NCBI GenBank assembly: GCA_037379345.1
Contig: CM074521.1
Span: 8,556,001 to 8,620,000, forward strand
Source of the DNA: Perna viridis
Lineage: Eukaryota
Direction of reading: 5' to 3'
Length of the DNA stretch: 64,000 bases
Below are positions 1 through 64,000 of this stretch, one piece after another. The position numbers were made by a program, and so were the translations under genes. Each line of letters begins with the position of its first letter. Position 1 is the first letter of the stretch. A model generated the notes under the pieces. That model did not search any database and was not told where the DNA came from. It saw only the letters and a list, made by a program, of their open reading frames with translations.

Positions 1-3000
1 TACTCAATAACATATATTGTATTTTCGTGGTTATTTAATGAATTATGTTAATTTCTGTATTTAAAAAAAAAACTAAATATTTTACATTTTTTATAGAAAT
101 TAACTTTTACAGGAAGGACTGGGACTGCCCTTTGGATTTACCTATCCCCACCATAGAACATATTTGTGAAAAGAATTAACTAGCACTAGTCCATATAAAA
201 TTCAGACACTGCCAACGGTAAAGTAATTCTTGGTCAAGAAAAACCCACCAAACAAACGATGCTTTTCCAGTCTATATACAAATGTATGGTATACGATAAT
301 CATTTCTGCATTCAGATCTGCACTTATCTACAACTAAAATCGACCAAATGAAACCAATTCGAGAACGGTGCTGATTTCATGTACAATCTATATTTTTTTA
401 ATCTCAAAAGCGCAACAAACAAATGAACAACTAACACTGTTCATGTGATCAGTAACTGTTTCTGAACAAGAAATAAAACTAAATTCGTTGGGTTTTTGGC
501 ATGGATAAATCACCTCCAGTCCGATTTTTATAAAGACTGCTACTACGCAATATAATACAAAATTATGTTCATTTGAAAAACAGATACTTAAAATTAAAAC
601 AACCATAACATAACATCACAAATCAGCTTATTTTATTCCATTTATTTTATTTTCAAATGTAAACCGATATACACTGACACCTAACTTACGAACTTGTGTC
701 AAGGTTCAGGTTTTAAAATTCTGTTGTACATATTTAATGTATCTCAAATGATATGAAAATCGACAGATTTAACAGCAGGTTTTTGGAATATTAATGCGTT
801 TAAATAGCTGTATTTTGTATTTTTTTAGGTGAAGGTTTTCATCATTATTATGATATCACGTAAGTAACATTTACCATTCTTATAAACGAGAAAATATCAA
901 TTCAATATAACATTTATATGTCCTACATCTAGAATAGAACATTTTATTTCATTCGTTTCTATATTACAAGATCTACAGCAGTTCAGTTTCAAAATATCGG
1001 CAAAAATACCAAAGTGTCAGCTGTTGGATGATTACGTCATAATCCACAAACATGGCCTAAACATGAACATATGAAACTATGAGACTATCTATATACACAA
1101 TGTAGCGAGCTATAGTGTGGGGGGATCCATGATGTATCGAGGGTCGGAACTCCGCCTGTGGAAAGATATGTTAATTTCTCGTGCAAATTTTTGACAAAAG
1201 CCTAAACCTCCTTCTTATTCTTGAACCCATCAACAGCTTCCCTTTTCAAAACCTTTGGCAGCACCATTTTTAGGCTTATAATAGGAATCATGTGAGACAT
1301 TTTTGTTTCGTTCCGTTTTTGTTTTAAATGATCTATTGGCGTTATTAACTACACAGAGGCGGTTACAGGAGACATCGGAAGAAGACACTCCCTTTTTAGT
1401 TGGAAAATATTAATTATAAATTCGTGTAAAATTTTGGCAACAATAAGCACATAAAAGTTGGAACCCCGATGGACCCCCTCCTTTTTTCTAAATTTCTGGA
1501 ACAGCCAGGTCGTGTAATTTATACCTACAGGAATTGTATCAGATCGTTACTATATTACGGAATCTTCTACATTTAACGGTAAATTATTATTTTTATTCAG
1601 GCTAAATCGGCCGTTTGATTAAATTCTTAACATGTACTTTCGAATATAGTTACGCAATACATTCAATAAAATTTTCAAAGTTACCATTGATGCTCAAGAT
1701 CTATGTTTTTGCATATTCAAAATTCAGATAATGTATTTCAAAAAGTGCATACCTTAATCTAACTTTATAATGAAAAACTCATCATTGCCATACAAGTACA
1801 TGTACACGTATAAACCTGAAAACGTATAGAATTTCTCACAACAAACAGACTGCAATAAAAGAGGGGGCTTTAGTTAAAGTGGTCGGCGGTTGCAATTGAC
1901 CGGTTAATCAGTGTGGTGACAAGTGGTCGCAATTATAGAGTCGATCAGTTATCAAACTGAATATATATAGAAGAGAAAAGAATTAGTCTAAGAATTACCT
2001 TGTAACTTTGATGACTGGAATACCGCCGGAAGTACTAGGGTTAGGTAGGTTGCTCATTTGTCCTTTGACCACCATTGTCATAATCAACGAAAATTAACAA
2101 CTATAAATTTTAAAATACGTTCATCAGAAACTAAATTAAATGCACTTTTATCATAAATTGTCCTCAAAGCTCTCTTGCGTCTAATTTGGGTTCGAGGAAG
2201 AAATTGGTATACAGCGAAATCTATTAAATAGTCCTTGACCTTTATAAGGATTTAATTATTTGTCTTCGTCTTCATCTTAATTCAAGTATGTCGACTTAAA
2301 CAAAAGTCAATTCAGCCTCGTATCTTCACGTTTGATGCGAATAGTTCCTAATATCAGAAACATCTCCAGCAATATATATTATTGTATTACTATAAATCTG
2401 GATTGAAAATAAAAGTTAAATTCAAATACCGAATATCACAACTAATGTAATAAATACTTCGAGTCAATCTCCCATCAGCTAAGAACTAGAAAATAGCGAC
2501 TTTTCACTCTTACTTTATGTCTTATAGGAAAGAACCAATCACGGGGATATCTTTTTATACCAACCATATTTCAATAGAGCCATATAAAAATACATTCAAC
2601 GAGAAACCAACCCACTGTTCCACAAAATCATATTCCGCTATCGAATACAAATCATACAATGTACCTTTAATTGGCTTTCACGCAATTCTCTGCTTTTAAA
2701 ATTTCATCTTTTGTAAATCTTTTGTGCCTTGCTTACAAGTTTATTTACCTCCGCTAGTCTTTAAAAGTAAATAGCCCTAATCGGTTTAAATGACTGTTCG
2801 TTTTATGACTTTCCTTGTATTAGTTGGCTACTGAGAACGGCTTGCACTCTATGATGCCCTACTAATGTGTACATATTAACATCTATTTCATAGGTACAGC
2901 TAATTAGACAAATACTTTATGGAAATTCCTGGAGCCTTGGAGAAATATTTATAAGCCGTATCTCCATGGAGATTGTGTTCTGAGGAAACAATCTTGAACA

Positions 3001-3209
3001 TATTAGGATTCGGTGGCTGATCCAGGGTAGGACCCCTCTTTTACTGGAAAATTTTGTTTATTTTACGCATAAATCTCATGATATTCCCAGTGAATGAATC
3101 ATTCTTATAAATATATATATTTCAGTACAACTTTAACATATATATAAACAGCTTTCTTTTGGAAAGCAGCATGTATACAATCGTGTAACCTGTCCAGAGC
3201 CATGGCTTC

Positions 3210-3340
3210 GTTTTCAACATACAACGGTGTTCCGATCGGAACAAACTGTGACTCTCTACTGGTAGAATTGGTTCTTCATTCTTAAAAAGCAATGTTTTTA
3301 ATCAAAATCTTTTTTTAAAAGAATAGCCTTTGACCATTTC
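3210..3340 (+). mobile_element. Degraded reverse transcriptase fragment of a Penelope-like retroelement
   Basis: Allowing one frameshift it reads FQHT-GVPIGTNCDSLLVELVLHS*, resembling the GIPMGTNCAPLLADLFLYSYE motif. Same broad family as 30226..30600. Confidence 0.45.
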
Positions 3341-3910
3341 TATTTAGTTGACTTTATTGTCATCAACATGCCGAACGGTATGGCGTGTCTCTTTCCAACA
3401 AAAAAGTAATTAAGTTTTGAAATTTATCAAGTCCAATAAATTTGACGTGCTATTTGGACCCCGTTTCACATATAGAGGACCAGACGGGAAGGATTTCATT
3501 GGAGTTTCGTCAAAAGCAAAGAAAAAACGTCTATGCTATTACACTACCCGTGCATACAAAACCCATGCTGTAAATTTCTTTTGGTTTAATCCAAGTAGTT
3601 TCTTTCATTTTTCTTTCATGTTTTCTTTCTTTTCTTAAATGACAGTTTCTTTTTACTTATGAGGATTAACTATCTTTCTTCCTTTGAGCGTGGTTACTAT
3701 GTAGTATTATGATTCCCAAAGACGTTGTTCTCTTGCTTTTCAATAAATTATTAAGTACTTATCCGTCTATGAATCAGGCAAAATGTGTATAAAGTGTGGC
3801 ACATGAAGGAAAAAAAAAACAGATTTTATTGTATGAATCAAGCATTTATACCCTATAACCTCCAGAAATAACAATCAAAGTGTTTGTAAAATTTGCCTGT
3901 TTTAGTTATT

Positions 3911-3985
3911 GATTGGTCAAATTTAGTTTAAATGCACCATGGAAAAATGGCGGGACAATTTTCCCGCACTTGTTCCTTATATAAG
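3911..3985 (+). promoter_or_regulatory. Candidate Pol II promoter (CCAAT box, YY1/E2F-like motifs, TATA)
   Basis: ATTGG at 3912, AAAATGGCGGGA at ~3944, TTTCCCGC at 3960 and TATATAAG at 3978, clustered upstream of an acceptor (4640) and ATG (4648). Confidence 0.3.
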
Positions 3986-4668
3986 CAGTCCAAAATATCT
4001 ACTTCACAGATCCGTCAGGATAAATTTAAATAGCTTTTTTGTTGTTTTCTAAATGTATTGAGTATATTTGAGGCAAAAAAGACCAAATTGAGAAATATGA
4101 TGTGCCACCTATTGCCTGATTCTTACATAGAATTGTACTTGAATATTAATCACTCAACTGGTAATATGAATCCTGTTTTATGCGACCTTTTAGTTCATTT
4201 GACACTCTTAGGCTATTTTTTGTACTGCAAATTGACAAGTACATTCTTTTCAGATAGTAATACTTCTTTCAAAGTAAATGTTCGTGAGTATAATTGAAAA
4301 AACTATTAAAATCTCGTTAGAATGTCATTTATATTAGAAATCAGTGAACGTAATTAGGAAATCAAGAATGTCACTGACAATAGAGGGTATATTTGGGCTC
4401 CTTTGAGCAAACCCGATTTGAATGACCTGCGTATTACCAACATATCAAGTATGACATTCCCTGTCATATCTTTAATTTTAGTAATCTCCAGAAAAATCTA
4501 TAGTTATCAATCGGGTCATGACAGGAATCGACCTGATTCAAGTTAAAGTCAATCAGCTCGAACTTCGACCAAAGAAATTTCAATTTATTCATTAATCACG
4601 GGCGAAAAGAATGGGTGGTCGTAGTACAAAATTTTTGCAGTTTCAAGATGTCAACGGCTTCCGAGGAC

Positions 4669-5086
4669 GACTGGGTTCAGACGGTCTACGCGACAAACAT
4701 GTCCCGTCGTTCTGTCGTAATTACCGACATTATTTCAGAAGGTCCATGTGACCATGTCCCGTCGTTTTGCCGTAATTACCGATAGATTGGTTCAGAAGGT
4801 CCATGTGACCATGTCCCGTCGTTCTGTCGTAAAAATCGACTGATGGGTTAAGACGGTCCACGCGACAAACATGTCCCGTCGTTCTGTCGTAATTACCGAC
4901 AAATGGGTTCAGACGGTCCATCTTACCAATATATCCCGCCTTTCTTTCGTAATTACCGACAGATGGGTTCAGAAAGTCCATATTACTTACATATCCCATT
5001 GCTTCGTGGTGCTTTCCGATAGATGGGTTCAGACAGTCCATGTTATATACTTATCCCGTCGTTCTATCGTGATTACCGACAGAATG
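4669..5086. repeat. Minisatellite, about 7 units of 57-60 bp
   Basis: Unit tgggttcagacggtccacgcgacaaacatgtcccgtcgttctgtcgtaattaccgacaga. It explains ORFs 4730..5041(-) and 4871..5173(+). Confidence 0.9.
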
Positions 5087-5449
5087 GTAATTGCAACAAA
5101 CATATACATCACCCTGCATGAGTTAACATCAATACAGTTTTACAGTCACACCAAATACATAAAATTGAATTAGGAACATGAATGATTACATTCCATGTTT
5201 TACGACATTGGTTACATTCGGATGTCTATTGAAACGCGAGTGTATTAAGTTTAATGTTACCAACTGTAACTATGTTCCTTCAGAAGTTTGGTTCGACAAG
5301 TGATCCATGAAACAAACACCTGCGACTTGTATTGAGTACAGAAATTATGGCTAATTAGGGAAGTCCTAGAACTTTACTGGTAAAACCAAATTGCTATAGG
5401 TTTCATGTAGTAACAAGAGTTACGATCACAAAATAATGAAACCTATTAA

Positions 5450-5664
5450 GGAGGTAGACCTAGGGTAAGGAACATAACTCATGAAGTCAGTGATATGTTT
5501 GTATTATATTCAATTTCACCAAATCCTCTCAAGCTTTTGTTTGACGCAGAATAAAATGAATTCAAGTTAATTAGATGCTTACATATTAAAATTGATGTAA
5601 AATGCTGAATACAAACATTCCAATGATTTTTAAGAGTTGTGTCCTTTACCCTAGGTCTACCTCC
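5450..5664 (+). mobile_element. Kolobok-like MITE, copy 1
   Basis: TIRs GGAGGTAGACCTAGGGTAAGG...CCTTTACCCTAGGTCTACCTCC with TTAA on both sides. RR..YY termini plus a TTAA target fit Kolobok rather than piggyBac. Confidence 0.85.
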
Positions 5665-6495
5665 TTAAACCGAGCCCTTTCTAGACTGTAGAATTTGTTC
5701 TGCTTAGACAATAATTTATTGTTCGGTTTATTCAGTTTCAAAATAGATTTAACTTGACAATAACATTCAAAAGGTGTCTGGTTTAGACAGATTTTCACTT
5801 TATTTTGGGATTCGCTTGACAGGTTTTACTGTATCGACTAAATAGCTGTTTATAATTAATATTTTGTTAAACACCATTTAGAAACACGGGTTTTCCATAA
5901 AACCATAGAAAATACATATTTTTCTTAATAAAACACATACTCGTAACATTCGCAGTATTTTAGTTCCCGAACAAAGCACCATGACTTCACAGATTTGACA
6001 AAGTGTGCACAGACTTCAGTTACAATATAAAATCCGGTTTGTTTTCCTGTTCCTATACAGAAGAATGTATTTATATCAGATATTCCTATTTCGTTTATAT
6101 TCATTAGTATATTATTTGCACGGTCATTTGTTAAATTGAAATTGTTAATCTTTACCAAACGCTTTACACCTTTTGAAGGCAATTACATAAAAGACCAACG
6201 CATAGCGTCCCTTTCAAAATCTTGTATGAAAGTTATATATTGAGAAGAACATATAGAAATTGCTGTAAAGCATATCAATGATCGGTTCTCTCTAGTCGAG
6301 AAAAAAAACCAGTAAGTAAAACGATCTATGATGTTGAGTATATCAGTGGCCAAATAAGTCGTACATGCTGTAATATCTTTAACATACGTAACATATTAGT
6401 GTCAATAAAATGTCACACGATCTATCTCATACTGAGTCAAGTTTTGAAGTAAAAAAAAAAAACGAATTGAGTGTAACTATCTGTTTTATATATTA

Positions 6496-6700
6496 CTGTG
6501 AAAGTACTTTAATTCGTGGATACCAATTTTCGTGGATAAAGGAAGAAACACAAGTTCGTGGATTCTTGAATTCGTAGGTTGAAGGTTTTCAGCATTCACA
6601 TCAATGGAATTCTCCTTTTCGTTGGGAACCAAATTTCGTGGTTTGGTCTACCCACGAAAACCACGAAAATTGGTACCCCACAAAAATAGTACTTTCACAG
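6496..6700. mobile_element. MITE with TIRs and TA flanks
   Basis: ta|CTGTGAAAGTACT...AGTACTTTCACAG|ta, with internal TTCGTGG/CCACGAA inverted motifs. Confidence 0.8.
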
Positions 6701-9194
6701 TACCAAAACAGTCCACCATTTGTCACATATATATGACATTCTACTGTGTTGACTGTTTCCTGTTTGAAACAACGCGTGATATTGTAGCACGTTTCATGCA
6801 TGATTGCGGAACGTTCGCTATTTTAAAGTGTTTTACAGTTCTGCTACAGTCGGTGTTAACATCTACCCTTTATGCAAATACGTGCAGTACATCGGCGATT
6901 TACAAGACAGACTGAGAAAGCCGTGTTTATAAAAATTACACTGAAGGTAATTCGTACATATGTCAAAAACCACTTAGTCAACCTTATGTTTCACTATCGA
7001 GTTTAAAATATTACAGTGTATAGATTGCGTATGAAATTGGCACTTTGTAAGAGTTATTGTCCTTGATTTGGTGTGATTTGGTTCATTTTAGCGGGAGATG
7101 AATTCATGTTTTATTTTAAAACACAGATCTGAATACATAAAGGCCTATCGTTACATATGCGTCAAAATATAACATGTAGATAGACGGGGATGTTCGGTGG
7201 GGGGTTTTTACACGGTGATTCACTCGTACTGTGCTGCGTCTTATTTATATATGAATTTGGTACTTAAAGCAATAGACCGGGATAATTTAAGATACTTCAA
7301 CTTCTCGACGACTAATAGACTGTTATTGGATACGTACTTTAAATATTTTTATGTTATGCTTTTTAGTTTGGTTTATACCATCAAACCAGTGAAGCAAATA
7401 TCGAATATTCAAGTGTCAGTCTCCTTAAGAATTAGGCAGTGGGCGAAACATGGTATGAACACCACCATTTTGAAATTGTGATTTAACTATTTGCACCATC
7501 AGAATTCAAGTAAAAGACAAGATTTTCCATATCATTTTGGTAAATTGAGTTATAATTTCATTGAAATGCACTGAAAATGTACATTTCAAGAGCAGATTAT
7601 TTTGTCACAAATATATTCTATTTAAAAATTTCTGAGCACACCCAGTGACGTAAAGATCAGATAACGGTATTAACAAAATATAATAGAGATCATCCTGGAC
7701 TGAAATTATATTGTCAGATATGTGGGTTTTTGACATGCCTGTTTCTGATTTTTCCATTTTGCCTAATTCTTAAATGACTTTCATTTACATATTTTACAAA
7801 CTACAGCCACTGTCTTTATATAAAAAAAATATAAGGTGTCGAATTACATGTACATTTTGGCCTGTATTTATTAGCCACACCCATATAACTATTCGAGATT
7901 ACTACATGTATGAAGACGTGGAGTCCTTCCGCATTTGATGTGTCACAACTTCAAATTAACTCCATGGAACAATAGTGATACCATGGAACTATAATATTTA
8001 GATCCTATTTTGCCATGGCGATACATTTTAACCAAACAATTATCTAATGTCTAAGAAGAATTTTATCGCTTTTTCATAGCTGAATAAAACAAATATCAGG
8101 GTATTGTCGAAAATTACAGCTTGAATGTGAATTCGGCGCAGGTCGTTGAAAGTGCTCGGCAAAATATGACTGTATTGAGCCTCATACACATACATACTGT
8201 ATATTTCGACAATGCCATAATAATATATAATACACTCATATATATATAATGATAAAAGTTTCATATTACCGCATACTGGTATTGTACTGAAATTCTTTAT
8301 TTGCCACTTTTAGCAACAATATACTGAACTCAATATATTATAATTGGGTTCTAAATATATTTGTCAGACAATCAAGATCCTAGGCATTTACGACACAGAT
8401 TTGAATCGAAATAGCTTAAATATTTGTTTAAATAAATATTAATATCAAAATTTCAATATTCACCATAATTAGATCCTTTTGAGCTATTGTCGTCTAAAAT
8501 ATTATTGAAGGTTTTTGCATCTTGTTCAGTTGTCATCGAACTTAAATAAAATGCAGGGACATTTCATTTTTGGATTTTTACGCGCATGATTTCTATGACT
8601 TCTTTATGCCTGATAGACCTAAAATTACTGCACAGAAAATCAATGGAACGTTTTCCTATAAAGAAGAACAGATTTACAAACTATACTACAAATCCTGTTC
8701 TAATTAGAAGAAATAGCCGTGTTGTAGTATTTTCGTATGACTGTATGAAAGTAAGTGTAAAACGCATGCATGCTTATTAAGTTGTTTGCCTAGTTCATAA
8801 TTAACACATTTTCCCATTGTTTCTTCCCCTTGTCTTGATCTCCCTCCTCAAATTGAGGTCACAACACGAGCTTCGCATGTCTTCATAACCACGTGTTCAC
8901 CACATTGGACCAGGTATGTGCCACTAAGTAACATAACAGGAAGTTCAAACTTATGATTGTACATGCGTATGTTTCTAATGCAATAAACACACTGGTGTCG
9001 TCGGCTTGGCAGAATTAAACTACGCTGTATGTTAAACTTTGCCATTCTACGATTCTGCTATATGACATTAAACCCTAATCAATCTACCTATCATTTAACG
9101 GTTTTATCTACGTTTTTTATATTACAATAGTATATAGTTTCCACGTTGGACATGGTACGCAAAGAAAATTCAGAAGATTTATTTTCCATTTAAA

Positions 9195-9320
9195 ACTTTG
9201 TATGTATGATTTTAGTTACTCAATGTTCTTTGTTGTGTATATCTGTTTTCCATGTCTGTTCTTTGTCCCTGGATTACATTTTTTATTACCGCTATAACTT
9301 TAGTTCCCTTGATTATTCTT
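9195..9320 (+). mobile_element. 3' tail fragment of the retroelement family at 30226..30600
   Basis: actttgtatgtatgattttagttact...ctttgttgtgtat.tctgttt matches 30539..30595. Confidence 0.65.
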
Positions 9321-9461
9321 TAACTTTCAAGACGCAAACTGCATTAGCTTTGGCAATACTAATAGATCAAAGGGAAATATCACCAAACAGCCTCAAAAAG
9401 CGAGTCTCATGCGAATTCCGTAAAAATTGGCTTTGTTGGAGGTTTATAATGTTGTCCCTTC

Positions 9462-9611
9462 CAGTGGCGGATCCAAGAGGAGCAGGGGTTGGCACCCTCT
9501 TTTTTATGATAAATTTGTATGTGTAAAATTGACAAAAAGGCAAAATATGTCCTAGCAACCTTTTTCCGAGGAACTCCGGCTTGCACCCCTCCTTTGTCTA
9601 GATCCGCCCAG
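9462..9611. mobile_element. Short MITE with GGCGGATCC...GATCCGCC termini
   Basis: CAGTGGCGGATCCAAG...CTAGATCCGCCCAG. Related copies lie at about 1356-1510, 20249-20382 and 28413-28562. Confidence 0.6.
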
Positions 9612-10404
9612 GGCTGCATTCTTCCGTTCGTCCTAGAAACTTGCAAAAATATGCCATTGTGCTTCCTTTCTCTTTACATTTCCATCTAATTGACTTCCAC
9701 ACATTGGTATACAAAGAATGACCAAAAGAGGAAAGTGTCGCCTGGTTTTCATTTGAAATAGATTTTTATAAAATTTATCTCAGAAAGCAGTGTAGTTCAT
9801 TAATCAAGAAAATCCTTTTGGATTTGTACTCTCGACACAAGTGAAGGTGATGCATATTTTTCACATTTTTCTGTTCAAAGGAAAATTTAGGACCATGTTA
9901 GGAATCTTATTTTCAAAATCCCATTATCCAGATCCCACCATCGGTCTCTGTATGCAAAGATTGAGTCAGGTGTATCACTTACAGTATCAGTTTTGCCCAC
10001 AGTACTGTAGACTGTATATTTTGTTGTACTTTATATGACTATATGTACTTAACCGTTGTTTTTTTTTACCTTTTTTGCAACTGTTGTCTTACAAAACATT
10101 GTGCTGTTGATTCTTACAGAGTAGAGAATCCAAGAATCATGCGTTCAAATGCCCCCTTTGGGTATACTCAATTGTCCTTAAGATTGACTCTAAAATCTTG
10201 GAAAATTCTCTTTCCTTAGAAAGCAACCTTGAACTACGGTATTACTTCCTAACCATCACCACCGACCCACCCTTTCCTTTGAGTATAACAACCTACACTT
10301 GTCTACAGTACATTGGTATCTCATGTAAATATCAGCAAACCAAACAAAAAGAGGCACTGCTCTTATTCGTGTACACATATTAGGATAGTCTCTGACAAAC
10401 TACA

Positions 10405-10495
10405 TTTTGTACCTCCCGTCTGCAGTTCTTTTCTCAAAATTGTCTCCAGTTTTGTACCTCCCGTACGCAGTTCTTTTCTCAATATTTTCTCCAGT
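10405..10495. repeat. Two-copy tandem duplication, about 45 bp
   Basis: ttttgtacctcccgt.cgcagttcttttctcaa.att.tctccagt twice. Confidence 0.8.
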
Positions 10496-11654
10496 CCATT
10501 TTTAGGTACAGTGGTTTTCAATACTCGACTAGACTAAATTTTTAACACTGAATTGAGATTGAATAACAGAAACTTTAAGCAGAAACCGATTGTCCACTTG
10601 TGTCTGTAATCATTACAGCGCCCTCTTACGATTGCCATGTTCAAGAGTAAGCCAGAAAATACCAATCTTATATATATATATATATGATATTGCAAATAAA
10701 GGTTTTGTTTCGTATTCAACAAACACCCCGTACATTCAGGTTTTATGGAATTTAGTTTTGATCCTCGGCCGAACTAACAAGAGCATTATTGTGCAGCGCG
10801 CTTGCAAAACTGTCCATACTTTACCTTTTCTAACAATATGCCATAATGTTTTAGTTTTTGACGAGTTCAAGTTCTTGGTAAAAATAACTCTTGTGCTAAG
10901 AAAGACAACCGTCGTTATTTTTTTTCTCTATAGGTCTCAGTGTCGTATTAATTTCGCATAGACTTCTATAGTGATGTGCATTTTTTAGGATTTAAAAAAA
11001 ATGTGTAAATTGATTCAATAAAACTTTCACTTATGTAGCATTTCCGAGGACATGTGAAAAAATAATTTCCCGATAAGAAGATAGGGTGAGTCTACGAAGA
11101 TTGGACAGAAAAGTAGTGTTGAACTATAAATTGCCATTTTCTCTACTGTCACTTTCGTTTTGCACTCATCAAACCAACCTTTTCAGTGGAACATTTTTAT
11201 GGTATTATGTTAGATTTTCTTTTAAAAAAGTTTGTCATCTTATAGTGTGTGATGTTCGCTCTATTCTATAAGTCATTGCTCATATCTTTTGACAAAACAT
11301 TAGTTTGTAGAGGCAAAAAGAAAATGCACTATATTTTTATAGCATCCATGTTTTGACGTACACCCGCTAAGGGATATGCAATGCGATACTGGTACCTATA
11401 TGAACACACAGATGTAATAAGGTGTTTTACATCACACACCAACTGTATAAAACTTTGTTGATACACTCAGACAGTATCCTCTCTGGTCAGGATTTTGAGT
11501 CTGCCTTCGCTCCCGACTCTAAACCCTGAGGATGATCGGCCGATACTGGTGCAGCCTGGTTATAATCAAGTTTGTTCGTTAAAGTAGAAAGAGAATTGTT
11601 TTTATGGTAAGAAGGAAGAATGTTTACTTGTTAACATTTCCAATATATAAAAAA

Positions 11655-11812
11655 GTACAATTATAGCGTAAATCAAAAGAATGTAATCAAGGGAAGACAG
11701 GTAATTAAAAACAGACACAAACAATAAAGAACATAAAATAACCAAAATAATACGCACAAAGCAAAAAAGTGGAATGAGCAACTCGGACTCCACTAAAAAC
11801 TGAGAGCATGAG
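11655..11812 (-). mobile_element. 3' tail fragment of the same retroelement family
   Basis: Reverse complement catgctctcagtttttagtggagtccgagttgctcat...gttctttattgtttgtgtctgttttt...gattacattcttttgattt matches 30519 onward and 9195 onward. Confidence 0.6.
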
Positions 11813-12099
11813 AAACTGAAATCTAACGCGGTACAAAAAGTTTGTATAGTTACGACAAACTCTGGCTTAACGTTTCAGTTGTGATATGGAAACTCTGTGC
11901 GCAGGTGCCGAAGGAAGGGATGTTGCAACAGCTAGATGAAAGAAAAGTTGACGATACGGAATGATAAGTCACCGAGTTTGTCGTATGCATGTACTTTGGT
12001 CAATAGTTTTCCTTTACCATCGTTCTCCAAGTACTGTAGGTCTAGATATGAGGCAGACATCACATTGTAGTATCCTTTATTTCAAGTTCTTTGTCTTGA

Positions 12100-12309
12100 G
12101 GAGGTAGACCTAGAGTAAGGGACATAGCTCTTTAAATTAGTGATATGTTTGTATTATATTCAATCGCACCAAAGCCTGCCAAGCTTTCATTTGAAATAGA
12201 ATGAAATCAGTCCAAGTTACTTTGATGCTTACATGAGAATGATATAAAATGCTGAATACAAACGTTCTAATGATTTGTAGGAGTTGTGTCCCTCACCCTA
12301 GGTCTACCT
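12100..12309 (+). mobile_element. Kolobok-like MITE, copy 2
   Basis: Same TIRs and internal sequence as 5450..5664. Confidence 0.85.
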
Positions 12310-13228
12310 AATTATGTAAGTTCAAAACCATATCAACAAGAGAAAATAGCTTTTTTCATCAAATATCATGTGTTAGATTAATGATTGATTGATTGATTGT
12401 AAAATGTTGATCCATTGCATTTCCATGCATGAATATACATAGCATTGACAGCATGCCTGTTCGGTTTTGTTCGTATAGATCTCAACGAAATATGCGCATA
12501 CAATGTTCTTATGCGATTGGTCCATTTAAGTTTTAGTCTGCACCGCGAGTCTGTCTAAATTACACGTTTCTAGGCTTATATACATTTATGTTTCTTTATA
12601 GTTGAGGTCTATTTTTTATTAATTGTGTCAGCGGTCTTTTGGTTTATGCTGTAGGCATTTTCGTTCAATTCCTGAACTTTATTAATGATCATGTAATGTA
12701 GAGAGAACATGTGATTTTTTGTAGAAAGGACATGGACATAGAGGAATTGAAGTTGAAAAAGAACGCTGGAAAAAATGGCTAATTAAAATCTTGAATTTTT
12801 GTGAAAAGTGCTGAAAATAACCCATTTGAATTTTTCCCGACCACTTCCAGGACTTGACGCAGTCGGTATAGTTTCGCTTTTCCCCCTTTGACCTTAAGAA
12901 AGCTCTTCTTTGGAAACGCAAGTCACCTGATCACAATTCTTTTCCTCGATTGGCCAAATACTGATAACTTATGGCATTCGAAAAAAAATGTATCGAAAAT
13001 TTGAAATTGCGTGCCATGTGTTATTTTTTTTTGAAAGAAAATGTAAAAATTTTAAAGATAGTACTTGTTGTTGTTCATATTGTATCTACAACCGCTAAGT
13101 TTGTTGATTAACCTCATCCTTAATCGTTCAACAATAAAAAAAAAAAGAGGCAACTAAGTAATGTTTTTTCTTGTACTGTAAAAAATTCAATGGTTTCACA
13201 TATAAATAATTTCATATGATCATTTCAG

Positions 13229-13712
13229 CTTCATGTCGAATAAGGCTATTGCCTTTAAGGGGACAATAACTGATGAATTTGTTATTGGAGAAGATAAGAG
13301 TGATGATGATGATTATGACGAGGATGAGGTTGAAGATGAGGAGAAGGAGGAGGACAGTGTTTCCCAGGTTGTTGCTGTAGGGAGCAATATAATAACATCA
13401 TGCGGAAATGTAATTTATTGGCTTGAGTCAGACGGGACGGAAATCCGGAATTGTACCATTCCAGATATTGACGAAATCCAAGGCATTGCTGTGGATACAT
13501 ACGGAAACGTCTATGTCTCCGGATATAGTACAGATAATATCTTCGTGGTGTCACAGGATGCAATAGAATACAGGTTTTTATTAGATAGAAGTGATGGCCT
13601 TGATAACCCCACTGCCATGGTTTATGACAAGAAACATATATTGATTGCTGTCTTTGCCAGCAAATCAAACGCAAGGGCGGTTGTATACAACGTGGTGAGA
13701 GACAAAAAATGA
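13229..13712 (+). CDS. Terminal exon encoding an acidic tract and NHL/beta-propeller repeats (TRIM-NHL-like C-terminus); upstream exons not identified
   Basis: Acceptor catttcag at 13221-13228. Encodes QGIAVDTYGNVYVSGYSTDNIFVVSQD...LLDRSDGLDNPTAMVYD, typical of NHL blades. Stop at 13712; AATAAA at 14066. Confidence 0.65.
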
Positions 13713-15383
13713 ATAGAAAAAAATGTATAATGCGCCTTTTTCGTTGTATGGAAAGTCGTCAAACGTGCAACTGTTTAGCAAATGAACGTTATCCTGCTTG
13801 TGTTTTAGTTTTTTGTGTGTGTTGTATGTTTCTGTTTATTTCTGTTTATTTTTATGTTTGGTCTTTTTTTTTTTGGTTTACGTTGTGTTTTGTTCTGTTT
13901 CGTATATACTAATATGACTTAATAACATGACATGTACTTACCCTGATAATGAAGCAATACTATCTTCTCTCATGTACTCCATTTTGTTGTAAAGCCAAAC
14001 GTAATCAAAGGTAGATCTCCATATTGTTCAATTATTTTGCGAATTTTTGAGTCTATAAATTTTGGAATAAAAAAATCGGTTCTTTGGTACAGGTTTTATC
14101 TTTATCCTTTTTGTGATGATAATGTAAGCGTCTTTAAGTTCTAGTACGTTTTTCTAACGTATCCACTGATAGTCACCTAATACCGTTAGCATAAATATTC
14201 ATACAGAATAGGAGTTCAGACTTTCCCTTACACCCTTATATATCATCGAAAGCCTTAATGTGCGAGTATTGTAACACCATCTCAGTAGATAACTATATAC
14301 GTAAATTTCTAATCATGTGGGGAAGATATGCCAATATTCTCTCTTTATCTGACTAATAAAAGTTGTCAGATGTTTAATAAGGTTCGATTCCCTTTCTTAA
14401 GATATACTTGACATTATGATACTTAACAGCGGGGAATCCAATTGATTTATGATCGATTTTGATTTATAATGTCAACGTGAATATGTATCACTGACCATAA
14501 GATACAGAGGGACTAGGAGAAATTCTAGATTGCTAAATTTGTCCAGTTCGAAAGCACAACATCTATATCAATTGTATTTTTCTTCAAATGATACGTTTTA
14601 TTTGCTCTTGGTTAATAAGGAGTAGTCTTTGTAAGAATCATGCGAATGCAGTGATATTTGATACACCCAAAAAGGCTACACATTTTCATTTTTGTTATTA
14701 AATTGCTCTATAATAATAGGTCTTTGTGATGAAATGTATGATTATTCTTTTCAATCTGTCTGCTATTTGGAGGTCATTCGAATTGAAATTCAATACTAGT
14801 AGTTTCTATTGTATTTCAGAGTCGTTTACAGAGTTATCTCCCTTACTTTTGAATTCTACAGTACCTTCTATATATTTTTTATCTCCAAAGAACAAGGGAT
14901 ATATGTAAAGCTACTCGTTAATTTCTGTGAACTATAACATTTTAACAAAATATCAAAAATAAAAGTATGTAGGCTTTCCAACCACGAATCGCTTTTTGCA
15001 TGATTCTTATCTGGAGTGCTACTTTATTCATCGCAACGCATGTTCTTGGGTGAGGAACCCCGACTTCAAACGACTTCAGAAGTTAGTGAGTACCGAGTAG
15101 TAGTGTTCTCCTCCCGTAGACATGGATGCTCCCGAGGAAGAAAGGTAACTTCACCGGTGCACCTTATCCATGCTCACATATTTTGGTTGGAGACTGGGAT
15201 GCTCAATTTATTTCAGTTTCTCTTTACATAACTCACTGATTCTGCGTCCATAATGTGCTCATTGTGCGTGATTTTGTCTCAATTTTCTTTGCTATACATG
15301 TACTATGGTATCATGACTCCCGATGTTTTGAATGGTGATGTACATCTTTATGCTGAATTTTGCTGATAAGACTTACATGTTAA

Positions 15384-15594
15384 GGAGGTAGACCTAGGGT
15401 AAGGGAAATATGTCTTGAAGTCAGTGATATGTTTGTATCATATTCGATTTCACCAAAGCCTTTCAAGCTTTCATTTGAAACAGAATGAAATCAGTTCAAC
15501 TTACTTTGATGCTTACATGAGATTGATGTAAAATGCTGAGTACAAACGTTCCAATGATTTGTAGAGTTGTGTCCCTTACCCGAGGTCTAACTCC
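15384..15594 (+). mobile_element. Kolobok-like MITE, copy 3
   Basis: ttaa|GGAGGTAGACCTAGGG...GGTCTAACTCC|ttaa. Confidence 0.85.
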
Positions 15595-17234
15595 TTAAGT
15601 TCGAACCGGTTTTGCTAGTAAGTTGAAGAAAAAATGTACGTGCACTTCTTACACGTACTTGAACATGTAAGGAAAATTCACTCGACGATAGAAACTTGTT
15701 ACCCTCTGAATATAGCGTGTTACTGTTTTTCAGCATACTACCTCGTAGTAGGCCGCTATAGTTATGACACGAACGATCAGTGGTACATGTAATGTCAAAT
15801 TTGGATCAATGTGCGTTCAAAAACGTGAGTCTCTAATCCCCCCGTATGATATTAAGTATTTGGGATAACCAAATTTAATATATATTGCCAATGTTAATAG
15901 CGTGAGGATCGTTTTTGTTATTGATTACACTGATTAAATTATCTACTAATGTACCTTGTCAAAAAAGATATTAACTTTCTTAGCTTTTTTATTTGGTTAA
16001 TTGATTTCGTAAGCCTTTATGCTAATTTTGTCACATTTTCTATCTTCAAGTCACTTAAAAGTGGATTAGAAAACAGAATTAATTTAATGATCATAGCTAA
16101 CTGTATTATAATTCAATTTATATGGATTTGCAACTAGAGTTGATGCACGATACGGAACTTCAGGTCTCGGTCTTGTATTCTTTGCCCCGTCGGCTTCCAT
16201 AATAAACCTTAAATTTTCGTGATTTATAAAAAAAAATAGACAAGGCGTTTCAATCTAAGTTTTGATCATGTTTTTCCATTTAGGAAATGTCAAAAATAAA
16301 TTTTAGGTCCATTCCAGAAAAAAAAAGCTTTGGTACACCAGAACAGGTCGACTAAAAAAGTCTTCTACTTTCACTTTTATTTTGAGTTCTTAAAATAGAC
16401 TTTTTTTCTGAAGCATTATTTTTAATGAGACTACCGTTTTTCCTCAAAAACAAGTTTTTTTTTGTTTCATAGCTTGATATTTACCTTGTACTTTTGGTGA
16501 AAAATGATAATCATTTGCGAAAAAACAAAAACAGGAATATGTAATGCAAGACTGCTATCTTCAACTCTACCCTAATGGCTGAAACTACAGTTTTTTTCTC
16601 TATACATGAAAAAAACATGCACTGTAATTTTCATTATAATATTTGTCTACAACATTTTTTAACCGTGATTGGGTGGCTCTTTTCCCGAATTCCCGTCATA
16701 TTATCAAGCAAGATAAATGATCGTGAACAATCTAGTTAGTATGCACGAAGAATGATATCAAGAATTTGTTACTTTTTCGACAATTCCGACAAATCTGCAA
16801 CTATTAAGTTTGTTAAAGTTAAAACAAACGAATCAATGATGTCTGTTAATATGATTTATCATTTGCAAAGGAAGTTGAGTAATGCGGCAGATGGTTATCT
16901 ATCTGTTCACAATCATTCATCTCGCTTGACGTTAGAATCGGGTCTTACTTTTTAAAAACCAATACATGTACCATTGTTATGTTACATTCTAAATAATTTT
17001 ACAGTAGACAATATTCTGATTTCTAAGCTTCTTCAGTTGGAATGCACGAACGAATACTGTAGATCATGCGCGTTGTAATGTAACTAATAGGCTAGTGACT
17101 TGCTTCCAGTTTAACGTAATTACAACCGCGGTGTTCAAAGCCTTTGTACCTCATACATAAAGCGTAACTATGTTAACACGGTGAAATTATCACCTCATAA
17201 TAATACAAGTTCACGTATATTCAAGATATAAGAT

Positions 17235-20200
17235 ATGAGGTGGATTAGACCGCTTCGATATACCCCGAAATGGACGCCTGGTCTTCCGTCCACGTGCCGA
17301 TCTCATGGATCTGGTTTACTACAGAGAAATACCGGTGGAATGCACAGATACCAATGCAAAGTTAGTAATGATTTTTTACCTTTATGTCTTAAAACACACA
17401 GGTTTCTTATGATTCTTTCAGCATGATTCTTTCCTCAGCGTATTTTATATACTCGATCGTGCTTTATTTCCTAATATATTCTTTAAACTACGTTACATGT
17501 TAGATTCTATTAGAATAGTAATAATATTTGTACTTTTGGGATTCGCATACTTAAGATTCAAATGTATAAGAGATAAAAGTTACATAAACGACACACAGAT
17601 TATTATAATGTATACTTTATATACACAAGATAGTGTACTATGTATAGTTGATGTATACATTGTAGATAAATATGTGCACCAGCTCCAGGGTACAAAAGGA
17701 TCTATTCCAAGACATTGGTTCTCTGGATGAAAGTGACGGCGACTCCCTGATTTCCCTTTCCATGGGAGCACCGGGACTGGCGGCGCTGGACGGGTGCAAT
17801 GATATCATGCTGGAAGCAACAAAGCGCACATTAGTAAGGCTTCTAATAATGGGTTATCTTCCTGCAAATTATAGATAGACATTCTATATTGTGTGTTGTC
17901 TTTGAAGTGTCATTTGCTAGTCTTTGCTTGGCGGTCTCCTGGAATGACGTGTACACGTCAAAATGTCTCAGCAAACGTCAAGATCATCTGGGCTAATATA
18001 TAGATATATATTGTTCGTATAAAGGTACAAATGTAGTGCTTGGACTATACACAGGGGCTTGCTCCCATGCACTATCAAATATGCACCCGACTGGTGCATG
18101 TACACGTATACATTCTGGTGTTTATATACTAGGCGTTCTGCATGTTTGATTGTGGGAGCAAGCCCCTGTGGATGATAGATGTATCGGGTACAAGATTTTG
18201 TTTTTAAGTTTAAATTTTTTTTTCCGAAAAAATCGACAATTACATGAATTTCAGAGGCGGACAAAATGGTAAAGCGTTAGAACTTGCTAATAATGGTTAA
18301 AAATTATAAAGTTTCGATTGTTTTTGGAATTTTTTTTTTTTTTAAATTCCAGACGTAAGTGCCTGTGATACACAATGTAACAGGCACAACAGAATTCTGT
18401 AAAGAGCGGGCTCAAATGTTTTAACATTTATATAGGAAAATGGGAGTCCTTCCAATCACAAACCAGATACCATATTAAAATGTGCGATACTTACTAGAAC
18501 ACCCATTCTACGCCTGAGTTAAAAAATATACATGCACTTCATACTTACATAGTACGTCATTTCGGACAGTACGGGTTTGGGCCACACATGTACATGTTTC
18601 ATACCCCTTACATAATGGGATGTCGCTCACCCCTTCTCTATTTTATTTTATACTGGACGATTTTTCCATAATATACAAGTACTACACACAAACTTGAAAA
18701 GCTCCTGATTATTGATGGAGTTGCATATTCATTCTTCATGTACTCACCAGAATTAGATTATTTTATGTACTCACTAGTCAGATTATTTCATGCACTCACT
18801 AGAATTAGGTTATTTTATGTACTCACCAGAATTATGTTATTTTATGTACTCACCAGAATCAGATTATTTTATGTACTCACTAGAATTATATTATTTTATT
18901 TACTCCCTAGAAATAGGTTATTTTATGTACTCACCAGAATCAGATTATTTTATATACTCACTAGAATTAGGTTATTTTTATGTACTTACCAGAATCAGAT
19001 TATTTTATGTACTCACTAGAATTAGGTTATTTTATGACAGAGGAAGGAGGAGGAAAGATATATTTTCCAATACGGGCCTTTAAGAGGAGACCCGGATTTT
19101 CTACAGGTTCTAGCCTCGTTCCTGTCACAGCAATACGGAAGTACAGTAAACAGGTGCTTGTACTTTTATTTGCATTTTACAGTCATGAGTTTTACTTAGC
19201 TAACAATCATTTGGTGTTTTTTTTTTGTTTTTTTTTTTTTTTTGGGGGGGGGGGGGGCTATGAATTTTTTTTTTACACAAATTGAGCCAGAATATTGTGC
19301 TATACCAGTAATTTTACAACTGGTTATTTCCTTGGACCATTATAATTCAGCATTATCATATTGGAATTGGTTAAAATCATCACTTTAATTTGGTGGAGTA
19401 AGGTCTTTTGGCAACATGTTTAAATCGAATTTTAATGCATAAACTGCTCGCAAAAAGGCAGAAGTTTAATACAATGCTGTATTGCTATAGTAACAACTTG
19501 ATGGTAAATGCAGGTGCTACACAAGGGATCCATCTGGTTACCACTGTAATGTTTAATCAAGAGACTCCAATTTTTGTCGAGGACCCGACGTTTTTCTTGG
19601 CTATCAATATGCTGCGAAAAGACTTGGGACGGAGAGTTATACCAGGTTTATATTAATACACTACTGCGTATTTATAGGCATCTATAGGTACATGTATGTA
19701 AAGACGACTACAGACTGCATGATTTGAACATAAAACACGAATCGACCGTATTGGGACTCGGTATAGAAACGAGGCCTTGAGATTTACACGCATTTATTGT
19801 GTGCATAACGCTAATGCCCTATAATAGTATGCGGATAATGACTTATTAATGTAAACAGTTAATATTGAGCCGGACGGTATTAAATCTAAAAAAATAATTA
19901 TATACAAGGGAGACAATCATGTTGTATATCATATGCCTGAATAGTATTATTAAAATACGCACGTAATGTCAATAAAATGATGGTAATTCTCTGTTAGAGA
20001 TGTAAGACACAAACATGTGTCGAACCAAAACGATGTACGTGTAGTTCAATTACATGCAGGTAAAATATCTCAGTTGAAACGTGTATTTCAGTACAGACAG
20101 ACAAGGATGGAATTTTGCCTTCAGCTCTAGAAAGAGCTATTGTAGAACATACGCCGACATGTGAAACAAAGACTCCCTTCAAGGCTCTGGTGTATCTGAT

Positions 20201-23200
20201 TACCACACTTAATAACCCCAGAGGATTCTCATCTTCACAAGGTATGGCAGAGGCGGATTTAGGAGGTTCTGGGGGTTGGGAACTCCCCTTTGGTTGATTT
20301 TTTTTATTTCGTTCAAAAACTTTGGCACAAATGAGCAACTAATAGCACTGAAACCCTCCTGTCAAAATCTCTGAAAGCCCTGTACGGTACTTGTTCGTGA
20401 ATGTGGTATGTTACAGAATTTGACTTCATGACACTAAGGCTTAACGTTTGACATTCTGATTTGGTTTACTGGATAACAAGTTACTTAGTGGATTAAGGTG
20501 CCTAAACCAGCACCAATAGGTGCTCAATACATGGATTTTGAAGTCAATAGTTGCCGCCATTAAAATTAATTTTCTATATGAAAATTGATTTTCACGTCAT
20601 AAATTTAGTGTACACTGACAGTTGTTATTTTTTTTTTCGAAGATATCTATTAATTTTGAGGCCATTAAATCAAAAGTAAAGATATCTGTAACCAAAGTTG
20701 TATCAACCTTCGGAACTGCTACAAACTGTATAAAATTCAGTTTGAATAAGATTTTGTATGTATAAAGATGCATTTATTGTCAGCTGTTTTCCATTTATGT
20801 TTTTATTTTTATTATTCGTGTCTTTTAGAGCGCTGCCGGGAACTGATTACTTTAGCCCGGAAATACGACGTTTTACTCCTGACAGATGATGTATACAATC
20901 TGTTGTATTACCGCACGGCTAGTTCTCAACGTCTGTTGACATATGATGACCCGTAAGTAAAGAAAAACTGAATTCTAAGTGCACCATTATTGGTTCGTTT
21001 CAGACGAACCGGAAGTTAAATTAGAGAAAGTTGGTTCGTTCCAGTTAATGGAAAACGGTAATAACCTGCAAGAACCAGGTTTATATTTGCAATTTCGATG
21101 GACTATTCTCAACTGAATTCAATTGAAATCAGTTGTTTTAATATCATGCTGTCTAAGGCATTGTAGCATATCTAACTTAACTTGATTGGACGATTCTTAT
21201 AGTTACCATAAATGGTCGTTTGGCCCACTTTTATCTGGAGCGCTTCCGTTTGAACCACGGATTCGTGTGCCATTATTGGTTCTTACCAGATGAACAGGAA
21301 GTAGAATTAGAGAAAGTTGGTTCGTTGTGGTTAATGGAAAACAAGCCAGATCTTCACCAGAAGTGATCACTAAACCCTCTGATAATTTTAGAACACCATA
21401 TAAAACGAACAGATAATTTACTGTCAAGGGTAGTTTCTTGTCATATGGAGTTATAAGCTCTTTTCTCTTGCAGAAGTCTTAAAGATAAAGTGGATCAAGG
21501 CCCAATGGAATAAATCCCATAAAATCCACATAATGTTTTCCTCGCATCCTCTTTCCATTATTTTAAGTTATAATTCGCTTTTTGATTATAGAAATGTAAC
21601 TGACATAAATGATGGCGTTTTTATCATATTTCCTTTCTTTTGTTCACATTTGAAAATGAATTTGAATTCGTAGGTAATGTTTAGGTAATATAATTTAGTT
21701 ACAAATAAGTGATATCCTTGACTTCAGAAAATGAAAGATATATGTAACCTTTAGTTCTGTTTCTTTTTCTGGGCCTGATTTCAGAAAGAACAATGTGAAG
21801 GTACCGTTTGTGGCCAGTGCCATGTTTTTTGTTTGATTTTAGAAACGATGCCGACTTTAAAGGAAATGTTTTGTCCAATGCCTCGTTTTCGAAAGTGTTT
21901 GGACCTGGAATAAGGCTTGGATGGATAGAGGCTCCCCAAAGGGTGTTACAATACCTTGATAATTGGTAGGTCTTAACACAATATGTTAACTACATGAATA
22001 TTGATAACGTTATTGATATTATTTTATTTTTGTCTGCATCTCTATAATAAAAAAATATTGTTGATTGCCATGAACACAAGGAAATCGATGTTCATTTTAT
22101 TTAGTTAAGAACATTAACATTTTCAAGAAAAGTGTTTTATACCTTACATATAGCTTTAAATATGTTGTCAGTTCTATAACCCGGAGTGGTGGCTGTTATA
22201 ACCATTACACAGCCTGGGTGATGTCTTCAGCACTAAGAGAGGGTGATATATCCCAACATCTTACCAGGCTTAGAGATATGTATAAGGTACAATGTTTGAT
22301 CAGTCTATGTAATGGCAGCATCTCTGAGATAAGCCATACTTTCAACATCTACCCAAGGTTAGACATGACTGAGTGTGTTTAACTAGATAGAGTCATGTCA
22401 GCATCTTTGAAAGGGGTCATATTTTCAACTGCTAACCTCAGGCATGACTGTGTTTAATTAGACTGGGTAATGTCAGCATCTCTGAGATGGGACATAATAT
22501 TCAACTTCTAACCAAGCTTATATATGACTGTGTTAAAGCAGTCTTGGTAATGTCGGCATTTTTAAGAGGGCCATATTTTCAAAATCAAACCAAGCATAGA
22601 GATCTGTATAAAATATGGTGTTCAATCAGTGCAGGTGATGTCAACATCGCCTATAGGAGGTCTCACCATATCACATACATGTATATTTTTAATCATAATC
22701 TGAAGGACACGTTATCTTCCCTCCAGCAATTGTAATACATGTAAAGGTCAAATAAGATTAAAGTGAGGTCGTTTCATGTATAAAATATGTGTTCATTTAT
22801 CTTTTCTTGTGTGACTGAAGGTATCGCACAAAAAATATACAATTAGTCTTAAAGCATTAGTGTCTACAAACCTATATGCTACATAAAACACATATATCTG
22901 TGTAAAATGTATGGTTTCAGATTCAAAAGTAACAATCATATAAATATTGCCAATTTCGGTATGCTGATTTCGTTTTGGGGTAATGCTAATAGTCTTTTTT
23001 TCATATTCCGGACTTTCGCTTCGTTTTTTAAGATTTTAAGCAAAGGGGGTAACTTTCTACAAATCTGTCATCCGACAGACTGGTTTACTGCAATGGACAG
23101 CCGTAGACTTCAAATTCAAATATACAATTTACTAGAGCCGCGGTAAGTATTTGGATACATTTGAATTACATAATTATTTCAAACCACTAAGGTACTTATC

Positions 23201-25537
23201 GAAGTGAAAATACAATGTAGTTTCAGTTTCAAAGAAAATTGTTTATTGTTTTCTTTTTCCCCAATTAGACCGCCAATAACGTCCCTTTGAAAAACGTGCT
23301 AAAATGGCTTGCATTCCGTAAATAAGAAAAACGACTATTAACACACACATTTGTACTTTGAAATGAATATATGAATTTGAATGTTGTTATGATGTTAATG
23401 ATCATTATTTATATTAACACCGAGTACTTCTTGTATACAATTAATTTGAATGAATGCATATATTATGGGCAAATAATACTTATGACTGTAATCATATTGG
23501 GGGAAAAAATGTTTAGGCGCTGTGTGAAATCAGATGTGGATGTAGCAAGCAGTGTGCGTGTAATGGTGACCTAGTCCAATAAGAATTGGCTTCCTTCCTA
23601 TTTAAATTTAGATAACATACTTTATTGGGTCTCATAAGTGTTATTTGTCCATAACATATGCTTTCATTTAAAGTAATTGTGTATTAAAATAATTGTATAC
23701 AAAAAGTTCTCAAACCAAAAATATCGAAATACAGATGTTGGAAGCCAAATTCAGTGCGGATAAGTTATCAATACTCCCTGCATTTAGCAAATTCGAATGG
23801 AAGGAGTATTGACATAGTCCAAATTAACTTCCACATTACCAATATGAAAAACTCAGATTAAAAATCAGGCTGATTGTAAAATTTACAGGGTAAAGCATTT
23901 AATATTATCGTTTAACATGTATACATACACATGTACATGCACATATACTTACAAATGTGTTTGCATCATCCAACACTGCAAGTCGGTGATAACTTCAGTA
24001 AGGTCATTATGTTATTAGTTTGACCTTGAGATGGGAATGGAGAACGGACGTTCTATATGACCAGTGATATTTTGACCTTTCAGAGGAGAATGGATGTCCT
24101 TTGTGACGAGTTATCTGATGGCTTTCCCGTTGAAATAACATTCCAGAAACCAGAGGTATTTGTTTCAGTACAATTGAAATCTTTTTAGCACCTTCGCCCC
24201 CACCCCTTTAAGAGCGGATACATAGGAAATAGCATTTTTAAATGTATAGTAATATGAGAACGACAATTTGGTGTGGGGATGGGATGGAGATTTATTCGGA
24301 TCAAAATATTCATATCACAATATATCCGCGTCGAAATATTTCTTTTCAAATTCGTCCAGGCACCTTTCCAAATCTAACGGTTATCTCCTCAATTAAACAT
24401 CTCAAGGAGGTAGACAGATGGTAAGGGACATAAATTCCTATAAACATGAACAACTAAACCTGCACTCGACTTTTCTTCTACATTACTAAATACTAAAATT
24501 AACAATTTTTAAATCAACCTTTTGTTACTGGTATGGAATGTTGAAAAGATAACAGTTAGATGTACTGTATGCATGTTCTATCCTTGAATGAGCAAAACGG
24601 AATTCTTCAATGGCTAAATCATTATAGTAAGTTCGATACAAAATTTTACGCAACACACTTGCATATTATACATAAAGTTTCCCATGTTTTGTATAGGGAG
24701 GTTTCTTCTTGTGGATTGAGTTGCCTGGAAACGCTTCCTCGACAAAACTTCTGAAAATAGCTGAAGAAAAATATGGACTCAATTTTATAACTGGACCAAG
24801 GTATGATACTAAATAGTAATCGGAATTTGATTGCATTTTTTTTAACATAGCAATTTTTATAATCTTAATAGGAGCATAACGACACACGGTGTCACCATTT
24901 GGGACACAATCATTTTTTTACATGCAGTAAATTCCAATTTGTTTGTGAGCTTTATTAATAATTAGTATCATTTCACAAAAGTAATAATGTTTTCTTCAAT
25001 TATACAAGCGCATTTGCACAGTTTCGATCCAAATGTCGTTCGTTCGTGTATTAAAAGTTAGGTACTATATCTTTGCCTACAGACCATGGCACATAAAGTT
25101 AACTATAGTCCATATACATGTAAGTTTTCGTCAGCTGCATCTGGCAATGTTTCATAGGGATACAGTAACTATAAAATTTGATATGGAGCTTCATCGTGAA
25201 AAGTTGTTGTGAAAGATTGTCGCCTCGATTGCATATCTACTTCTTGTTTACACGATGTCTGACTTCTTCGAGTTTTTCATCTGTGTTCATCTGCTAGTCA
25301 TTTATTATGTTTCCATAGTTACAGTAACGCATGTCCTACGGACAGCTTCAGTAAATGCGTCTGTCTGTCTGTCAGTAATCATGTTTCCATTGTAGTACAT
25401 CACCCACAGGCAGTTTCACCAACTGTATCCGTCTGTCCGTCAGTTATTATGACGAGGATCGAATCATAGAAGGTGTCAATAGACTCAAGAATGCTGTTCG
25501 AGAGTACGAGCAAATCCGGAATTCATCGAACAGCTGA
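17235..25537 (+). CDS. PLP-dependent aminotransferase class I/II (YER152C-like / 2-aminoadipate transaminase-like), paralog A; 419 aa from ATG 17672, or 463 aa with the upstream exon
   Basis: GT-AG exons with consistent phases: 17235-17360 (putative), 17666/17672-17833, 19041-19153, 19491-19645, 20092-20241, 20829-20952, 21843-21965, 22172-22286, 24084-24155, 24697-24800, 25396-25537. Motifs FQYGP, AGATQG, VEDPTF, NNPRG, DDVY, SFSK-VFGPGIRLGW (PLP lysine), GGFFLW, CIRLS. Confidence 0.92.
18738..19040. repeat. 27-bp minisatellite (11 units) ending at a splice acceptor
   Basis: Unit atgtactcacYagaattagRttatttt. The array runs into tattttatgacag| of exon 19041. Confidence 0.92.
22213..22660. 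repeat. Degenerate 75-90 bp tandem repeat derived from the exon 22172-22286 / intron junction
   Basis: Units start gt.atg.cagcat. One copy translates VMSAFLRGPYFQNQTKHRDLYK against exon VMSSALREGDISQHLTRLRDMYK. Confidence 0.75.
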
Positions 25538-27589
25538 CGGAAATTGTCGAGTCATGTCATTCGGACCACGGTCAACAATTCGAAATATTTAAGGAATATA
25601 CATTTGTATTTCGTGTAATGTTTTCAAAATAAGATTATATTTCTTTTCATTCATTCATACGCACTAGTGCGTATCTTCATTTAAACCTGCACGGCTTGTG
25701 GGTTCACGGATCAATTACGTTTGCATAACCTTGAATCAGCTAATACACTAAAGAGGGACTTGACAGCTGTTTTAAGTTTTCATAAAACCTTGCTTTGTTT
25801 TTTAAATAAAACATTCTTTAATGCACACGTAGTTCTTTGTCGTACTGTTTTGCATAATACGCAAACTGTAACATACATGCATATAGACAATTTGTGGAAT
25901 AGATACATGTACACGTTTACCCCAGAGATAAAGGTGTATACAAAAAAGGTACTTCTGTACCGATATCCATGACCCATAATAAAACAGCGTGTAATACGGA
26001 TTTTTTATGTATTATTTCTATCATGTATCATGTATTTTTTATATCAAATCCTATAAAAAAAATCTCAAAGTACCCATATCAACTGAGAGCTTGCAAGAGG
26101 CTATTGGTCGGCTAGTCCTGGCATAAACATAATATTCTGTTTGGCATGATCATGTATGTTTCAACGACTAGACGTATTTCCCTGTTCATCATGTGATTGG
26201 GCGTGCTGGAGAATTTTGTAGGGCTTTGCCTTCTACATGTACAAATTTATGTATACATTTTTGTAATTGCTCCTCTTGGGGTTTGATTTCACCCAAAAGA
26301 AGGACCCTGCCTCTTCATTTAACATTTGAATCCAGACCCTATACAAACCAATGGTCATGTGTTCGTACGGAGAACGCAGTCTTCAGCAGTTGTTTGGGTG
26401 GACATGCAGTTGTATATGTTCAGTTAATACATCATACTGTATGACTGTATAAAAGTTCAGACGCCGGTCACAATGTACAAACATTAGACACAGTTTTAGA
26501 TAAAGCTGTAGGGTAATTTGTAAAACACGTGTGATTATGAGAAATAAATAGCTTAATTTCATTCATGCGAACGATTATGTTACTACATGTATTACACAAA
26601 CAATTTCAAGTACTAAATACATGTATGTAGGTTATATAAATGAGTGGAATATTATATTTTCACCATTATTAAGGCCTGTGGTGGTCTCATTTTATGAAAT
26701 AAAATAACGTAATATATACATGTATGTACTTATAAAAATAATAATCCACCTGAAGGGTTTTAATTCTGGTTTAACTATTTAGGAACCACTACTTCTAACG
26801 GCTTTCAACAATACTTTATAAATACATAGCATCATGAAGACGAAAAGGGGGGGGTGCCTTATTTTTTTTTTTATTATTATATTAATAGCATGCATATGAC
26901 TCTTTTTTAAGGTAATATATGATATGTGCTTAATGACGTCTGGCTTAGAGCGCGGACGTTAGCTTCCCTTAAATTGGAAACAAAATGCTTTTGCAGATCA
27001 TCTTGAAAATACCACAAAACAAGTCAATTACTTTTTTCTTGAAATACACATATATACCTCCACCCCCTGTCTCTCAACCCTTTTGCGACCCTTGAATGAA
27101 ATGCATTCCTATTAAAAAGCACAGTTAGCCTTACTACATGCATTTTGACCACTGATTTTGTCACATAGGGTTTTTTTGATGAGCTTATTTTGTGTATTTT
27201 ATTATCTAGACAAATCTCATATTTAAACTTTACGTTACACGAATCAACGGTTTCATCGCCTAAAGAATGCAAATTTCGTGTACCTTTCCTTAAATGTTTA
27301 TAGCAGGTAAACAAATTTCATTGATTAATAATAAAGGTGTACGTTGTTTTGGTTTTTACAAGTTACTTTAAATAGAACAGCGACTTGTAATCCCGGGTTA
27401 TATAGAAACGCCTTTGTCTGGACATACATACAATAGATATCGCCATTGAAATCATCGTTTATTACGGAATATATAGAGTGGTTAAGTTCACTGACCCACA
27501 ACTAACAGACCGCATCTTTAGGCACAAGATACTTTGACGCATTTTGGAAAAGTCGGGTCAGGAAACCAGTTTTAAGACACCTCCTAACC

Positions 27590-30500
27590 ATGCCTGTAAG
27601 TGAGAGCGAAGCAAATAAAATCTATGATGTCTGTGATGCTAACAAGGATGGAGTTGTGACAAAACTAGAACTTCTAAAAGGACTAAATAAATACTTTTCA
27701 CAATCTCTGTCGGCTGACCAAGTAACAGTAAGTACTTTTAATACTAGATTGAAAGGGAGATAATAAATACTATTGCGTTTTCCCTTTAAATAGATTAAAA
27801 CGCTTGCATACTTTCTAGTGTTTTTATTTACAAAGAGAAAGACTGCCTTTTTGACAAATTTGAAACGGCATTGAATAACTGCATATTGCTGAAAATCTAA
27901 AGAAGTTCACAGTTGCATATACATTTTTATGTTAGAAGAATATTTTTTCTCTTCAATGGAGCTTAAGAAAGTTGAAAAGGAAACAAAAAACCAATGAGGA
28001 GTTACATGTTATTTTATTTCTCGATAAAGTTACGCTTGGTAATGAACTTTTTGAAGAAATTACCAGGACATTCCATTGGAGGGGGGTATATACCCTCCTT
28101 TGTTGGAACATTTTAGCAAAACAAAGCAAATAATAGCATGTACTCCCCTTTTTTGGAACCCTTGTGGAAATTAACCCCTTTCCAAAATCTCTTTACCTAT
28201 CCTTGCATCAGTTTGTGTCATTGCTAAGGGTTAGCGGAATACTTACCCACGACTGATGTTTGATAATGTATTGTGTCATTGACAGGATATGTTTATTGGT
28301 CTAGATGAAGACGGCGATGATAAAATAACAAGAGCAGAATTTGTCGGTCAACTCTGTCATAAAATGAACAGACGGTATGTATTCACTTAATTACAGTTGC
28401 TCGGTATAGACCCAGTGGCAGATTTATAGGAGATCCGGGTTAATTTGGAACCCCCCTTTTTTTTTTAGAATTTTTATTTTTAGTTTCCTGAAAAATTTAG
28501 GCAAAAATTGAACAAACAGTAGCCTAGACTGCCCCTTTGTCAAATCTCTAGATCCACACCTGACACATGCGCATGAGACACATGTAACTTAACTTAAGAT
28601 TCACTGTTGATTGGTTAATAAAAGAAATCAACAACAACAAAAGACATAAAATGATAAACATACTGCAAACAAATAAACCTTTTTTTCATATGTCATTTTC
28701 AGGTTATTGCTGTATCTTTGAACATGTCGGTATTTGCATAAGTTATGCGATAATCCCTTTGGCGTAGTCGACGAGCATGCTTACTACACACTTCCGCAAG
28801 GATAATTCTTTTGAGTTTACATACATTAGGCATTTTTATCGACTACTCCACATTTAACACGAAAAAAGTCTATTGGTTTTTACAGTTTACAATTAAAAGT
28901 AATTGGAATTACATATATGATATGCAAGTATGTTGATTCAGTCCTGTACCATACTTGATATGCATGTACTTATAATATACATGCATGTTTCGAACCATTC
29001 GGATATATGGATTGTACGTATACCTTTATATGATGTGAAACGTATGCACATTTTCACGAATATCATTAAGTATAGTTTGCCCATACGCATGGGGTTTATG
29101 TCATCAACAGGTCGTGGAAAACAATGCTAGATTACCATTTGAGTTCCTCATTTTCCCCAATACTCAGAGTCTTCTTTACATCAATTTCCAAAAGATGTTG
29201 TATAAAAAGATGTCAAAATGTATGTACAATTCTGTATTCAGTTATAACCAGTCATACATGTAAATGACGATGATAAAATATTCCTACGTCATATAGTGGA
29301 TTCTTCAAAACATCAATCTGTATAGAATGACATGTACCTGCCTTGTACACTATTTTTCACTCCCTTAATGAGGTAGACATAGGGTACGGGACACAACTCT
29401 TACAAATCATTGGAACGTTTGTATTAAGCATTTTATATCAGTTTTATGTAAGCATCAAAGTAACTTGGATTGATGTCATTCTGATTCAAATGAAAGATTG
29501 ATAGGCTTTGGTAAAATTGAATATGATGTATGATTTCAAAAGTTAAGTCCCTTACCCTAGGTCTACCTTCTTTAGATTTCATTAAGGTCTGTATGTATAT
29601 ACATGTACATAAATGTATTTAATAACGTCAGCGGTTCGTATCTTAACAAATAACTTTCAGTTGCAGCAAGTGGACAGACAGGTGAGCCGAAAGCCTACCT
29701 ACCTTCAAATTTGGTAGTGGGCAGGAAATTGCCTTGTACTGTGAAAAAAATTTGTGGCTAGGAAGACTTAGTTATTGACCTTGGTCTCTTTTACACATCG
29801 CCAATTTCTCATCTTATCGAGCGAGCGTCAAGATGGAACATGATGAAAATTAAACTACTTTTAATTTTAAACTGATACCATCTTCATTCAGATATAAAAC
29901 TAAAAATTAAAAGAAAACAAATCCTTGAAACTGAAACTTAACACAGTTTTCTTAAAGAAACCGGCAATTTTTTTATACAAGGGGGCAGCTTTTCGAAAAA
30001 AAATCAATATTTGAGCAATTTGTTTGTACTCAGCCCTAGGTAGCAAAAATGTATGATTCAATAATTTTCCCATCACTTATATCATTATATGAAAAGAAAA
30101 AGTCTGTTATACCTATGACGAACAGTTTTTGGTACCATGGAAACGAAAACCCAAATCCATTAAAATTCAGCATTTGAGAGTCTTTTTTCGACTTTATGGA
30201 AATGATTGTAAAATTCTATGAAATGAATTGCCGAAACTACGCAGACTTTTTGTATCGCGCTAGAACTCTAACAAATAGGCTTCTGGAACAGGGTTATGTT
30301 GCTACAAGATTGAAGTCGTCACTACAGAATTTTTATGGTCGTCGTCATGAACTCGTGGATCGTTATGGTGTATCCATCTGCACCATGAAAACTGATTTAT
30401 TCAACGGGTTATAGTTTTCCTTTCCTCGTTTGTCTACCCCGGACTTGACTTTTTATGAGCCACTTGGCGGGTGTTTCTAGAAAAGCAGAGGACGCTTACC

Positions 30501-30844
30501 CTACCAGTGCACCTGGTCCATGCTCCCAGTTTTTTGTTACTTTGTATGTATGATTTTAGTTACTTTATGATCTTTGTTGTGTATGTCTGTTTCCATTACA
30601 CTTGAACGCCTGCATTGTAAAATAACTTATTACAATAAACTATTTTCAATTATGCAGGGAGGGATTTATTAAAGCATTCAATGAGATTGACCAAAACAAA
30701 GATGGCAGCCTGTCACATGAGGAGTTAAGAGCCGTATGCCGGAAGTGTGGTCATAGCGACGACGAAATCAATCAGATGATTAAGGCGATCGACACAGACG
30801 GTGATGGAAAAATATCTCAAGCAGAATTTCTGAAGTTGGTGTAA
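27590..30844 (+). CDS. Calmodulin-like calcium-binding protein with four EF-hands, 137 aa
   Basis: Exons 27590-27727, 28286-28374 and 30658-30844 total 414 nt with consistent phases. Loops DANKDGVVTKLE, DEDGDDKITRAE, DQNKDGSLSHEE, DTDGDGKISQAE. Confidence 0.92.
29369..29570 (-). mobile_element. Kolobok-like MITE, copy 4
   Basis: Same family, inverted relative to copy 1, in intron 2 of the EF-hand gene. Confidence 0.8.
30226..30600 (+). mobile_element. 5'-truncated Penelope-like retroelement (RT C-terminus and 3' tail)
   Basis: CRNYADFLYRARTLTNRLLEQGYVATRLKSSLQNFYGRRHELVDRY followed by the tail gcttaccctaccagtgcacctggtccatgctcccagttttt. Confidence 0.75.
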
Positions 30845-31166
30845 TGGGAGACACCAATCTTAGTTGACAAAAAGTGTTCTATATCCCTTTACATCATATA
30901 TCATTGTTTTCTTGTATTATACACCTGCAATAAGTATTAATCAGAAACGCTTTAATTTTAATAAGTGATCACGGCTGGACTTACGTACAAGCATTGTGAT
31001 AATTTATTTGACAGCTAGAAAAGGCTTAGGGCTCTTCCATTGTTTTTGTCTTTGTTAATGCATACATGTCAGTTCATTTTTGGATTTTGGAAAAAATTCC
31101 AGCGAAAATTACGGATTATTTAACCTAAACAAATAAAACACAATTTTTCGGTACATGCAACCTTTT

Positions 31167-31228
31167 TATATTTGAACACAAGCCTGGAATAACATGCTTA
31201 TATTTGAACACAAGCCTGGGATAACATG
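31167..31228. repeat. Two-copy tandem duplication, about 32 bp, between convergent 3' ends
   Basis: tatatttgaacacaagcctggRataacatg twice. Confidence 0.8.
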
Positions 31229-31327
31229 TTGTATATATTCTAAAACAAACAAAAAAACTAATCAATGACTTATTTTTATAAGCTATAACAACAATAGAGT
31301 TATTCTATTAAAGAAACAAAATGGATG

Positions 31328-34300
31328 TTAACGCCAAGACTTGTCACTCCATATAGTCAGATATTCTTTGACAGCAGAAGTCAGGTTTTCTATACCTTCC
31401 TTAAGTTTGTCCTCGGTACAGAAACTTATAGAGATCCGAATACAGTTACTGAAACTGCCTGTAGGTGATGTGCTATAAAGTTAAAATAGCGGTTACAATT
31501 ACGGCTACATGAACAAAAATGTGTAGGGTTGGGTTGCAATAAGTAAAACATGAAGATGAAATTAAGAAAAGACATTTAAACCTCAATAAAAGCAGAACAA
31601 CAAAAATACGTATAATTTACTTGTGGGGCATACTAGCTTTTTTTCTTGGAAGAATTACGTTGATGTTTATGTTTAGTGAAGCACACACATCAATAGTATC
31701 CTTTGTCTAAACTTTAACTGATCCGATAAGCATACACATAAAAACTTAGCCTTATCTGTTTACGTCAATTATGATTGGATAAGCTTAAATACCGATCGTA
31801 AGCCCTACCTAGGTACGTCAATTGTGATTGGATAAACACCCTCTTCAATAGTAAGCCTCACCTGGATACACCAATTATTGATTGGATAAGCTCAGACATC
31901 AATCGTAAGTCCTATCTAGATACATGCTTTACGTCAATTATGATTGGATAAACACACACACACATCAATAGCAAGCTCTACATAGATATGTCAATTATGA
32001 TTGGATAAACATACACAGCAACAGTAATCCTTACCTGGATCCTATAATAAAGTTGACGCCATGTTTCTCAATGGCAAGCTGAAGGAGCAACTTAGAATCT
32101 ATATTAGATGGCAGCTCTATCCACAGGAAGAAACCACCCTGGAAATATAAATTTTAGTAAGGTTTTAATGAAAATTTGAAAACATTGACCGTTGTATTCT
32201 TTAAAGTTCATAATGGTAAAAATATTAAAATACTCATGAATGTCAGTGGCACATTTCTACCAACACATTTTTGTTAGGGTGAAAAAAAATCTTCGCGATC
32301 GTCGTCAAAACTATGTTTAAACTTGGAAAATCCGGTTTTTATATTCCTTGATGAATTCACAAAACAAATTCGTAAATAAGACTATTCGTGTTACTTTAAT
32401 TTCAGGTCTGTATTTTAGCAAATCATTTAGGGTTCTACAAATCTAAATTGTACAGATGTGATTCTAGCATCGCCATGTTGTACATCGCCGATTGTCACAA
32501 ACTGGTCTCCATCGAAGTTAATTCAACTTTGACATCGTTGTGAAATTCCACAATGTACATTTACTTAGATGATGATCAGATTAACACTTTGGGCACCTCA
32601 ATAAATTCAACTTTATGCTTTTATCAAAGAAGTAAACATGCACATGTCATAAAATTATCGTAACTCGTAAACGCAAATTGGTTTTAATGTAGAAAATGGA
32701 TGCCCTGTCCGCAATCTGCTGAATATTTTGGCGGACTAGTACGAGTAACACACATCCACGCTCACTCCAAAATGAAAGGCGTAGTAGCAGTAAGGGCCAT
32801 TTTCGGACATTTTTTTTCTCTTTAAACTAGTATCTTTGAATTATTTGGATCGATTTTCCCGAAGAATTATGCTTGATCTTTCATTGCAAAACATTCGAAA
32901 GTAGGTCCGTTATAAAAGAAAAGTACATTTTGGGCTTATGAAGTGGCATTTTATGTCATGTTTGCTGATTCCAACAAAAAAACACAATCGACTTTCAAAA
33001 AAATGAACCAAAAACTGAACCTTACTGACCTATTCTCAAACTGTTGTTTTCTAACAACAATTAAATTAAAAAAAAACGAATTCTGTAACCTTGTCCAATA
33101 TTGTTCATATAAAATATGGTAGATTCTTTTATTATACATTATGTGCTTCTGTCATAACTTCTATGAGCATGAGTGACACATATCCGGGAGGTAGAAATTT
33201 GGGTAGAACAAAAAATTTCTTTGTTTACTTCACAATTAAGAACAAAGTGGCATTTTTTAATGTTGACTACTGCTGAAAAACTCAGAAAATCAGAAGACTA
33301 GATACAAATGGTAAAGTATAATGCTTACCTCGGGCTCCTTGAATTTAATAGGTACAGGGAAATTCTCGGATATGTAATCACTTACATATTTCATTCTCGT
33401 CTGAAATATAATGTATGATACTGGTGTTGAGTTTGCAGTCCAATAATGATAATCCGGAACGAACTTCCGAGTCATACTGTGTAGTTTGGCTAAGAATTTT
33501 AATTTCGGGGGACACGCTTTTTTAATTTCCTTACATGTACACCATGTTTAATCAGATTTGGGGAGCGAGGGGTACTTGGAGCAAAATTTAAGATATAACC
33601 GAAGAAATAACAAGGATTTTACAAAAACCTCCCAAATAATATTTTAAGATGTGCTCAATCAAAGCATGAAATAAAATATGGGGGTCACTGAGCAAAAATA
33701 TAGATGTTATGAAATGGATAAAATCAGAGGAGTCCAAAATTCTGATATAAATGGCTGAACATGACCACTACATCCTCAACTCTTAAAGTTTTACGAACAC
33801 GGACCAAAATGGTGTCATGTGTTCATGTGCGTCATGATGACGTATTTATTCAACTATCGTGTTCTGCTTCCAATTATAGCAATACATGGTGAGACATCGA
33901 GATTATGATGTACTAAAACAGACGAAACTGACCCTACTAGAGCATACGGTCCTTACCTAATATAATTGTTTAACTGAGTCCGAGTTGCTTATTTTCTTCA
34001 GTTTTTATCTTCTGATTTTATTTTTTTTACAAATTTTTTGTATGTTTTGATGTTTTTATCATTTACTTTTATGAAGAAATTTTTCAAAAACCACGCATTA
34101 AACATACCCCATATATTCCTTTGATTTTGTTAAGGTGTGAAGTCACCATCCCTTCCTTCAATGCTGTCTTTAGTAACCGGGACGTGTAATGGTTAAAACA
34201 ACCTCCGCTCCATGTTGTGTTGCTAGAATATAGAAGCATCATCAATTGATTTATTGACTGACTGATTGATTGATTTTAGTTTTACGTCCTTTGAATTTCA

Positions 34301-35810
34301 AGGCAAAAATGTTTTATCTATTGAACTGACCCTGTCTTGTTCTAGCCCGATATACTGAGCATATTAATATGATGGCTCACTGAAACAACAAATACTCAAA
34401 CGCATTCATTTGATTCCAAACAAAGCATTGTAGTCGTAGCTCTGTCTAATATTAGCCACACATATTATGTTTATTATATATTTTACTGAGAAGCAGTGAC
34501 TACCAATTTTGAAGCCTCAAGTATGACTCGAGCGAGGATCGAACCCTTGATATCCCATAGCCTAGGCGAAAAAGTCCCAAAACCACGTAAACGGTTGAAC
34601 TAATCATAACAAAGTGATCTGAAGCTCAACATGCAAAGCACATTATGATCATGATGTGACAAAATTCCAGTACAACTTTAAACTTTTTTACATGATGTAT
34701 GTGACAAGAGTTGGATACACACGTGCATGTTGGTAACTATCTATGAACACTTAAACATTGTACGCTGCCAGAAAACAACAATGTATTCTTACCATGAAGC
34801 CACACATTGTAAGACCCTTTGTGGAGCCTCAATCCAGCCTAGCCTCAACCCAGGAGCTAAAATCTTGGAAAATGTTCCATTAGATAGAACGTTTCCTTTA
34901 AAGTCTGGATCATTTCTGTAGGGAAAGTCAATAATTCATCACGTGATAAGAATCAAACATTTCTCACATGTAAAAATATATATATTCTCTTAATTTGAAT
35001 TACATATTGTACAACAACTGGCGTGCAGGCTAACTAGTTATTACACATAGAATGATGAGTAGTACATCTAACATACTTGTAAGAACAAGTAAACTCGAAA
35101 TCACCATAATATAGAAATGAACAGAAATCGTGCAAAAATCAAAGAAAACAAAAGTATTGTTATCTGGGTCGGATCCAGGATTTGAGTTTAGGCGGGGGCG
35201 TTAATTGAATTAAATGCAGTGCAAAGCAAGGCAAAAAATATTACGGGGCTAAACTTGTGGTAAAACTTTTTCCCCACCGATTTGGTACGCCAGTCCTTGG
35301 ATCCGTGCCTGGTTATATGGAGATTCATTGTATGTCTTGTTCTTTTCTTTTCTCGTTTTTTGTTTACAAGAAATGGTCTAGTTTCTGTTTTATGAACATT
35401 TAACTGAAGTAATTTCGCATATAATTCTGGCACTTACTTGTCATCAAAGAACAATAATCGAGGCGGACAACTTCCGGTGTAATACAATAAATTGTAAACA
35501 TCTTCAGTAAACAGTAACAAGTCGTACTTCCGGGCGAGGTGGATAAGTTGTCTACATCTCTCTAAAACAGTAAACGGAAAATTGAAAGAAATTGTAGACT
35601 ATGAATTATTTTACTTTAATGTAGAGGATGCAAATTATACTAGACCATTTTTCTATTCATAGCATCTGTTCCAATTCTATAAATTAGATCAGATTAATCC
35701 AATATCTGACATGGCATGTAACCCCCTGGTTCACGTACCCGGTTTTTGCTTTGAGAAAAAAATCGATATGTTTTTCATATAATGCATGATGTATGTGCAA
35801 ATGAATTATA

Positions 35811-35893
<83 letters not shown>

Positions 35894-38800
35894 CAATCAC
35901 GCATTTGCCAAGTTGAACATCATTTTAAAATGGTGATCGTTTGGTTTGTTGAACAAATAACAAAATTGTTGTTCACTATCCTTAAATTCAACCTCCTTCC
36001 CGTTAATGCTGCAAAAATTTACATCCATTATCGATCTGTTCACGATCATTACTCTAGGTTACCAGTATGACATGGGCTTTACGTTCTTTTTTTTAAATTC
36101 TGTACTTGTTTCATACCCGACATTTTCTTATTTCTTTATTTAACACAAAGTAGTATCAACGATATGAGCGTGGTAAATCTTTATTCACTGGTCTGACTCT
36201 ACCTCCCAAACGTACCTGGTGAAGAACAAACTCCTCTTGGGTTAGAAAAAGTGGTCATCAGATATACCATTGACCGAAACGGCGTCTTAGACTGACCCTT
36301 AGGTTGGTTTTCTTGGACTGCTTTCTCTAGGGCATCTGGTATAATGCCATCACTATCAGTCGGCACTGTAACACAAAAAGAAACTTCTTTCTTGAAAACA
36401 GACTAAAGGCGATAATAAAATATACATGTACAACAGCAGTGCTTAAACCCGAGATACGGCAATACATGTAAGGTCATACACACTTTCCGTTTCTCAGAAA
36501 CAAACAAAATCAGAAAGTAATATAAAGCGAAATTAATCTCCAAACAGTGAAGATAATTATTGACCCACAATGTCATATTGGAGACCCATGAGACTATAAT
36601 TTGATATTTTGCAACCCAAGAGAGATAAACCAAGATGGCTAACCCTGCTGCTTTTGTTTTTGACTTCATACATGTCTTCTATTGGAAAATTCATGTACAT
36701 GTATGATGGTTCTTAGGACCTTCACTCTAAAACGAACATACACTAATTATGTGTGTATATATTCCTATATAGTTACCTGTCCTCTTAATTGTGCACCAAT
36801 GGTGTCTGATGTTGCTCACCCGACCTTTTCAACACATGTTGAAATTCCCTCAATAGCTTTTTTAATCATTTTTATACATCGTGTGAGCTAGCGGACGGAC
36901 GAACGACAGTGAATCAGAATACATGCACGTTCGTTAAATGACGGGCATAGAAAAATGTATTAATATATAAAAGTAAACGATGGATCAAAATGCACAAGTT
37001 ACGAAGACTAGTAAAATGTTCAAGTACCACTCATTTTATTGAGTGTAAACAATATTAAAATACAAAGAACCATGTTTTCGCCAAAATTAACCTGGAACTA
37101 CTTTCATCCCTAAGTCATCTCGCAGCATTTTGATAGCAATAAAGTAGGTCGGGTCCTCCACAAAGACAGGCGTATCTTTATCGAACATGATGGATGCCGT
37201 CAGATGTATACCATGTGTTGCCCCTGCCGTAACCATCAATTCTTCACTGAAACGAATAGAATCAGCTAGTTAACAAATTATATCTGTTTAATTTAATTTC
37301 AGATGGAACAAGCTTTCTGATGGGATTACAAATGTTGTCCATCATCGCATAGACAAAATTTTGTAATCTAAACGTGACGTCATCAATAATTTTTGATGAT
37401 ATACACGGTCAGTTCTGATACTATTATTAAATTTTATTGCAGGTTATTTAGTGTGCACCACGTGATTTAGGTTTTTCTTCATAGACCGAAAAATATAGGA
37501 GACATTCCTTCAATCGGAACTCCTCAGCCTTTCCAGTTATACAAAAGAAAAACTTCGGAGGCACTAGAGGGAACAATCTGTCCGAAATTTGACCGATTCT
37601 AAAATTATAGTTTTATTGTTTGAAAATTTTACCATTACTTTTTTTCCCCAGCTCCTCGCTTCGCGCAAATTTCTTGACAGAGTTATTGTTCTTTAATTCT
37701 ATTGATACATGTATCTAACCAATTTCTTAACACCACCTTGTGAATAGAATTACTTTGAGTCGCGTATGACTACAATTCTGGCAAATTTTACAAGAAAATT
37801 ACCCCCTCTGCATCCGATGTTATTTTTTTAGTGTAGCGGAAATGACCGAGTAGTTCCGATTGACATTCCTTAACTATAATTACTCCCCTTATAGGGGACG
37901 TCAACGTTGTAGGTCGTACATGTATGTACCAATAAGACGAGCCAAAGTTCAGGTAACTTTTATATAAAACTAATTTCTGCACAAGAGCAGTTCCTTTTCT
38001 GTATTATAGTATGTGAAGAAAATCTTTATAAACATTGTTACTTGTTCAAAAATCTTGACGGAAAATAGACAACATTACTTGACCCAATACAATTCTGAAA
38101 ATAAATTGGAATTGTCAGCTGTATAAAATGTATCAAAATTGTGGTACGCAATGTTATCCGGATTCCGCCAGATGATGACGGGTTAGGGGTGCGTAAGAAT
38201 AATTAAAGGTCGAACGAAGCGAGGAAGACAATTTTGGGCAGATCTTGTGAAAAATCAAGATTTCGTGCAAAAAATATATTTTCCCAAAAATTTACGAGGA
38301 TGGGGCGTACGCCGTGTCCGTCCCTATAAATTCGCACCTTTACCTGGACACCATTGTTGCATTAAAATCGTAAAGAACTGAATCAATGGACATGAATAAC
38401 AATACCATCTCTACGTGTATATAAAACTTAAAATAATTGGACAAAATGTGATGGTGAAATGAGACAACCAACACACAAGTAGTCATTTACAAAGAAGAGG
38501 CAGAATCTCTAGCCTTTATTACACACTTTGACTCGCATACAAAGGTAGCCACCTTTAAAAAGATTTTAAGCTTTTAAGCCTTTAATACAAGAATATTAGA
38601 AACATGAAATATAAAGTGGGACAGCACTATTATAGATATGAGGGGGGAGGGTGGGCTTGAATATTCAAATTATACCAAAAAAAAAAGATATTCATATTAC
38701 CTACAACTTTTTGTAGGTTTAAACTGGTTTTGAGCTGGCATGTCATTTAAATGCTAACAGTCCTTTATCGAGCATTTGTGTAACGTATAATCAGTTTTTT

Positions 38801-41800
38801 ATTTGTGTTTTAACAAGGGTTACAGACCTATTGGTTATGATTTTTAGATATGTTTAATTGTGTTATATTTTTTTACAGTGGCCAGTGTTAATAGGGGAGT
38901 GTTGCCATCACTCCAAAGTACTAAAAGTACTTTAACCCAACCGCATATTTTGCTCATGTCTCAAGTCAGCAGTTTCTGGCCTCTGTATGTTTTGTTTAAT
39001 GTTCACTTCAATAGATTTTACTTTATTTTGCTTAGTTGTTACTTTATTTTCCTGGAGTATATAGGGGTAACTATTTTGATGTACCCGTGTATACTATTAT
39101 TATTGGACCAGCTGCAGTCTGCCCAGTAGTGTGAGGGTTTCCTCGTCGTTCATTGAAGACCCATGGGTGGCCTTGAGCTGACATTTTTTAAGTTGGGGTT
39201 CAGAGGGTTGCCTTTTTTTACATAATCACAATATACATTCTTCTTATATTCAATGTAAAAGAATAAGAACAAACATTTTACCAGAAGCTTATAAATGTGA
39301 AAAAAGTCAAGATCTAAACATAAGGAGGCAGATCTAAGGTAAGGGAAACAACTCTTACACAACTCTTACACATTATTGAAACGTTTGCGTATCAATCTCG
39401 TGTAAGCATCAAAGTAACTTGGATTGATTTAATTCTGTCTCAAATGAAATCTTGGTAGGCTTTGGTGAAATTGAATATGATACAAACATATCACTGATTT
39501 CAAGATTTGTGTCACTTAACCTAGGTCTACCTCCTTAAAAATTCAAGACGCTAATGTATAAAAGTAATCTTAGAATTCAACATTCCCGAAAAAATTTCAC
39601 CTTTGTACAGTATCACCATATTGCTGGGTCAGAAACAAGGCTAGCTGTTCCAGGAAGTCTGGATCTCCTCTCATTGGACCATACTGGAATATGAAACGTT
39701 CATCTTCTGCCTCCTAAAATACGTAAAATAGCATGGATATTTGTAACTACAAGAGGATCGAGGATTGACAACCGTTTATGTTTGAGGCATGTGCTATATA
39801 CCTTTATTTTTATTTTCTTAATTTGAATATTCGAATGCGAAAAGAAAAAGTGAGTTTATAAAAATGTTTAAAACCGTTGTTTACATCCTTTGTAAAATCG
39901 TAGTTATAAGTGGCTTGCTCCCACTATCGAATATGCAGCTCGACTAATATAACTCGGCTTGCATATTTCTAACTGACAACTGTACAAAAATTAGTTCTAT
40001 GTTCATTACGGTCATTTACAAAAGAAGTTCAAAGAGAATATCATATTGATGACACCTTTTATTGTAGTGTTAAAATCTTATATATAGAAACCCTATGTAA
40101 TTTGCCCTATATCGCGTGCCCTGTGTTGCATACTCTATATCGCTTACCCTAAATAGCATACCCTATATAGCTTACTCTAAATAACGTACTCTATATCTCG
40201 TGTTGATACAGCATGTGATACAGGTAGATTTCTACATGTAATATTCACTATGACTATATTAAATGCCCTCGTTTCTTCGAAGCTGAATTGCGTTCTGTGG
40301 TGTATACTCTACTTATATAACTCTTATATATAATGATGAAAAAACAAGAATACACAAAAATAAAGTAAAGCACGTACAACAAACTTTGGAGTGTCATCAT
40401 ATTTAAAAATAATTTAATTTCAGATGTAACGAGCTTTCTGATTGACCAAATTTTGCTATGTGACTGTGACGTCAATAAACCATTTTTGATGATTTACTCG
40501 TTAAATTTTTGTACTAAAATTAAATTTTATCAGTCTATTTGAAATAAGCTCAATGCCCGTGGTGCGAAATCGAAATTATTTCCTCGTAGTTACAAATTTC
40601 TGAAATTGAGCGAGCCCATGATTTAAAGAAAGTAGGTACAGGAGTGTTCATGTACAGTACAAGTAATTTTTTTTCAAATGTGAAAATCAGACTCAATCAA
40701 TAAATGTACACAATGACATGCAGGGGTGGATCCATGATTTGAGTTTAGGGGAGCGTTAATTGAATAAAATGCCGTGCAAAGCAAGGCAAAAAATATAATG
40801 GGGTGAAACTTGTGAATTTTTTTTTTCTTACCGATTTAGGGGGGCGGGCGTACGCCCGGTACGCCAGTCCTTGGACCCGCCCCTGACGTGTATAATAATC
40901 ATAATATACGTATTTATTTTTGCATGACATGTGCGCACACACAAAGAAGAAAACTAAGTTTAAGAAATAAAAACTTTGAGGCCTTCAGCTGCATTAGGTA
41001 AGGTCGAACCCGACTGGCTCTCGTTTACCACCAATATATACTGAATATTACATGTCAAAACCCGTATGATATGTCATATCGACCCTAGATAACTCACAGT
41101 ATCTAAATAACCTCAAGGGCTATCGGCCAAGGGGTGATATAAGTCGAGGGTCTATAAGGTATATGCTACGTATAGATTTTGATATGTATTTATGTGACCT
41201 CACATTCGTTATCTGATTATATTGTATTTCATGCAAAAATCTTGAATTCTGATTGGGTAATGGGTGATCAGTTATTTTAGTCTATTCCCTGCACATTCTT
41301 ACTTGCCCCGCCTCCACTAAACAGTGATTAGTGGATCGATATATCACCCCGACGGCAGCGATATATCACACGATATAGCACCCTCCTCTAGGATATATCA
41401 CCCTCGAAGTCACGATATATCACACTATCGTATTCAGTATAACATAACACATACTGCCTGTAGTAGAGGGTGTTACGCATCGTATCACACTCTGTAAATA
41501 TATCACCCTCGACTTCGTCTCAAGTGATAAATTTACCTCGTGTAACACCCCCTAATACAGGCAGTATGTGTATAATATAAGATACGCAACATAGATCAGG
41601 TTTTTGATATAGGGAATGTAATAGGGTAAACATGTTTAGTGTAAGAGATACAGGGTTTAAACAATCACTTATCATGCATAAAAAATCGTGTATTTTAATC
41701 TAAATATATACTGAAGTCGAATAGATGCATACAATTTATAATATAAGGATGCGCGATTGGAATGAGAACTATTTTTCAGTTCATGTAGAATATGATTGGG

Positions 41801-42287
41801 TCGGATTTTGGGGTTTGTAAGATCATACATGAGTGCATAGGAAACACTGTAGATAAGACAGCTAGAATGTCATCGAGTACTTATAAATATGGTAACTGTG
41901 CAAAACACATACAATAAAGCAAATTAATATGAAAGAAAGACCGTCCATACTAAAGTTTACAGTAAATTACTCTCACCAAAACAAGATATTAGGGATAGGA
42001 GTACGAGTCGTTTAAATAGTTTTCCTAAAAAAAAAATCAAAAAACATTAAACAAAAAACAAAAAAACAAAACAAAACAAAACAAACAACATATATCAAAG
42101 AAAGATAACTCCGTGTTTACACATTGCCTACCATCGTTATTTTTGTCGATTCTAGTAGCATTTCCTTGCATCCAGAAATAGTCTCCGATCCCGGGGCACC
42201 CATCGCCAAAGGGGTGATTGGAATTTCTTTTCGTTCATCGTATAATTCCAAGTCTTCGAATAAATCACGTTTTGGTATGATCGACAT
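31328..42287 (-). CDS. PLP-dependent aminotransferase class I/II, paralog B, 418 aa
   Basis: Minus-strand exons 42287-42132, 39713-39601, 37246-37092, 36365-36216, 35561-35438, 34915-34793, 34222-34108, 33400-33329, 32138-32035 and 31472-31328 total 1257 nt and are open. Motifs FQYGP, AGATHG, VEDPTY, SNPRG, EDVY, TFSK-ILAPGLRLGW, GGFFLW, CIRIS. Internal exon lengths are identical to paralog A. Confidence 0.93.
31680..32040. repeat. Degenerate 52-60 bp tandem repeat containing copies of the exon 9 donor site of paralog B
   Basis: Core caatt.tgattggataa appears at least five times. Units end cctacctagg, ctcacctggat and cttacctggat (the real donor). Confidence 0.8.
34253..34595 (-). mobile_element. 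Degraded tRNA-derived SINE
   Basis: B-box-like ggttcgatcct on the minus strand near 34535-34545 and a (CAAT)n-type tail at 34253-34275. Confidence 0.5.
35165..35331. mobile_element. GGATCC-terminus MITE, sister of 40721..40886
   Basis: ggatccaggatttgagtttagg...gcaaagcaaggcaaaaaata...gccagtccttggatccg. Confidence 0.7.
35817..35889. repeat. (AT)n microsatellite
   Basis: About 36 uninterrupted AT units. Confidence 0.97.
38925..39210 (+). mobile_element. Degraded Nin-domain-like SINE/retroelement remnant
   Basis: tttaacccaaccgcatattttgctcatgtctcaagtcagcagtttctggcc resembles the Nin-domain core as I recall it; later segment ttgaagacccatgggtggccttg. Confidence 0.4.
39324..39534 (-). mobile_element. 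Kolobok-like MITE, copy 5
   Basis: Same family; ends GGTCTACCTCC|ttaa. Confidence 0.8.
40721..40886. mobile_element. GGATCC-terminus MITE
   Basis: CAGGGGTGGATCCA...TGGACCCGCCCCTG termini; sister of 35165..35331. Confidence 0.7.
41040..41580. mobile_element. Foldback-type non-autonomous element(s) with long inverted arms
   Basis: cacatactgcctgta...gggtgttac pairs with gtaacaccc...tacaggcagtatgtg (41447-41571). Repeated gatatatcac motifs. A second, imperfect inverted pair spans 41050-41190. Confidence 0.5.
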
Positions 42288-43267
42288 TTTTCATTTGCTT
42301 TGTAGACAGCGACAGCTCAAATATGACATGTATGGAGGACCAAAGGCGTTATAAAATGTCATACGACTAGCTGTTACACTCTTCACTGGGGAATATGGTT
42401 CATAAGTCTCGTCATATGACTCCGTGGTTTCACGAGAGTAGATCCTAGTCTACCATTCAATCTTTAGAGATTTGCCATTTTCAGAGCGTTAGGTTCAGTA
42501 TTAAAAGCAAAACATATTTTCGTGTAAAAAATACCCATAAAAATGACAAATAAATATATTCACATGACAAAAGTGCAAAGACAAAGTGTAAAATAGAATG
42601 TTTAGCATTGTAATAAGCGTTTCGAGATCCTAGAAGTAAACAATAAAATGCAGACCGGTTTTCGGGTTCTCTCTTATCCCCGAAAATTTACCCTTATCCT
42701 CGAAATTAAAACAAATGATATTCCAGTAGTGGGCTTAGTCCAGTACAATCCCATAAATTTAGTCGTTAAACTTGGTCAATGTCATAGCAAGTGTATGAGT
42801 CATCAACATAAGGGTTTTGGAGAGCTAAAAGACAAAGTAACTTTGAATCATAATAATTGTTATTTCATTGTTTTGTTTTGTTCTGTTTTTTTAATGAATA
42901 TTCATGTAGTTGAAAATTTTCACTTATTCGACTGATGCTGTTTCGGTGGTTAGTGCATAAACAACATTATTTTAGAAGAATGAAGGATAAGAGTATTGAA
43001 TATTTCGAGGTTATGAGTTAAGTAGTACCCCAGCTAAGAATCATGCAATGTTATGCATGGTAGGCCAGACTACATATCTTTTTTTTTTGTATTTTGTTAA
43101 AAAATGTATGGGAAACAGAAATTAACATATGGCTGTTCAGATAACCCATGTTCAACCCTAGACTCCTAATGCATGTAGTAAATCAAATCACACCAAAGGT
43201 CAGCGGTCAAAGTGGTGAATATTCATAAACTGGGATTGGAGAGGGCCAATTACACCATGGAGCAGAG

Positions 43268-43436
43268 TATTATGATATTGATGTGTAATTCAGTTATTTC
43301 AGAACACGGTTTTCAGATATCTGTCAATTTGTAGTTCTTCTCATATTTTTGTAATAATAAGTTTTCTTATATTATAATTATTTCATATGATTACGGATTT
43401 ATACTTCAGTGATGTCCGGAATCGCATAACATAATA
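43268..43436 (+). repeat. 5' LTR (169 bp)
   Basis: Identical by eye to 51580..51739 except a 9-bp insertion (cggaatcgc). Termini TATTATG...CATAATA. Confidence 0.92.
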
Positions 43437-43437
43437 A

Positions 43438-43956
43438 CAAAAATTCCAGGAACTTTCATCTAGACATCTCACTATATATATTTGGTTAGGGACATGCGAT
43501 TTAACTGAGAAACGTGGGAAATATGTACATTTAGTGTCTACAGGGAATGAACAAGTACAGCAAATCTGCGATAACTATAAGAAAATATACAAATATTTCC
43601 CAACAGTTAAATTAGTTTTCCTCGAAATTTTGTTTTATTCTGTGTTTTTGTGGAACTTGTCAACGGGACACCCGCAACCAGAAGAATTCCGGGAAACAGA
43701 TAAGATCCTTGAAGGACAAGTTTCTCAAGTTAATAAATTTATTAGGGAAACTAACTTACTTCTCAGAGGAAATTCACCGAACTTTGGACTTGATTTTCAA
43801 AGAGTAAGGAAACATGCAAACTGTGCACCAGTTTACTCAAATAATTACGGACTGTATATAGATGGAATTCACCCTCACCCGGACTTAGCACGTCTCTGGT
43901 TGATCAGAATTATGACACGACTTGTTGAGGACTGTAAAAATACAAATTTGTTATAA
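43438..43956 (+). pseudogene. 5'-truncated SGNH/GDSL hydrolase-like ORF inside the Gypsy element
   Basis: Frame is open from 43438: ...TIYIWLGTCDLT (block III-like)...LYIDGIHPHP (block V DxxH). Block I (GDS) is absent. Confidence 0.75.
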
Positions 43957-44009
43957 TTCCAATTTTGATCGTCTCTATTTTATGCCTGTCTATGTAGTAT
44001 ATAGGGAAG

Positions 44010-44122
44010 GTGAGATTTATCTCATGCCCACTGCCCGATTATAATGTGAGATTTATCTCATTTAATACACTGTAGTGACATTTTTCCTAGCATTACTTAT
44101 AACAGTGTGAGATTGATCTCAT
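44010..44122 (+). promoter_or_regulatory. Array of three GTGAGA-N4-TCTCAT hairpin motifs
   Basis: Copies at 44010, 44046 and 44107 with unrelated spacers. Confidence 0.7.
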
Positions 44123-44199
44123 CTCTCAGACTCTGCAATGTAGGTAATTTTACCCATTTATTTTGTGTTATTGTTCCATGCATATATGTACATGAATCT

Positions 44200-45453
44200 A
44201 TGTCGTCGCCCGAATCAGATGGTGAGAACGAATTAATTTTATCAGACGATTTTCTGTTACATAACCAAACAACAAGTTGAACAAGATATCGGTTATCTAT
44301 TACAAAATTCTTCAAGAAATTCACACGATCCTTTCGATTTTGGAATATTTGAAATTTCAGAACAGGATGAACAGGACATAGATTATTTTTCGCACGATCC
44401 TACAAGAAATTTAAACGATTTTTTTTATTTACCTGAGGTAAATACACCTGCAACTCCAGCTAGGTTACAATTACATGTAGGTCCAGATAACTTACAAAAT
44501 CATAAAATTATGGAAAAATTAGCAAGTTGTAGAAACTTTGGTGGCTATCCTCATGAAAAGGCATCTCAGTTTTTAGCCGAATTCGAATCAAATGCAATTC
44601 TTCATAATATTATGCCTGATGAAGATGCAAGAAAAATAGCAGTCCTTCATTTACATTTGTGTGGACCAGCCCTTACATGGTTTAACTCGTTAGGGTCTGA
44701 TAAATCTTTTTTGGCGAAATTTCCTACGCATATTCAAACAAAAGTACACAGAAGTAGATCTAAACAGCCCAAGTTTATTGCTTGAAAGTGAGGCATTCTA
44801 ATCTACAAGGTGGACACAAGGACAAACCATTGATGATTTTTATTCTCAGCTTTTAGAAAGAGCTACAATATTGCATAAGAATGATAATGAAATTTTGATA
44901 AAATTTATCAAAGGGCTACCGGATCAGCTAGCCTTTTTCGTAAGAGCAGGTAACCACACTGACAGTTCAAGCGCATTATCTGCAGCCAAAATGGGCGAGG
45001 CCTATGGGTACCGGTCAAGCAATATTCCGCTAGTGGCCGCAGCTAAACCGGTCACAAATAAAAAATCAGTTTGCAAGTGTTCAAGATTTGCAAAATTTAA
45101 AAGCTAGTGTTCTTGATGAATTTCAGGGGCAAATTAACTCGTTAACACAAGCAATTTCTAATTTGAGTACAGATTTGTCACGTCAAAAAGGTGGAAATAT
45201 AGAGAATCATATTTCTCGCCCTCGAGATAGAGGCAACATGACACCAACAGCTCATAATTTGTGCCGAAAGTGTAATTCACCGGGTCATTTTGCACGCGCG
45301 TGTAACTGGAATGAACAGGGCAATATATATCCCAAAGCTCAATGTAATACTTGTGGACAATCTGGCCATAAAGCGCCCCAGTGTGTTAAATATCGTTCGG
45401 GAAACAAGAGGACCCCGGGGTTCACAGAGCAAGACCCCCGGGAGGGACGTTAA
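44200..45453 (+). pseudogene. gag: gag, with stops and frameshifts
   Basis: FLAEFES...LHLCGPALTWF and KFIKGLP capsid-like segments. Knuckles CRKCNSPGHFARAC and CNTCGQSGHKAPQC. Confidence 0.88.
45399..45442 (+). promoter_or_regulatory. -1 programmed ribosomal frameshift signal (gag-pol)
   Basis: G GGA AAC in gag frame, followed about 8 nt later by the GC stem cccgggg...ccccggg. The -1 frame is open into the protease at 45597. Confidence 0.8.
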
Positions 45454-48400
45454 GTGAAAATGACGTAGAAATAGAAGCCCGTGAATCAAAGTCTAATTTA
45501 ACGTCACCAGAACCAGAAAATATTAATTCACGTACTTCAACAACTTCACATTTTGGTAGCGATCATGACATAAGTAGTGAATTTAAATTTCTTTATTTGC
45601 CTGTTAAAATTTCTAATCACGAGATTTCAGCACGGATAGACACAGGAAGTTCTATAAATGTAATTTCAGTTCAACTTTATAATTTAATACCAGACTCCTT
45701 CAAATCTAAATTTACTGCCACAAATGAATATATTATTTCAGCAAATAACCAAAGGGTTCAAATCTACGGTACTGCCGATATTAAAGTTTCTACGCCGAAT
45801 GGAAAACATTGGATAAATGTGTATATATTAGCACAAACTTTTCATCTATTCATTTAAGGAACAAGTTACCTAATTTCACACAAGGTTATTCTAGACTTTA
45901 CTGATTTAAGCGGTGGATCTAAGCATTTTAAGGTAAAAACACAACATGAAGTATCTATTCCTCCCAATACCGAAATATTAGTATGGGGGAAAGTTGGTGG
46001 AAAAGCCCGGTTTGGAATGCAAGGCCTGTGTGTTATTAAAATAAATCAAGACCGAGGCGTTATTATCTCAAAGGCAATAGTTACTGTAAATAATGATAAA
46101 CTTGTACCTGTTAAAATTTTAAATTTTACAAATGAGATTGTCCATGTGAATAAAGGACAGATTTTAGCTGATTTAGAATTACTATCTAAAGAACATATAT
46201 GTATATCAGTAAGTGACGATAGTGACACTCATTTTGTGCAAAATATTCAATTAGCAAAGGACAAATTAGATATAAAATGTGAGACAGCTGACTCTAAATT
46301 GTTGTCATATTTTAATTTGCCTGATCGATTATCGGAACAACAAAAGGCCTGTATGGTTCAATTATTACAATCTCACAAGGAGATTTTTGTAACTGACGAG
46401 AATCCTAATTTGGGATACACAGACATTGTGAAACATAATATTTGCCTTAATCCTAATTTCCAACCTAAACATCAGCGATCGTACCGATTGACTCCGGAAA
46501 AGAAAGAAATTTTAAGGCACCATCTAGATGAACTTATGCGCCAGGGAGTAATATCTCCGGTTGATGAATGTGAGGACATCCCTATTACAAGTCCCATAGT
46601 ACTCGTTTCAAAAAGAGTTCATGTGAATAATTCTTCAGAAAAAATTTCCAAGGAAAATAGTTTATCTAAATTTCGTGTTTGCTGTGATTTTCGATATTTG
46701 AATAGCCAAACTCAACATTTTAGTTACAGTATTCCTGATTTGCAAGACTTGACAGAGTCTTTTTCAACAAAAAAGCCAAATTTTCTAACTTCCACTGATC
46801 TCTCTTCTGGATTTTTCCAGCTTCCAATTGTAAATGACAGTCAAAAGTACACTGCATTTAACACGTGCTTCGGGACGTTCAAATTTTTTAGATTACCGAT
46901 GGGACTCAGTTCATCGCCACCCTCTTTCCAACTTTTAATGGACAAAGTTTTGAAGGGACTTACTTTTAAGTCATGCCTGTGTTATCTCGATGATGTACTA
47001 ATAGCGTCGGAAACTTTTGAGGAGCACATCAGTGATTTGAATGAAGTTTTTACTAGATTAAAAACTGCGGGTTTAAAACTAGGCCCCAAGAAATGTGTGT
47101 TTGCTCAAGAATCTTGTATTTATTTGGGACATAAAATTTCAAGTAGAGGAATTGAGCCACCCCCTGATCGTATTAGGGCACTCGAGGATTATCCGGCGCC
47201 AAAAAGTGTTAAGGAATTGCGCCGTTTGATTGGTCTTCTCAACTGGTTCCGCAAGTACATACCCAACTATAGTGCAGAAATGGAACCCCTAACAAAACTT
47301 TTGAAAAAATTCGTCCGTTTCGAGTGGAAAATTGAACAACAACGAGCATTTGAGAGAGTAAAATCATTATTGATAAATTCACCTGTTTAAGCTTTTCCTG
47401 ATTATAACCTACAATTTCGCATTGCAGTTGATTCTTCAAGTAAGGGAATTGGTTACTTATTATATCAAATTGACGACAACAGTGAAGTGCGAGTTGTAAG
47501 ACTCGGATCAAAAGCGTTGAGTAGATGGCAAAAGGCCTATGGACCAACAAAGCTGGAAATGCTTGGAATGGTAACGGCTGTGCTCGAATGTTCATCTTAT
47601 CTCCGGACTAAACCATTCATAATTGAATGCGAGCATCAAGCTTTAAAGCCTCTGTTCAATAATCGTCTTAAGGGTGCGATATTCGAGCGCTGGATAGCAA
47701 TTCTCCAGCAGTATAATTTTGAAATTAAATACAAAGCTGCTAAAGAAATGCAAGTTCCTGATGCACTGTCAAGATGTGTGCGAAATTCAACAAATACATT
47801 CGACAGTCCAGAAGAGGAAGATCCATTCTTTCCTTATCATCAGGAGACAGCAGGAAATATAATTGTTCCGGAGGGAAAGCTATTTCCATCCATAGTAAGA
47901 AATGCGACATCAAGTGATGATGAAATTCCGCAAATAAATAACATTTGTTTGCCACATACAATGCCGAAAAATGATTTTACGGCAAATTTTCCTCACAAAC
48001 GACTTGATTTTAAATACTCTAATGAATTTGTTGCTAATACCGAGGATGTTGAACCAATTTTTAAAACATCGCCAGTAAAACAAAAATTGAGATCAAAGCT
48101 GCAAGCGCACCCCATTGAAACGAGTGTTCAAATAAAAGAAGTTCAAAAACCTATAAATTCAAACGAAGTCGGACAAACAGAATCTTCCGTAGCTAGGAAT
48201 GATATAGACATACTCAATGAGACGATTGACAATAAATTGAATAGTTCTTCCGATATTCAGGATGCATCTACAGAACCGATCCAAGTTCAATATTTTGATC
48301 AAAGTACAGAGAGCGCTGATAACTCAGCAGTTGGAAAAGTGTTTGATCAAACAACTGATATTGAAACTGTTAATCAGGAATCGAAAAATTTGCTATCAAC

Positions 48401-50108
48401 AGAAAAATGACGAACAAATTAATGATGCTAATTTGAACTCAATAAAAGTGTTACGTGAACAAGGGTTAACACGCGAGTCAATAATTAAGCTTCAGAGTCA
48501 AGATCAATATTGTAAACCAATTATTGAGTACCTAGATAAAGACAGACTTCCAAAATCACAAAAGGATTCAAGAAAACTTTTACTTTTCACTATATTGATG
48601 GATTATTGTTTCATTGTCGAACGAAAAAATCAGCTCGTACTAAAATAATGAATAACTACCAACTTGTCATACCTGAAATTTTGATTAAAAGTTTGCTTTC
48701 TTTGTACCATGAATCTACATTAGCTGGGCATAGTGGCATACGAAATACTTTGGATTTAGTTAGTGAACAATATTTCATTCCTCAAATGAGTCAAAAAGTT
48801 ACAAATTTTGTCCGTTCTTGTCATGAATGTCAGAGCAGGAAAAATACTACTTTGAAAACAAAAGGAAATGTTACTGCTTTCCCTACACCGTATGCTCCAT
48901 TTGAAGTATGGGAAATGGATTTACAATATGGTCCCGTTCCAATGTCTCGTTCTGGAAACGCCTATATTTTTACGGCGATAGATTTATACAGCAAATATAT
49001 GTTTGCAGAGGCTATTCCAAATACGGACCCACTAACAGTAGCGAATGCCTTATTTAAATTAGTTACTCAATTTGGAGTGTGTAAAACTATTGTGACCGAC
49101 CAAGGCTCGGAATTTATTGGAAAATGTTTCAAGGAAGTTTGTCGATTATTTGACATTGTACAGGAATATACACCCAGTTTCACACACCATTGCCTGGGAG
49201 CATGTGAAAGGCCACATCGAACTTTATCAGAAAGATTAACTAAGTTTTCTCCGTTTGAAGTGGTGTACGGGACAAAGCCTAAATTTCCATTATCTGTCCA
49301 CATTAAAGACACTGATTTCACGTCCTTACCGAAAGACTGTCATGAATATATACGTCAACATGTCGAAAAGCTGAACATAATTCGCAAACAAGTTGAGACA
49401 AATATTGTAACATCTCAAAGCAAGATGCTCGACAGAGTAAATAGTGACAAAATACCAACAAATTTTAATGTAAGTGATTATGTATATTTATTGAAGGAGC
49501 CGACGGGCCAAGGACAGAAGTATAAAAATAAATTTGCTGGTCCATATGTAGTATCAGATATTCACAGCCCACATATGTATAAATTGAAGGATCCTTGTAC
49601 AGGAAAATTATTTTCACAACCTATTCATGTTAATAGAATAAAATCTGCTTATATGCGTGTTCCTAATCCTTCAAATTATTTTCTTGATCAAGTTATCACA
49701 CAACAACCCGTGGAACATATATCTAGTGACATTGAGCATCAGTCGGAATCAGATAAATCACCAAGTGCTCAAAATAATAGTAATGAAAGTGAACACGAAC
49801 AGGCGGACAAGTCAGTTAATGAGGAATTATCGGATAGAGGAAGACCTAAACGAACAATTATAATACCGGAAAGATTTCGAGATGAAAATTTTGTGAATGA
49901 CAATGATATGAGTAGTGTTTCTGAGGACTTTTCCGAGACCATAATGAAAGTGAAAAGATTTCTCGCTCAGAAAACGGAAAACGGGAAAAAACTGTTTTTA
50001 GCTCATATAGTCGGAGAGCCTGCCCAGCACGCAATCTGGCTACAGGAAAATCAGTTGGGACCAAAGGCGAAAGCGAAATTAAATTCTCGCCCACCGCCAG
50101 TAGTATGA
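45399..50108 (+). pseudogene. pol: pol (protease, RT, RNase H, integrase, C-terminal chromo-like domain), disrupted
   Basis: In-frame TAA at 45855 and 47388, frameshifts near 48405 and 48590, and an apparent deletion in the integrase core after LSERLT. Confidence 0.92.
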
Positions 50109-50161
50109 TTTTGATGTTATATATTCTAACACGGATGCTTGATGTAACTTTGTAAATAATA

Positions 50162-50537
50162 TAGTCCGTGAGAATTTATCTCATGACTAGTTTTCGTATA
50201 TAAAACAACTCTTTGATTTGATATATTTAATTTGCTTGTGAGAATTTATCTCATAGCATCCGTTTACTGCAGGACCTAATTTTGGAAGACGGATTTTGAA
50301 CCAGTCAGATGCACATGCCTATTGTTAGTGAGATTAATCTCATAACAACGTTTATAGACTCTTATGTAAATATAAAATACATGGAAAGAATCCATAGAAG
50401 TTCTTATGCAGATAGTGCACCGTGAACATTTTTTTTTCAGAAATAATTATGATTGATGCAAACCCTGAATTTGATAAGTGTAATTATCCTCCAAGACGAA
50501 GTTGCAGTAACACATCTGTGAGATTAATCTCATGATG
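50162..50537 (+). promoter_or_regulatory. Array of four bulged GTGAGA-N4/5-TCTCAT hairpins
   Basis: Copies at 50168, 50238, 50328 and 50518, each with a different but complementary 4-5 bp basal stem. Confidence 0.75.
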
Positions 50538-51570
50538 AATATTCATATTGACTTTTGATACCAACGGACAATTTTGAAACTTTTGCTAAAATTTTGATGT
50601 TGATTAATTTGTTAGTTAATATTTTTACTTGAATATTCCGGCATCACTGATCAAGTTGTTGTGTATATTATAACCATATTTTTCATCACCATGGTGACCT
50701 ATTTTTACAACATTTTCATTGTTTCCGATTCACTTTTCCTTACATATAAGAACATTGACTTCAAGTTGAACACCATATGAAAGTATATAAATGCGTTTGT
50801 CTACAGTATTTTGTTAATATAATTTTTCACAAGTATTTACTTTAAAAGTGAATTTTGACATCTCAAAAATTTATAGTTGAAATTTTTAAATATTTTTGTT
50901 TGCAACAAAGAGTTTCAGTGTGGATTTAATTTAATTTAATTTAATTTTTTGTATTCAAGTCATAATTTTATATCAGTCTAGTAATCTTTAGTAGGACATT
51001 GAAGAGAGTTATGACCCCTGCCAAGTTCGATAATAGGTATATTATAGCGTTGTATCACAAAAGAGGTTGTATGATTTTCTGTCTATATGGTTATATATGT
51101 CACTCACAAATAAAACCTAATGTAGCAGTGCTTTTAGTGGTCAAATGTGAAAATGTGTGTGTGAAAATGCGAAATTCGTGTCTGGTACATGTAATTTATG
51201 TTTAAAAGAGAGTGAGAGAGAATGAAGCTGTTTGAAGTGGTCATCACTATACGCATTTTCTACTAAATAAGAGTTTTAAGGTCTCTAGTGATTCCATATA
51301 ATTTGTTATATTTAACTTGCCATTCTTTTGACGCATAGGATTATCATACATGTTTCACTCTAAATATGTGTTATACAAAAAGCTTACCGAGAATATTATC
51401 GCTATGATCTTGAGATTTGAGTTGAAAGTGGTTTTGATTTTAGTGTTATAGTAGTGTGTATCAGGTAATTGCTCAGTGGATAAGAGTGGTGGAAAATATT
51501 TTTTTTTGGTGGCGTATGAAGTGAGTTTAAAACTGAATCCCACATGTAAAATTCCGGGGAATTTTCTTCT

Positions 51571-51579
51571 GGTGGGGGA
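51571..51579 (+). other. Polypurine tract
   Basis: GGTGGGGGA directly abuts the 3' LTR. Confidence 0.8.
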
Positions 51580-51739
51580 TATTATGATATTGATGTGTAA
51601 TTCAGTTATTTCAGAACACGGTTTTCAGATATCTGTCAATTTGTAGTTCTTCTCATATTTTTGTAATAATAAGTTTTCTTATATTATAATTATTTCATAT
51701 GATTACGGATTTATACTTCAGTGATGTCATAACATAATA
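51580..51739 (+). repeat. 3' LTR (160 bp)
   Basis: Direct repeat of 43268..43436. Confidence 0.92.
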
Positions 51740-51897
51740 TACATGTACAGCCTCGTTTTGGAGAGTTGGAATAAAAATGTCGTTAAGATAAAACGTGGTT
51801 TTTGTAGAGCTAGTTCCCAATCCAAAAATACGGAAAATATAAGTAAAACCAAAGTTGTGACAAGAGGTCAACGTGGTGAATATTCATTGACTGGGAT

Positions 51898-52048
51898 TAA
51901 AACATAAACAACCTAATAACCAAAAAAATAAAAAAAATAAAACATAAAACAACCTAATTACAAAAAAAAATTAAAACATAAAACAACCTAATAACCAAAA
52001 AAAAAGAGAAAAATTAAAACATAGAAACACCCTAATAACCAAAAAAAA
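51898..52048. repeat. A-rich tandem repeat, 4 units of about 35-40 bp
   Basis: aaaacataaaacaacctaataaccaaaaaa units. Confidence 0.8.
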
Positions 52049-54222
52049 GATGTAGCCTTTTTATGTGGTGGGTTCACATATTACAGAATTTGCATGATTC
52101 TTTCAAAGGCTGCTACTTAATTTGCCGAGTTAATTAAGCTGGGCCGTTACCAAATGTTACGACATGATACCGGCAACATCATATTTTAGATTATACTTCA
52201 TAATGCATATACAAAATTAGTATATTTTAATCTAAATATATGATATTAGAGACATATGTTGACATTTGTTTCAGTAATAGGAAAACTGGTGATATATATT
52301 TTTATATAAAAATCAGTATTGTCTTTGTAAAATTGCGTTAGTTTTTTCTTCCTTTCTAGATATTTTTTTATTATTAAACATAAGCAAAGCTGAAGAAAGT
52401 ACGTCGAAATCGAGCATTTGGTCCATATGACTACATAAATTTCCCGCTAAAATTACTTTATTTAAAGGCAAATTGCAAAAAAAAGCACAATTGGCGACCA
52501 TATTTTTTATTATATATTTCGATGTAATCTACTTAGAACTACTAGTGTGCGGAGATTTTAGCACATCTGGATATATGTCATTTGGTATCGCCCCATATTT
52601 TGGGGATAAAAGTTACGTAGTAAAATGTACATTATTGCAAAATTTAATAAAAGAAAATAGAAAGAAAAGAGAAGAAATGTCTACTTTTTATCATTGTAAA
52701 ACACTATCCCTATTCAATATATATGACCCTACATGTATTATGAGTTGAGTGGAATAAATAATTCTAGATGTGAATTTGAACACACTTGCTTCCTGTGCAT
52801 GCATAACTTGTAAATGTAGGACGTATACATGATCTTATTTAACCGATTATCAAACTATGAAAAATCTATTTGAAGTTTCATTATTGTTTTTACCGAATGT
52901 GCTCCGGAACTTACCAGCTCCTGCTTCGTAGATTCCAAGAATATCTTACTACATCCTTTGACACTCGGTTTTCCACTGTAGAAATTACAGGGCACGCGCG
53001 CATGATAGAGTTTGTATTCGGAATCCTTTTCTACCATCTCTAAACGCGTTTATAAACTGCTCTGATAACACGTTGCACGTGACCAGGTATGTAAGGCAAA
53101 CAAGGACGTAAATCAATTTAGTACAAGTTTTTTGTGAGAATTAGGCAAAATTAGAAATATTGAAACAAAGCATGTATGTCAAAAACCCACAATATAATAT
53201 TCCAAGAAGTCATCTTTCTAACATTGACACCGTATCACTGGGTACGTATGTTTGGAAAAAATCATTAGAAGGATTGATGTTTTTGACAAGGTAAGGGCCA
53301 TTGAAATGTTCGATTGCTAAATTGTTACAAAATGATGGGGAATTTCTTTTTATTCCTTGATCCTGATGGACCAATTAATCAAATTAAACTGTCAATCTAA
53401 TCATGCTGCACCTGGTGCCTGATTCTTACATAGACTGATCACGCTTCACTTTAAATATACTAAGTCCTTAAATCTAACAGGGATATTTAAATAAAGAGTT
53501 GTTTTAAAATCCGAAATTAGAAGGTCAGCGATTAAAAAATAAACAAAATGCGCTGGTCATTGATACTAGATTTAAATAAACAGGTTCGTATAGAGTGAAG
53601 TTTTGTGTCATTTTTACATTTTAGTTTTCAGTGTTGATAAACTTCCTGAATTGGATTATTACAATTCTGAAGCTGCAGAAAAATGTGTACAAATATATAA
53701 GTTGGATGAGACAGAACTAATTTTTTACTCCTTATTTGTACATTGCTCTTAGGACGCTTACCCCACCAATGTACCTTGTTCAAGCTCTCAGTTTTTAAGA
53801 GTTCGAGTTGCACATTTACTTTTCTTTCTTTGTACATTGCACGTGTTATTTTGGCTATTTCATGTTCTTTTCGGTGCGTGTCTGTATTCCCTGTCTTGAC
53901 GGTCTTTATCCAGATCCATGGTTAAATTATTTTGATTTCTGCATGAATTTAGGTGTCCCTTGATAATTCTCTTATTGATAAGATCAAACATGGTCCACTT
54001 TTATTTTTTTCCAAAGTAAAATGGTTACATGTATGGTCGTTGTTTCATGAATATCCTCACAGTATTTACTTATAAATTACAGAAGACAAACAAGGTTATA
54101 TAAAGTTACTCCAAGGTTTCCAAAATTTTATTTTGAAAATAAATGAATTAAATTAAATGCCACAGTAGTCCCTGAAGCAGGTATAGTTTGTAGCACTACT
54201 GGAGGTTTCTACTGAAAATAAT

Positions 54223-57200
54223 TCAGAAATCGAGTACGATTTCATCATCTTGGGGTTTATTAGTTCCAAGTCGACTTATTCTCTGTGTTTTTCTCTGCTC
54301 ATAGAAATTACTCTGTCTTTTCCATTTATCAATCTTCTCTTTCTTTTCTCGTTTGAAAAAGCCGCACTGAAAATTAAGAAAAAAAATATATTTGTTTGGG
54401 GAGAAATTAAAAATATATATATATATTTATTTGGGGGAATTAAAAATGTCAAAAATGACTAGTATAATTGTTTTAACCACCACATCTTTTATTTACACGT
54501 AGAAAAATGGCGCGCTACGCAAAATCACCTGCATGTATTTCGATCTCTAAAGAGGAGATCTCCCTTCCTACGAAACATTTGGGGACATGTTCAGCTAGTT
54601 CTCGTCCGACTATTCTCATATGAAACAGTAGTGAGTAGTCAGCGGGTGGACTAGCTTAACATGTTCGACATCCTTTTCAGTATTGATTTTAAACAATGTT
54701 TTTGTTTTTATAATACATGTAGTAGACAGGAAGAACAAACTGGGATCAGTACAACAGGTCTAGGCCTACAAAGAGGACGTCATAATAATCAATCATTACA
54801 TGTATTTTCACACGTAAAACTCTTGTCACAAAGTATATGATTCCAAAACCTATGAAGCCGTGAACCAGTTCCACTTACCTTCCAGAGGATGACACCGAGA
54901 AGGATGAAAACGACCAGTCCACCAATCACACTGCCGATTATCAACCAAAGATTGATCTCAGTCTCTGACGTCACAATCTCAGAAGGATAAACGGTACTTG
55001 AAATCTTAAAAAAAATATGTTTTTCATAAATTATGATATAGAATAGGTGTATCCACGTAAAAAAAGTTTTTATTTGGTATAAAATGAATTTGGTCCAAAC
55101 AATTTGAAAGATATTTTGTAAATTAAACGAAAACATACCGTAAACATATATTTACTTAAAAAAATATTTTTGACTTTTTAGAAGTCGTTTTAGCCAGGCA
55201 CCCCTGTCCCCTCTATCCCTATTTAGATGTTGGTTATCTAGGCACCCCTGTCCCCTCTATCCCTATTTAGATGTTGTTTATCTAGGCACCTCTGCCTTTC
55301 TACTCAATTTAGATGTTGTTTATCTAGGCACTTTTGCCTCTCTATCCACATTTAAATGTCGTTTATCAAGGCACCTCTGTCCCCTCTATCCCCATTTAGA
55401 TGTTGGTTATCTAGGCACCCCTGTCCCCTCTATCCCCATTTAGATGTCCTTTATCAAGGCACCTCTGCCTTTCTACTCAATTTAGATGTTGTTTATCTTG
55501 GCACTTTGACTCTCTATCCTATCAAAAGTTTGGCACCACAAGTGCCCGATTTCGGTCTATTGTACTCGGGATTACGTATAGTGTTAAAAACATAAATATT
55601 TTTGTCTTTTTTTAACCTATTAACAGATCTGGCATCTATAACATTTCCAGATGTCAATTTCGTAACCAGACATATAATCTCTTCCTAATTTGTATAATGG
55701 TCTTGTGCTGAGAATGGTTTTGAAATAGCTTGTTTTATTTGTTTGTTGGGGTTTAACATCCGAGCAGCATTGAAATAGCAAATATACCCCTATGCGCATG
55801 TCCATATGTCTATGTCTCTTTATGGGGAGCTATTTCACTACATTCTGAAATTTCTGTTCAGAAATATAATTTGCATCGAAAAGCTCAGAAAAGAAGAAAT
55901 ATATTTTTCAACAGTTTGTGTTTCAGCAAATATACCTGGGCTGTTGTATTCACTTGAAGTGAATCCGGAAATGCCGACTCAGTTGGTGTAATAGTTGCAT
56001 TCGTGTAGTATTGAAACTCGGGAATCTACAACATATTGCATTAATTTAAGTAGCAGTCTTTGTAAATATCAGGCAGGAGGTTATTCATGCATGCATGCCA
56101 AATCCCAACAAAGTCACTTTCAGTTTTATTTCTTATGCAGGAGAGAAGAAACAGACCACACAATCAGACTTAAGGAGGTTGACCTAGGGTTAGGGATACA
56201 ACTCTTACAAATGATTGGAATGCTTGTATTCAGCATTTTATATCAATCTCAAGCATCAAAGTAACCTGGATTGATTTCATTCTGTTTCAATCGAAATCTT
56301 GATAGGCTTTGATGAAAATGAATATGATACAAACATATGACTGATTTCAAGAGTTATGTCCCTTACTCTACAGGTCTACCTCCTTAATCGTTTAGTTGTA
56401 CTTTTGAGATAAAAAATATAAGGTTGTAAACAAAATAGGGCTCTTTGCAAGAGTTATTTTTCTTGATTTAGCTGCACTGATTCAGGAGGAAGATTCTTCC
56501 AAAATGCAGATCTACATGCAGAATGAACAATAGCTAGTGTTTCATAAAAAATATGGTGTACATGTATGTAAAAGAAAAAAAAACCCGTCTCTTTCTTTCT
56601 GCACCACGAATCACCTCTGCAATTAGTAGTGTATAAATTGTATATGCTGTACTTAAATGATGAAATAGAAATATCACGGAAAATTAAAATTACCAATGCT
56701 AAATAGATTTGATGATATTTCATACCCATTTAGGATTTTACTAAGCGGGCTTATATATTTCACTCACTTGCTGTAATTGAAAAGCGTGGAAATGACCGTT
56801 CGAAATTATTAAAGACCCCCGTTTCCAAGGTGAGGGTATATAATGCTAGAGGTGTTTGTCCTTCCGTCCATACATGTACTTCCTTCCTGCCTTTCTTCCG
56901 TTACAGCGGGGGGAATCTTATTCATTACTCCTCCTATACTACTGAATGAAATTAAATGAAACTTTCCCAGAATCTTCATCACATTTTCCCACTGTGCAAA
57001 ATTCTTCAAACAGGAGGTGAACATCGCTCGAGTTAATAATCGAATCCCATGATATGGCATACATGTACCTATATAAAGCTTCTGCCAAAGTTTCAAATTG
57101 TCGTGATAAGTTGTTGTAGAGAAAACTAATCAGTAACAAAAAAAATGCGGAAGGACGGACACCACACTAATTATATACTACCTGTTTCTAAAGCGGGGTA

Positions 57201-60200
57201 TAGTCAATTGAGAAAATAGCGTTTGATTAAAAAAAAAAAAAAAAACACTTACATTTTTTATTCTAATGACCGATTCCGTCAGTCTGACAACAATCTCCAT
57301 CTCCGTTTGTTGGTTTACCTCCAGGGTGAATATACGACATTCTATAATCACACATTTAGGATCCAGCATACTTGAACATACCTATAAATTCACAAAATAT
57401 ACCCAGGTAGATATCAGAAACAGCTCTGCTCTAAAGGAGTTAAGGCCCAAGTTTAAGGCATATACCTTACAAATCATTGATACGTTGTGCCAGTCATTTT
57501 ACATATGTCCCACGTAAGCATCATTCTAGCTCAAATAAATGCTTAACAGGCTTAATGAAATTGAATATGAAACAAACATATTAATGATTTGACAAGTTAT
57601 TCCTTACCCTAAGTCTACCTCCTTACATACATGTACACATGCACGCTACACTTATGGCCCCATAATTTTGTGTTGGTGTCGTATTTATAATTCATTTCCA
57701 CCAATTTAAATTTTTCGTCCGAGATTTTTTCATTACAAAACAGAAAGTCTGCACAATTGTACTTATGGAAAAAGGTAGTATTAATTCCAGAAGTTAGGTA
57801 CTATCAATGACAAAAGCCCTAGATTAACAACAAAATTTCCTTTTCGCAAATTGTATGTCAGTAAACAATGCTATCGAGTAAACAGCTCTTTTATCTACTT
57901 ACAGCTTGTGACTGAGAAGTTATTCCACTGCTTTGAACCTCCATTTGTGAGGGTCCACCAACATGTACTCCAGGTACTAACTTAATTGAACAGTTCGATC
58001 TGGTATCTCTTGAAATAACCTTAAAATATATTGCCATTCGTAATATTATTTGTGACATACATGTATGCATAAAACTAAGTGATATATCAAGTAACCTCTC
58101 CCTCGTTTTTATGATTATCAATTCACCATGACTTACCCCTAACGCAGGTTTTACGGTTCTAACGCCGCTTTTTCTAACGCCGGTGTTTTTTTTTTAATTT
58201 TCAGTCATTTTCCGAAAAAAATCAGTGGGTAGCCTAAATAAATTACTATGATTTTGACAATTTAGATAATATATATAGAGATATGAGCATTCGGTACTAC
58301 AACGGTCAAGATAAAAGCAGTTGCTTGTATTCAGTGGTAAATGTGTACCGTTTTCTCAATCATTTGTGAAAAGCAAATATAATCAAAGCGAATTTTGTCT
58401 TTTTTTATAGCTTTTTCACATTAAAACGGTCTGTCGTCACCCTAAAAGGCATACATGTACCAACACCCCTTTTGTTATCACTTAGTCTGCAGAGTTCTCA
58501 AATTTCCCATATTGCTATATTTTCATACAGCCTTGCTGGCCGAGTGGTCTAGTGTGCTGGAATTTGTGCAGGCGGTGTTTCTATATATGTCACAGCGGTA
58601 CGAATTCGAGCCCCGCGGAGGGAACGACCAAAAATTTGAATCGCAAATTTGACTGTTCTAACATCGTTGTGAATTTTTCAGAACTTTCTGTACGTTTACA
58701 TTATCTCCCTGTATGGAGCAGTGTAGCAAATAGAGTCGTCACATTCTGAGATGTATATATAGTACAAAACTACGCCTAAAAAGTCTCAAAAAACGCAGAT
58801 TTAAGAGAAAATCCAACTTGAAATGAATTGCCACCACGACAATTGTCAACCTCTCATCTTTTGCTCTATCTGAAACTAAAACCAGGATTTTATCTAAAGG
58901 TTTGAATTTCTGTCCTACTCCTAACAATGTAGACGAAGTTCAACTTGAAGATGACCTATACAAATTTGCTAGATTCTTCAGGCTCAAAGAACATTTTGCC
59001 AACAAACATGAAGACCAGGACATGGACCCTGACAGTTCTGACTCCGACCATGAAGAAAATGATCTACACACTCGAAAATTACAAAAAAGAAAAATCCATG
59101 GGCTCCTGAATCGAATACATGTGGCACGCTACAAAAAGGTCATTGACGAAATAAAATCAGATGTCAAACATTTATCCAACAACTACATTCCATCTTTCTT
59201 CAGTATCACGCCCGATGAGAAAAAAAGCAATACAGTCGTTGAAAAACCGTGACGATAGAGTTATAAAACCAGCAGACAAATGCAGTGCCATAGTAGTTAT
59301 GGATAACTACATCTCAGAAGCAATGCGTCAACTTTCGGATGAAAGATTTTATAAAAAGCTATCCAGGGACACTACTAAATCTTTTAGTGAAAAAATCACT
59401 TCAGATCTGAACAAAATGATCAAGGACGGCAGCATTACTGAAGAACAGTTAGAATACTTAAAACCAGGGTATCCAAGACCCGGACGTTTTTACCTTCTGC
59501 CTAAAATTCACAAAAAGATATCTCTGGACGGCCCATAGTTTCTGCTAATAGTCACCCAACCGAAAAAAATTTTGAATTTGTTGATTACCATCTCCGACCC
59601 CTTGTTAAAAAGTTCCCGTCATACTTAAAAGACATCACGGACTATATGAGGAAAATGGAATCAATGAATCCTTTACATGTACCTCCCGCAACACTTCTGC
59701 TCTCCCTTGATGTCATTTCACTCTATACTAATATCCCACACGATGACGGTATAAAAGCCTGCAGAGAAGCCTGGGAATCACGAGATACTTTGGACCCCCT
59801 ACTGACTGCCTAGTAAATTTACTCACCTTAGTTTTGAAGTGTAACAATGTCACTTTCAACGACAAACACTACCTCAAAATCAATGGTACAGCTATGGGAA
59901 CCAAAATGGCTCCTTCGTATGCTAACATCTTCATGGGTAAATTTCAATATCTTTATCGAAACCCCTCTCCTGGTTTCGATTCATCGATGATGTTGACATG
60001 AAAGTTAGACAATTTTATCACATATGCCAACAATGTTCATACATCAATCAAATTCACCCATGAAATTTCTGACACTAAAATCACATTTTTGGATACCACT
60101 ACGTTTGTTAAAGACGGGGAAATGTCAATGCATCTTCACAGCAAACCAACCGATAGTTTACCAATACTTATCTCTCAATTGTTGTCATCCAAAACATTGT

Positions 60201-63200
60201 ACTAAAAGTATACCATACAGCCAGGCACTTCGAATTCGGCACATTTGCTCCTGTGATGATACCACCAACAAACGTCTAGATGAACTCTGTGGTCTTTTGT
60301 TATCGCGTGGCTGTAAATCAACGGATATAGATAGGGGATTTGAACGAGATAACAACATCCTCGAGTACAAACCTAAGAAAAACAACAAAAGGCTTCCTTT
60401 TGTGCTTACATACCATCCAGCCTTCCAGCCTTTGGGAAACTCTCGCAGCTACTGCATTCAAATTGGGAAGACATTCAAAAACATACTAAGCTCTCCAAGC
60501 TCTTTCCTGGGGCCCGGTCCTGGCATTCCCTAGACCTAGGAGCCTAAGAGAAGCCCTAGTAAGAGTAGAGATTTCATCTCAGCCCGAACAAACTACAACG
60601 GGCCAGTGTCGACCATGTGGAGATAAAAGATGTAAGAACTGTACCCAGATACTGCACACCAAAACGTTTAAAAGCTACTGCACTGGACAGGAATTTGCCA
60701 TTTTTTCCGACGTGACTTGCAAAACCGAAAATACCATATATCTTCTCCAGTGCCGATGTGGTATGCAGTACGTTGGCGAAACAGAACAACCTTTCAACAG
60801 GCGTATGAATGGTCATCGCAGTGACTACAAATGCAAACCATACCTCCCTCTAAGTCGCCATATTAGATCCGCCGGACACACCCAGGAGGATCTCCACAAC
60901 ATTGTTTTTACGATCATAGAACATAATAAAACTGGTCAAAATGTATAAGAGTGTCTCGGGAATGCTTTTGGATGAAGAAATTACAAACAACTTCTCCAGA
61001 TGGAATAAACGAGAAATAATAATCCATTTTTAGGTTTAAGGCTGGTACAGCACTACATGTTATACATCAATACGCCGTACTACTATATTTTGATTTTTTT
61101 AAGTTGTTTTCCACAGTTAATTTTTTTTTAATTTTGATAAAAAGACCCCCTTTGTTATTTTCATTCAGGCTCCTTATCATTTGCTTATGTGTGCCTTTGA
61201 TAAAGGTACAATCACCCACAGCGTACGTGATTCAGTTTCTGAATCTGTTTTGATCTTGAACTTTATGAGTTTTATTCTGAAGAAGGATATCAGTTATCAG
61301 AAATATTCGATGTTAATTTTACCATCTTCTGGTGATGTTTAACATATTTAGACGTTTATTTAATATATTGTTATGTTTCACATCGTTTTTAATGATCCAT
61401 CACCCCGTAAGAGTGATTGATGACTATTATTTAGACGATTATATATATAATGTGCGTTTTGTCCATTAAAGATTTACAAGCATCGCTCTAACAAGAATAA
61501 TTGTGAAAAAATGAGGTTTCGTTTATTATTTTATTTTTTAATTTATTATTTTTTGTAACCAGAATTTATGGATGTGTAAAACCGGACCTTTCACTCACAA
61601 ATATCCTCATACGAAACTATTGGAACAGAAATAATTTGTATTATAAAAGGCATATGAAATATTTAATAAATGCGTTTTTGTTACAAAATAATAAGGTACA
61701 AGATAAAATAACGAATGATCACGAAACCACTGCAGTTGTAAGAGCATTGCTTGTAAGTCTTCATTGGGCAAAATGCACACCATTCACGGTTATTTTTTTT
61801 ATTTGTTTTTTTTTTTTGTTAAAATGTTTCTAATTTATTTATGGTACCTAATTTTGCTTTCAAAATGATACTGTTACAACTGTCATTGCAAGAATGCAAA
61901 ACCGTCAACCCAGCGTGAAATCAATATTCCGTTTTTTTGCAAAAATGAGAGAATGTATGGGAAATTTGAGAATTCTGCACACTAAATGCTGACATAAGGA
62001 ATGCCCGATATGCATTTAAGGATCACGACAAACCGTTTTGATGAGAAAAAGCTAAGAATGATACAAAATTTTGCTTACATTTGCTTTTCAGGAATGATAG
62101 AGAAAACGGTACACTTATGCCTCTGAATAAAAGCAACTGCTTTTAGCTTGATCATTGTAGCACCAAATGCTCATATTTCTATATAAATTAACAAAATTGT
62201 CACTCATATCAGAGAAATTTCCTTAGGCTATCCACTTATTTTCTCAGGAAATGACCATAAATTAACAAACACCGGTGTTTAAAAAACCATGAATCCGGCG
62301 TTGGAACCGTAAAACATGCGTTGTGCGTTAGACAAGGTGAATTTAATTTTTCAAAATTTGTGCGAAGAATAAATTCAGGTCCAAAGTATAGTTCGCAAAG
62401 TAACACACACATCACTGAAATATAGTCTATGCCACAAGAATGCAAATATCATACAAACGCAAAACGTACAATTATAATTGCTTATTTGGTATGCATTCAT
62501 TCCGATCAATATTGCTTCATGCCACTCTTTCATCAATAATTTACCTGGTACGCATTCATTCCAACCAGTACGGCTGCATTATCAAGAACGGCTGGTAGAG
62601 ATAATTGAATTTTAGCAGCAAATAATGGACTTGGTCCTTTGTTAATGACAGTATAAATGTGGGAGAATCGGAGGGTGGTATCTTCCATGGCAGATACAAC
62701 TGCTTGTTCTGGTCTGGTTACACTAGAAAAAACGTACCAATCTATATGATGACCATAGCAAAATACCTAGGTTTAAACTAGCTTTTAATAAATAGTTGAG
62801 AAGGGGTAAAAACATGAAAAGCAAATACTAATTTGTTCATGAATTCGAACTTCATCGGCAATGTAAGTGTGAAAAAGAAATTCAAAATCTGAAAGTTCCA
62901 TGTTGAATTCCACTGTGTGTAAGATATGCTTACAAGTGTCTGTGGTATGAATGTGCCTGAAACTTTACATTATCAACCAGATTGCTACTTTGGAAAGATC
63001 CAATTCATAATATTAACTGAAAAAGATATCAAAGATCTTGACGACTAATTTGTGTAAGAATCTTTTACTAGACAACGAAAAATTTACATGTTGGTCATTA
63101 CTGCTGGATTAAGTCAACGATTTTAGGAAGAATTAAAGAAAAGTCCTTACCCTGAAATGTCAACATCAGCAGAATACTGAACATTCTGAGTTATAATTCT

Positions 63201-63653
63201 TGCATTGTCTGCAGTATTGGCATCAATTCCACCAGATGAACCAATCACAGAGAGTGTAACATACGACAACAAGTCATTGTAACTTGTTGTTTGATTGGAC
63301 AAAACATCAGCAGTAACCCTGTACCGGAGACGAACTGACGCTGTTTGTTGTTGGTAGAAAGCATTGGGGAGGTCACAGCGAGCCACAGTAGTGTTGACGT
63401 TTTCAATCTGGGTCTGGCATGTGACGGCCACGGATAAAAGATCGAAAAGTACTGTGTAGCCCAGATAATTGGCATTCTTTGTGGTTATTCTGGCTATAAA
63501 CTGACCCCCAAAGGCTGGTTCACCAAGGTTTCTAACACTGACGGTAAAACTGTAGTCGACTGTCTGTCCATACAGGATGGGCTTATTTTCTTTTGATAGC
63601 GATATGACGAGATCAGGATTGCAAACTCCTACACAGTCCGTCTGGAAGCTTGC
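54223..63653 (-). CDS. Integrin alpha subunit, 3' part (calf-1, calf-2, TM, cytoplasmic tail); gene continues beyond the window
   Basis: Minus-strand exons 63653-63151, 62722-62545, 58019-57903, 57381-57253, 56025-55936, 55004-54879 and 54366-54223 have consistent phases. Motifs [54 protein letters not shown] and CGFFKR. Confidence 0.93.
55195..55520. repeat. About 42-bp intronic minisatellite (about 8 units)
   Basis: ggcacc.ctgtcccctctatccc.atttagatgttg.ttatcta units. Confidence 0.9.
56174..56383 (-). mobile_element. Kolobok-like MITE, copy 6
   Basis: ttaa|GGAGGTTGACCTAGGG...GGTCTACCTCC|ttaa. Confidence 0.85.
57436..57622 (-). mobile_element. Kolobok-like MITE, copy 7 (more diverged)
   Basis: Ends ccttaccctaagtctacctcc; internal sequence similar to the other copies. 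Confidence 0.7.
58529..58682 (+). mobile_element. tRNA-derived SINE head
   Basis: A-box TGGCCGAGTGGT (58538) and B-box-like ATTCGAGCCC (58604). No intact cloverleaf. Confidence 0.55.
58760..61330 (+). mobile_element. Penelope-like element (RT, Cys linker, GIY-YIG), frameshifted, antisense within an integrin intron
   Basis: [77 protein letters not shown]...RMNGH, DGINEK. Confidence 0.92.
61271..61316 (+). ncRNA. Degenerate minimal type I hammerhead ribozyme motif
   Basis: CTGAAGA-a-GGATA-tcagt-TATCa-GAAA-tat-tcg-atgt-t-aat in the 3' region of the Penelope-like element. Confidence 0.45.
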
Positions 63654-64000
63654 CTAAATAATAATATATCAATTACTATAACATACACATTGTATAAAAC
63701 ATTTTGTTTGAATTACCTAAGAAAAGTTTGATGTAAATCTCACCTGTTATATGGAGTATATTTTTTTTCAAACATTTTGCGAATTTGAATTAACTAAAAA
63801 CCGTTAAAGAAGGAAGCACCATAAACAAGAGGCGCATTCTTATAATGTGATTCTGAAATGTGAAATCAATCCGACGGAATTACATCCGTCCGCTATAAAA
63901 CATACAAAAATATGCAACGATAAGTAGTTACCCCTCCTGACAGAGTCGTTGGCAGGTCAATGTTGTGGTTAGGTGCAAGAGTACTACCGGAAGACTGCTG

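Follow-up and report, generated by a model that had tools for sequence, protein, structure and literature searches.

A truncated gene for a predicted SGNH esterase in a Gypsy retrotransposon of Perna viridis and its relatives in three retroelement groups

We found that a decayed Gypsy retrotransposon of the mussel Perna viridis carries the remnant of a stand-alone SGNH esterase gene, within the window (the whole 64-kb stretch of DNA that was analysed). At a probability of about 60%, we favour the reading that active relatives of this gene help RNA–protein particles to engage membranes and that RT drops or relocates the gene at stem-loops. The distribution of the esterase is wider than was first seen, with one family extending across Gypsy, BEL/Pao and LINE elements. 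A compact, soluble-looking family under selection in both LTR and non-LTR elements is tractable for substrate finding, and may thereby help to explain the repeated capture of esterases by retroelements.

The window element and its esterase remnant

The Gypsy element spans positions 43268–51862, with all of its features on the forward strand, and is flanked by identical AGAG target-site duplications at 43264–43267 and, directly after the 3′ LTR, at 51863–51866. The 5′ LTR (43268–43436) is truncated to the first 169 of about 292 bases and is 98% identical to positions 1–169 of the LTR of the C5 copy and 100% identical to 51580–51728. Comparison with the C4 and C5 copies placed a deletion junction at 43436..43437. 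This deletion took the end of the LTR, the primer-binding site, the leader, the first hairpin and the first 74 esterase codons, and the truncated LTR is fused straight to the middle of the esterase gene. A primer-site-like motif, TGGTGGAGA, stands directly 3′ of the LTR in the C4 and C5 copies and is deleted in the window.

The 3′ remnant of the SGNH gene (43438–43956, residues 75–249) keeps the GTCD and DGIHP motifs and has lost the block I Ser and the block II Gly. It is followed at 44010–44122 by three GTGAGA-N4-TCTCAT palindromes, likely RNA stem-loops (at 44010, 44046 and 44107), the first of which marks the end of the esterase cassette. The C4 copy lacks the unit of 36 bases that separates the palindromes at 44010 and 44046. 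Pfam and the open frames showed gag (44200–45453) to be broken in several frames, with a capsid-like stretch and two CCHC knuckles. Pol (45390–50108) has the Gypsy order of protease, RT, RNase H and integrase; it is interrupted by stops and frameshifts and has lost about 84 bases in a deletion. Four more palindromes lie in the 3′ UTR (50168–50533), those at 50169 and 50239 with 5-base loops and those at 50329 and 50519 with 4-base loops. A purine-rich tract (51570–51579), the putative PPT from its sequence, stands just before the 3′ LTR (51580–51862), which is whole, starts with TA and ends with CA. A CCHC gag, a PR-RT-RH-IN pol, LTRs and a short target duplication identify this as a Ty3/Gypsy element. 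The family A LTR begins with TA, not the usual TG, in both copies that have target duplications (window 51580–51862 and L051:1384–1675).

The original prediction described a frame of about 172 codons between the 5′ LTR and gag, free of internal stops and bearing WLGTCD and DGIHP motifs. A 172-codon open frame with both motifs does occupy 43438–43956 (+) between the 5′ LTR piece and gag. The further suggestion, that the frame was spared while gag and pol decayed, was not confirmed. The 5′ limit of the frame is a stop created at the deletion junction, 172 open codons are unremarkable, and the openness of the frame carries no weight because the RT and integrase frames of the same element are open for 510 and 522 codons. 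The sole Met of the window frame is residue 159, and blocks I and II are among the 74 missing codons. The C4 sister copy, which is 96% identical, has the whole 249-residue gene with a Met start and contains IISDSK, and it supplies the N-terminal part that a full-length copy had been expected to provide. The window frame differs from this copy by a deletion of 3 codons, and the substitutions (3.5 non-synonymous against 0.5 synonymous) show no sign of selection. The window copy is a dead, truncated fragment and cannot make an enzyme.

Other features were found elsewhere in the window. A MITE-like family of elements of about 220 bases with terminal inverted repeats occurs at 5446–5668, 12096–12327, 15380–15599, 29353–29577, 39309–39539 and 56159–56370, and long inverted repeats surround a 4-kb stretch of shifted composition at 58120–62343, possibly a DNA transposon. 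Tandem arrays lie at 4672–5110, 18755–19060, 22293–22664 and 31719–32042, with units of about 60, 27, 80 and 53 bases, respectively. A frame on the reverse strand (54789–55151) has a transmembrane-like stretch ending in LWK and presumably resembles an integrin alpha exon; the Gypsy element may lie in a host intron.

The esterase family and its element classes

An AlphaFold model of the intact sister protein, made with 20 sequences, reached a pLDDT of 91 and a pTM of 0.86. When this model was searched with Foldseek, the top matches were SGNH proteins (best E 1.7e-7), and structure comparison (VIA) aligned it to a natural chain, 4ppy, with Z 16.4 and rmsd 3.2 over 184 residues. The SGNH fold proposed at the outset is thus supported by the model of the intact copy. 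Neither the window frame nor the intact protein was assigned to a Pfam family, and Lipase_GDSL matched weakly in 19 of 117 members (best E 3.1e-5); therefore, the esterase family is invisible in routine annotation. PDB sequence searches with the esterase gave nothing significant, and a viral contig scan returned no relative. The family comprises 1559 clusters at E ≤ 0.001 and 739 at E ≤ 1e-10, and the named proteins among its near relatives are from Mytilus. Some members (P0187, P0056, P0013 and P0133) are either assigned to genomes of bacterial symbionts, in which case they are likely host DNA, or carry the wrong names argG and CXXC1 in Mytilus.

The family alignment contained 117 near full-length sequences, namely the query and 116 of the best 150 matches, with a median length of 243 residues and a median net charge of +12. 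Ser33, Asp219 and His222 occurred together in 114 of these; taken singly, the block I Ser was present in 116, the block II Gly59 in 107, the block V Asp in 116 and the His in 116. The block III oxyanion position was Cys in 114/117 and Asn in 3/117, and Lys directly followed the nucleophile Ser in 112/117. In canonical SGNH enzymes, by contrast, the block III Asn lines the oxyanion hole (passages in PMC10792757 and PMC3905857). Judged by this Asn, which most members lack, the family appears to be an SGNH-superfamily variant and not a canonical member. The triad is retained across about 30% identity, and intact relatives are predicted to be active acyl-ester hydrolases. We infer that the Lys after the nucleophile or the block III Cys stands in for the usual Asn, and the altered oxyanion hole may mean new chemistry.

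A search of the mussel's own genome gave 31 matches at 26 places, and 15 of the 17 places examined fall in retroelements. Twelve are Gypsy elements, comprising four of family B and eight in which the gene precedes gag or pol: the window element, the C4 copy, three of family C, C8:48.68, C5:13.09 and C8:49.18, the last of which carries a different, PNMA-like gag. In three BEL/Pao elements the gene likewise precedes gag, and two of these have it within LTRs that are 98–99% alike. Homologues bounded by LTRs were thus found, as expected if the gene belongs to LTR elements. The remaining two places had no retroelement gene nearby, and no intron-bearing host copy was recognised among the 17. Retroelement-type genes also adjoin the esterase in 18 of the 29 metagenome loci. 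These comprise three Gypsy loci, one BEL/Pao locus and 14 loci in which LINE-type genes lie behind the esterase; endonuclease or RT was present in 11 of the 14, and in the other 3 the contig ends after a PHD protein alone. The remaining 11 loci, many of them short, were left unassigned. In one metagenome locus, L071, esterase, gag and pol are all open. The esterase has an ORF of its own (about 243 residues) that precedes gag or a PHD ORF1, and is not a domain of ORF1p; no Ngaro context was recognised among the loci examined. At C7:34.91–34.93 Mb (L031, L032 and L058), about 14 kb separates two carriers of the esterase gene, one of them BEL/Pao and the other a Gypsy element of family C. Family C leaders (L058:1400–1560 and L038:4950–5050) contain tandem repeats of primer-site-like sequence.

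Between families A and B the esterase had a pN of 0.21 and a pS of 0.84; the pN of RT was 0.18 and that of integrase 0.22. Because dS is saturated between families, the comparison is given as pN and pS. The esterase diverges like RT and integrase, which argues against chance capture. The proposed calculation of selection pointed to purifying selection between families, and the copies within a family evolve near neutrally. The gene is linked to the window's RT clade, as had been suspected, and inside that Gypsy clade it is inherited with pol. In a tree of 39 of the 41 loci, the element classes were interleaved. One clade for the six Gypsy esterases was rejected (p-AU 1.8e-8, 24 near-complete rows), the tested group being defined by element class but after the first tree had been seen. 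The esterase of the Gypsy element with the PNMA-like gag (L067, C8:49.18 Mb) was sister to that of a LINE, L087, with support of 100/99, and this pairing is the clearest between-class transfer. Overall, the same stand-alone gene also precedes gag or ORF1 in Gypsy elements of another clade, in BEL/Pao elements and in LINEs of the PHD/endonuclease type, and it has been transferred between these carriers.

RNA reads covered none of the family A esterase, gag-side and RT regions in the roughly fifth to quarter of each of three runs that was searched, a sample that does not imply silence. The BEL esterase was covered at a depth of about 1 in one of the three runs, too few reads for expression or splicing, and no RNA dataset was listed as containing the window stretch.

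In the mechanism that we propose, a small basic esterase would be translated from its own frame ahead of gag, and it would be supplied in trans because many copies are without the gene. It would act at a step common to the Gypsy, BEL/Pao and LINE cycles, namely membrane or particle trafficking; a membrane role is suggested by analogy with the ZfL2-1 esterase and by the fact that these cycles share little else. The hairpins would bind Gag or serve packaging, and RT template switching at the stem-loops would drop or move the gene. The spread of the family thus points towards something that very different replication cycles have in common. A broader reading, which we regard as possible rather than probable, is that in bivalve-type genomes a large Ser-Gly-Cys-His family (739 clusters, E < 1e-10) serves as a portable gene, placed first, which Gypsy, BEL/Pao and LINE elements exchange and which marks such a shared step, and that the hairpins are programmed entry and exit points that make it a swappable cassette in one Gypsy clade.

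It is also conceivable, although unlikely, that the enzyme deacylates a host factor, protein or lipid, by which retroelements are restricted, hence its capture by unrelated elements. Such counter-defence would agree with the sharing of the gene by three element classes, with transfers, and with its being dispensable in cis, and the Cys beside the active site (114/117) could suit acyl-thioester chemistry. However, no candidate target can be named, and the strong conservation of triad and surface together with RT-like divergence would be unusual for an arms race.

Hairpins, loss and relocation of the gene

The palindrome TGAGA-N4/5-TCTCA occurs seven times in the window element, three times in the leader and four times in the 3′ UTR. 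A search for the motif with at most one mismatch gave 5 matches in the 64-kb window, all within the element and among them those at 44011, 44047 and 44108, and 0 in each of 5 base shuffles of the window. Palindromes were likewise found in families B and C and in L097. Their loops vary in sequence and in length (4 or 5 bases), and the closing bases in families A–C were G before and a pyrimidine after at 22/22 distinct sites (19 T, 3 C), which are related by descent and therefore not 22 independent tests. A sense-strand RNA stem fits better than a symmetric DNA site because the closing pairs are G-U or G-C; GTGAG also resembles a splice donor, an alternative reason for the invariant G. At L097 the closing pair was T-T at 7/7 sites. 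In the more distant L071 and L035, other repeated stems with G-U substitutions, read by eye, lie behind the esterase. Folding of the whole spacer produced competing long-range pairings between repeats and no clean three-hairpin structure.

The original prediction had paired esterase and hairpins functionally, and we consider it improbable that the protein is an RNA-binding partner of the hairpin array. The gene is hairpin-flanked in families A and B, the protein is basic (+12), and the OSK domain of Oskar, which binds RNA, has the same fold as the esterase model (Z 13.9). But the motif had 0 matches in the BEL/Pao loci L031–L034 and L069, which encode the same protein family, and no recurring copy was found in the LINE loci; furthermore, four family B copies that lack the esterase still have hairpins, as do all the 3′ UTRs that were visible in families A–C, and for these reasons we do not regard the hairpins as esterase partners. 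In addition, the catalytic triad is intact, unlike that of the non-catalytic Oskar (as described in part of PMC3905857). We conclude that the palindromes are an element-wide signal, probably one that binds Gag or serves in packaging.

Two leader hairpins flank the gene in family A. In the cassette the start codon is 19–41 bases past the site. The C5 copy has a 15-base spacer where the gene would be, with hairpins on both sides, and the same joint was present in a contig of a public DNA run; because the spacer matches neither parent cleanly, this junction is not counted as a clean crossover. In family B the gene was in the leader of 0/9 copies with a visible leader. The full-length C10 copy instead carries it after integrase, inside the LTRs, on an insert of 898 bases bounded by 17 identical bases that span a hairpin, and family B alone showed an after-pol position among the copies examined. 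The 3′ site is occupied in five family B copies (C10 and four deleted, partial ones) and empty in four, which have a single hairpin with joined flanks, one of them having lost half the hairpin. The families among which family B is nested have the 5′ position, so that there was at least one gain of the gene at a 3′ hairpin; the family B copy trees are star-like, with 4 informative columns, and do not separate insertion from deletion at that site. These data show one relocation from 5′ to 3′, the two ends of which fall at hairpin repeats. It documents at base resolution, as is rarely possible, how an accessory gene changes place within a retroelement.

Small inter-hairpin units of 36, 42 and 51 bases were lost exactly. 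Most indels of at least 10 bases between copies were not at hairpins: of about 80 listed rows, some of them redundant, 4 had a flag at each end. In family C, which lacks an upstream hairpin, the gene was lost through internal deletion; together with the window deletion, this rules out that every esterase loss took place at hairpins. The simplest cause of these changes is template switching at short repeats, helped by stem-loops, and host repair could be a source of deletions. One metagenome protein (P0006) runs in frame from esterase into the integrase C-terminus, as deletion from a 5′-placed gene would give. In the C4 copy, a 507-base repeat (L021:3100–3606) is inserted directly behind the first hairpin; this repeat has about 30 copies at 90–98% among the matches listed and RNA reads in 3/3 runs.

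Much less probable still is that the palindromes are DNA recombination sites of an integron-like cassette system, which would explain the filled and empty sites with hybrid flanks, the compactness of the cassette, with its start codon so near the site, and the variable short spacers between repeats. Against it, Pfam found no recombinase family in the element's 8 frames, a single gene was the only cargo seen, the loops have 4 or 5 bases, the G-T closing pair is asymmetric in DNA, and no such system is needed for the losses because ordinary repeat-mediated deletion explains them. A host origin of the gene as a mere neutral passenger, which its loss or breakage in many copies and its near-neutral evolution within families might suggest, is largely refuted by a pN far below pS between families and a triad kept at such low identity. 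In addition, no intron-bearing host copy was recognised among the 17 places, although two of these had no retroelement gene nearby.

Comparison with known systems

Whether this layout had been reported was left open by the original prediction. The presence of an SGNH gene in an LTR element is not new, because GDSL/SGNH genes have been described in bdelloid LTR elements (ORF3, in part of PMC5408684); this family and the 5′ layout, for their part, were not found in the literature searches. Titles and abstracts yielded nothing on a gene ahead of gag, a BEL/Pao location, the Cys variant or a hairpin-bounded unit, with Repbase, subscription journals and supplements outside the scope. The words esterase, hydrolase and SGNH are absent from the main texts of a mollusc LTR survey (PMC6238403) and the Mercenaria genome paper (PMC8905726), and such terms occur only in the reference lists of PMC9025612, PMC7599744 and PMC8557442.

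According to sections of PMC3187697, retroviral RT deletes sequence between repeats, more so with stem-loops. The losses seen here are similar in that sequence between direct repeats is lost, a process raised by RNA hairpins in the retroviral case, but the retroviral repeats described there are at least 50 bases long, compared with 15–17 here, where the gene was also gained at a new repeat.

SGNH genes have been described in other mobile elements, among them, as its listing indicates, a Helitron (PMC4021074). Ngaro tyrosine-recombinase retrotransposons likewise have an extra SGNH ORF, of unproven function in the portion of PMC9210276 that describes it; they differ in being split-direct-repeat elements with the ORF after the recombinase gene.

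In LINEs of the CR1/L2/RTEX groups, such as zebrafish ZfL2-1, the SGNH esterase is part of ORF1, and for the Jockey group it is reported only from vertebrate L2/CR1 subgroups (parts of PMC3905857 and PMC4120745). The ZfL2-1 esterase enhances retrotransposition but is not required for it, and a membrane role has been proposed (PMC3905857, in part). An SGNH fold, an intact triad and a 5′ position are common to ZfL2-1 and the family described here, and in cell assays the ZfL2-1 esterase is accessory and dispensable. However, as far as these excerpts describe it, ZfL2-1 has its esterase as an ORF1p domain with N195 in the oxyanion hole, whereas here it is a separate ORF before a PHD-type ORF1. A profile of the 117 members gave no match to the ZfL2-1 chain at E up to 10, and ZfL2-1 was not among the 50 entries listed in the structure comparison.

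A close likeness in an LTR element is that of the bdelloid Vesta elements, in which a GDSL/SGNH ORF3 with S-G-N intact follows pol and is shared with Athena/Terminon (passages of PMC5408684 and PMC6431247). As here, ORF3 is a stand-alone SGNH gene in an LTR element, occurs across unrelated element classes and has a proposed membrane role (PMC5408684, in part). By description, the two are set apart in that the Vesta gene lies after pol and keeps the Asn, whereas the gene described here is mostly ahead of gag, has Cys at that position and is shared with BEL/Pao and LINE elements. In summary, what appears to be new here is a distinct esterase family, its 5′ position, its sharing by three retrotransposon groups and one clean relocation.

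What the first reader, a model, noticed from the sequence alone, without database searches (positions are those of the whole stretch)
44010..50537. Two arrays of a co-varying bulged RNA hairpin bracket gag-pol of the Gypsy element
Seen: seven copies of GTGAGA-(TTTA/TTGA/ATTTA/TTAA)-TCTCAT at 44010, 44046, 44107, 50168, 50238, 50328 and 50518, separated by unrelated spacers. Flanks differ between copies but stay complementary in the same register around a single 5' bulged base: tagtc[c]/gacta, tgct[t]/agca, ttgtt[a]/aacaa, catc[t]/gatg, taa[t]/tta, ag[t]/ct (copy 44010 fits poorly). All seven keep a closing G-T pair, which is a G.U wobble only on the sense RNA. The arrays begin 54 nt after the SGNH stop and 60 nt after the pol stop. 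Established: multi-copy bulged hairpins serve as protein-binding sites (IRE arrays, MS2/PP7 operators), but this sequence is not an IRE. Inference: an apparently undescribed cis-acting RNA element, possibly for packaging, export, protection from NMD, or translation of gag behind an upstream ORF. Alternative: DNA palindromes containing GATA (AGATAA) or TAATCT sites.
Basis: partly seen in the sequence, partly recalled or inferred. Interest (0 to 1): 0.88.

Follow-up and report, generated by a model that had tools for sequence, protein, structure and literature searches.

The report
Conserved bulged RNA hairpin in mussel retrotransposon
A small bulged stem-loop is repeated in every untranslated spacer of a mussel Ty3/Gypsy retrotransposon lineage; its top never changes and its base changes only in compensating pairs, so it is very probably an undescribed RNA signal, perhaps the tag by which the element's own Gag protein picks its RNA.

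Summary
Seven copies of GTGAGA-N4/5-TCTCAT lie on the + strand at the stated coordinates (0.04 expected by chance). They bracket gag-pol of a degenerate Ty3/Gypsy copy.

The motif is not a quirk of this copy:
- A covariance model finds 68 copies in the 723-Mb genome, all in about 15 loci of this retroelement clade.
- It also occurs in related elements of Mytilus edulis, M. coruscus and two unnamed assemblies.
- All 76 copies examined lie on the coding strand and outside ORFs.

Across 29 independent flank types:
- The 6-bp apical stem is invariant.
- The closing pair is G·U in 47 of 54 unique copies, G-C in 3 and A-U in 1.
- The loop is mostly UUNA.
- The flanks form a 3-7 bp basal stem only in the register with one 5' bulged base (98 paired positions against 28.9±7.5 when permuted, 0 of 20,000), with double compensatory changes.

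Rfam has no match. It is not an IRE, an MS2 operator or a histone stem-loop.

Function is inferred. It is a sense-strand protein-binding RNA element, most plausibly a multivalent Gag/NC recognition signal. Export or stability, and translational control, remain rivals.

Copies also act as recombination joints: the SGNH ORF is a cassette bounded by hairpin cores. No expression data could be obtained.

The parts
43264..43267 (.). Left copy of the putative 4-bp target-site duplication AGAG.
   Evidence: The sequence before the 5' LTR ends in AGAG and the sequence after the 3' LTR starts with AGAG.
43268..43439 (+). 5' LTR remnant, about the first 172 nt of a roughly 283-292-nt LTR. The rest of the LTR, the primer-binding region, the leader and the first hairpin are deleted.
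   Evidence: 149 nt are 100% identical to 51580-51728. The segment aligns to both LTRs of the fuller copy L039 (884-1056 and 8972-9141) and then breaks off.
43436..43956 (+). 3' half of the SGNH/GDSL-fold hydrolase gene (open frame 43534-43956), truncated at its 5' end.
   Evidence: It aligns to L038 1869-2467, where the full ORF is 250 aa. An AlphaFold model of that ORF has pLDDT 92.4. Foldseek's top hits are GDSL-like lipases, sialate O-acetylesterases and PAF-AH (E 5e-8 to 1e-5).
44004..44029 (+). Hairpin copy 1. Core 44010-44025 (GTGAGA TTTA TCTCAT). There is no basal stem in the family register, only an alternative GGG/CCC pairing.
   Evidence: In copy L038 the left flank of this copy is fused to the right flank of copy 2, so one unit was gained or lost by recombination between cores.
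44042..44064 (+). Hairpin copy 2. Basal stem TAA/TTA, bulge T44045, core 44046-44061.
   Evidence: Model R1 scores it 37.0 bits.
44104..44124 (+). Hairpin copy 3. Basal stem AG/CT, bulge T44106, core 44107-44122 (loop TTGA). It lies 75 nt before the gag ATG.
   Evidence: The sister copies L038 and L039 have GAGA/TCTC (4 bp) here, so the window copy carries a stem-breaking substitution.
44200..45453 (+). gag, in pieces because of frameshifts, with two CCHC zinc knuckles.
   Evidence: ORFs. Pfam zf-CCHC E 1.2e-8. Retrotrans_gag is found in the L039 orthologue.
45597..50108 (+). pol, with protease region, RT, RNase H and integrase in Ty3/Gypsy order, broken by frameshifts.
   Evidence: Pfam RVT_1 7.6e-30, RT_RNaseH 5.9e-12, Integrase_H2C2 4.1e-19, rve 6.6e-16. 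ORF list.
50162..50189 (+). Hairpin copy 4. Basal stem TAGTC/GACTA, bulge C50167, core 50168-50184 (5-nt loop ATTTA).
   Evidence: The minimum-energy fold equals this structure, -10.9 kcal/mol, z -4.63. R1 scores 41.0 bits.
50233..50258 (+). Hairpin copy 5. Basal stem TGCT/AGCA, bulge T50237, core 50238-50254 (loop ATTTA).
   Evidence: The minimum-energy fold equals this structure, -10.1 kcal/mol, z -3.62. R1 scores 39.4 bits.
50322..50348 (+). Hairpin copy 6. Basal stem TTGTT/AACAA, bulge A50327, core 50328-50343 (loop TTAA).
   Evidence: -8.3 kcal/mol, z -3.48. The minimum-energy fold shifts the bulge by one base (G bulged, A-U closing pair). R1 scores 37.9 bits.
50513..50537 (+). Hairpin copy 7. 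Basal stem CATC/GATG, bulge T50517, core 50518-50533 (loop TTAA).
   Evidence: The minimum-energy fold equals this structure, -9.2 kcal/mol, z -2.62. R1 scores 40.1 bits.
50538..51570 (+). About 1 kb of 3' untranslated region with no open frame of 100 aa or more.
   Evidence: The region is conserved at about 96% in copy L039.
51571..51579 (+). Polypurine-tract-like GGTGGGGGA abutting the 3' LTR.
   Evidence: Read directly from the sequence. Its function is inferred from position.
51580..51862 (+). 3' LTR, ending in ...GTGACA.
   Evidence: It aligns over 283-292 nt to both LTRs of L039 and is followed by AGAG.

Best explanation
What it is. The seven sites are copies of a lineage-specific structured RNA element carried on the genomic (sense) transcript of a Ty3/Gypsy retrotransposon clade of mytilid mussels.

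Each unit is a helix of about 25-30 nt with these parts:
- A basal stem of 3-7 bp whose sequence is free but co-varies.
- One unpaired base on the 5' side: U in 42 of 54 unique copies, C in 6, G in 3, A in 3.
- An invariant 6-bp apical stem, GUGAGA/UCUCAU, closed by a G·U wobble.
- A U-rich tetraloop (UUUA, UUGA, UUAA or UUCA; sometimes 5 nt).

One to five units sit in each untranslated spacer, never inside an ORF. The spacers are the leader or the SGNH-gag spacer, and the stretch just after the pol (or SGNH) stop.

Inferred mechanism. The bulge next to an invariant helix forms a sequence-specific docking site for an RNA-binding protein, and several units give avidity. The most likely partner is the element's own Gag through its two-knuckle CCHC nucleocapsid domain. 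The arrays would then mark the full-length RNA for selective packaging. The copies 12-80 nt before the gag AUG could also damp translation once Gag accumulates, in the manner of an operator.

Side effect shown here. The identical 16-nt cores serve as recombination or template-switch joints that add, remove and move units and the SGNH cassette.

Sub-odds. A folded sense-strand RNA element under selection: about 0.8. A protein-binding site: about 0.65. Gag/packaging specifically: about 0.35. The confidence given for this entry (0.55) is for the statement as a whole, read as a selected sense-strand RNA hairpin that works as a protein-binding cis signal, with Gag as the leading but unproven partner.
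For: SHOWN
1. The motif is real and non-random.
2. It is exclusive to this clade. There are 51 exact matches genome-wide against 0 for the reversed control, and 68 covariance-model hits at E<=0.01. All lie in about 15 loci that also match this element's gag, pol or SGNH.
3. The core survives where nothing else in the spacers aligns. Families A and B share about 66-70% nucleotide identity in pol, and their UTRs share only the hairpin cores. The core also occurs in M. edulis, M. coruscus and two other assemblies.
4. All 76 copies lie on the coding strand and outside ORFs. Model R1 scores the sense strand 38-41 bits and the antisense strand about 16 bits.
5. The basal stem is significant only with a 1-nt 5' bulge. 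Over 29 flank clusters the summed stem length is 98 against 28.9±7.5 when permuted (0 of 20,000). Fifteen clusters have a stem of 4 bp or more; five other registers give 0 or 1.
6. On the 54-row alignment the covariation score is 0.334 against 0.142±0.014 (0 of 500 shuffles), and slid registers reach at most 0.165. Cells with changes on both sides number 114 against 55±6. The apical pairs are 54/54 invariant.
7. Apparent orthologues differ by compensatory or wobble-preserving changes: CTTACC/GGTAAG to CTTACT/AGTAAG to CTTATT/AGTAAG; TGGAA/TTCCA to TAGAA/TTCTA; CAGTA/TACTG to TAGTA/TACTG.
8. The closing pair is G·U in 47, G-C in 3 and A-U in 1 of 54.
9. An M. edulis copy with uninterrupted ORFs and 99.5% identical LTRs carries 2 units between SGNH and gag-pol and 3 after the last ORF.
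10. Deletion derivatives that kept only the ends and SGNH still carry the arrays, and occur at two or more loci.

SUGGESTIVE for Gag
The type of Gag RNA-binding tail tracks the hairpin type. Two CCHC knuckles go with this hairpin (window, L044, L046). Three knuckles go with a different repeated hairpin in the same positions (L042). An RGG-rich tail without knuckles goes with no such hairpin (L041, L047).
Against: - No RNA-level data.
- Thermodynamics do not separate the strands. The antisense strand folds as well as the sense strand.
- G·U against A·C counts in the basal stem favour the sense strand only mildly: 16 against 8 in the first four pairs, and 24 against 25 over six.
- Retroviral zinc knuckles usually grip unpaired G, whereas these loops are U-rich and the bulge is mostly U.
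- The Gag-tail correlation rests on three classes from six contigs.
- About half of the flank clusters have weak or no basal stems. Several are explained as recombinant chimeras or as copies in dead elements, but not all.
- Placement right after stop codons and in the 3' UTR fits export or stability elements at least as well as packaging.
Confidence: 0.55

Rival explanations
1. The hairpins are binding sites for a host factor that exports or stabilises the unspliced, multi-ORF RNA. They would work like the MPMV constitutive transport element, the IAP/MusD RNA transport elements, or the Rous sarcoma virus stability element that shields a long 3' UTR from nonsense-mediated decay.
For: - Arrays start 31-140 nt after stop codons (SGNH, pol or the last ORF) and lie between the last ORF and the 3' LTR, which is the classic place for such elements.
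- Multiple copies are typical of weak export elements (my own knowledge).
- The structured, strand-specific evidence is the same as for the main reading.
Against: - The motif is absent from host genes. All 68 genome hits lie in this clade.
- Relatives with the same ORF plan but a different Gag tail lack it or carry a different hairpin. A conserved host adaptor does not predict that.
- Copies also sit in the 5' leader of elements that have no upstream ORF.
Confidence: 0.2
2. The hairpins control translation on a polycistronic RNA. They would help ribosomes reach gag behind the SGNH ORF by reinitiation or internal entry, or act as an IRE-like switch whose effect depends on 5' or 3' position.
For: - In uninterrupted copies gag-pol lies behind a 249-251-aa SGNH ORF, with 2-5 hairpins in the 150-350-nt spacer. 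The last hairpin ends 12-50 nt before the gag AUG.
- In family B two hairpins end 22 nt before the gag AUG.
Against: - Arrays of the same units follow the last ORF, where nothing is left to translate.
- They also occur in leaders with no upstream ORF.
- A hairpin of -9 to -11 kcal/mol does not by itself stop or recruit ribosomes (plus my own knowledge).
Confidence: 0.1
3. The element acts at the DNA level during reverse transcription or recombination. It would be a single-stranded DNA hairpin, or simply a portable 16-nt homology, that pauses reverse transcriptase and promotes template switching, so that its main 'function' is module shuffling.
For: - Breakpoints fall inside the core. Family-B copies L032, L033 and L036 lack L034 7143-8025 (the SGNH cassette), and the two alignments overlap by exactly the core.
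- Their chimeric hairpin (left flank of one unit, right flank of another) has no basal stem.
- The same holds in family A (L038 against L039 and against the window).
- SGNH lies 5' of gag in some lineages and 3' of pol in others, always next to hairpins.
Against: - Recombination between any identical repeats is expected and needs no selection.
- It does not explain the maintained bulge, the G·U closing pair, the invariant apical stem or the compensatory changes in the basal stem.
- No recombinase other than integrase is encoded.
Confidence: 0.07
4. The conserved strand GUGAGA is a decoy 5' splice site (a U1 snRNP site). UCUCAU is conserved only because it must pair with it, giving a regulated mask, as in the negative regulator of splicing of Rous sarcoma virus.
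For: - GUGAG matches the 5' splice-site core GURAG (my own knowledge).
- Constraint on one strand plus a need to pair would explain why both strands of the apical stem are invariant.
Against: - The bases before G are not AG-like.
- A 10-13-bp hairpin would hide the site.
- The gag-pol deletion derivatives L035 and L037 show microhomology junctions, not GT-AG junctions, so there is no sign of splicing at these sites.
Confidence: 0.04
5. The sites are double-stranded DNA palindromes bound by a dimeric transcription factor (for example GATA-type) and act as enhancers.
For: - TGAGA...TCTCA is a palindrome.
- TTATCT, which reads AGATAA on the other strand, is present when the loop is TTTA.
Against: - The loop varies, so the GATA site is lost in 19 of 54 unique copies: the TTGA, TTAA and TTCA loops plus the GTTT copies.
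- Orientation is strictly tied to the coding strand in 76 of 76 copies.
- The outer G..T asymmetry and the 5' bulge are kept.
- The flanks differ in sequence but stay complementary. Duplex DNA recognition needs none of these features.
Confidence: 0.03

Closest known systems
Retroviral and retrotransposon packaging signals, and multi-hairpin packaging signals of RNA viruses (HIV-1 SL1-SL4, MLV psi, alphavirus repeated stem-loops, dispersed MS2 operator-like hairpins); comparison from my own knowledge
   Same: - Short stem-loops on the genomic sense RNA.
- Several copies with a conserved recognition feature on variable stems.
- Located between the primer-binding region and the gag AUG in SGNH-less copies.
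- Specific to a lineage.
- The MS2 operator also couples coat-protein binding with translational repression.
   Different: - The invariant part here is a base-paired 6-bp helix beside a bulge, not a purine-rich loop.
- Arrays also lie 3' of pol.
- No binding or packaging data exist.
- There is no sequence or Rfam relationship.
Iron-responsive elements (ferritin 5' UTR; five-copy array in the transferrin-receptor 3' UTR)
   Same: - A bulged hairpin with a free-sequence basal stem, a 5' bulge, a fixed-length apical stem and a conserved top.
- Used singly in the 5' UTR and as arrays in the 3' UTR.
   Different: - The loop is UUNA, not CAGUGN.
- The bulge lies 6 bp (not 5) below the loop and is mostly U, not C.
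- The apical stem sequence is invariant here and free in IREs.
- No Rfam IRE hit even at E<=10.
MPMV constitutive transport element; IAP RTE and MusD MTE; RSV stability element (from my own knowledge)
   Same: - Structured cis elements between the last ORF and the 3' LTR.
- They act on unspliced retroelement RNA, and repeated units raise activity.
- The RSE sits just after a stop codon, as these arrays do.
   Different: - Those elements are 100-400-nt composite structures bound by host NXF1 or PTBP1.
- This one is a 25-30-nt unit, also present 5' of gag, and found only in one retroelement clade of the genome.
HIV/BIV TAR-Tat and RRE-Rev type recognition (from my own knowledge)
   Same: A bulge next to conserved base pairs, the geometry that lets a basic peptide read an RNA major groove. 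This would explain an invariant helix beside the bulge.
   Different: - The element is not in the R region of the LTR.
- No Tat- or Rev-like ORF was recognised; the 181-aa ORF after pol in M. edulis has no Pfam match.
- The units are multi-copy.
Integron attC sites (for the cassette aspect only)
   Same: An accessory ORF (SGNH) is bounded by imperfect hairpins with an extrahelical base, and it is present, absent or relocated with breakpoints in the hairpin.
   Different: - No tyrosine recombinase is present.
- The host is a eukaryotic retroelement.
- Ordinary homology-driven template switching explains the pattern.
LTR retrotransposons with an extra GDSL/SGNH esterase ORF (Vesta of bdelloid rotifers, PMC5408684; esterase ORF1 of CR1/L2 LINEs, PMC3905857)
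   Same: A Ty3/Gypsy-type element carrying an SGNH-fold ORF besides gag-pol.
   Different: - Here the ORF lies mostly upstream of gag, and 3' of pol in some lineages.
- The hosts are bivalves.
- The paper on the rotifer elements (PMC5408684) does not contain the words 'hairpin' or 'stem-loop'.

Membership tests
Iron-responsive element (IRE) | Apical hexaloop CAGUGN | tested here: not met
   The loops are TTTA 27, TTGA 9, TTAA 5, ATTTA 4, TTCA 3, TTTTA 2, GTTT 2, TTTT 1 and TTGT 1 among 54 unique copies.
Iron-responsive element (IRE) | Unpaired C on the 5' strand, five base pairs below the loop | tested here: not met
   The bulge lies six pairs below the loop. It is T in 42, C in 6, G in 3 and A in 3 of 54 copies.
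Iron-responsive element (IRE) | Match to the Rfam IRE models | tested here: not met
   cmscan of 43200-51900 at E<=10 returns only two chance hits (SNORD38, mir-M7) elsewhere in pol.
MS2/PP7-type coat-protein operator | Bulged A two pairs below an ANYA tetraloop (MS2), or the PP7 equivalent | tested here: not met
   The bulge is six pairs below the loop and is rarely A (3 of 54). The loop starts with U. The operator features are taken from my own knowledge.
Histone mRNA 3' stem-loop (SLBP site) | GGYYYU-UHUH-ARRRCC: 6-bp stem with GG at the base and pyrimidines on the 5' strand | tested here: not met
   The geometry is the same (6 bp plus tetraloop), but the 5' strand is GUGAGA, which is purine-rich with G·U at the base. 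There is no Rfam hit.
Any curated Rfam family | Score above the family's gathering threshold | tested here: not met
   No match at the hairpins, even at E<=10.
Retroelement packaging signal (psi-like) | Lies on the genomic sense RNA in the untranslated leader before gag | tested here: met
   In L034 the hairpins at 760 and 819 lie between the LTR end (647) and the gag ATG (856). In L039 the hairpins at 1366 and 1456 lie after the LTR end at 1175. In the window the third hairpin core ends at 44122, before the ATG at 44200.
Retroelement packaging signal (psi-like) | Specific binding by the element's Gag/NC, and a requirement for encapsidation | not testable with these tools
   There is only a correlation between the type of Gag tail and the type of hairpin.
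Structured RNA element supported by covariation | Base pairs kept through compensatory changes, beyond shuffled and shifted controls | tested here: met
   All six basal pairs show changes on both sides. The covariation score is 0.334 against 0.142±0.014. Other registers give nothing.
Ty3/Gypsy LTR retrotransposon (the host element) | gag with CCHC, then protease-RT-RNase H-integrase in that order, flanked by LTRs with a target-site duplication and a polypurine tract | tested here: met
   Pfam hits in that order. LTRs at 43268-43439 (truncated) and 51580-51862. AGAG on both sides. GGTGGGGGA before the 3' LTR. The primer-binding site is missing from the window copy because of the internal deletion.
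SGNH/GDSL hydrolase (the extra ORF) | SGNH fold | tested here: met
   The AF2 model has pLDDT 92.4 and pTM 0.88. The Foldseek top hits are all GDSL-like lipases, acylhydrolases, sialate O-acetylesterases or PAF-AH, with probability 1.00.
SGNH/GDSL hydrolase (the extra ORF) | Catalytic blocks: Ser in block I, Gly, Asn, and Asp-x-x-His in block V | tested here: inconclusive
   D33 and S34 are invariant. G93-T94-C95 stands where GxND is expected. D220-G221-x-H-P is present. The Asn position appears to be replaced. Pfam and the PDB sequence search give no hit.

The most novel reading that the evidence does not exclude
The hairpin serves two roles. It is the operator-like address by which the element's Gag recognises and silences its own polycistronic RNA. 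Because every untranslated spacer carries the same 16-nt core, it is also a built-in joint that lets reverse transcriptase swap whole modules between positions and between co-packaged relatives. Here the swapped modules are the SGNH esterase cassette and hairpin units. That would be a retroelement counterpart of cassette exchange, and a mechanism for the modular ORF capture seen in many LTR retrotransposons.
Probability: 0.15. Interest if true: 0.8.

Novelty: new variant of a known kind. Interest (0 to 1): 0.62.

Why it matters
- Cis-acting RNA signals of invertebrate LTR retrotransposons are almost unknown. This one has unusually clean comparative support: an invariant helix beside a bulge, a co-varying base, strict strand and location rules, and presence in a copy with uninterrupted ORFs and nearly identical LTRs.
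- It gives a small, defined RNA (25-30 nt) for testing how a Ty3/Gypsy Gag, a relative of Arc, PEG10 and PNMA capsids, chooses its RNA.
- It may explain how three ORFs are handled on one transcript.
- It documents concretely how repeated RNA signals double as recombination joints that move an accessory esterase gene.
- It could be added to Rfam and used to annotate this clade in bivalve genomes.

Tried and rejected
With 15 specified bases in databases of this size these are chance hits, so nothing was learned.
No RNA-seq, strand or transcript-end evidence was obtained, and read laying was not used.
Other Gypsy lineages of the same genome could therefore not be checked for hairpins of their own.
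- Pfam at E<=1 and the PDB sequence search did not recognise the extra ORF. Only the fold search did.
- I considered splicing as the origin of the gag-pol-less copies L035 and L037. I rejected it because the junctions show CA(C)AAAA microhomology and no GT..AG.
- The repeated hairpin of L042 (GAAGTG-ATTG-CACTTC) is not enriched in this genome: 13 one-mismatch hits against 6 for the control, all scattered.
- Counting G·U against A·C in the basal stem as a strand test was inconclusive. Folding energy does not separate the strands either.
- The scan's earlier notes hold nothing on the hairpins.
- Literature searches found SGNH ORFs in retroelements but no description of this motif.
Only the 36-nt hairpin units were aligned and modelled.

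Full report
OBSERVATION

The pattern GTGAGA-N3-6-TCTCAT occurs seven times in the window. All copies are on the + strand, at 44010, 44046, 44107, 50168, 50238, 50328 and 50518. Expectation is 0.04 per shuffle. Allowing three mismatches adds no further copy inside the element. Neither array has tandem periodicity.

The four downstream copies fold into the proposed bulged hairpin as their minimum-energy structure (-8.3 to -10.9 kcal/mol, z -2.6 to -4.6). The three upstream copies form only the apical stem or an alternative fold.

THE HOST ELEMENT

Pfam gives zf-CCHC, RVT_1, RT_RNaseH, Integrase_H2C2 and rve in Ty3/Gypsy order, but the frames are broken.

The 149-nt perfect direct repeat (43268-43416 and 51580-51728) is only part of the LTR. 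Comparison with a fuller sister copy (L039, LTRs of 292 nt at 95.9% identity) gives these boundaries:
- The 3' LTR is 51580-51862.
- The 5' LTR stops after about 172 nt.
- It is joined directly to the 3' half of the extra ORF (43436-43956).

AGAG flanks both ends, and GGTGGGGGA precedes the 3' LTR. The window copy is therefore a dead copy. An internal deletion removed the rest of the LTR, the primer-binding region, the leader, one hairpin and half of the extra gene.

The full extra ORF (250 aa in sister copy L038) has no Pfam or PDB sequence match. Its AlphaFold model (pLDDT 92.4) matches GDSL/SGNH hydrolases throughout the Foldseek list. Such ORFs are known in rotifer LTR elements and in CR1/L2 LINEs (PMC5408684, PMC3905857).

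DISTRIBUTION OF THE MOTIF

The genome is 723 Mb. The closest named homologues of the extra ORF are from Mytilus edulis and M. coruscus.

Within this genome:
- GTGAGATTNATCTCAT occurs 51 times, against 0 for the reversed control.
- A covariance model built from the units finds 68 copies at E<=0.01.
- All of them lie in about 15 loci that also match this element.

These loci form two families:
- Family A: the window plus three copies at 95-96% identity.
- Family B: pol about 66-70% identical at the nucleotide level.

The untranslated regions of the two families do not align except at the hairpin cores.

The motif is also present in:
- an M. edulis element with uninterrupted ORFs and 99.5% identical LTRs;
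- M. coruscus;
- two other assemblies (L043 and L046).

All 76 copies examined lie on the coding strand and none lies inside an ORF. Positions are regular. One or two units sit in the leader or 2-5 in the SGNH-gag spacer, with the last ending 12-80 nt before the gag ATG. Another 2-5 sit after the stop of pol, of the last ORF or of SGNH.

STRUCTURE AND COVARIATION

I reduced the 76 copies to 54 unique ones and then to 29 clusters of unrelated flanks.

Permutation test:
- With exactly one unpaired base 5' of the core, the flanks give a summed stem length of 98.
- Re-pairing 3' flanks at random gives 28.9±7.5 (0 of 20,000 reach 98).
- Fifteen clusters have stems of 4 bp or more.
- Five other registers give sums of 2-28 and 0 or 1 such stems.

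Alignment test on the 54 rows:
- The 12-pair structure is paired in 84.7% of cells.
- The covariation score is 0.334 against 0.142±0.014 (0 of 500 shuffles). Slid controls reach at most 0.165.
- All six basal pairs show changes on both sides.
- The five inner apical pairs are identical in all 54 rows.
- The closing pair is G·U in 47 rows, G-C in 3 and A-U in 1.

Basal stems are as different as TTAGCC/GGCTAA, CTTACC/GGTAAG, GTAGAA/TTCTAC, ATAGTA/TACTAT, ATTACA/TGTAAT, TAGTC/GACTA and TTGTT/AACAA.

Apparent orthologues differ by compensatory or wobble-preserving steps:
- C-G to U-A to U·G next to the bulge in L043, L044 and L045.
- G-C to A-U between L034 and L038.

The bulge is U in 42 of 54 copies. 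The loop is UUUA in 27, UUGA in 9, UUAA in 5 and UUCA in 3, with a few 5-nt loops.

Evidence for the strand:
- The strict co-orientation with coding.
- The G·U closing pair, which would be A·C on the other strand.
- The 22-25-bit gap between sense and antisense scores of the model.

Energy and wobble counts in the basal stem do not discriminate between the strands.

WHY SOME COPIES FIT POORLY

The cores are recombination joints.
- In family B, L034 has hairpin-SGNH-hairpin after pol. Three of the four SGNH-less relatives (L032, L033, L036) lack exactly the 882 nt between the two cores, and the two flanking alignments overlap by the core itself; in the fourth, L031, the deletion also removed the core.
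- The upstream unit in L034 has a good basal stem (TGGAA/TTCCA). The fused unit in the relatives joins foreign flanks and has none.
- Family A shows the same pattern. L038 has hairpin-1.35 kb with SGNH-hairpin, while L039 has the two units 13 nt apart. The window has one unit more than L038, with swapped flanks.

SGNH lies before gag in most lineages (L041, L042, L044-L047, L038) and after pol in others (family B, L043), next to hairpins whenever the motif is present.

Two gag-pol-less derivatives (L035, L037) arose by microhomology, not by splicing. They kept the arrays.

WHAT IT PROBABLY DOES

Shown: a selected, strand-specific, folded element that is private to one retroelement clade and sits in every untranslated spacer.

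Inferred: it is a protein-binding site. An invariant helix next to a bulge is the geometry by which peptides read RNA sequence, and multiple units give avidity.

I rank the element's own Gag/NC as the likeliest partner (a packaging tag, possibly an operator-like brake on gag translation), for two reasons:
- No host gene carries the motif.
- Relatives with the same gene plan but another Gag tail differ in hairpin. L042 has three knuckles and a different repeated hairpin, GAAGUG-AUUG-CACUUC three times after pol, plus an AUUG-loop hairpin between SGNH and gag. L041 and L047 have RGG-rich tails and no such hairpin.

This correlation is thin: three classes from six contigs.

The rivals are a host-factor export or stability element, translational control of the polycistronic RNA, a DNA-level template-switch signal, a masked decoy 5' splice site, and a GATA-type DNA palindrome. 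I weigh each in its own section. The last is the least compatible with the data.

COMPARISON WITH KNOWN ELEMENTS

Rfam has no match. The element fails the defining features of the IRE, the MS2/PP7 operators and the histone stem-loop (see Membership tests). It works most like a retroelement packaging or transport signal, but it is built differently: a short unit, an invariant paired core, and arrays on both sides of gag-pol. I file it as a new variant of a known kind.

LIMITS

- There is no expression or probing evidence.
- The collection-wide pattern scans were uninformative.
- Other Gypsy lineages of this genome could not be fetched.

Noticed in passing
L034:7128-8041 (G000 C10, minus strand) against L032, L033, L036; L038:1084-2467 against L039:1366-1410: The SGNH ORF behaves as a cassette bounded by two hairpin cores. 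It is present or absent with breakpoints inside the 16-nt core. It lies 5' of gag in some lineages and 3' of pol in others.
   Followed up: yes
window 43268-43956: The window copy has an internal deletion joining LTR position ~172 to the middle of the SGNH gene. The retained LTR part is nevertheless 149/149 identical to the 3' LTR while gag-pol is frameshifted. This suggests the copy was made from an already defective RNA, or was homogenised later.
   Followed up: partly
L042:6995-7276 and L042:1145-1162 (Logan contig of SRR25569774): A more distant SGNH-gag-pol element has a different repeated hairpin in the same places: GAAGTG-ATTG-CACTTC three times after the pol stop, and AGAAAGG-ATTG-CCTTTCT between SGNH and gag. 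The repeat contains AUUGCAC, the heptamer known (from my own knowledge) as the U1A-binding loop. This may be coincidence.
   Followed up: partly
L035 (G000 C2:17302000-17311999) and L037 (G000 C7:36427000-36436999): These are non-autonomous derivatives: LTR-leader hairpin-start of gag joined by CA(C)AAAA microhomology to SGNH-hairpin array-LTR. Both loci share the same junction.
   Followed up: partly
L041:1609-2844 and L047:1834-3174: The Gag proteins of two related SGNH-first elements end in an RGG/RG-rich tail instead of CCHC knuckles. L047 has tandem repeats of about 30 nt between SGNH and gag.
   Followed up: no
L039:16-883 and L039:9256-9501 (G000 C5:39347500-39357499): The fullest family-A copy is inserted in a tandem satellite of about 46 nt that continues on both sides.
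   Followed up: no
L044:16466-17011 (M. edulis): A 181-aa ORF lies directly after pol and has no Pfam match. It sits between pol and the 3' hairpin array.
   Followed up: partly
window 39318-39538 against 56168-56387; 41667-41709 against 52195-52241; 43202-43237 against 51863-51898; A-rich repeats at 42015-42102 and 51906-52045: Short direct similarities (80-89%) and A-rich low-complexity tracts lie on both sides of the element. The insertion may sit inside an older repeat or a nested element.
   Followed up: no
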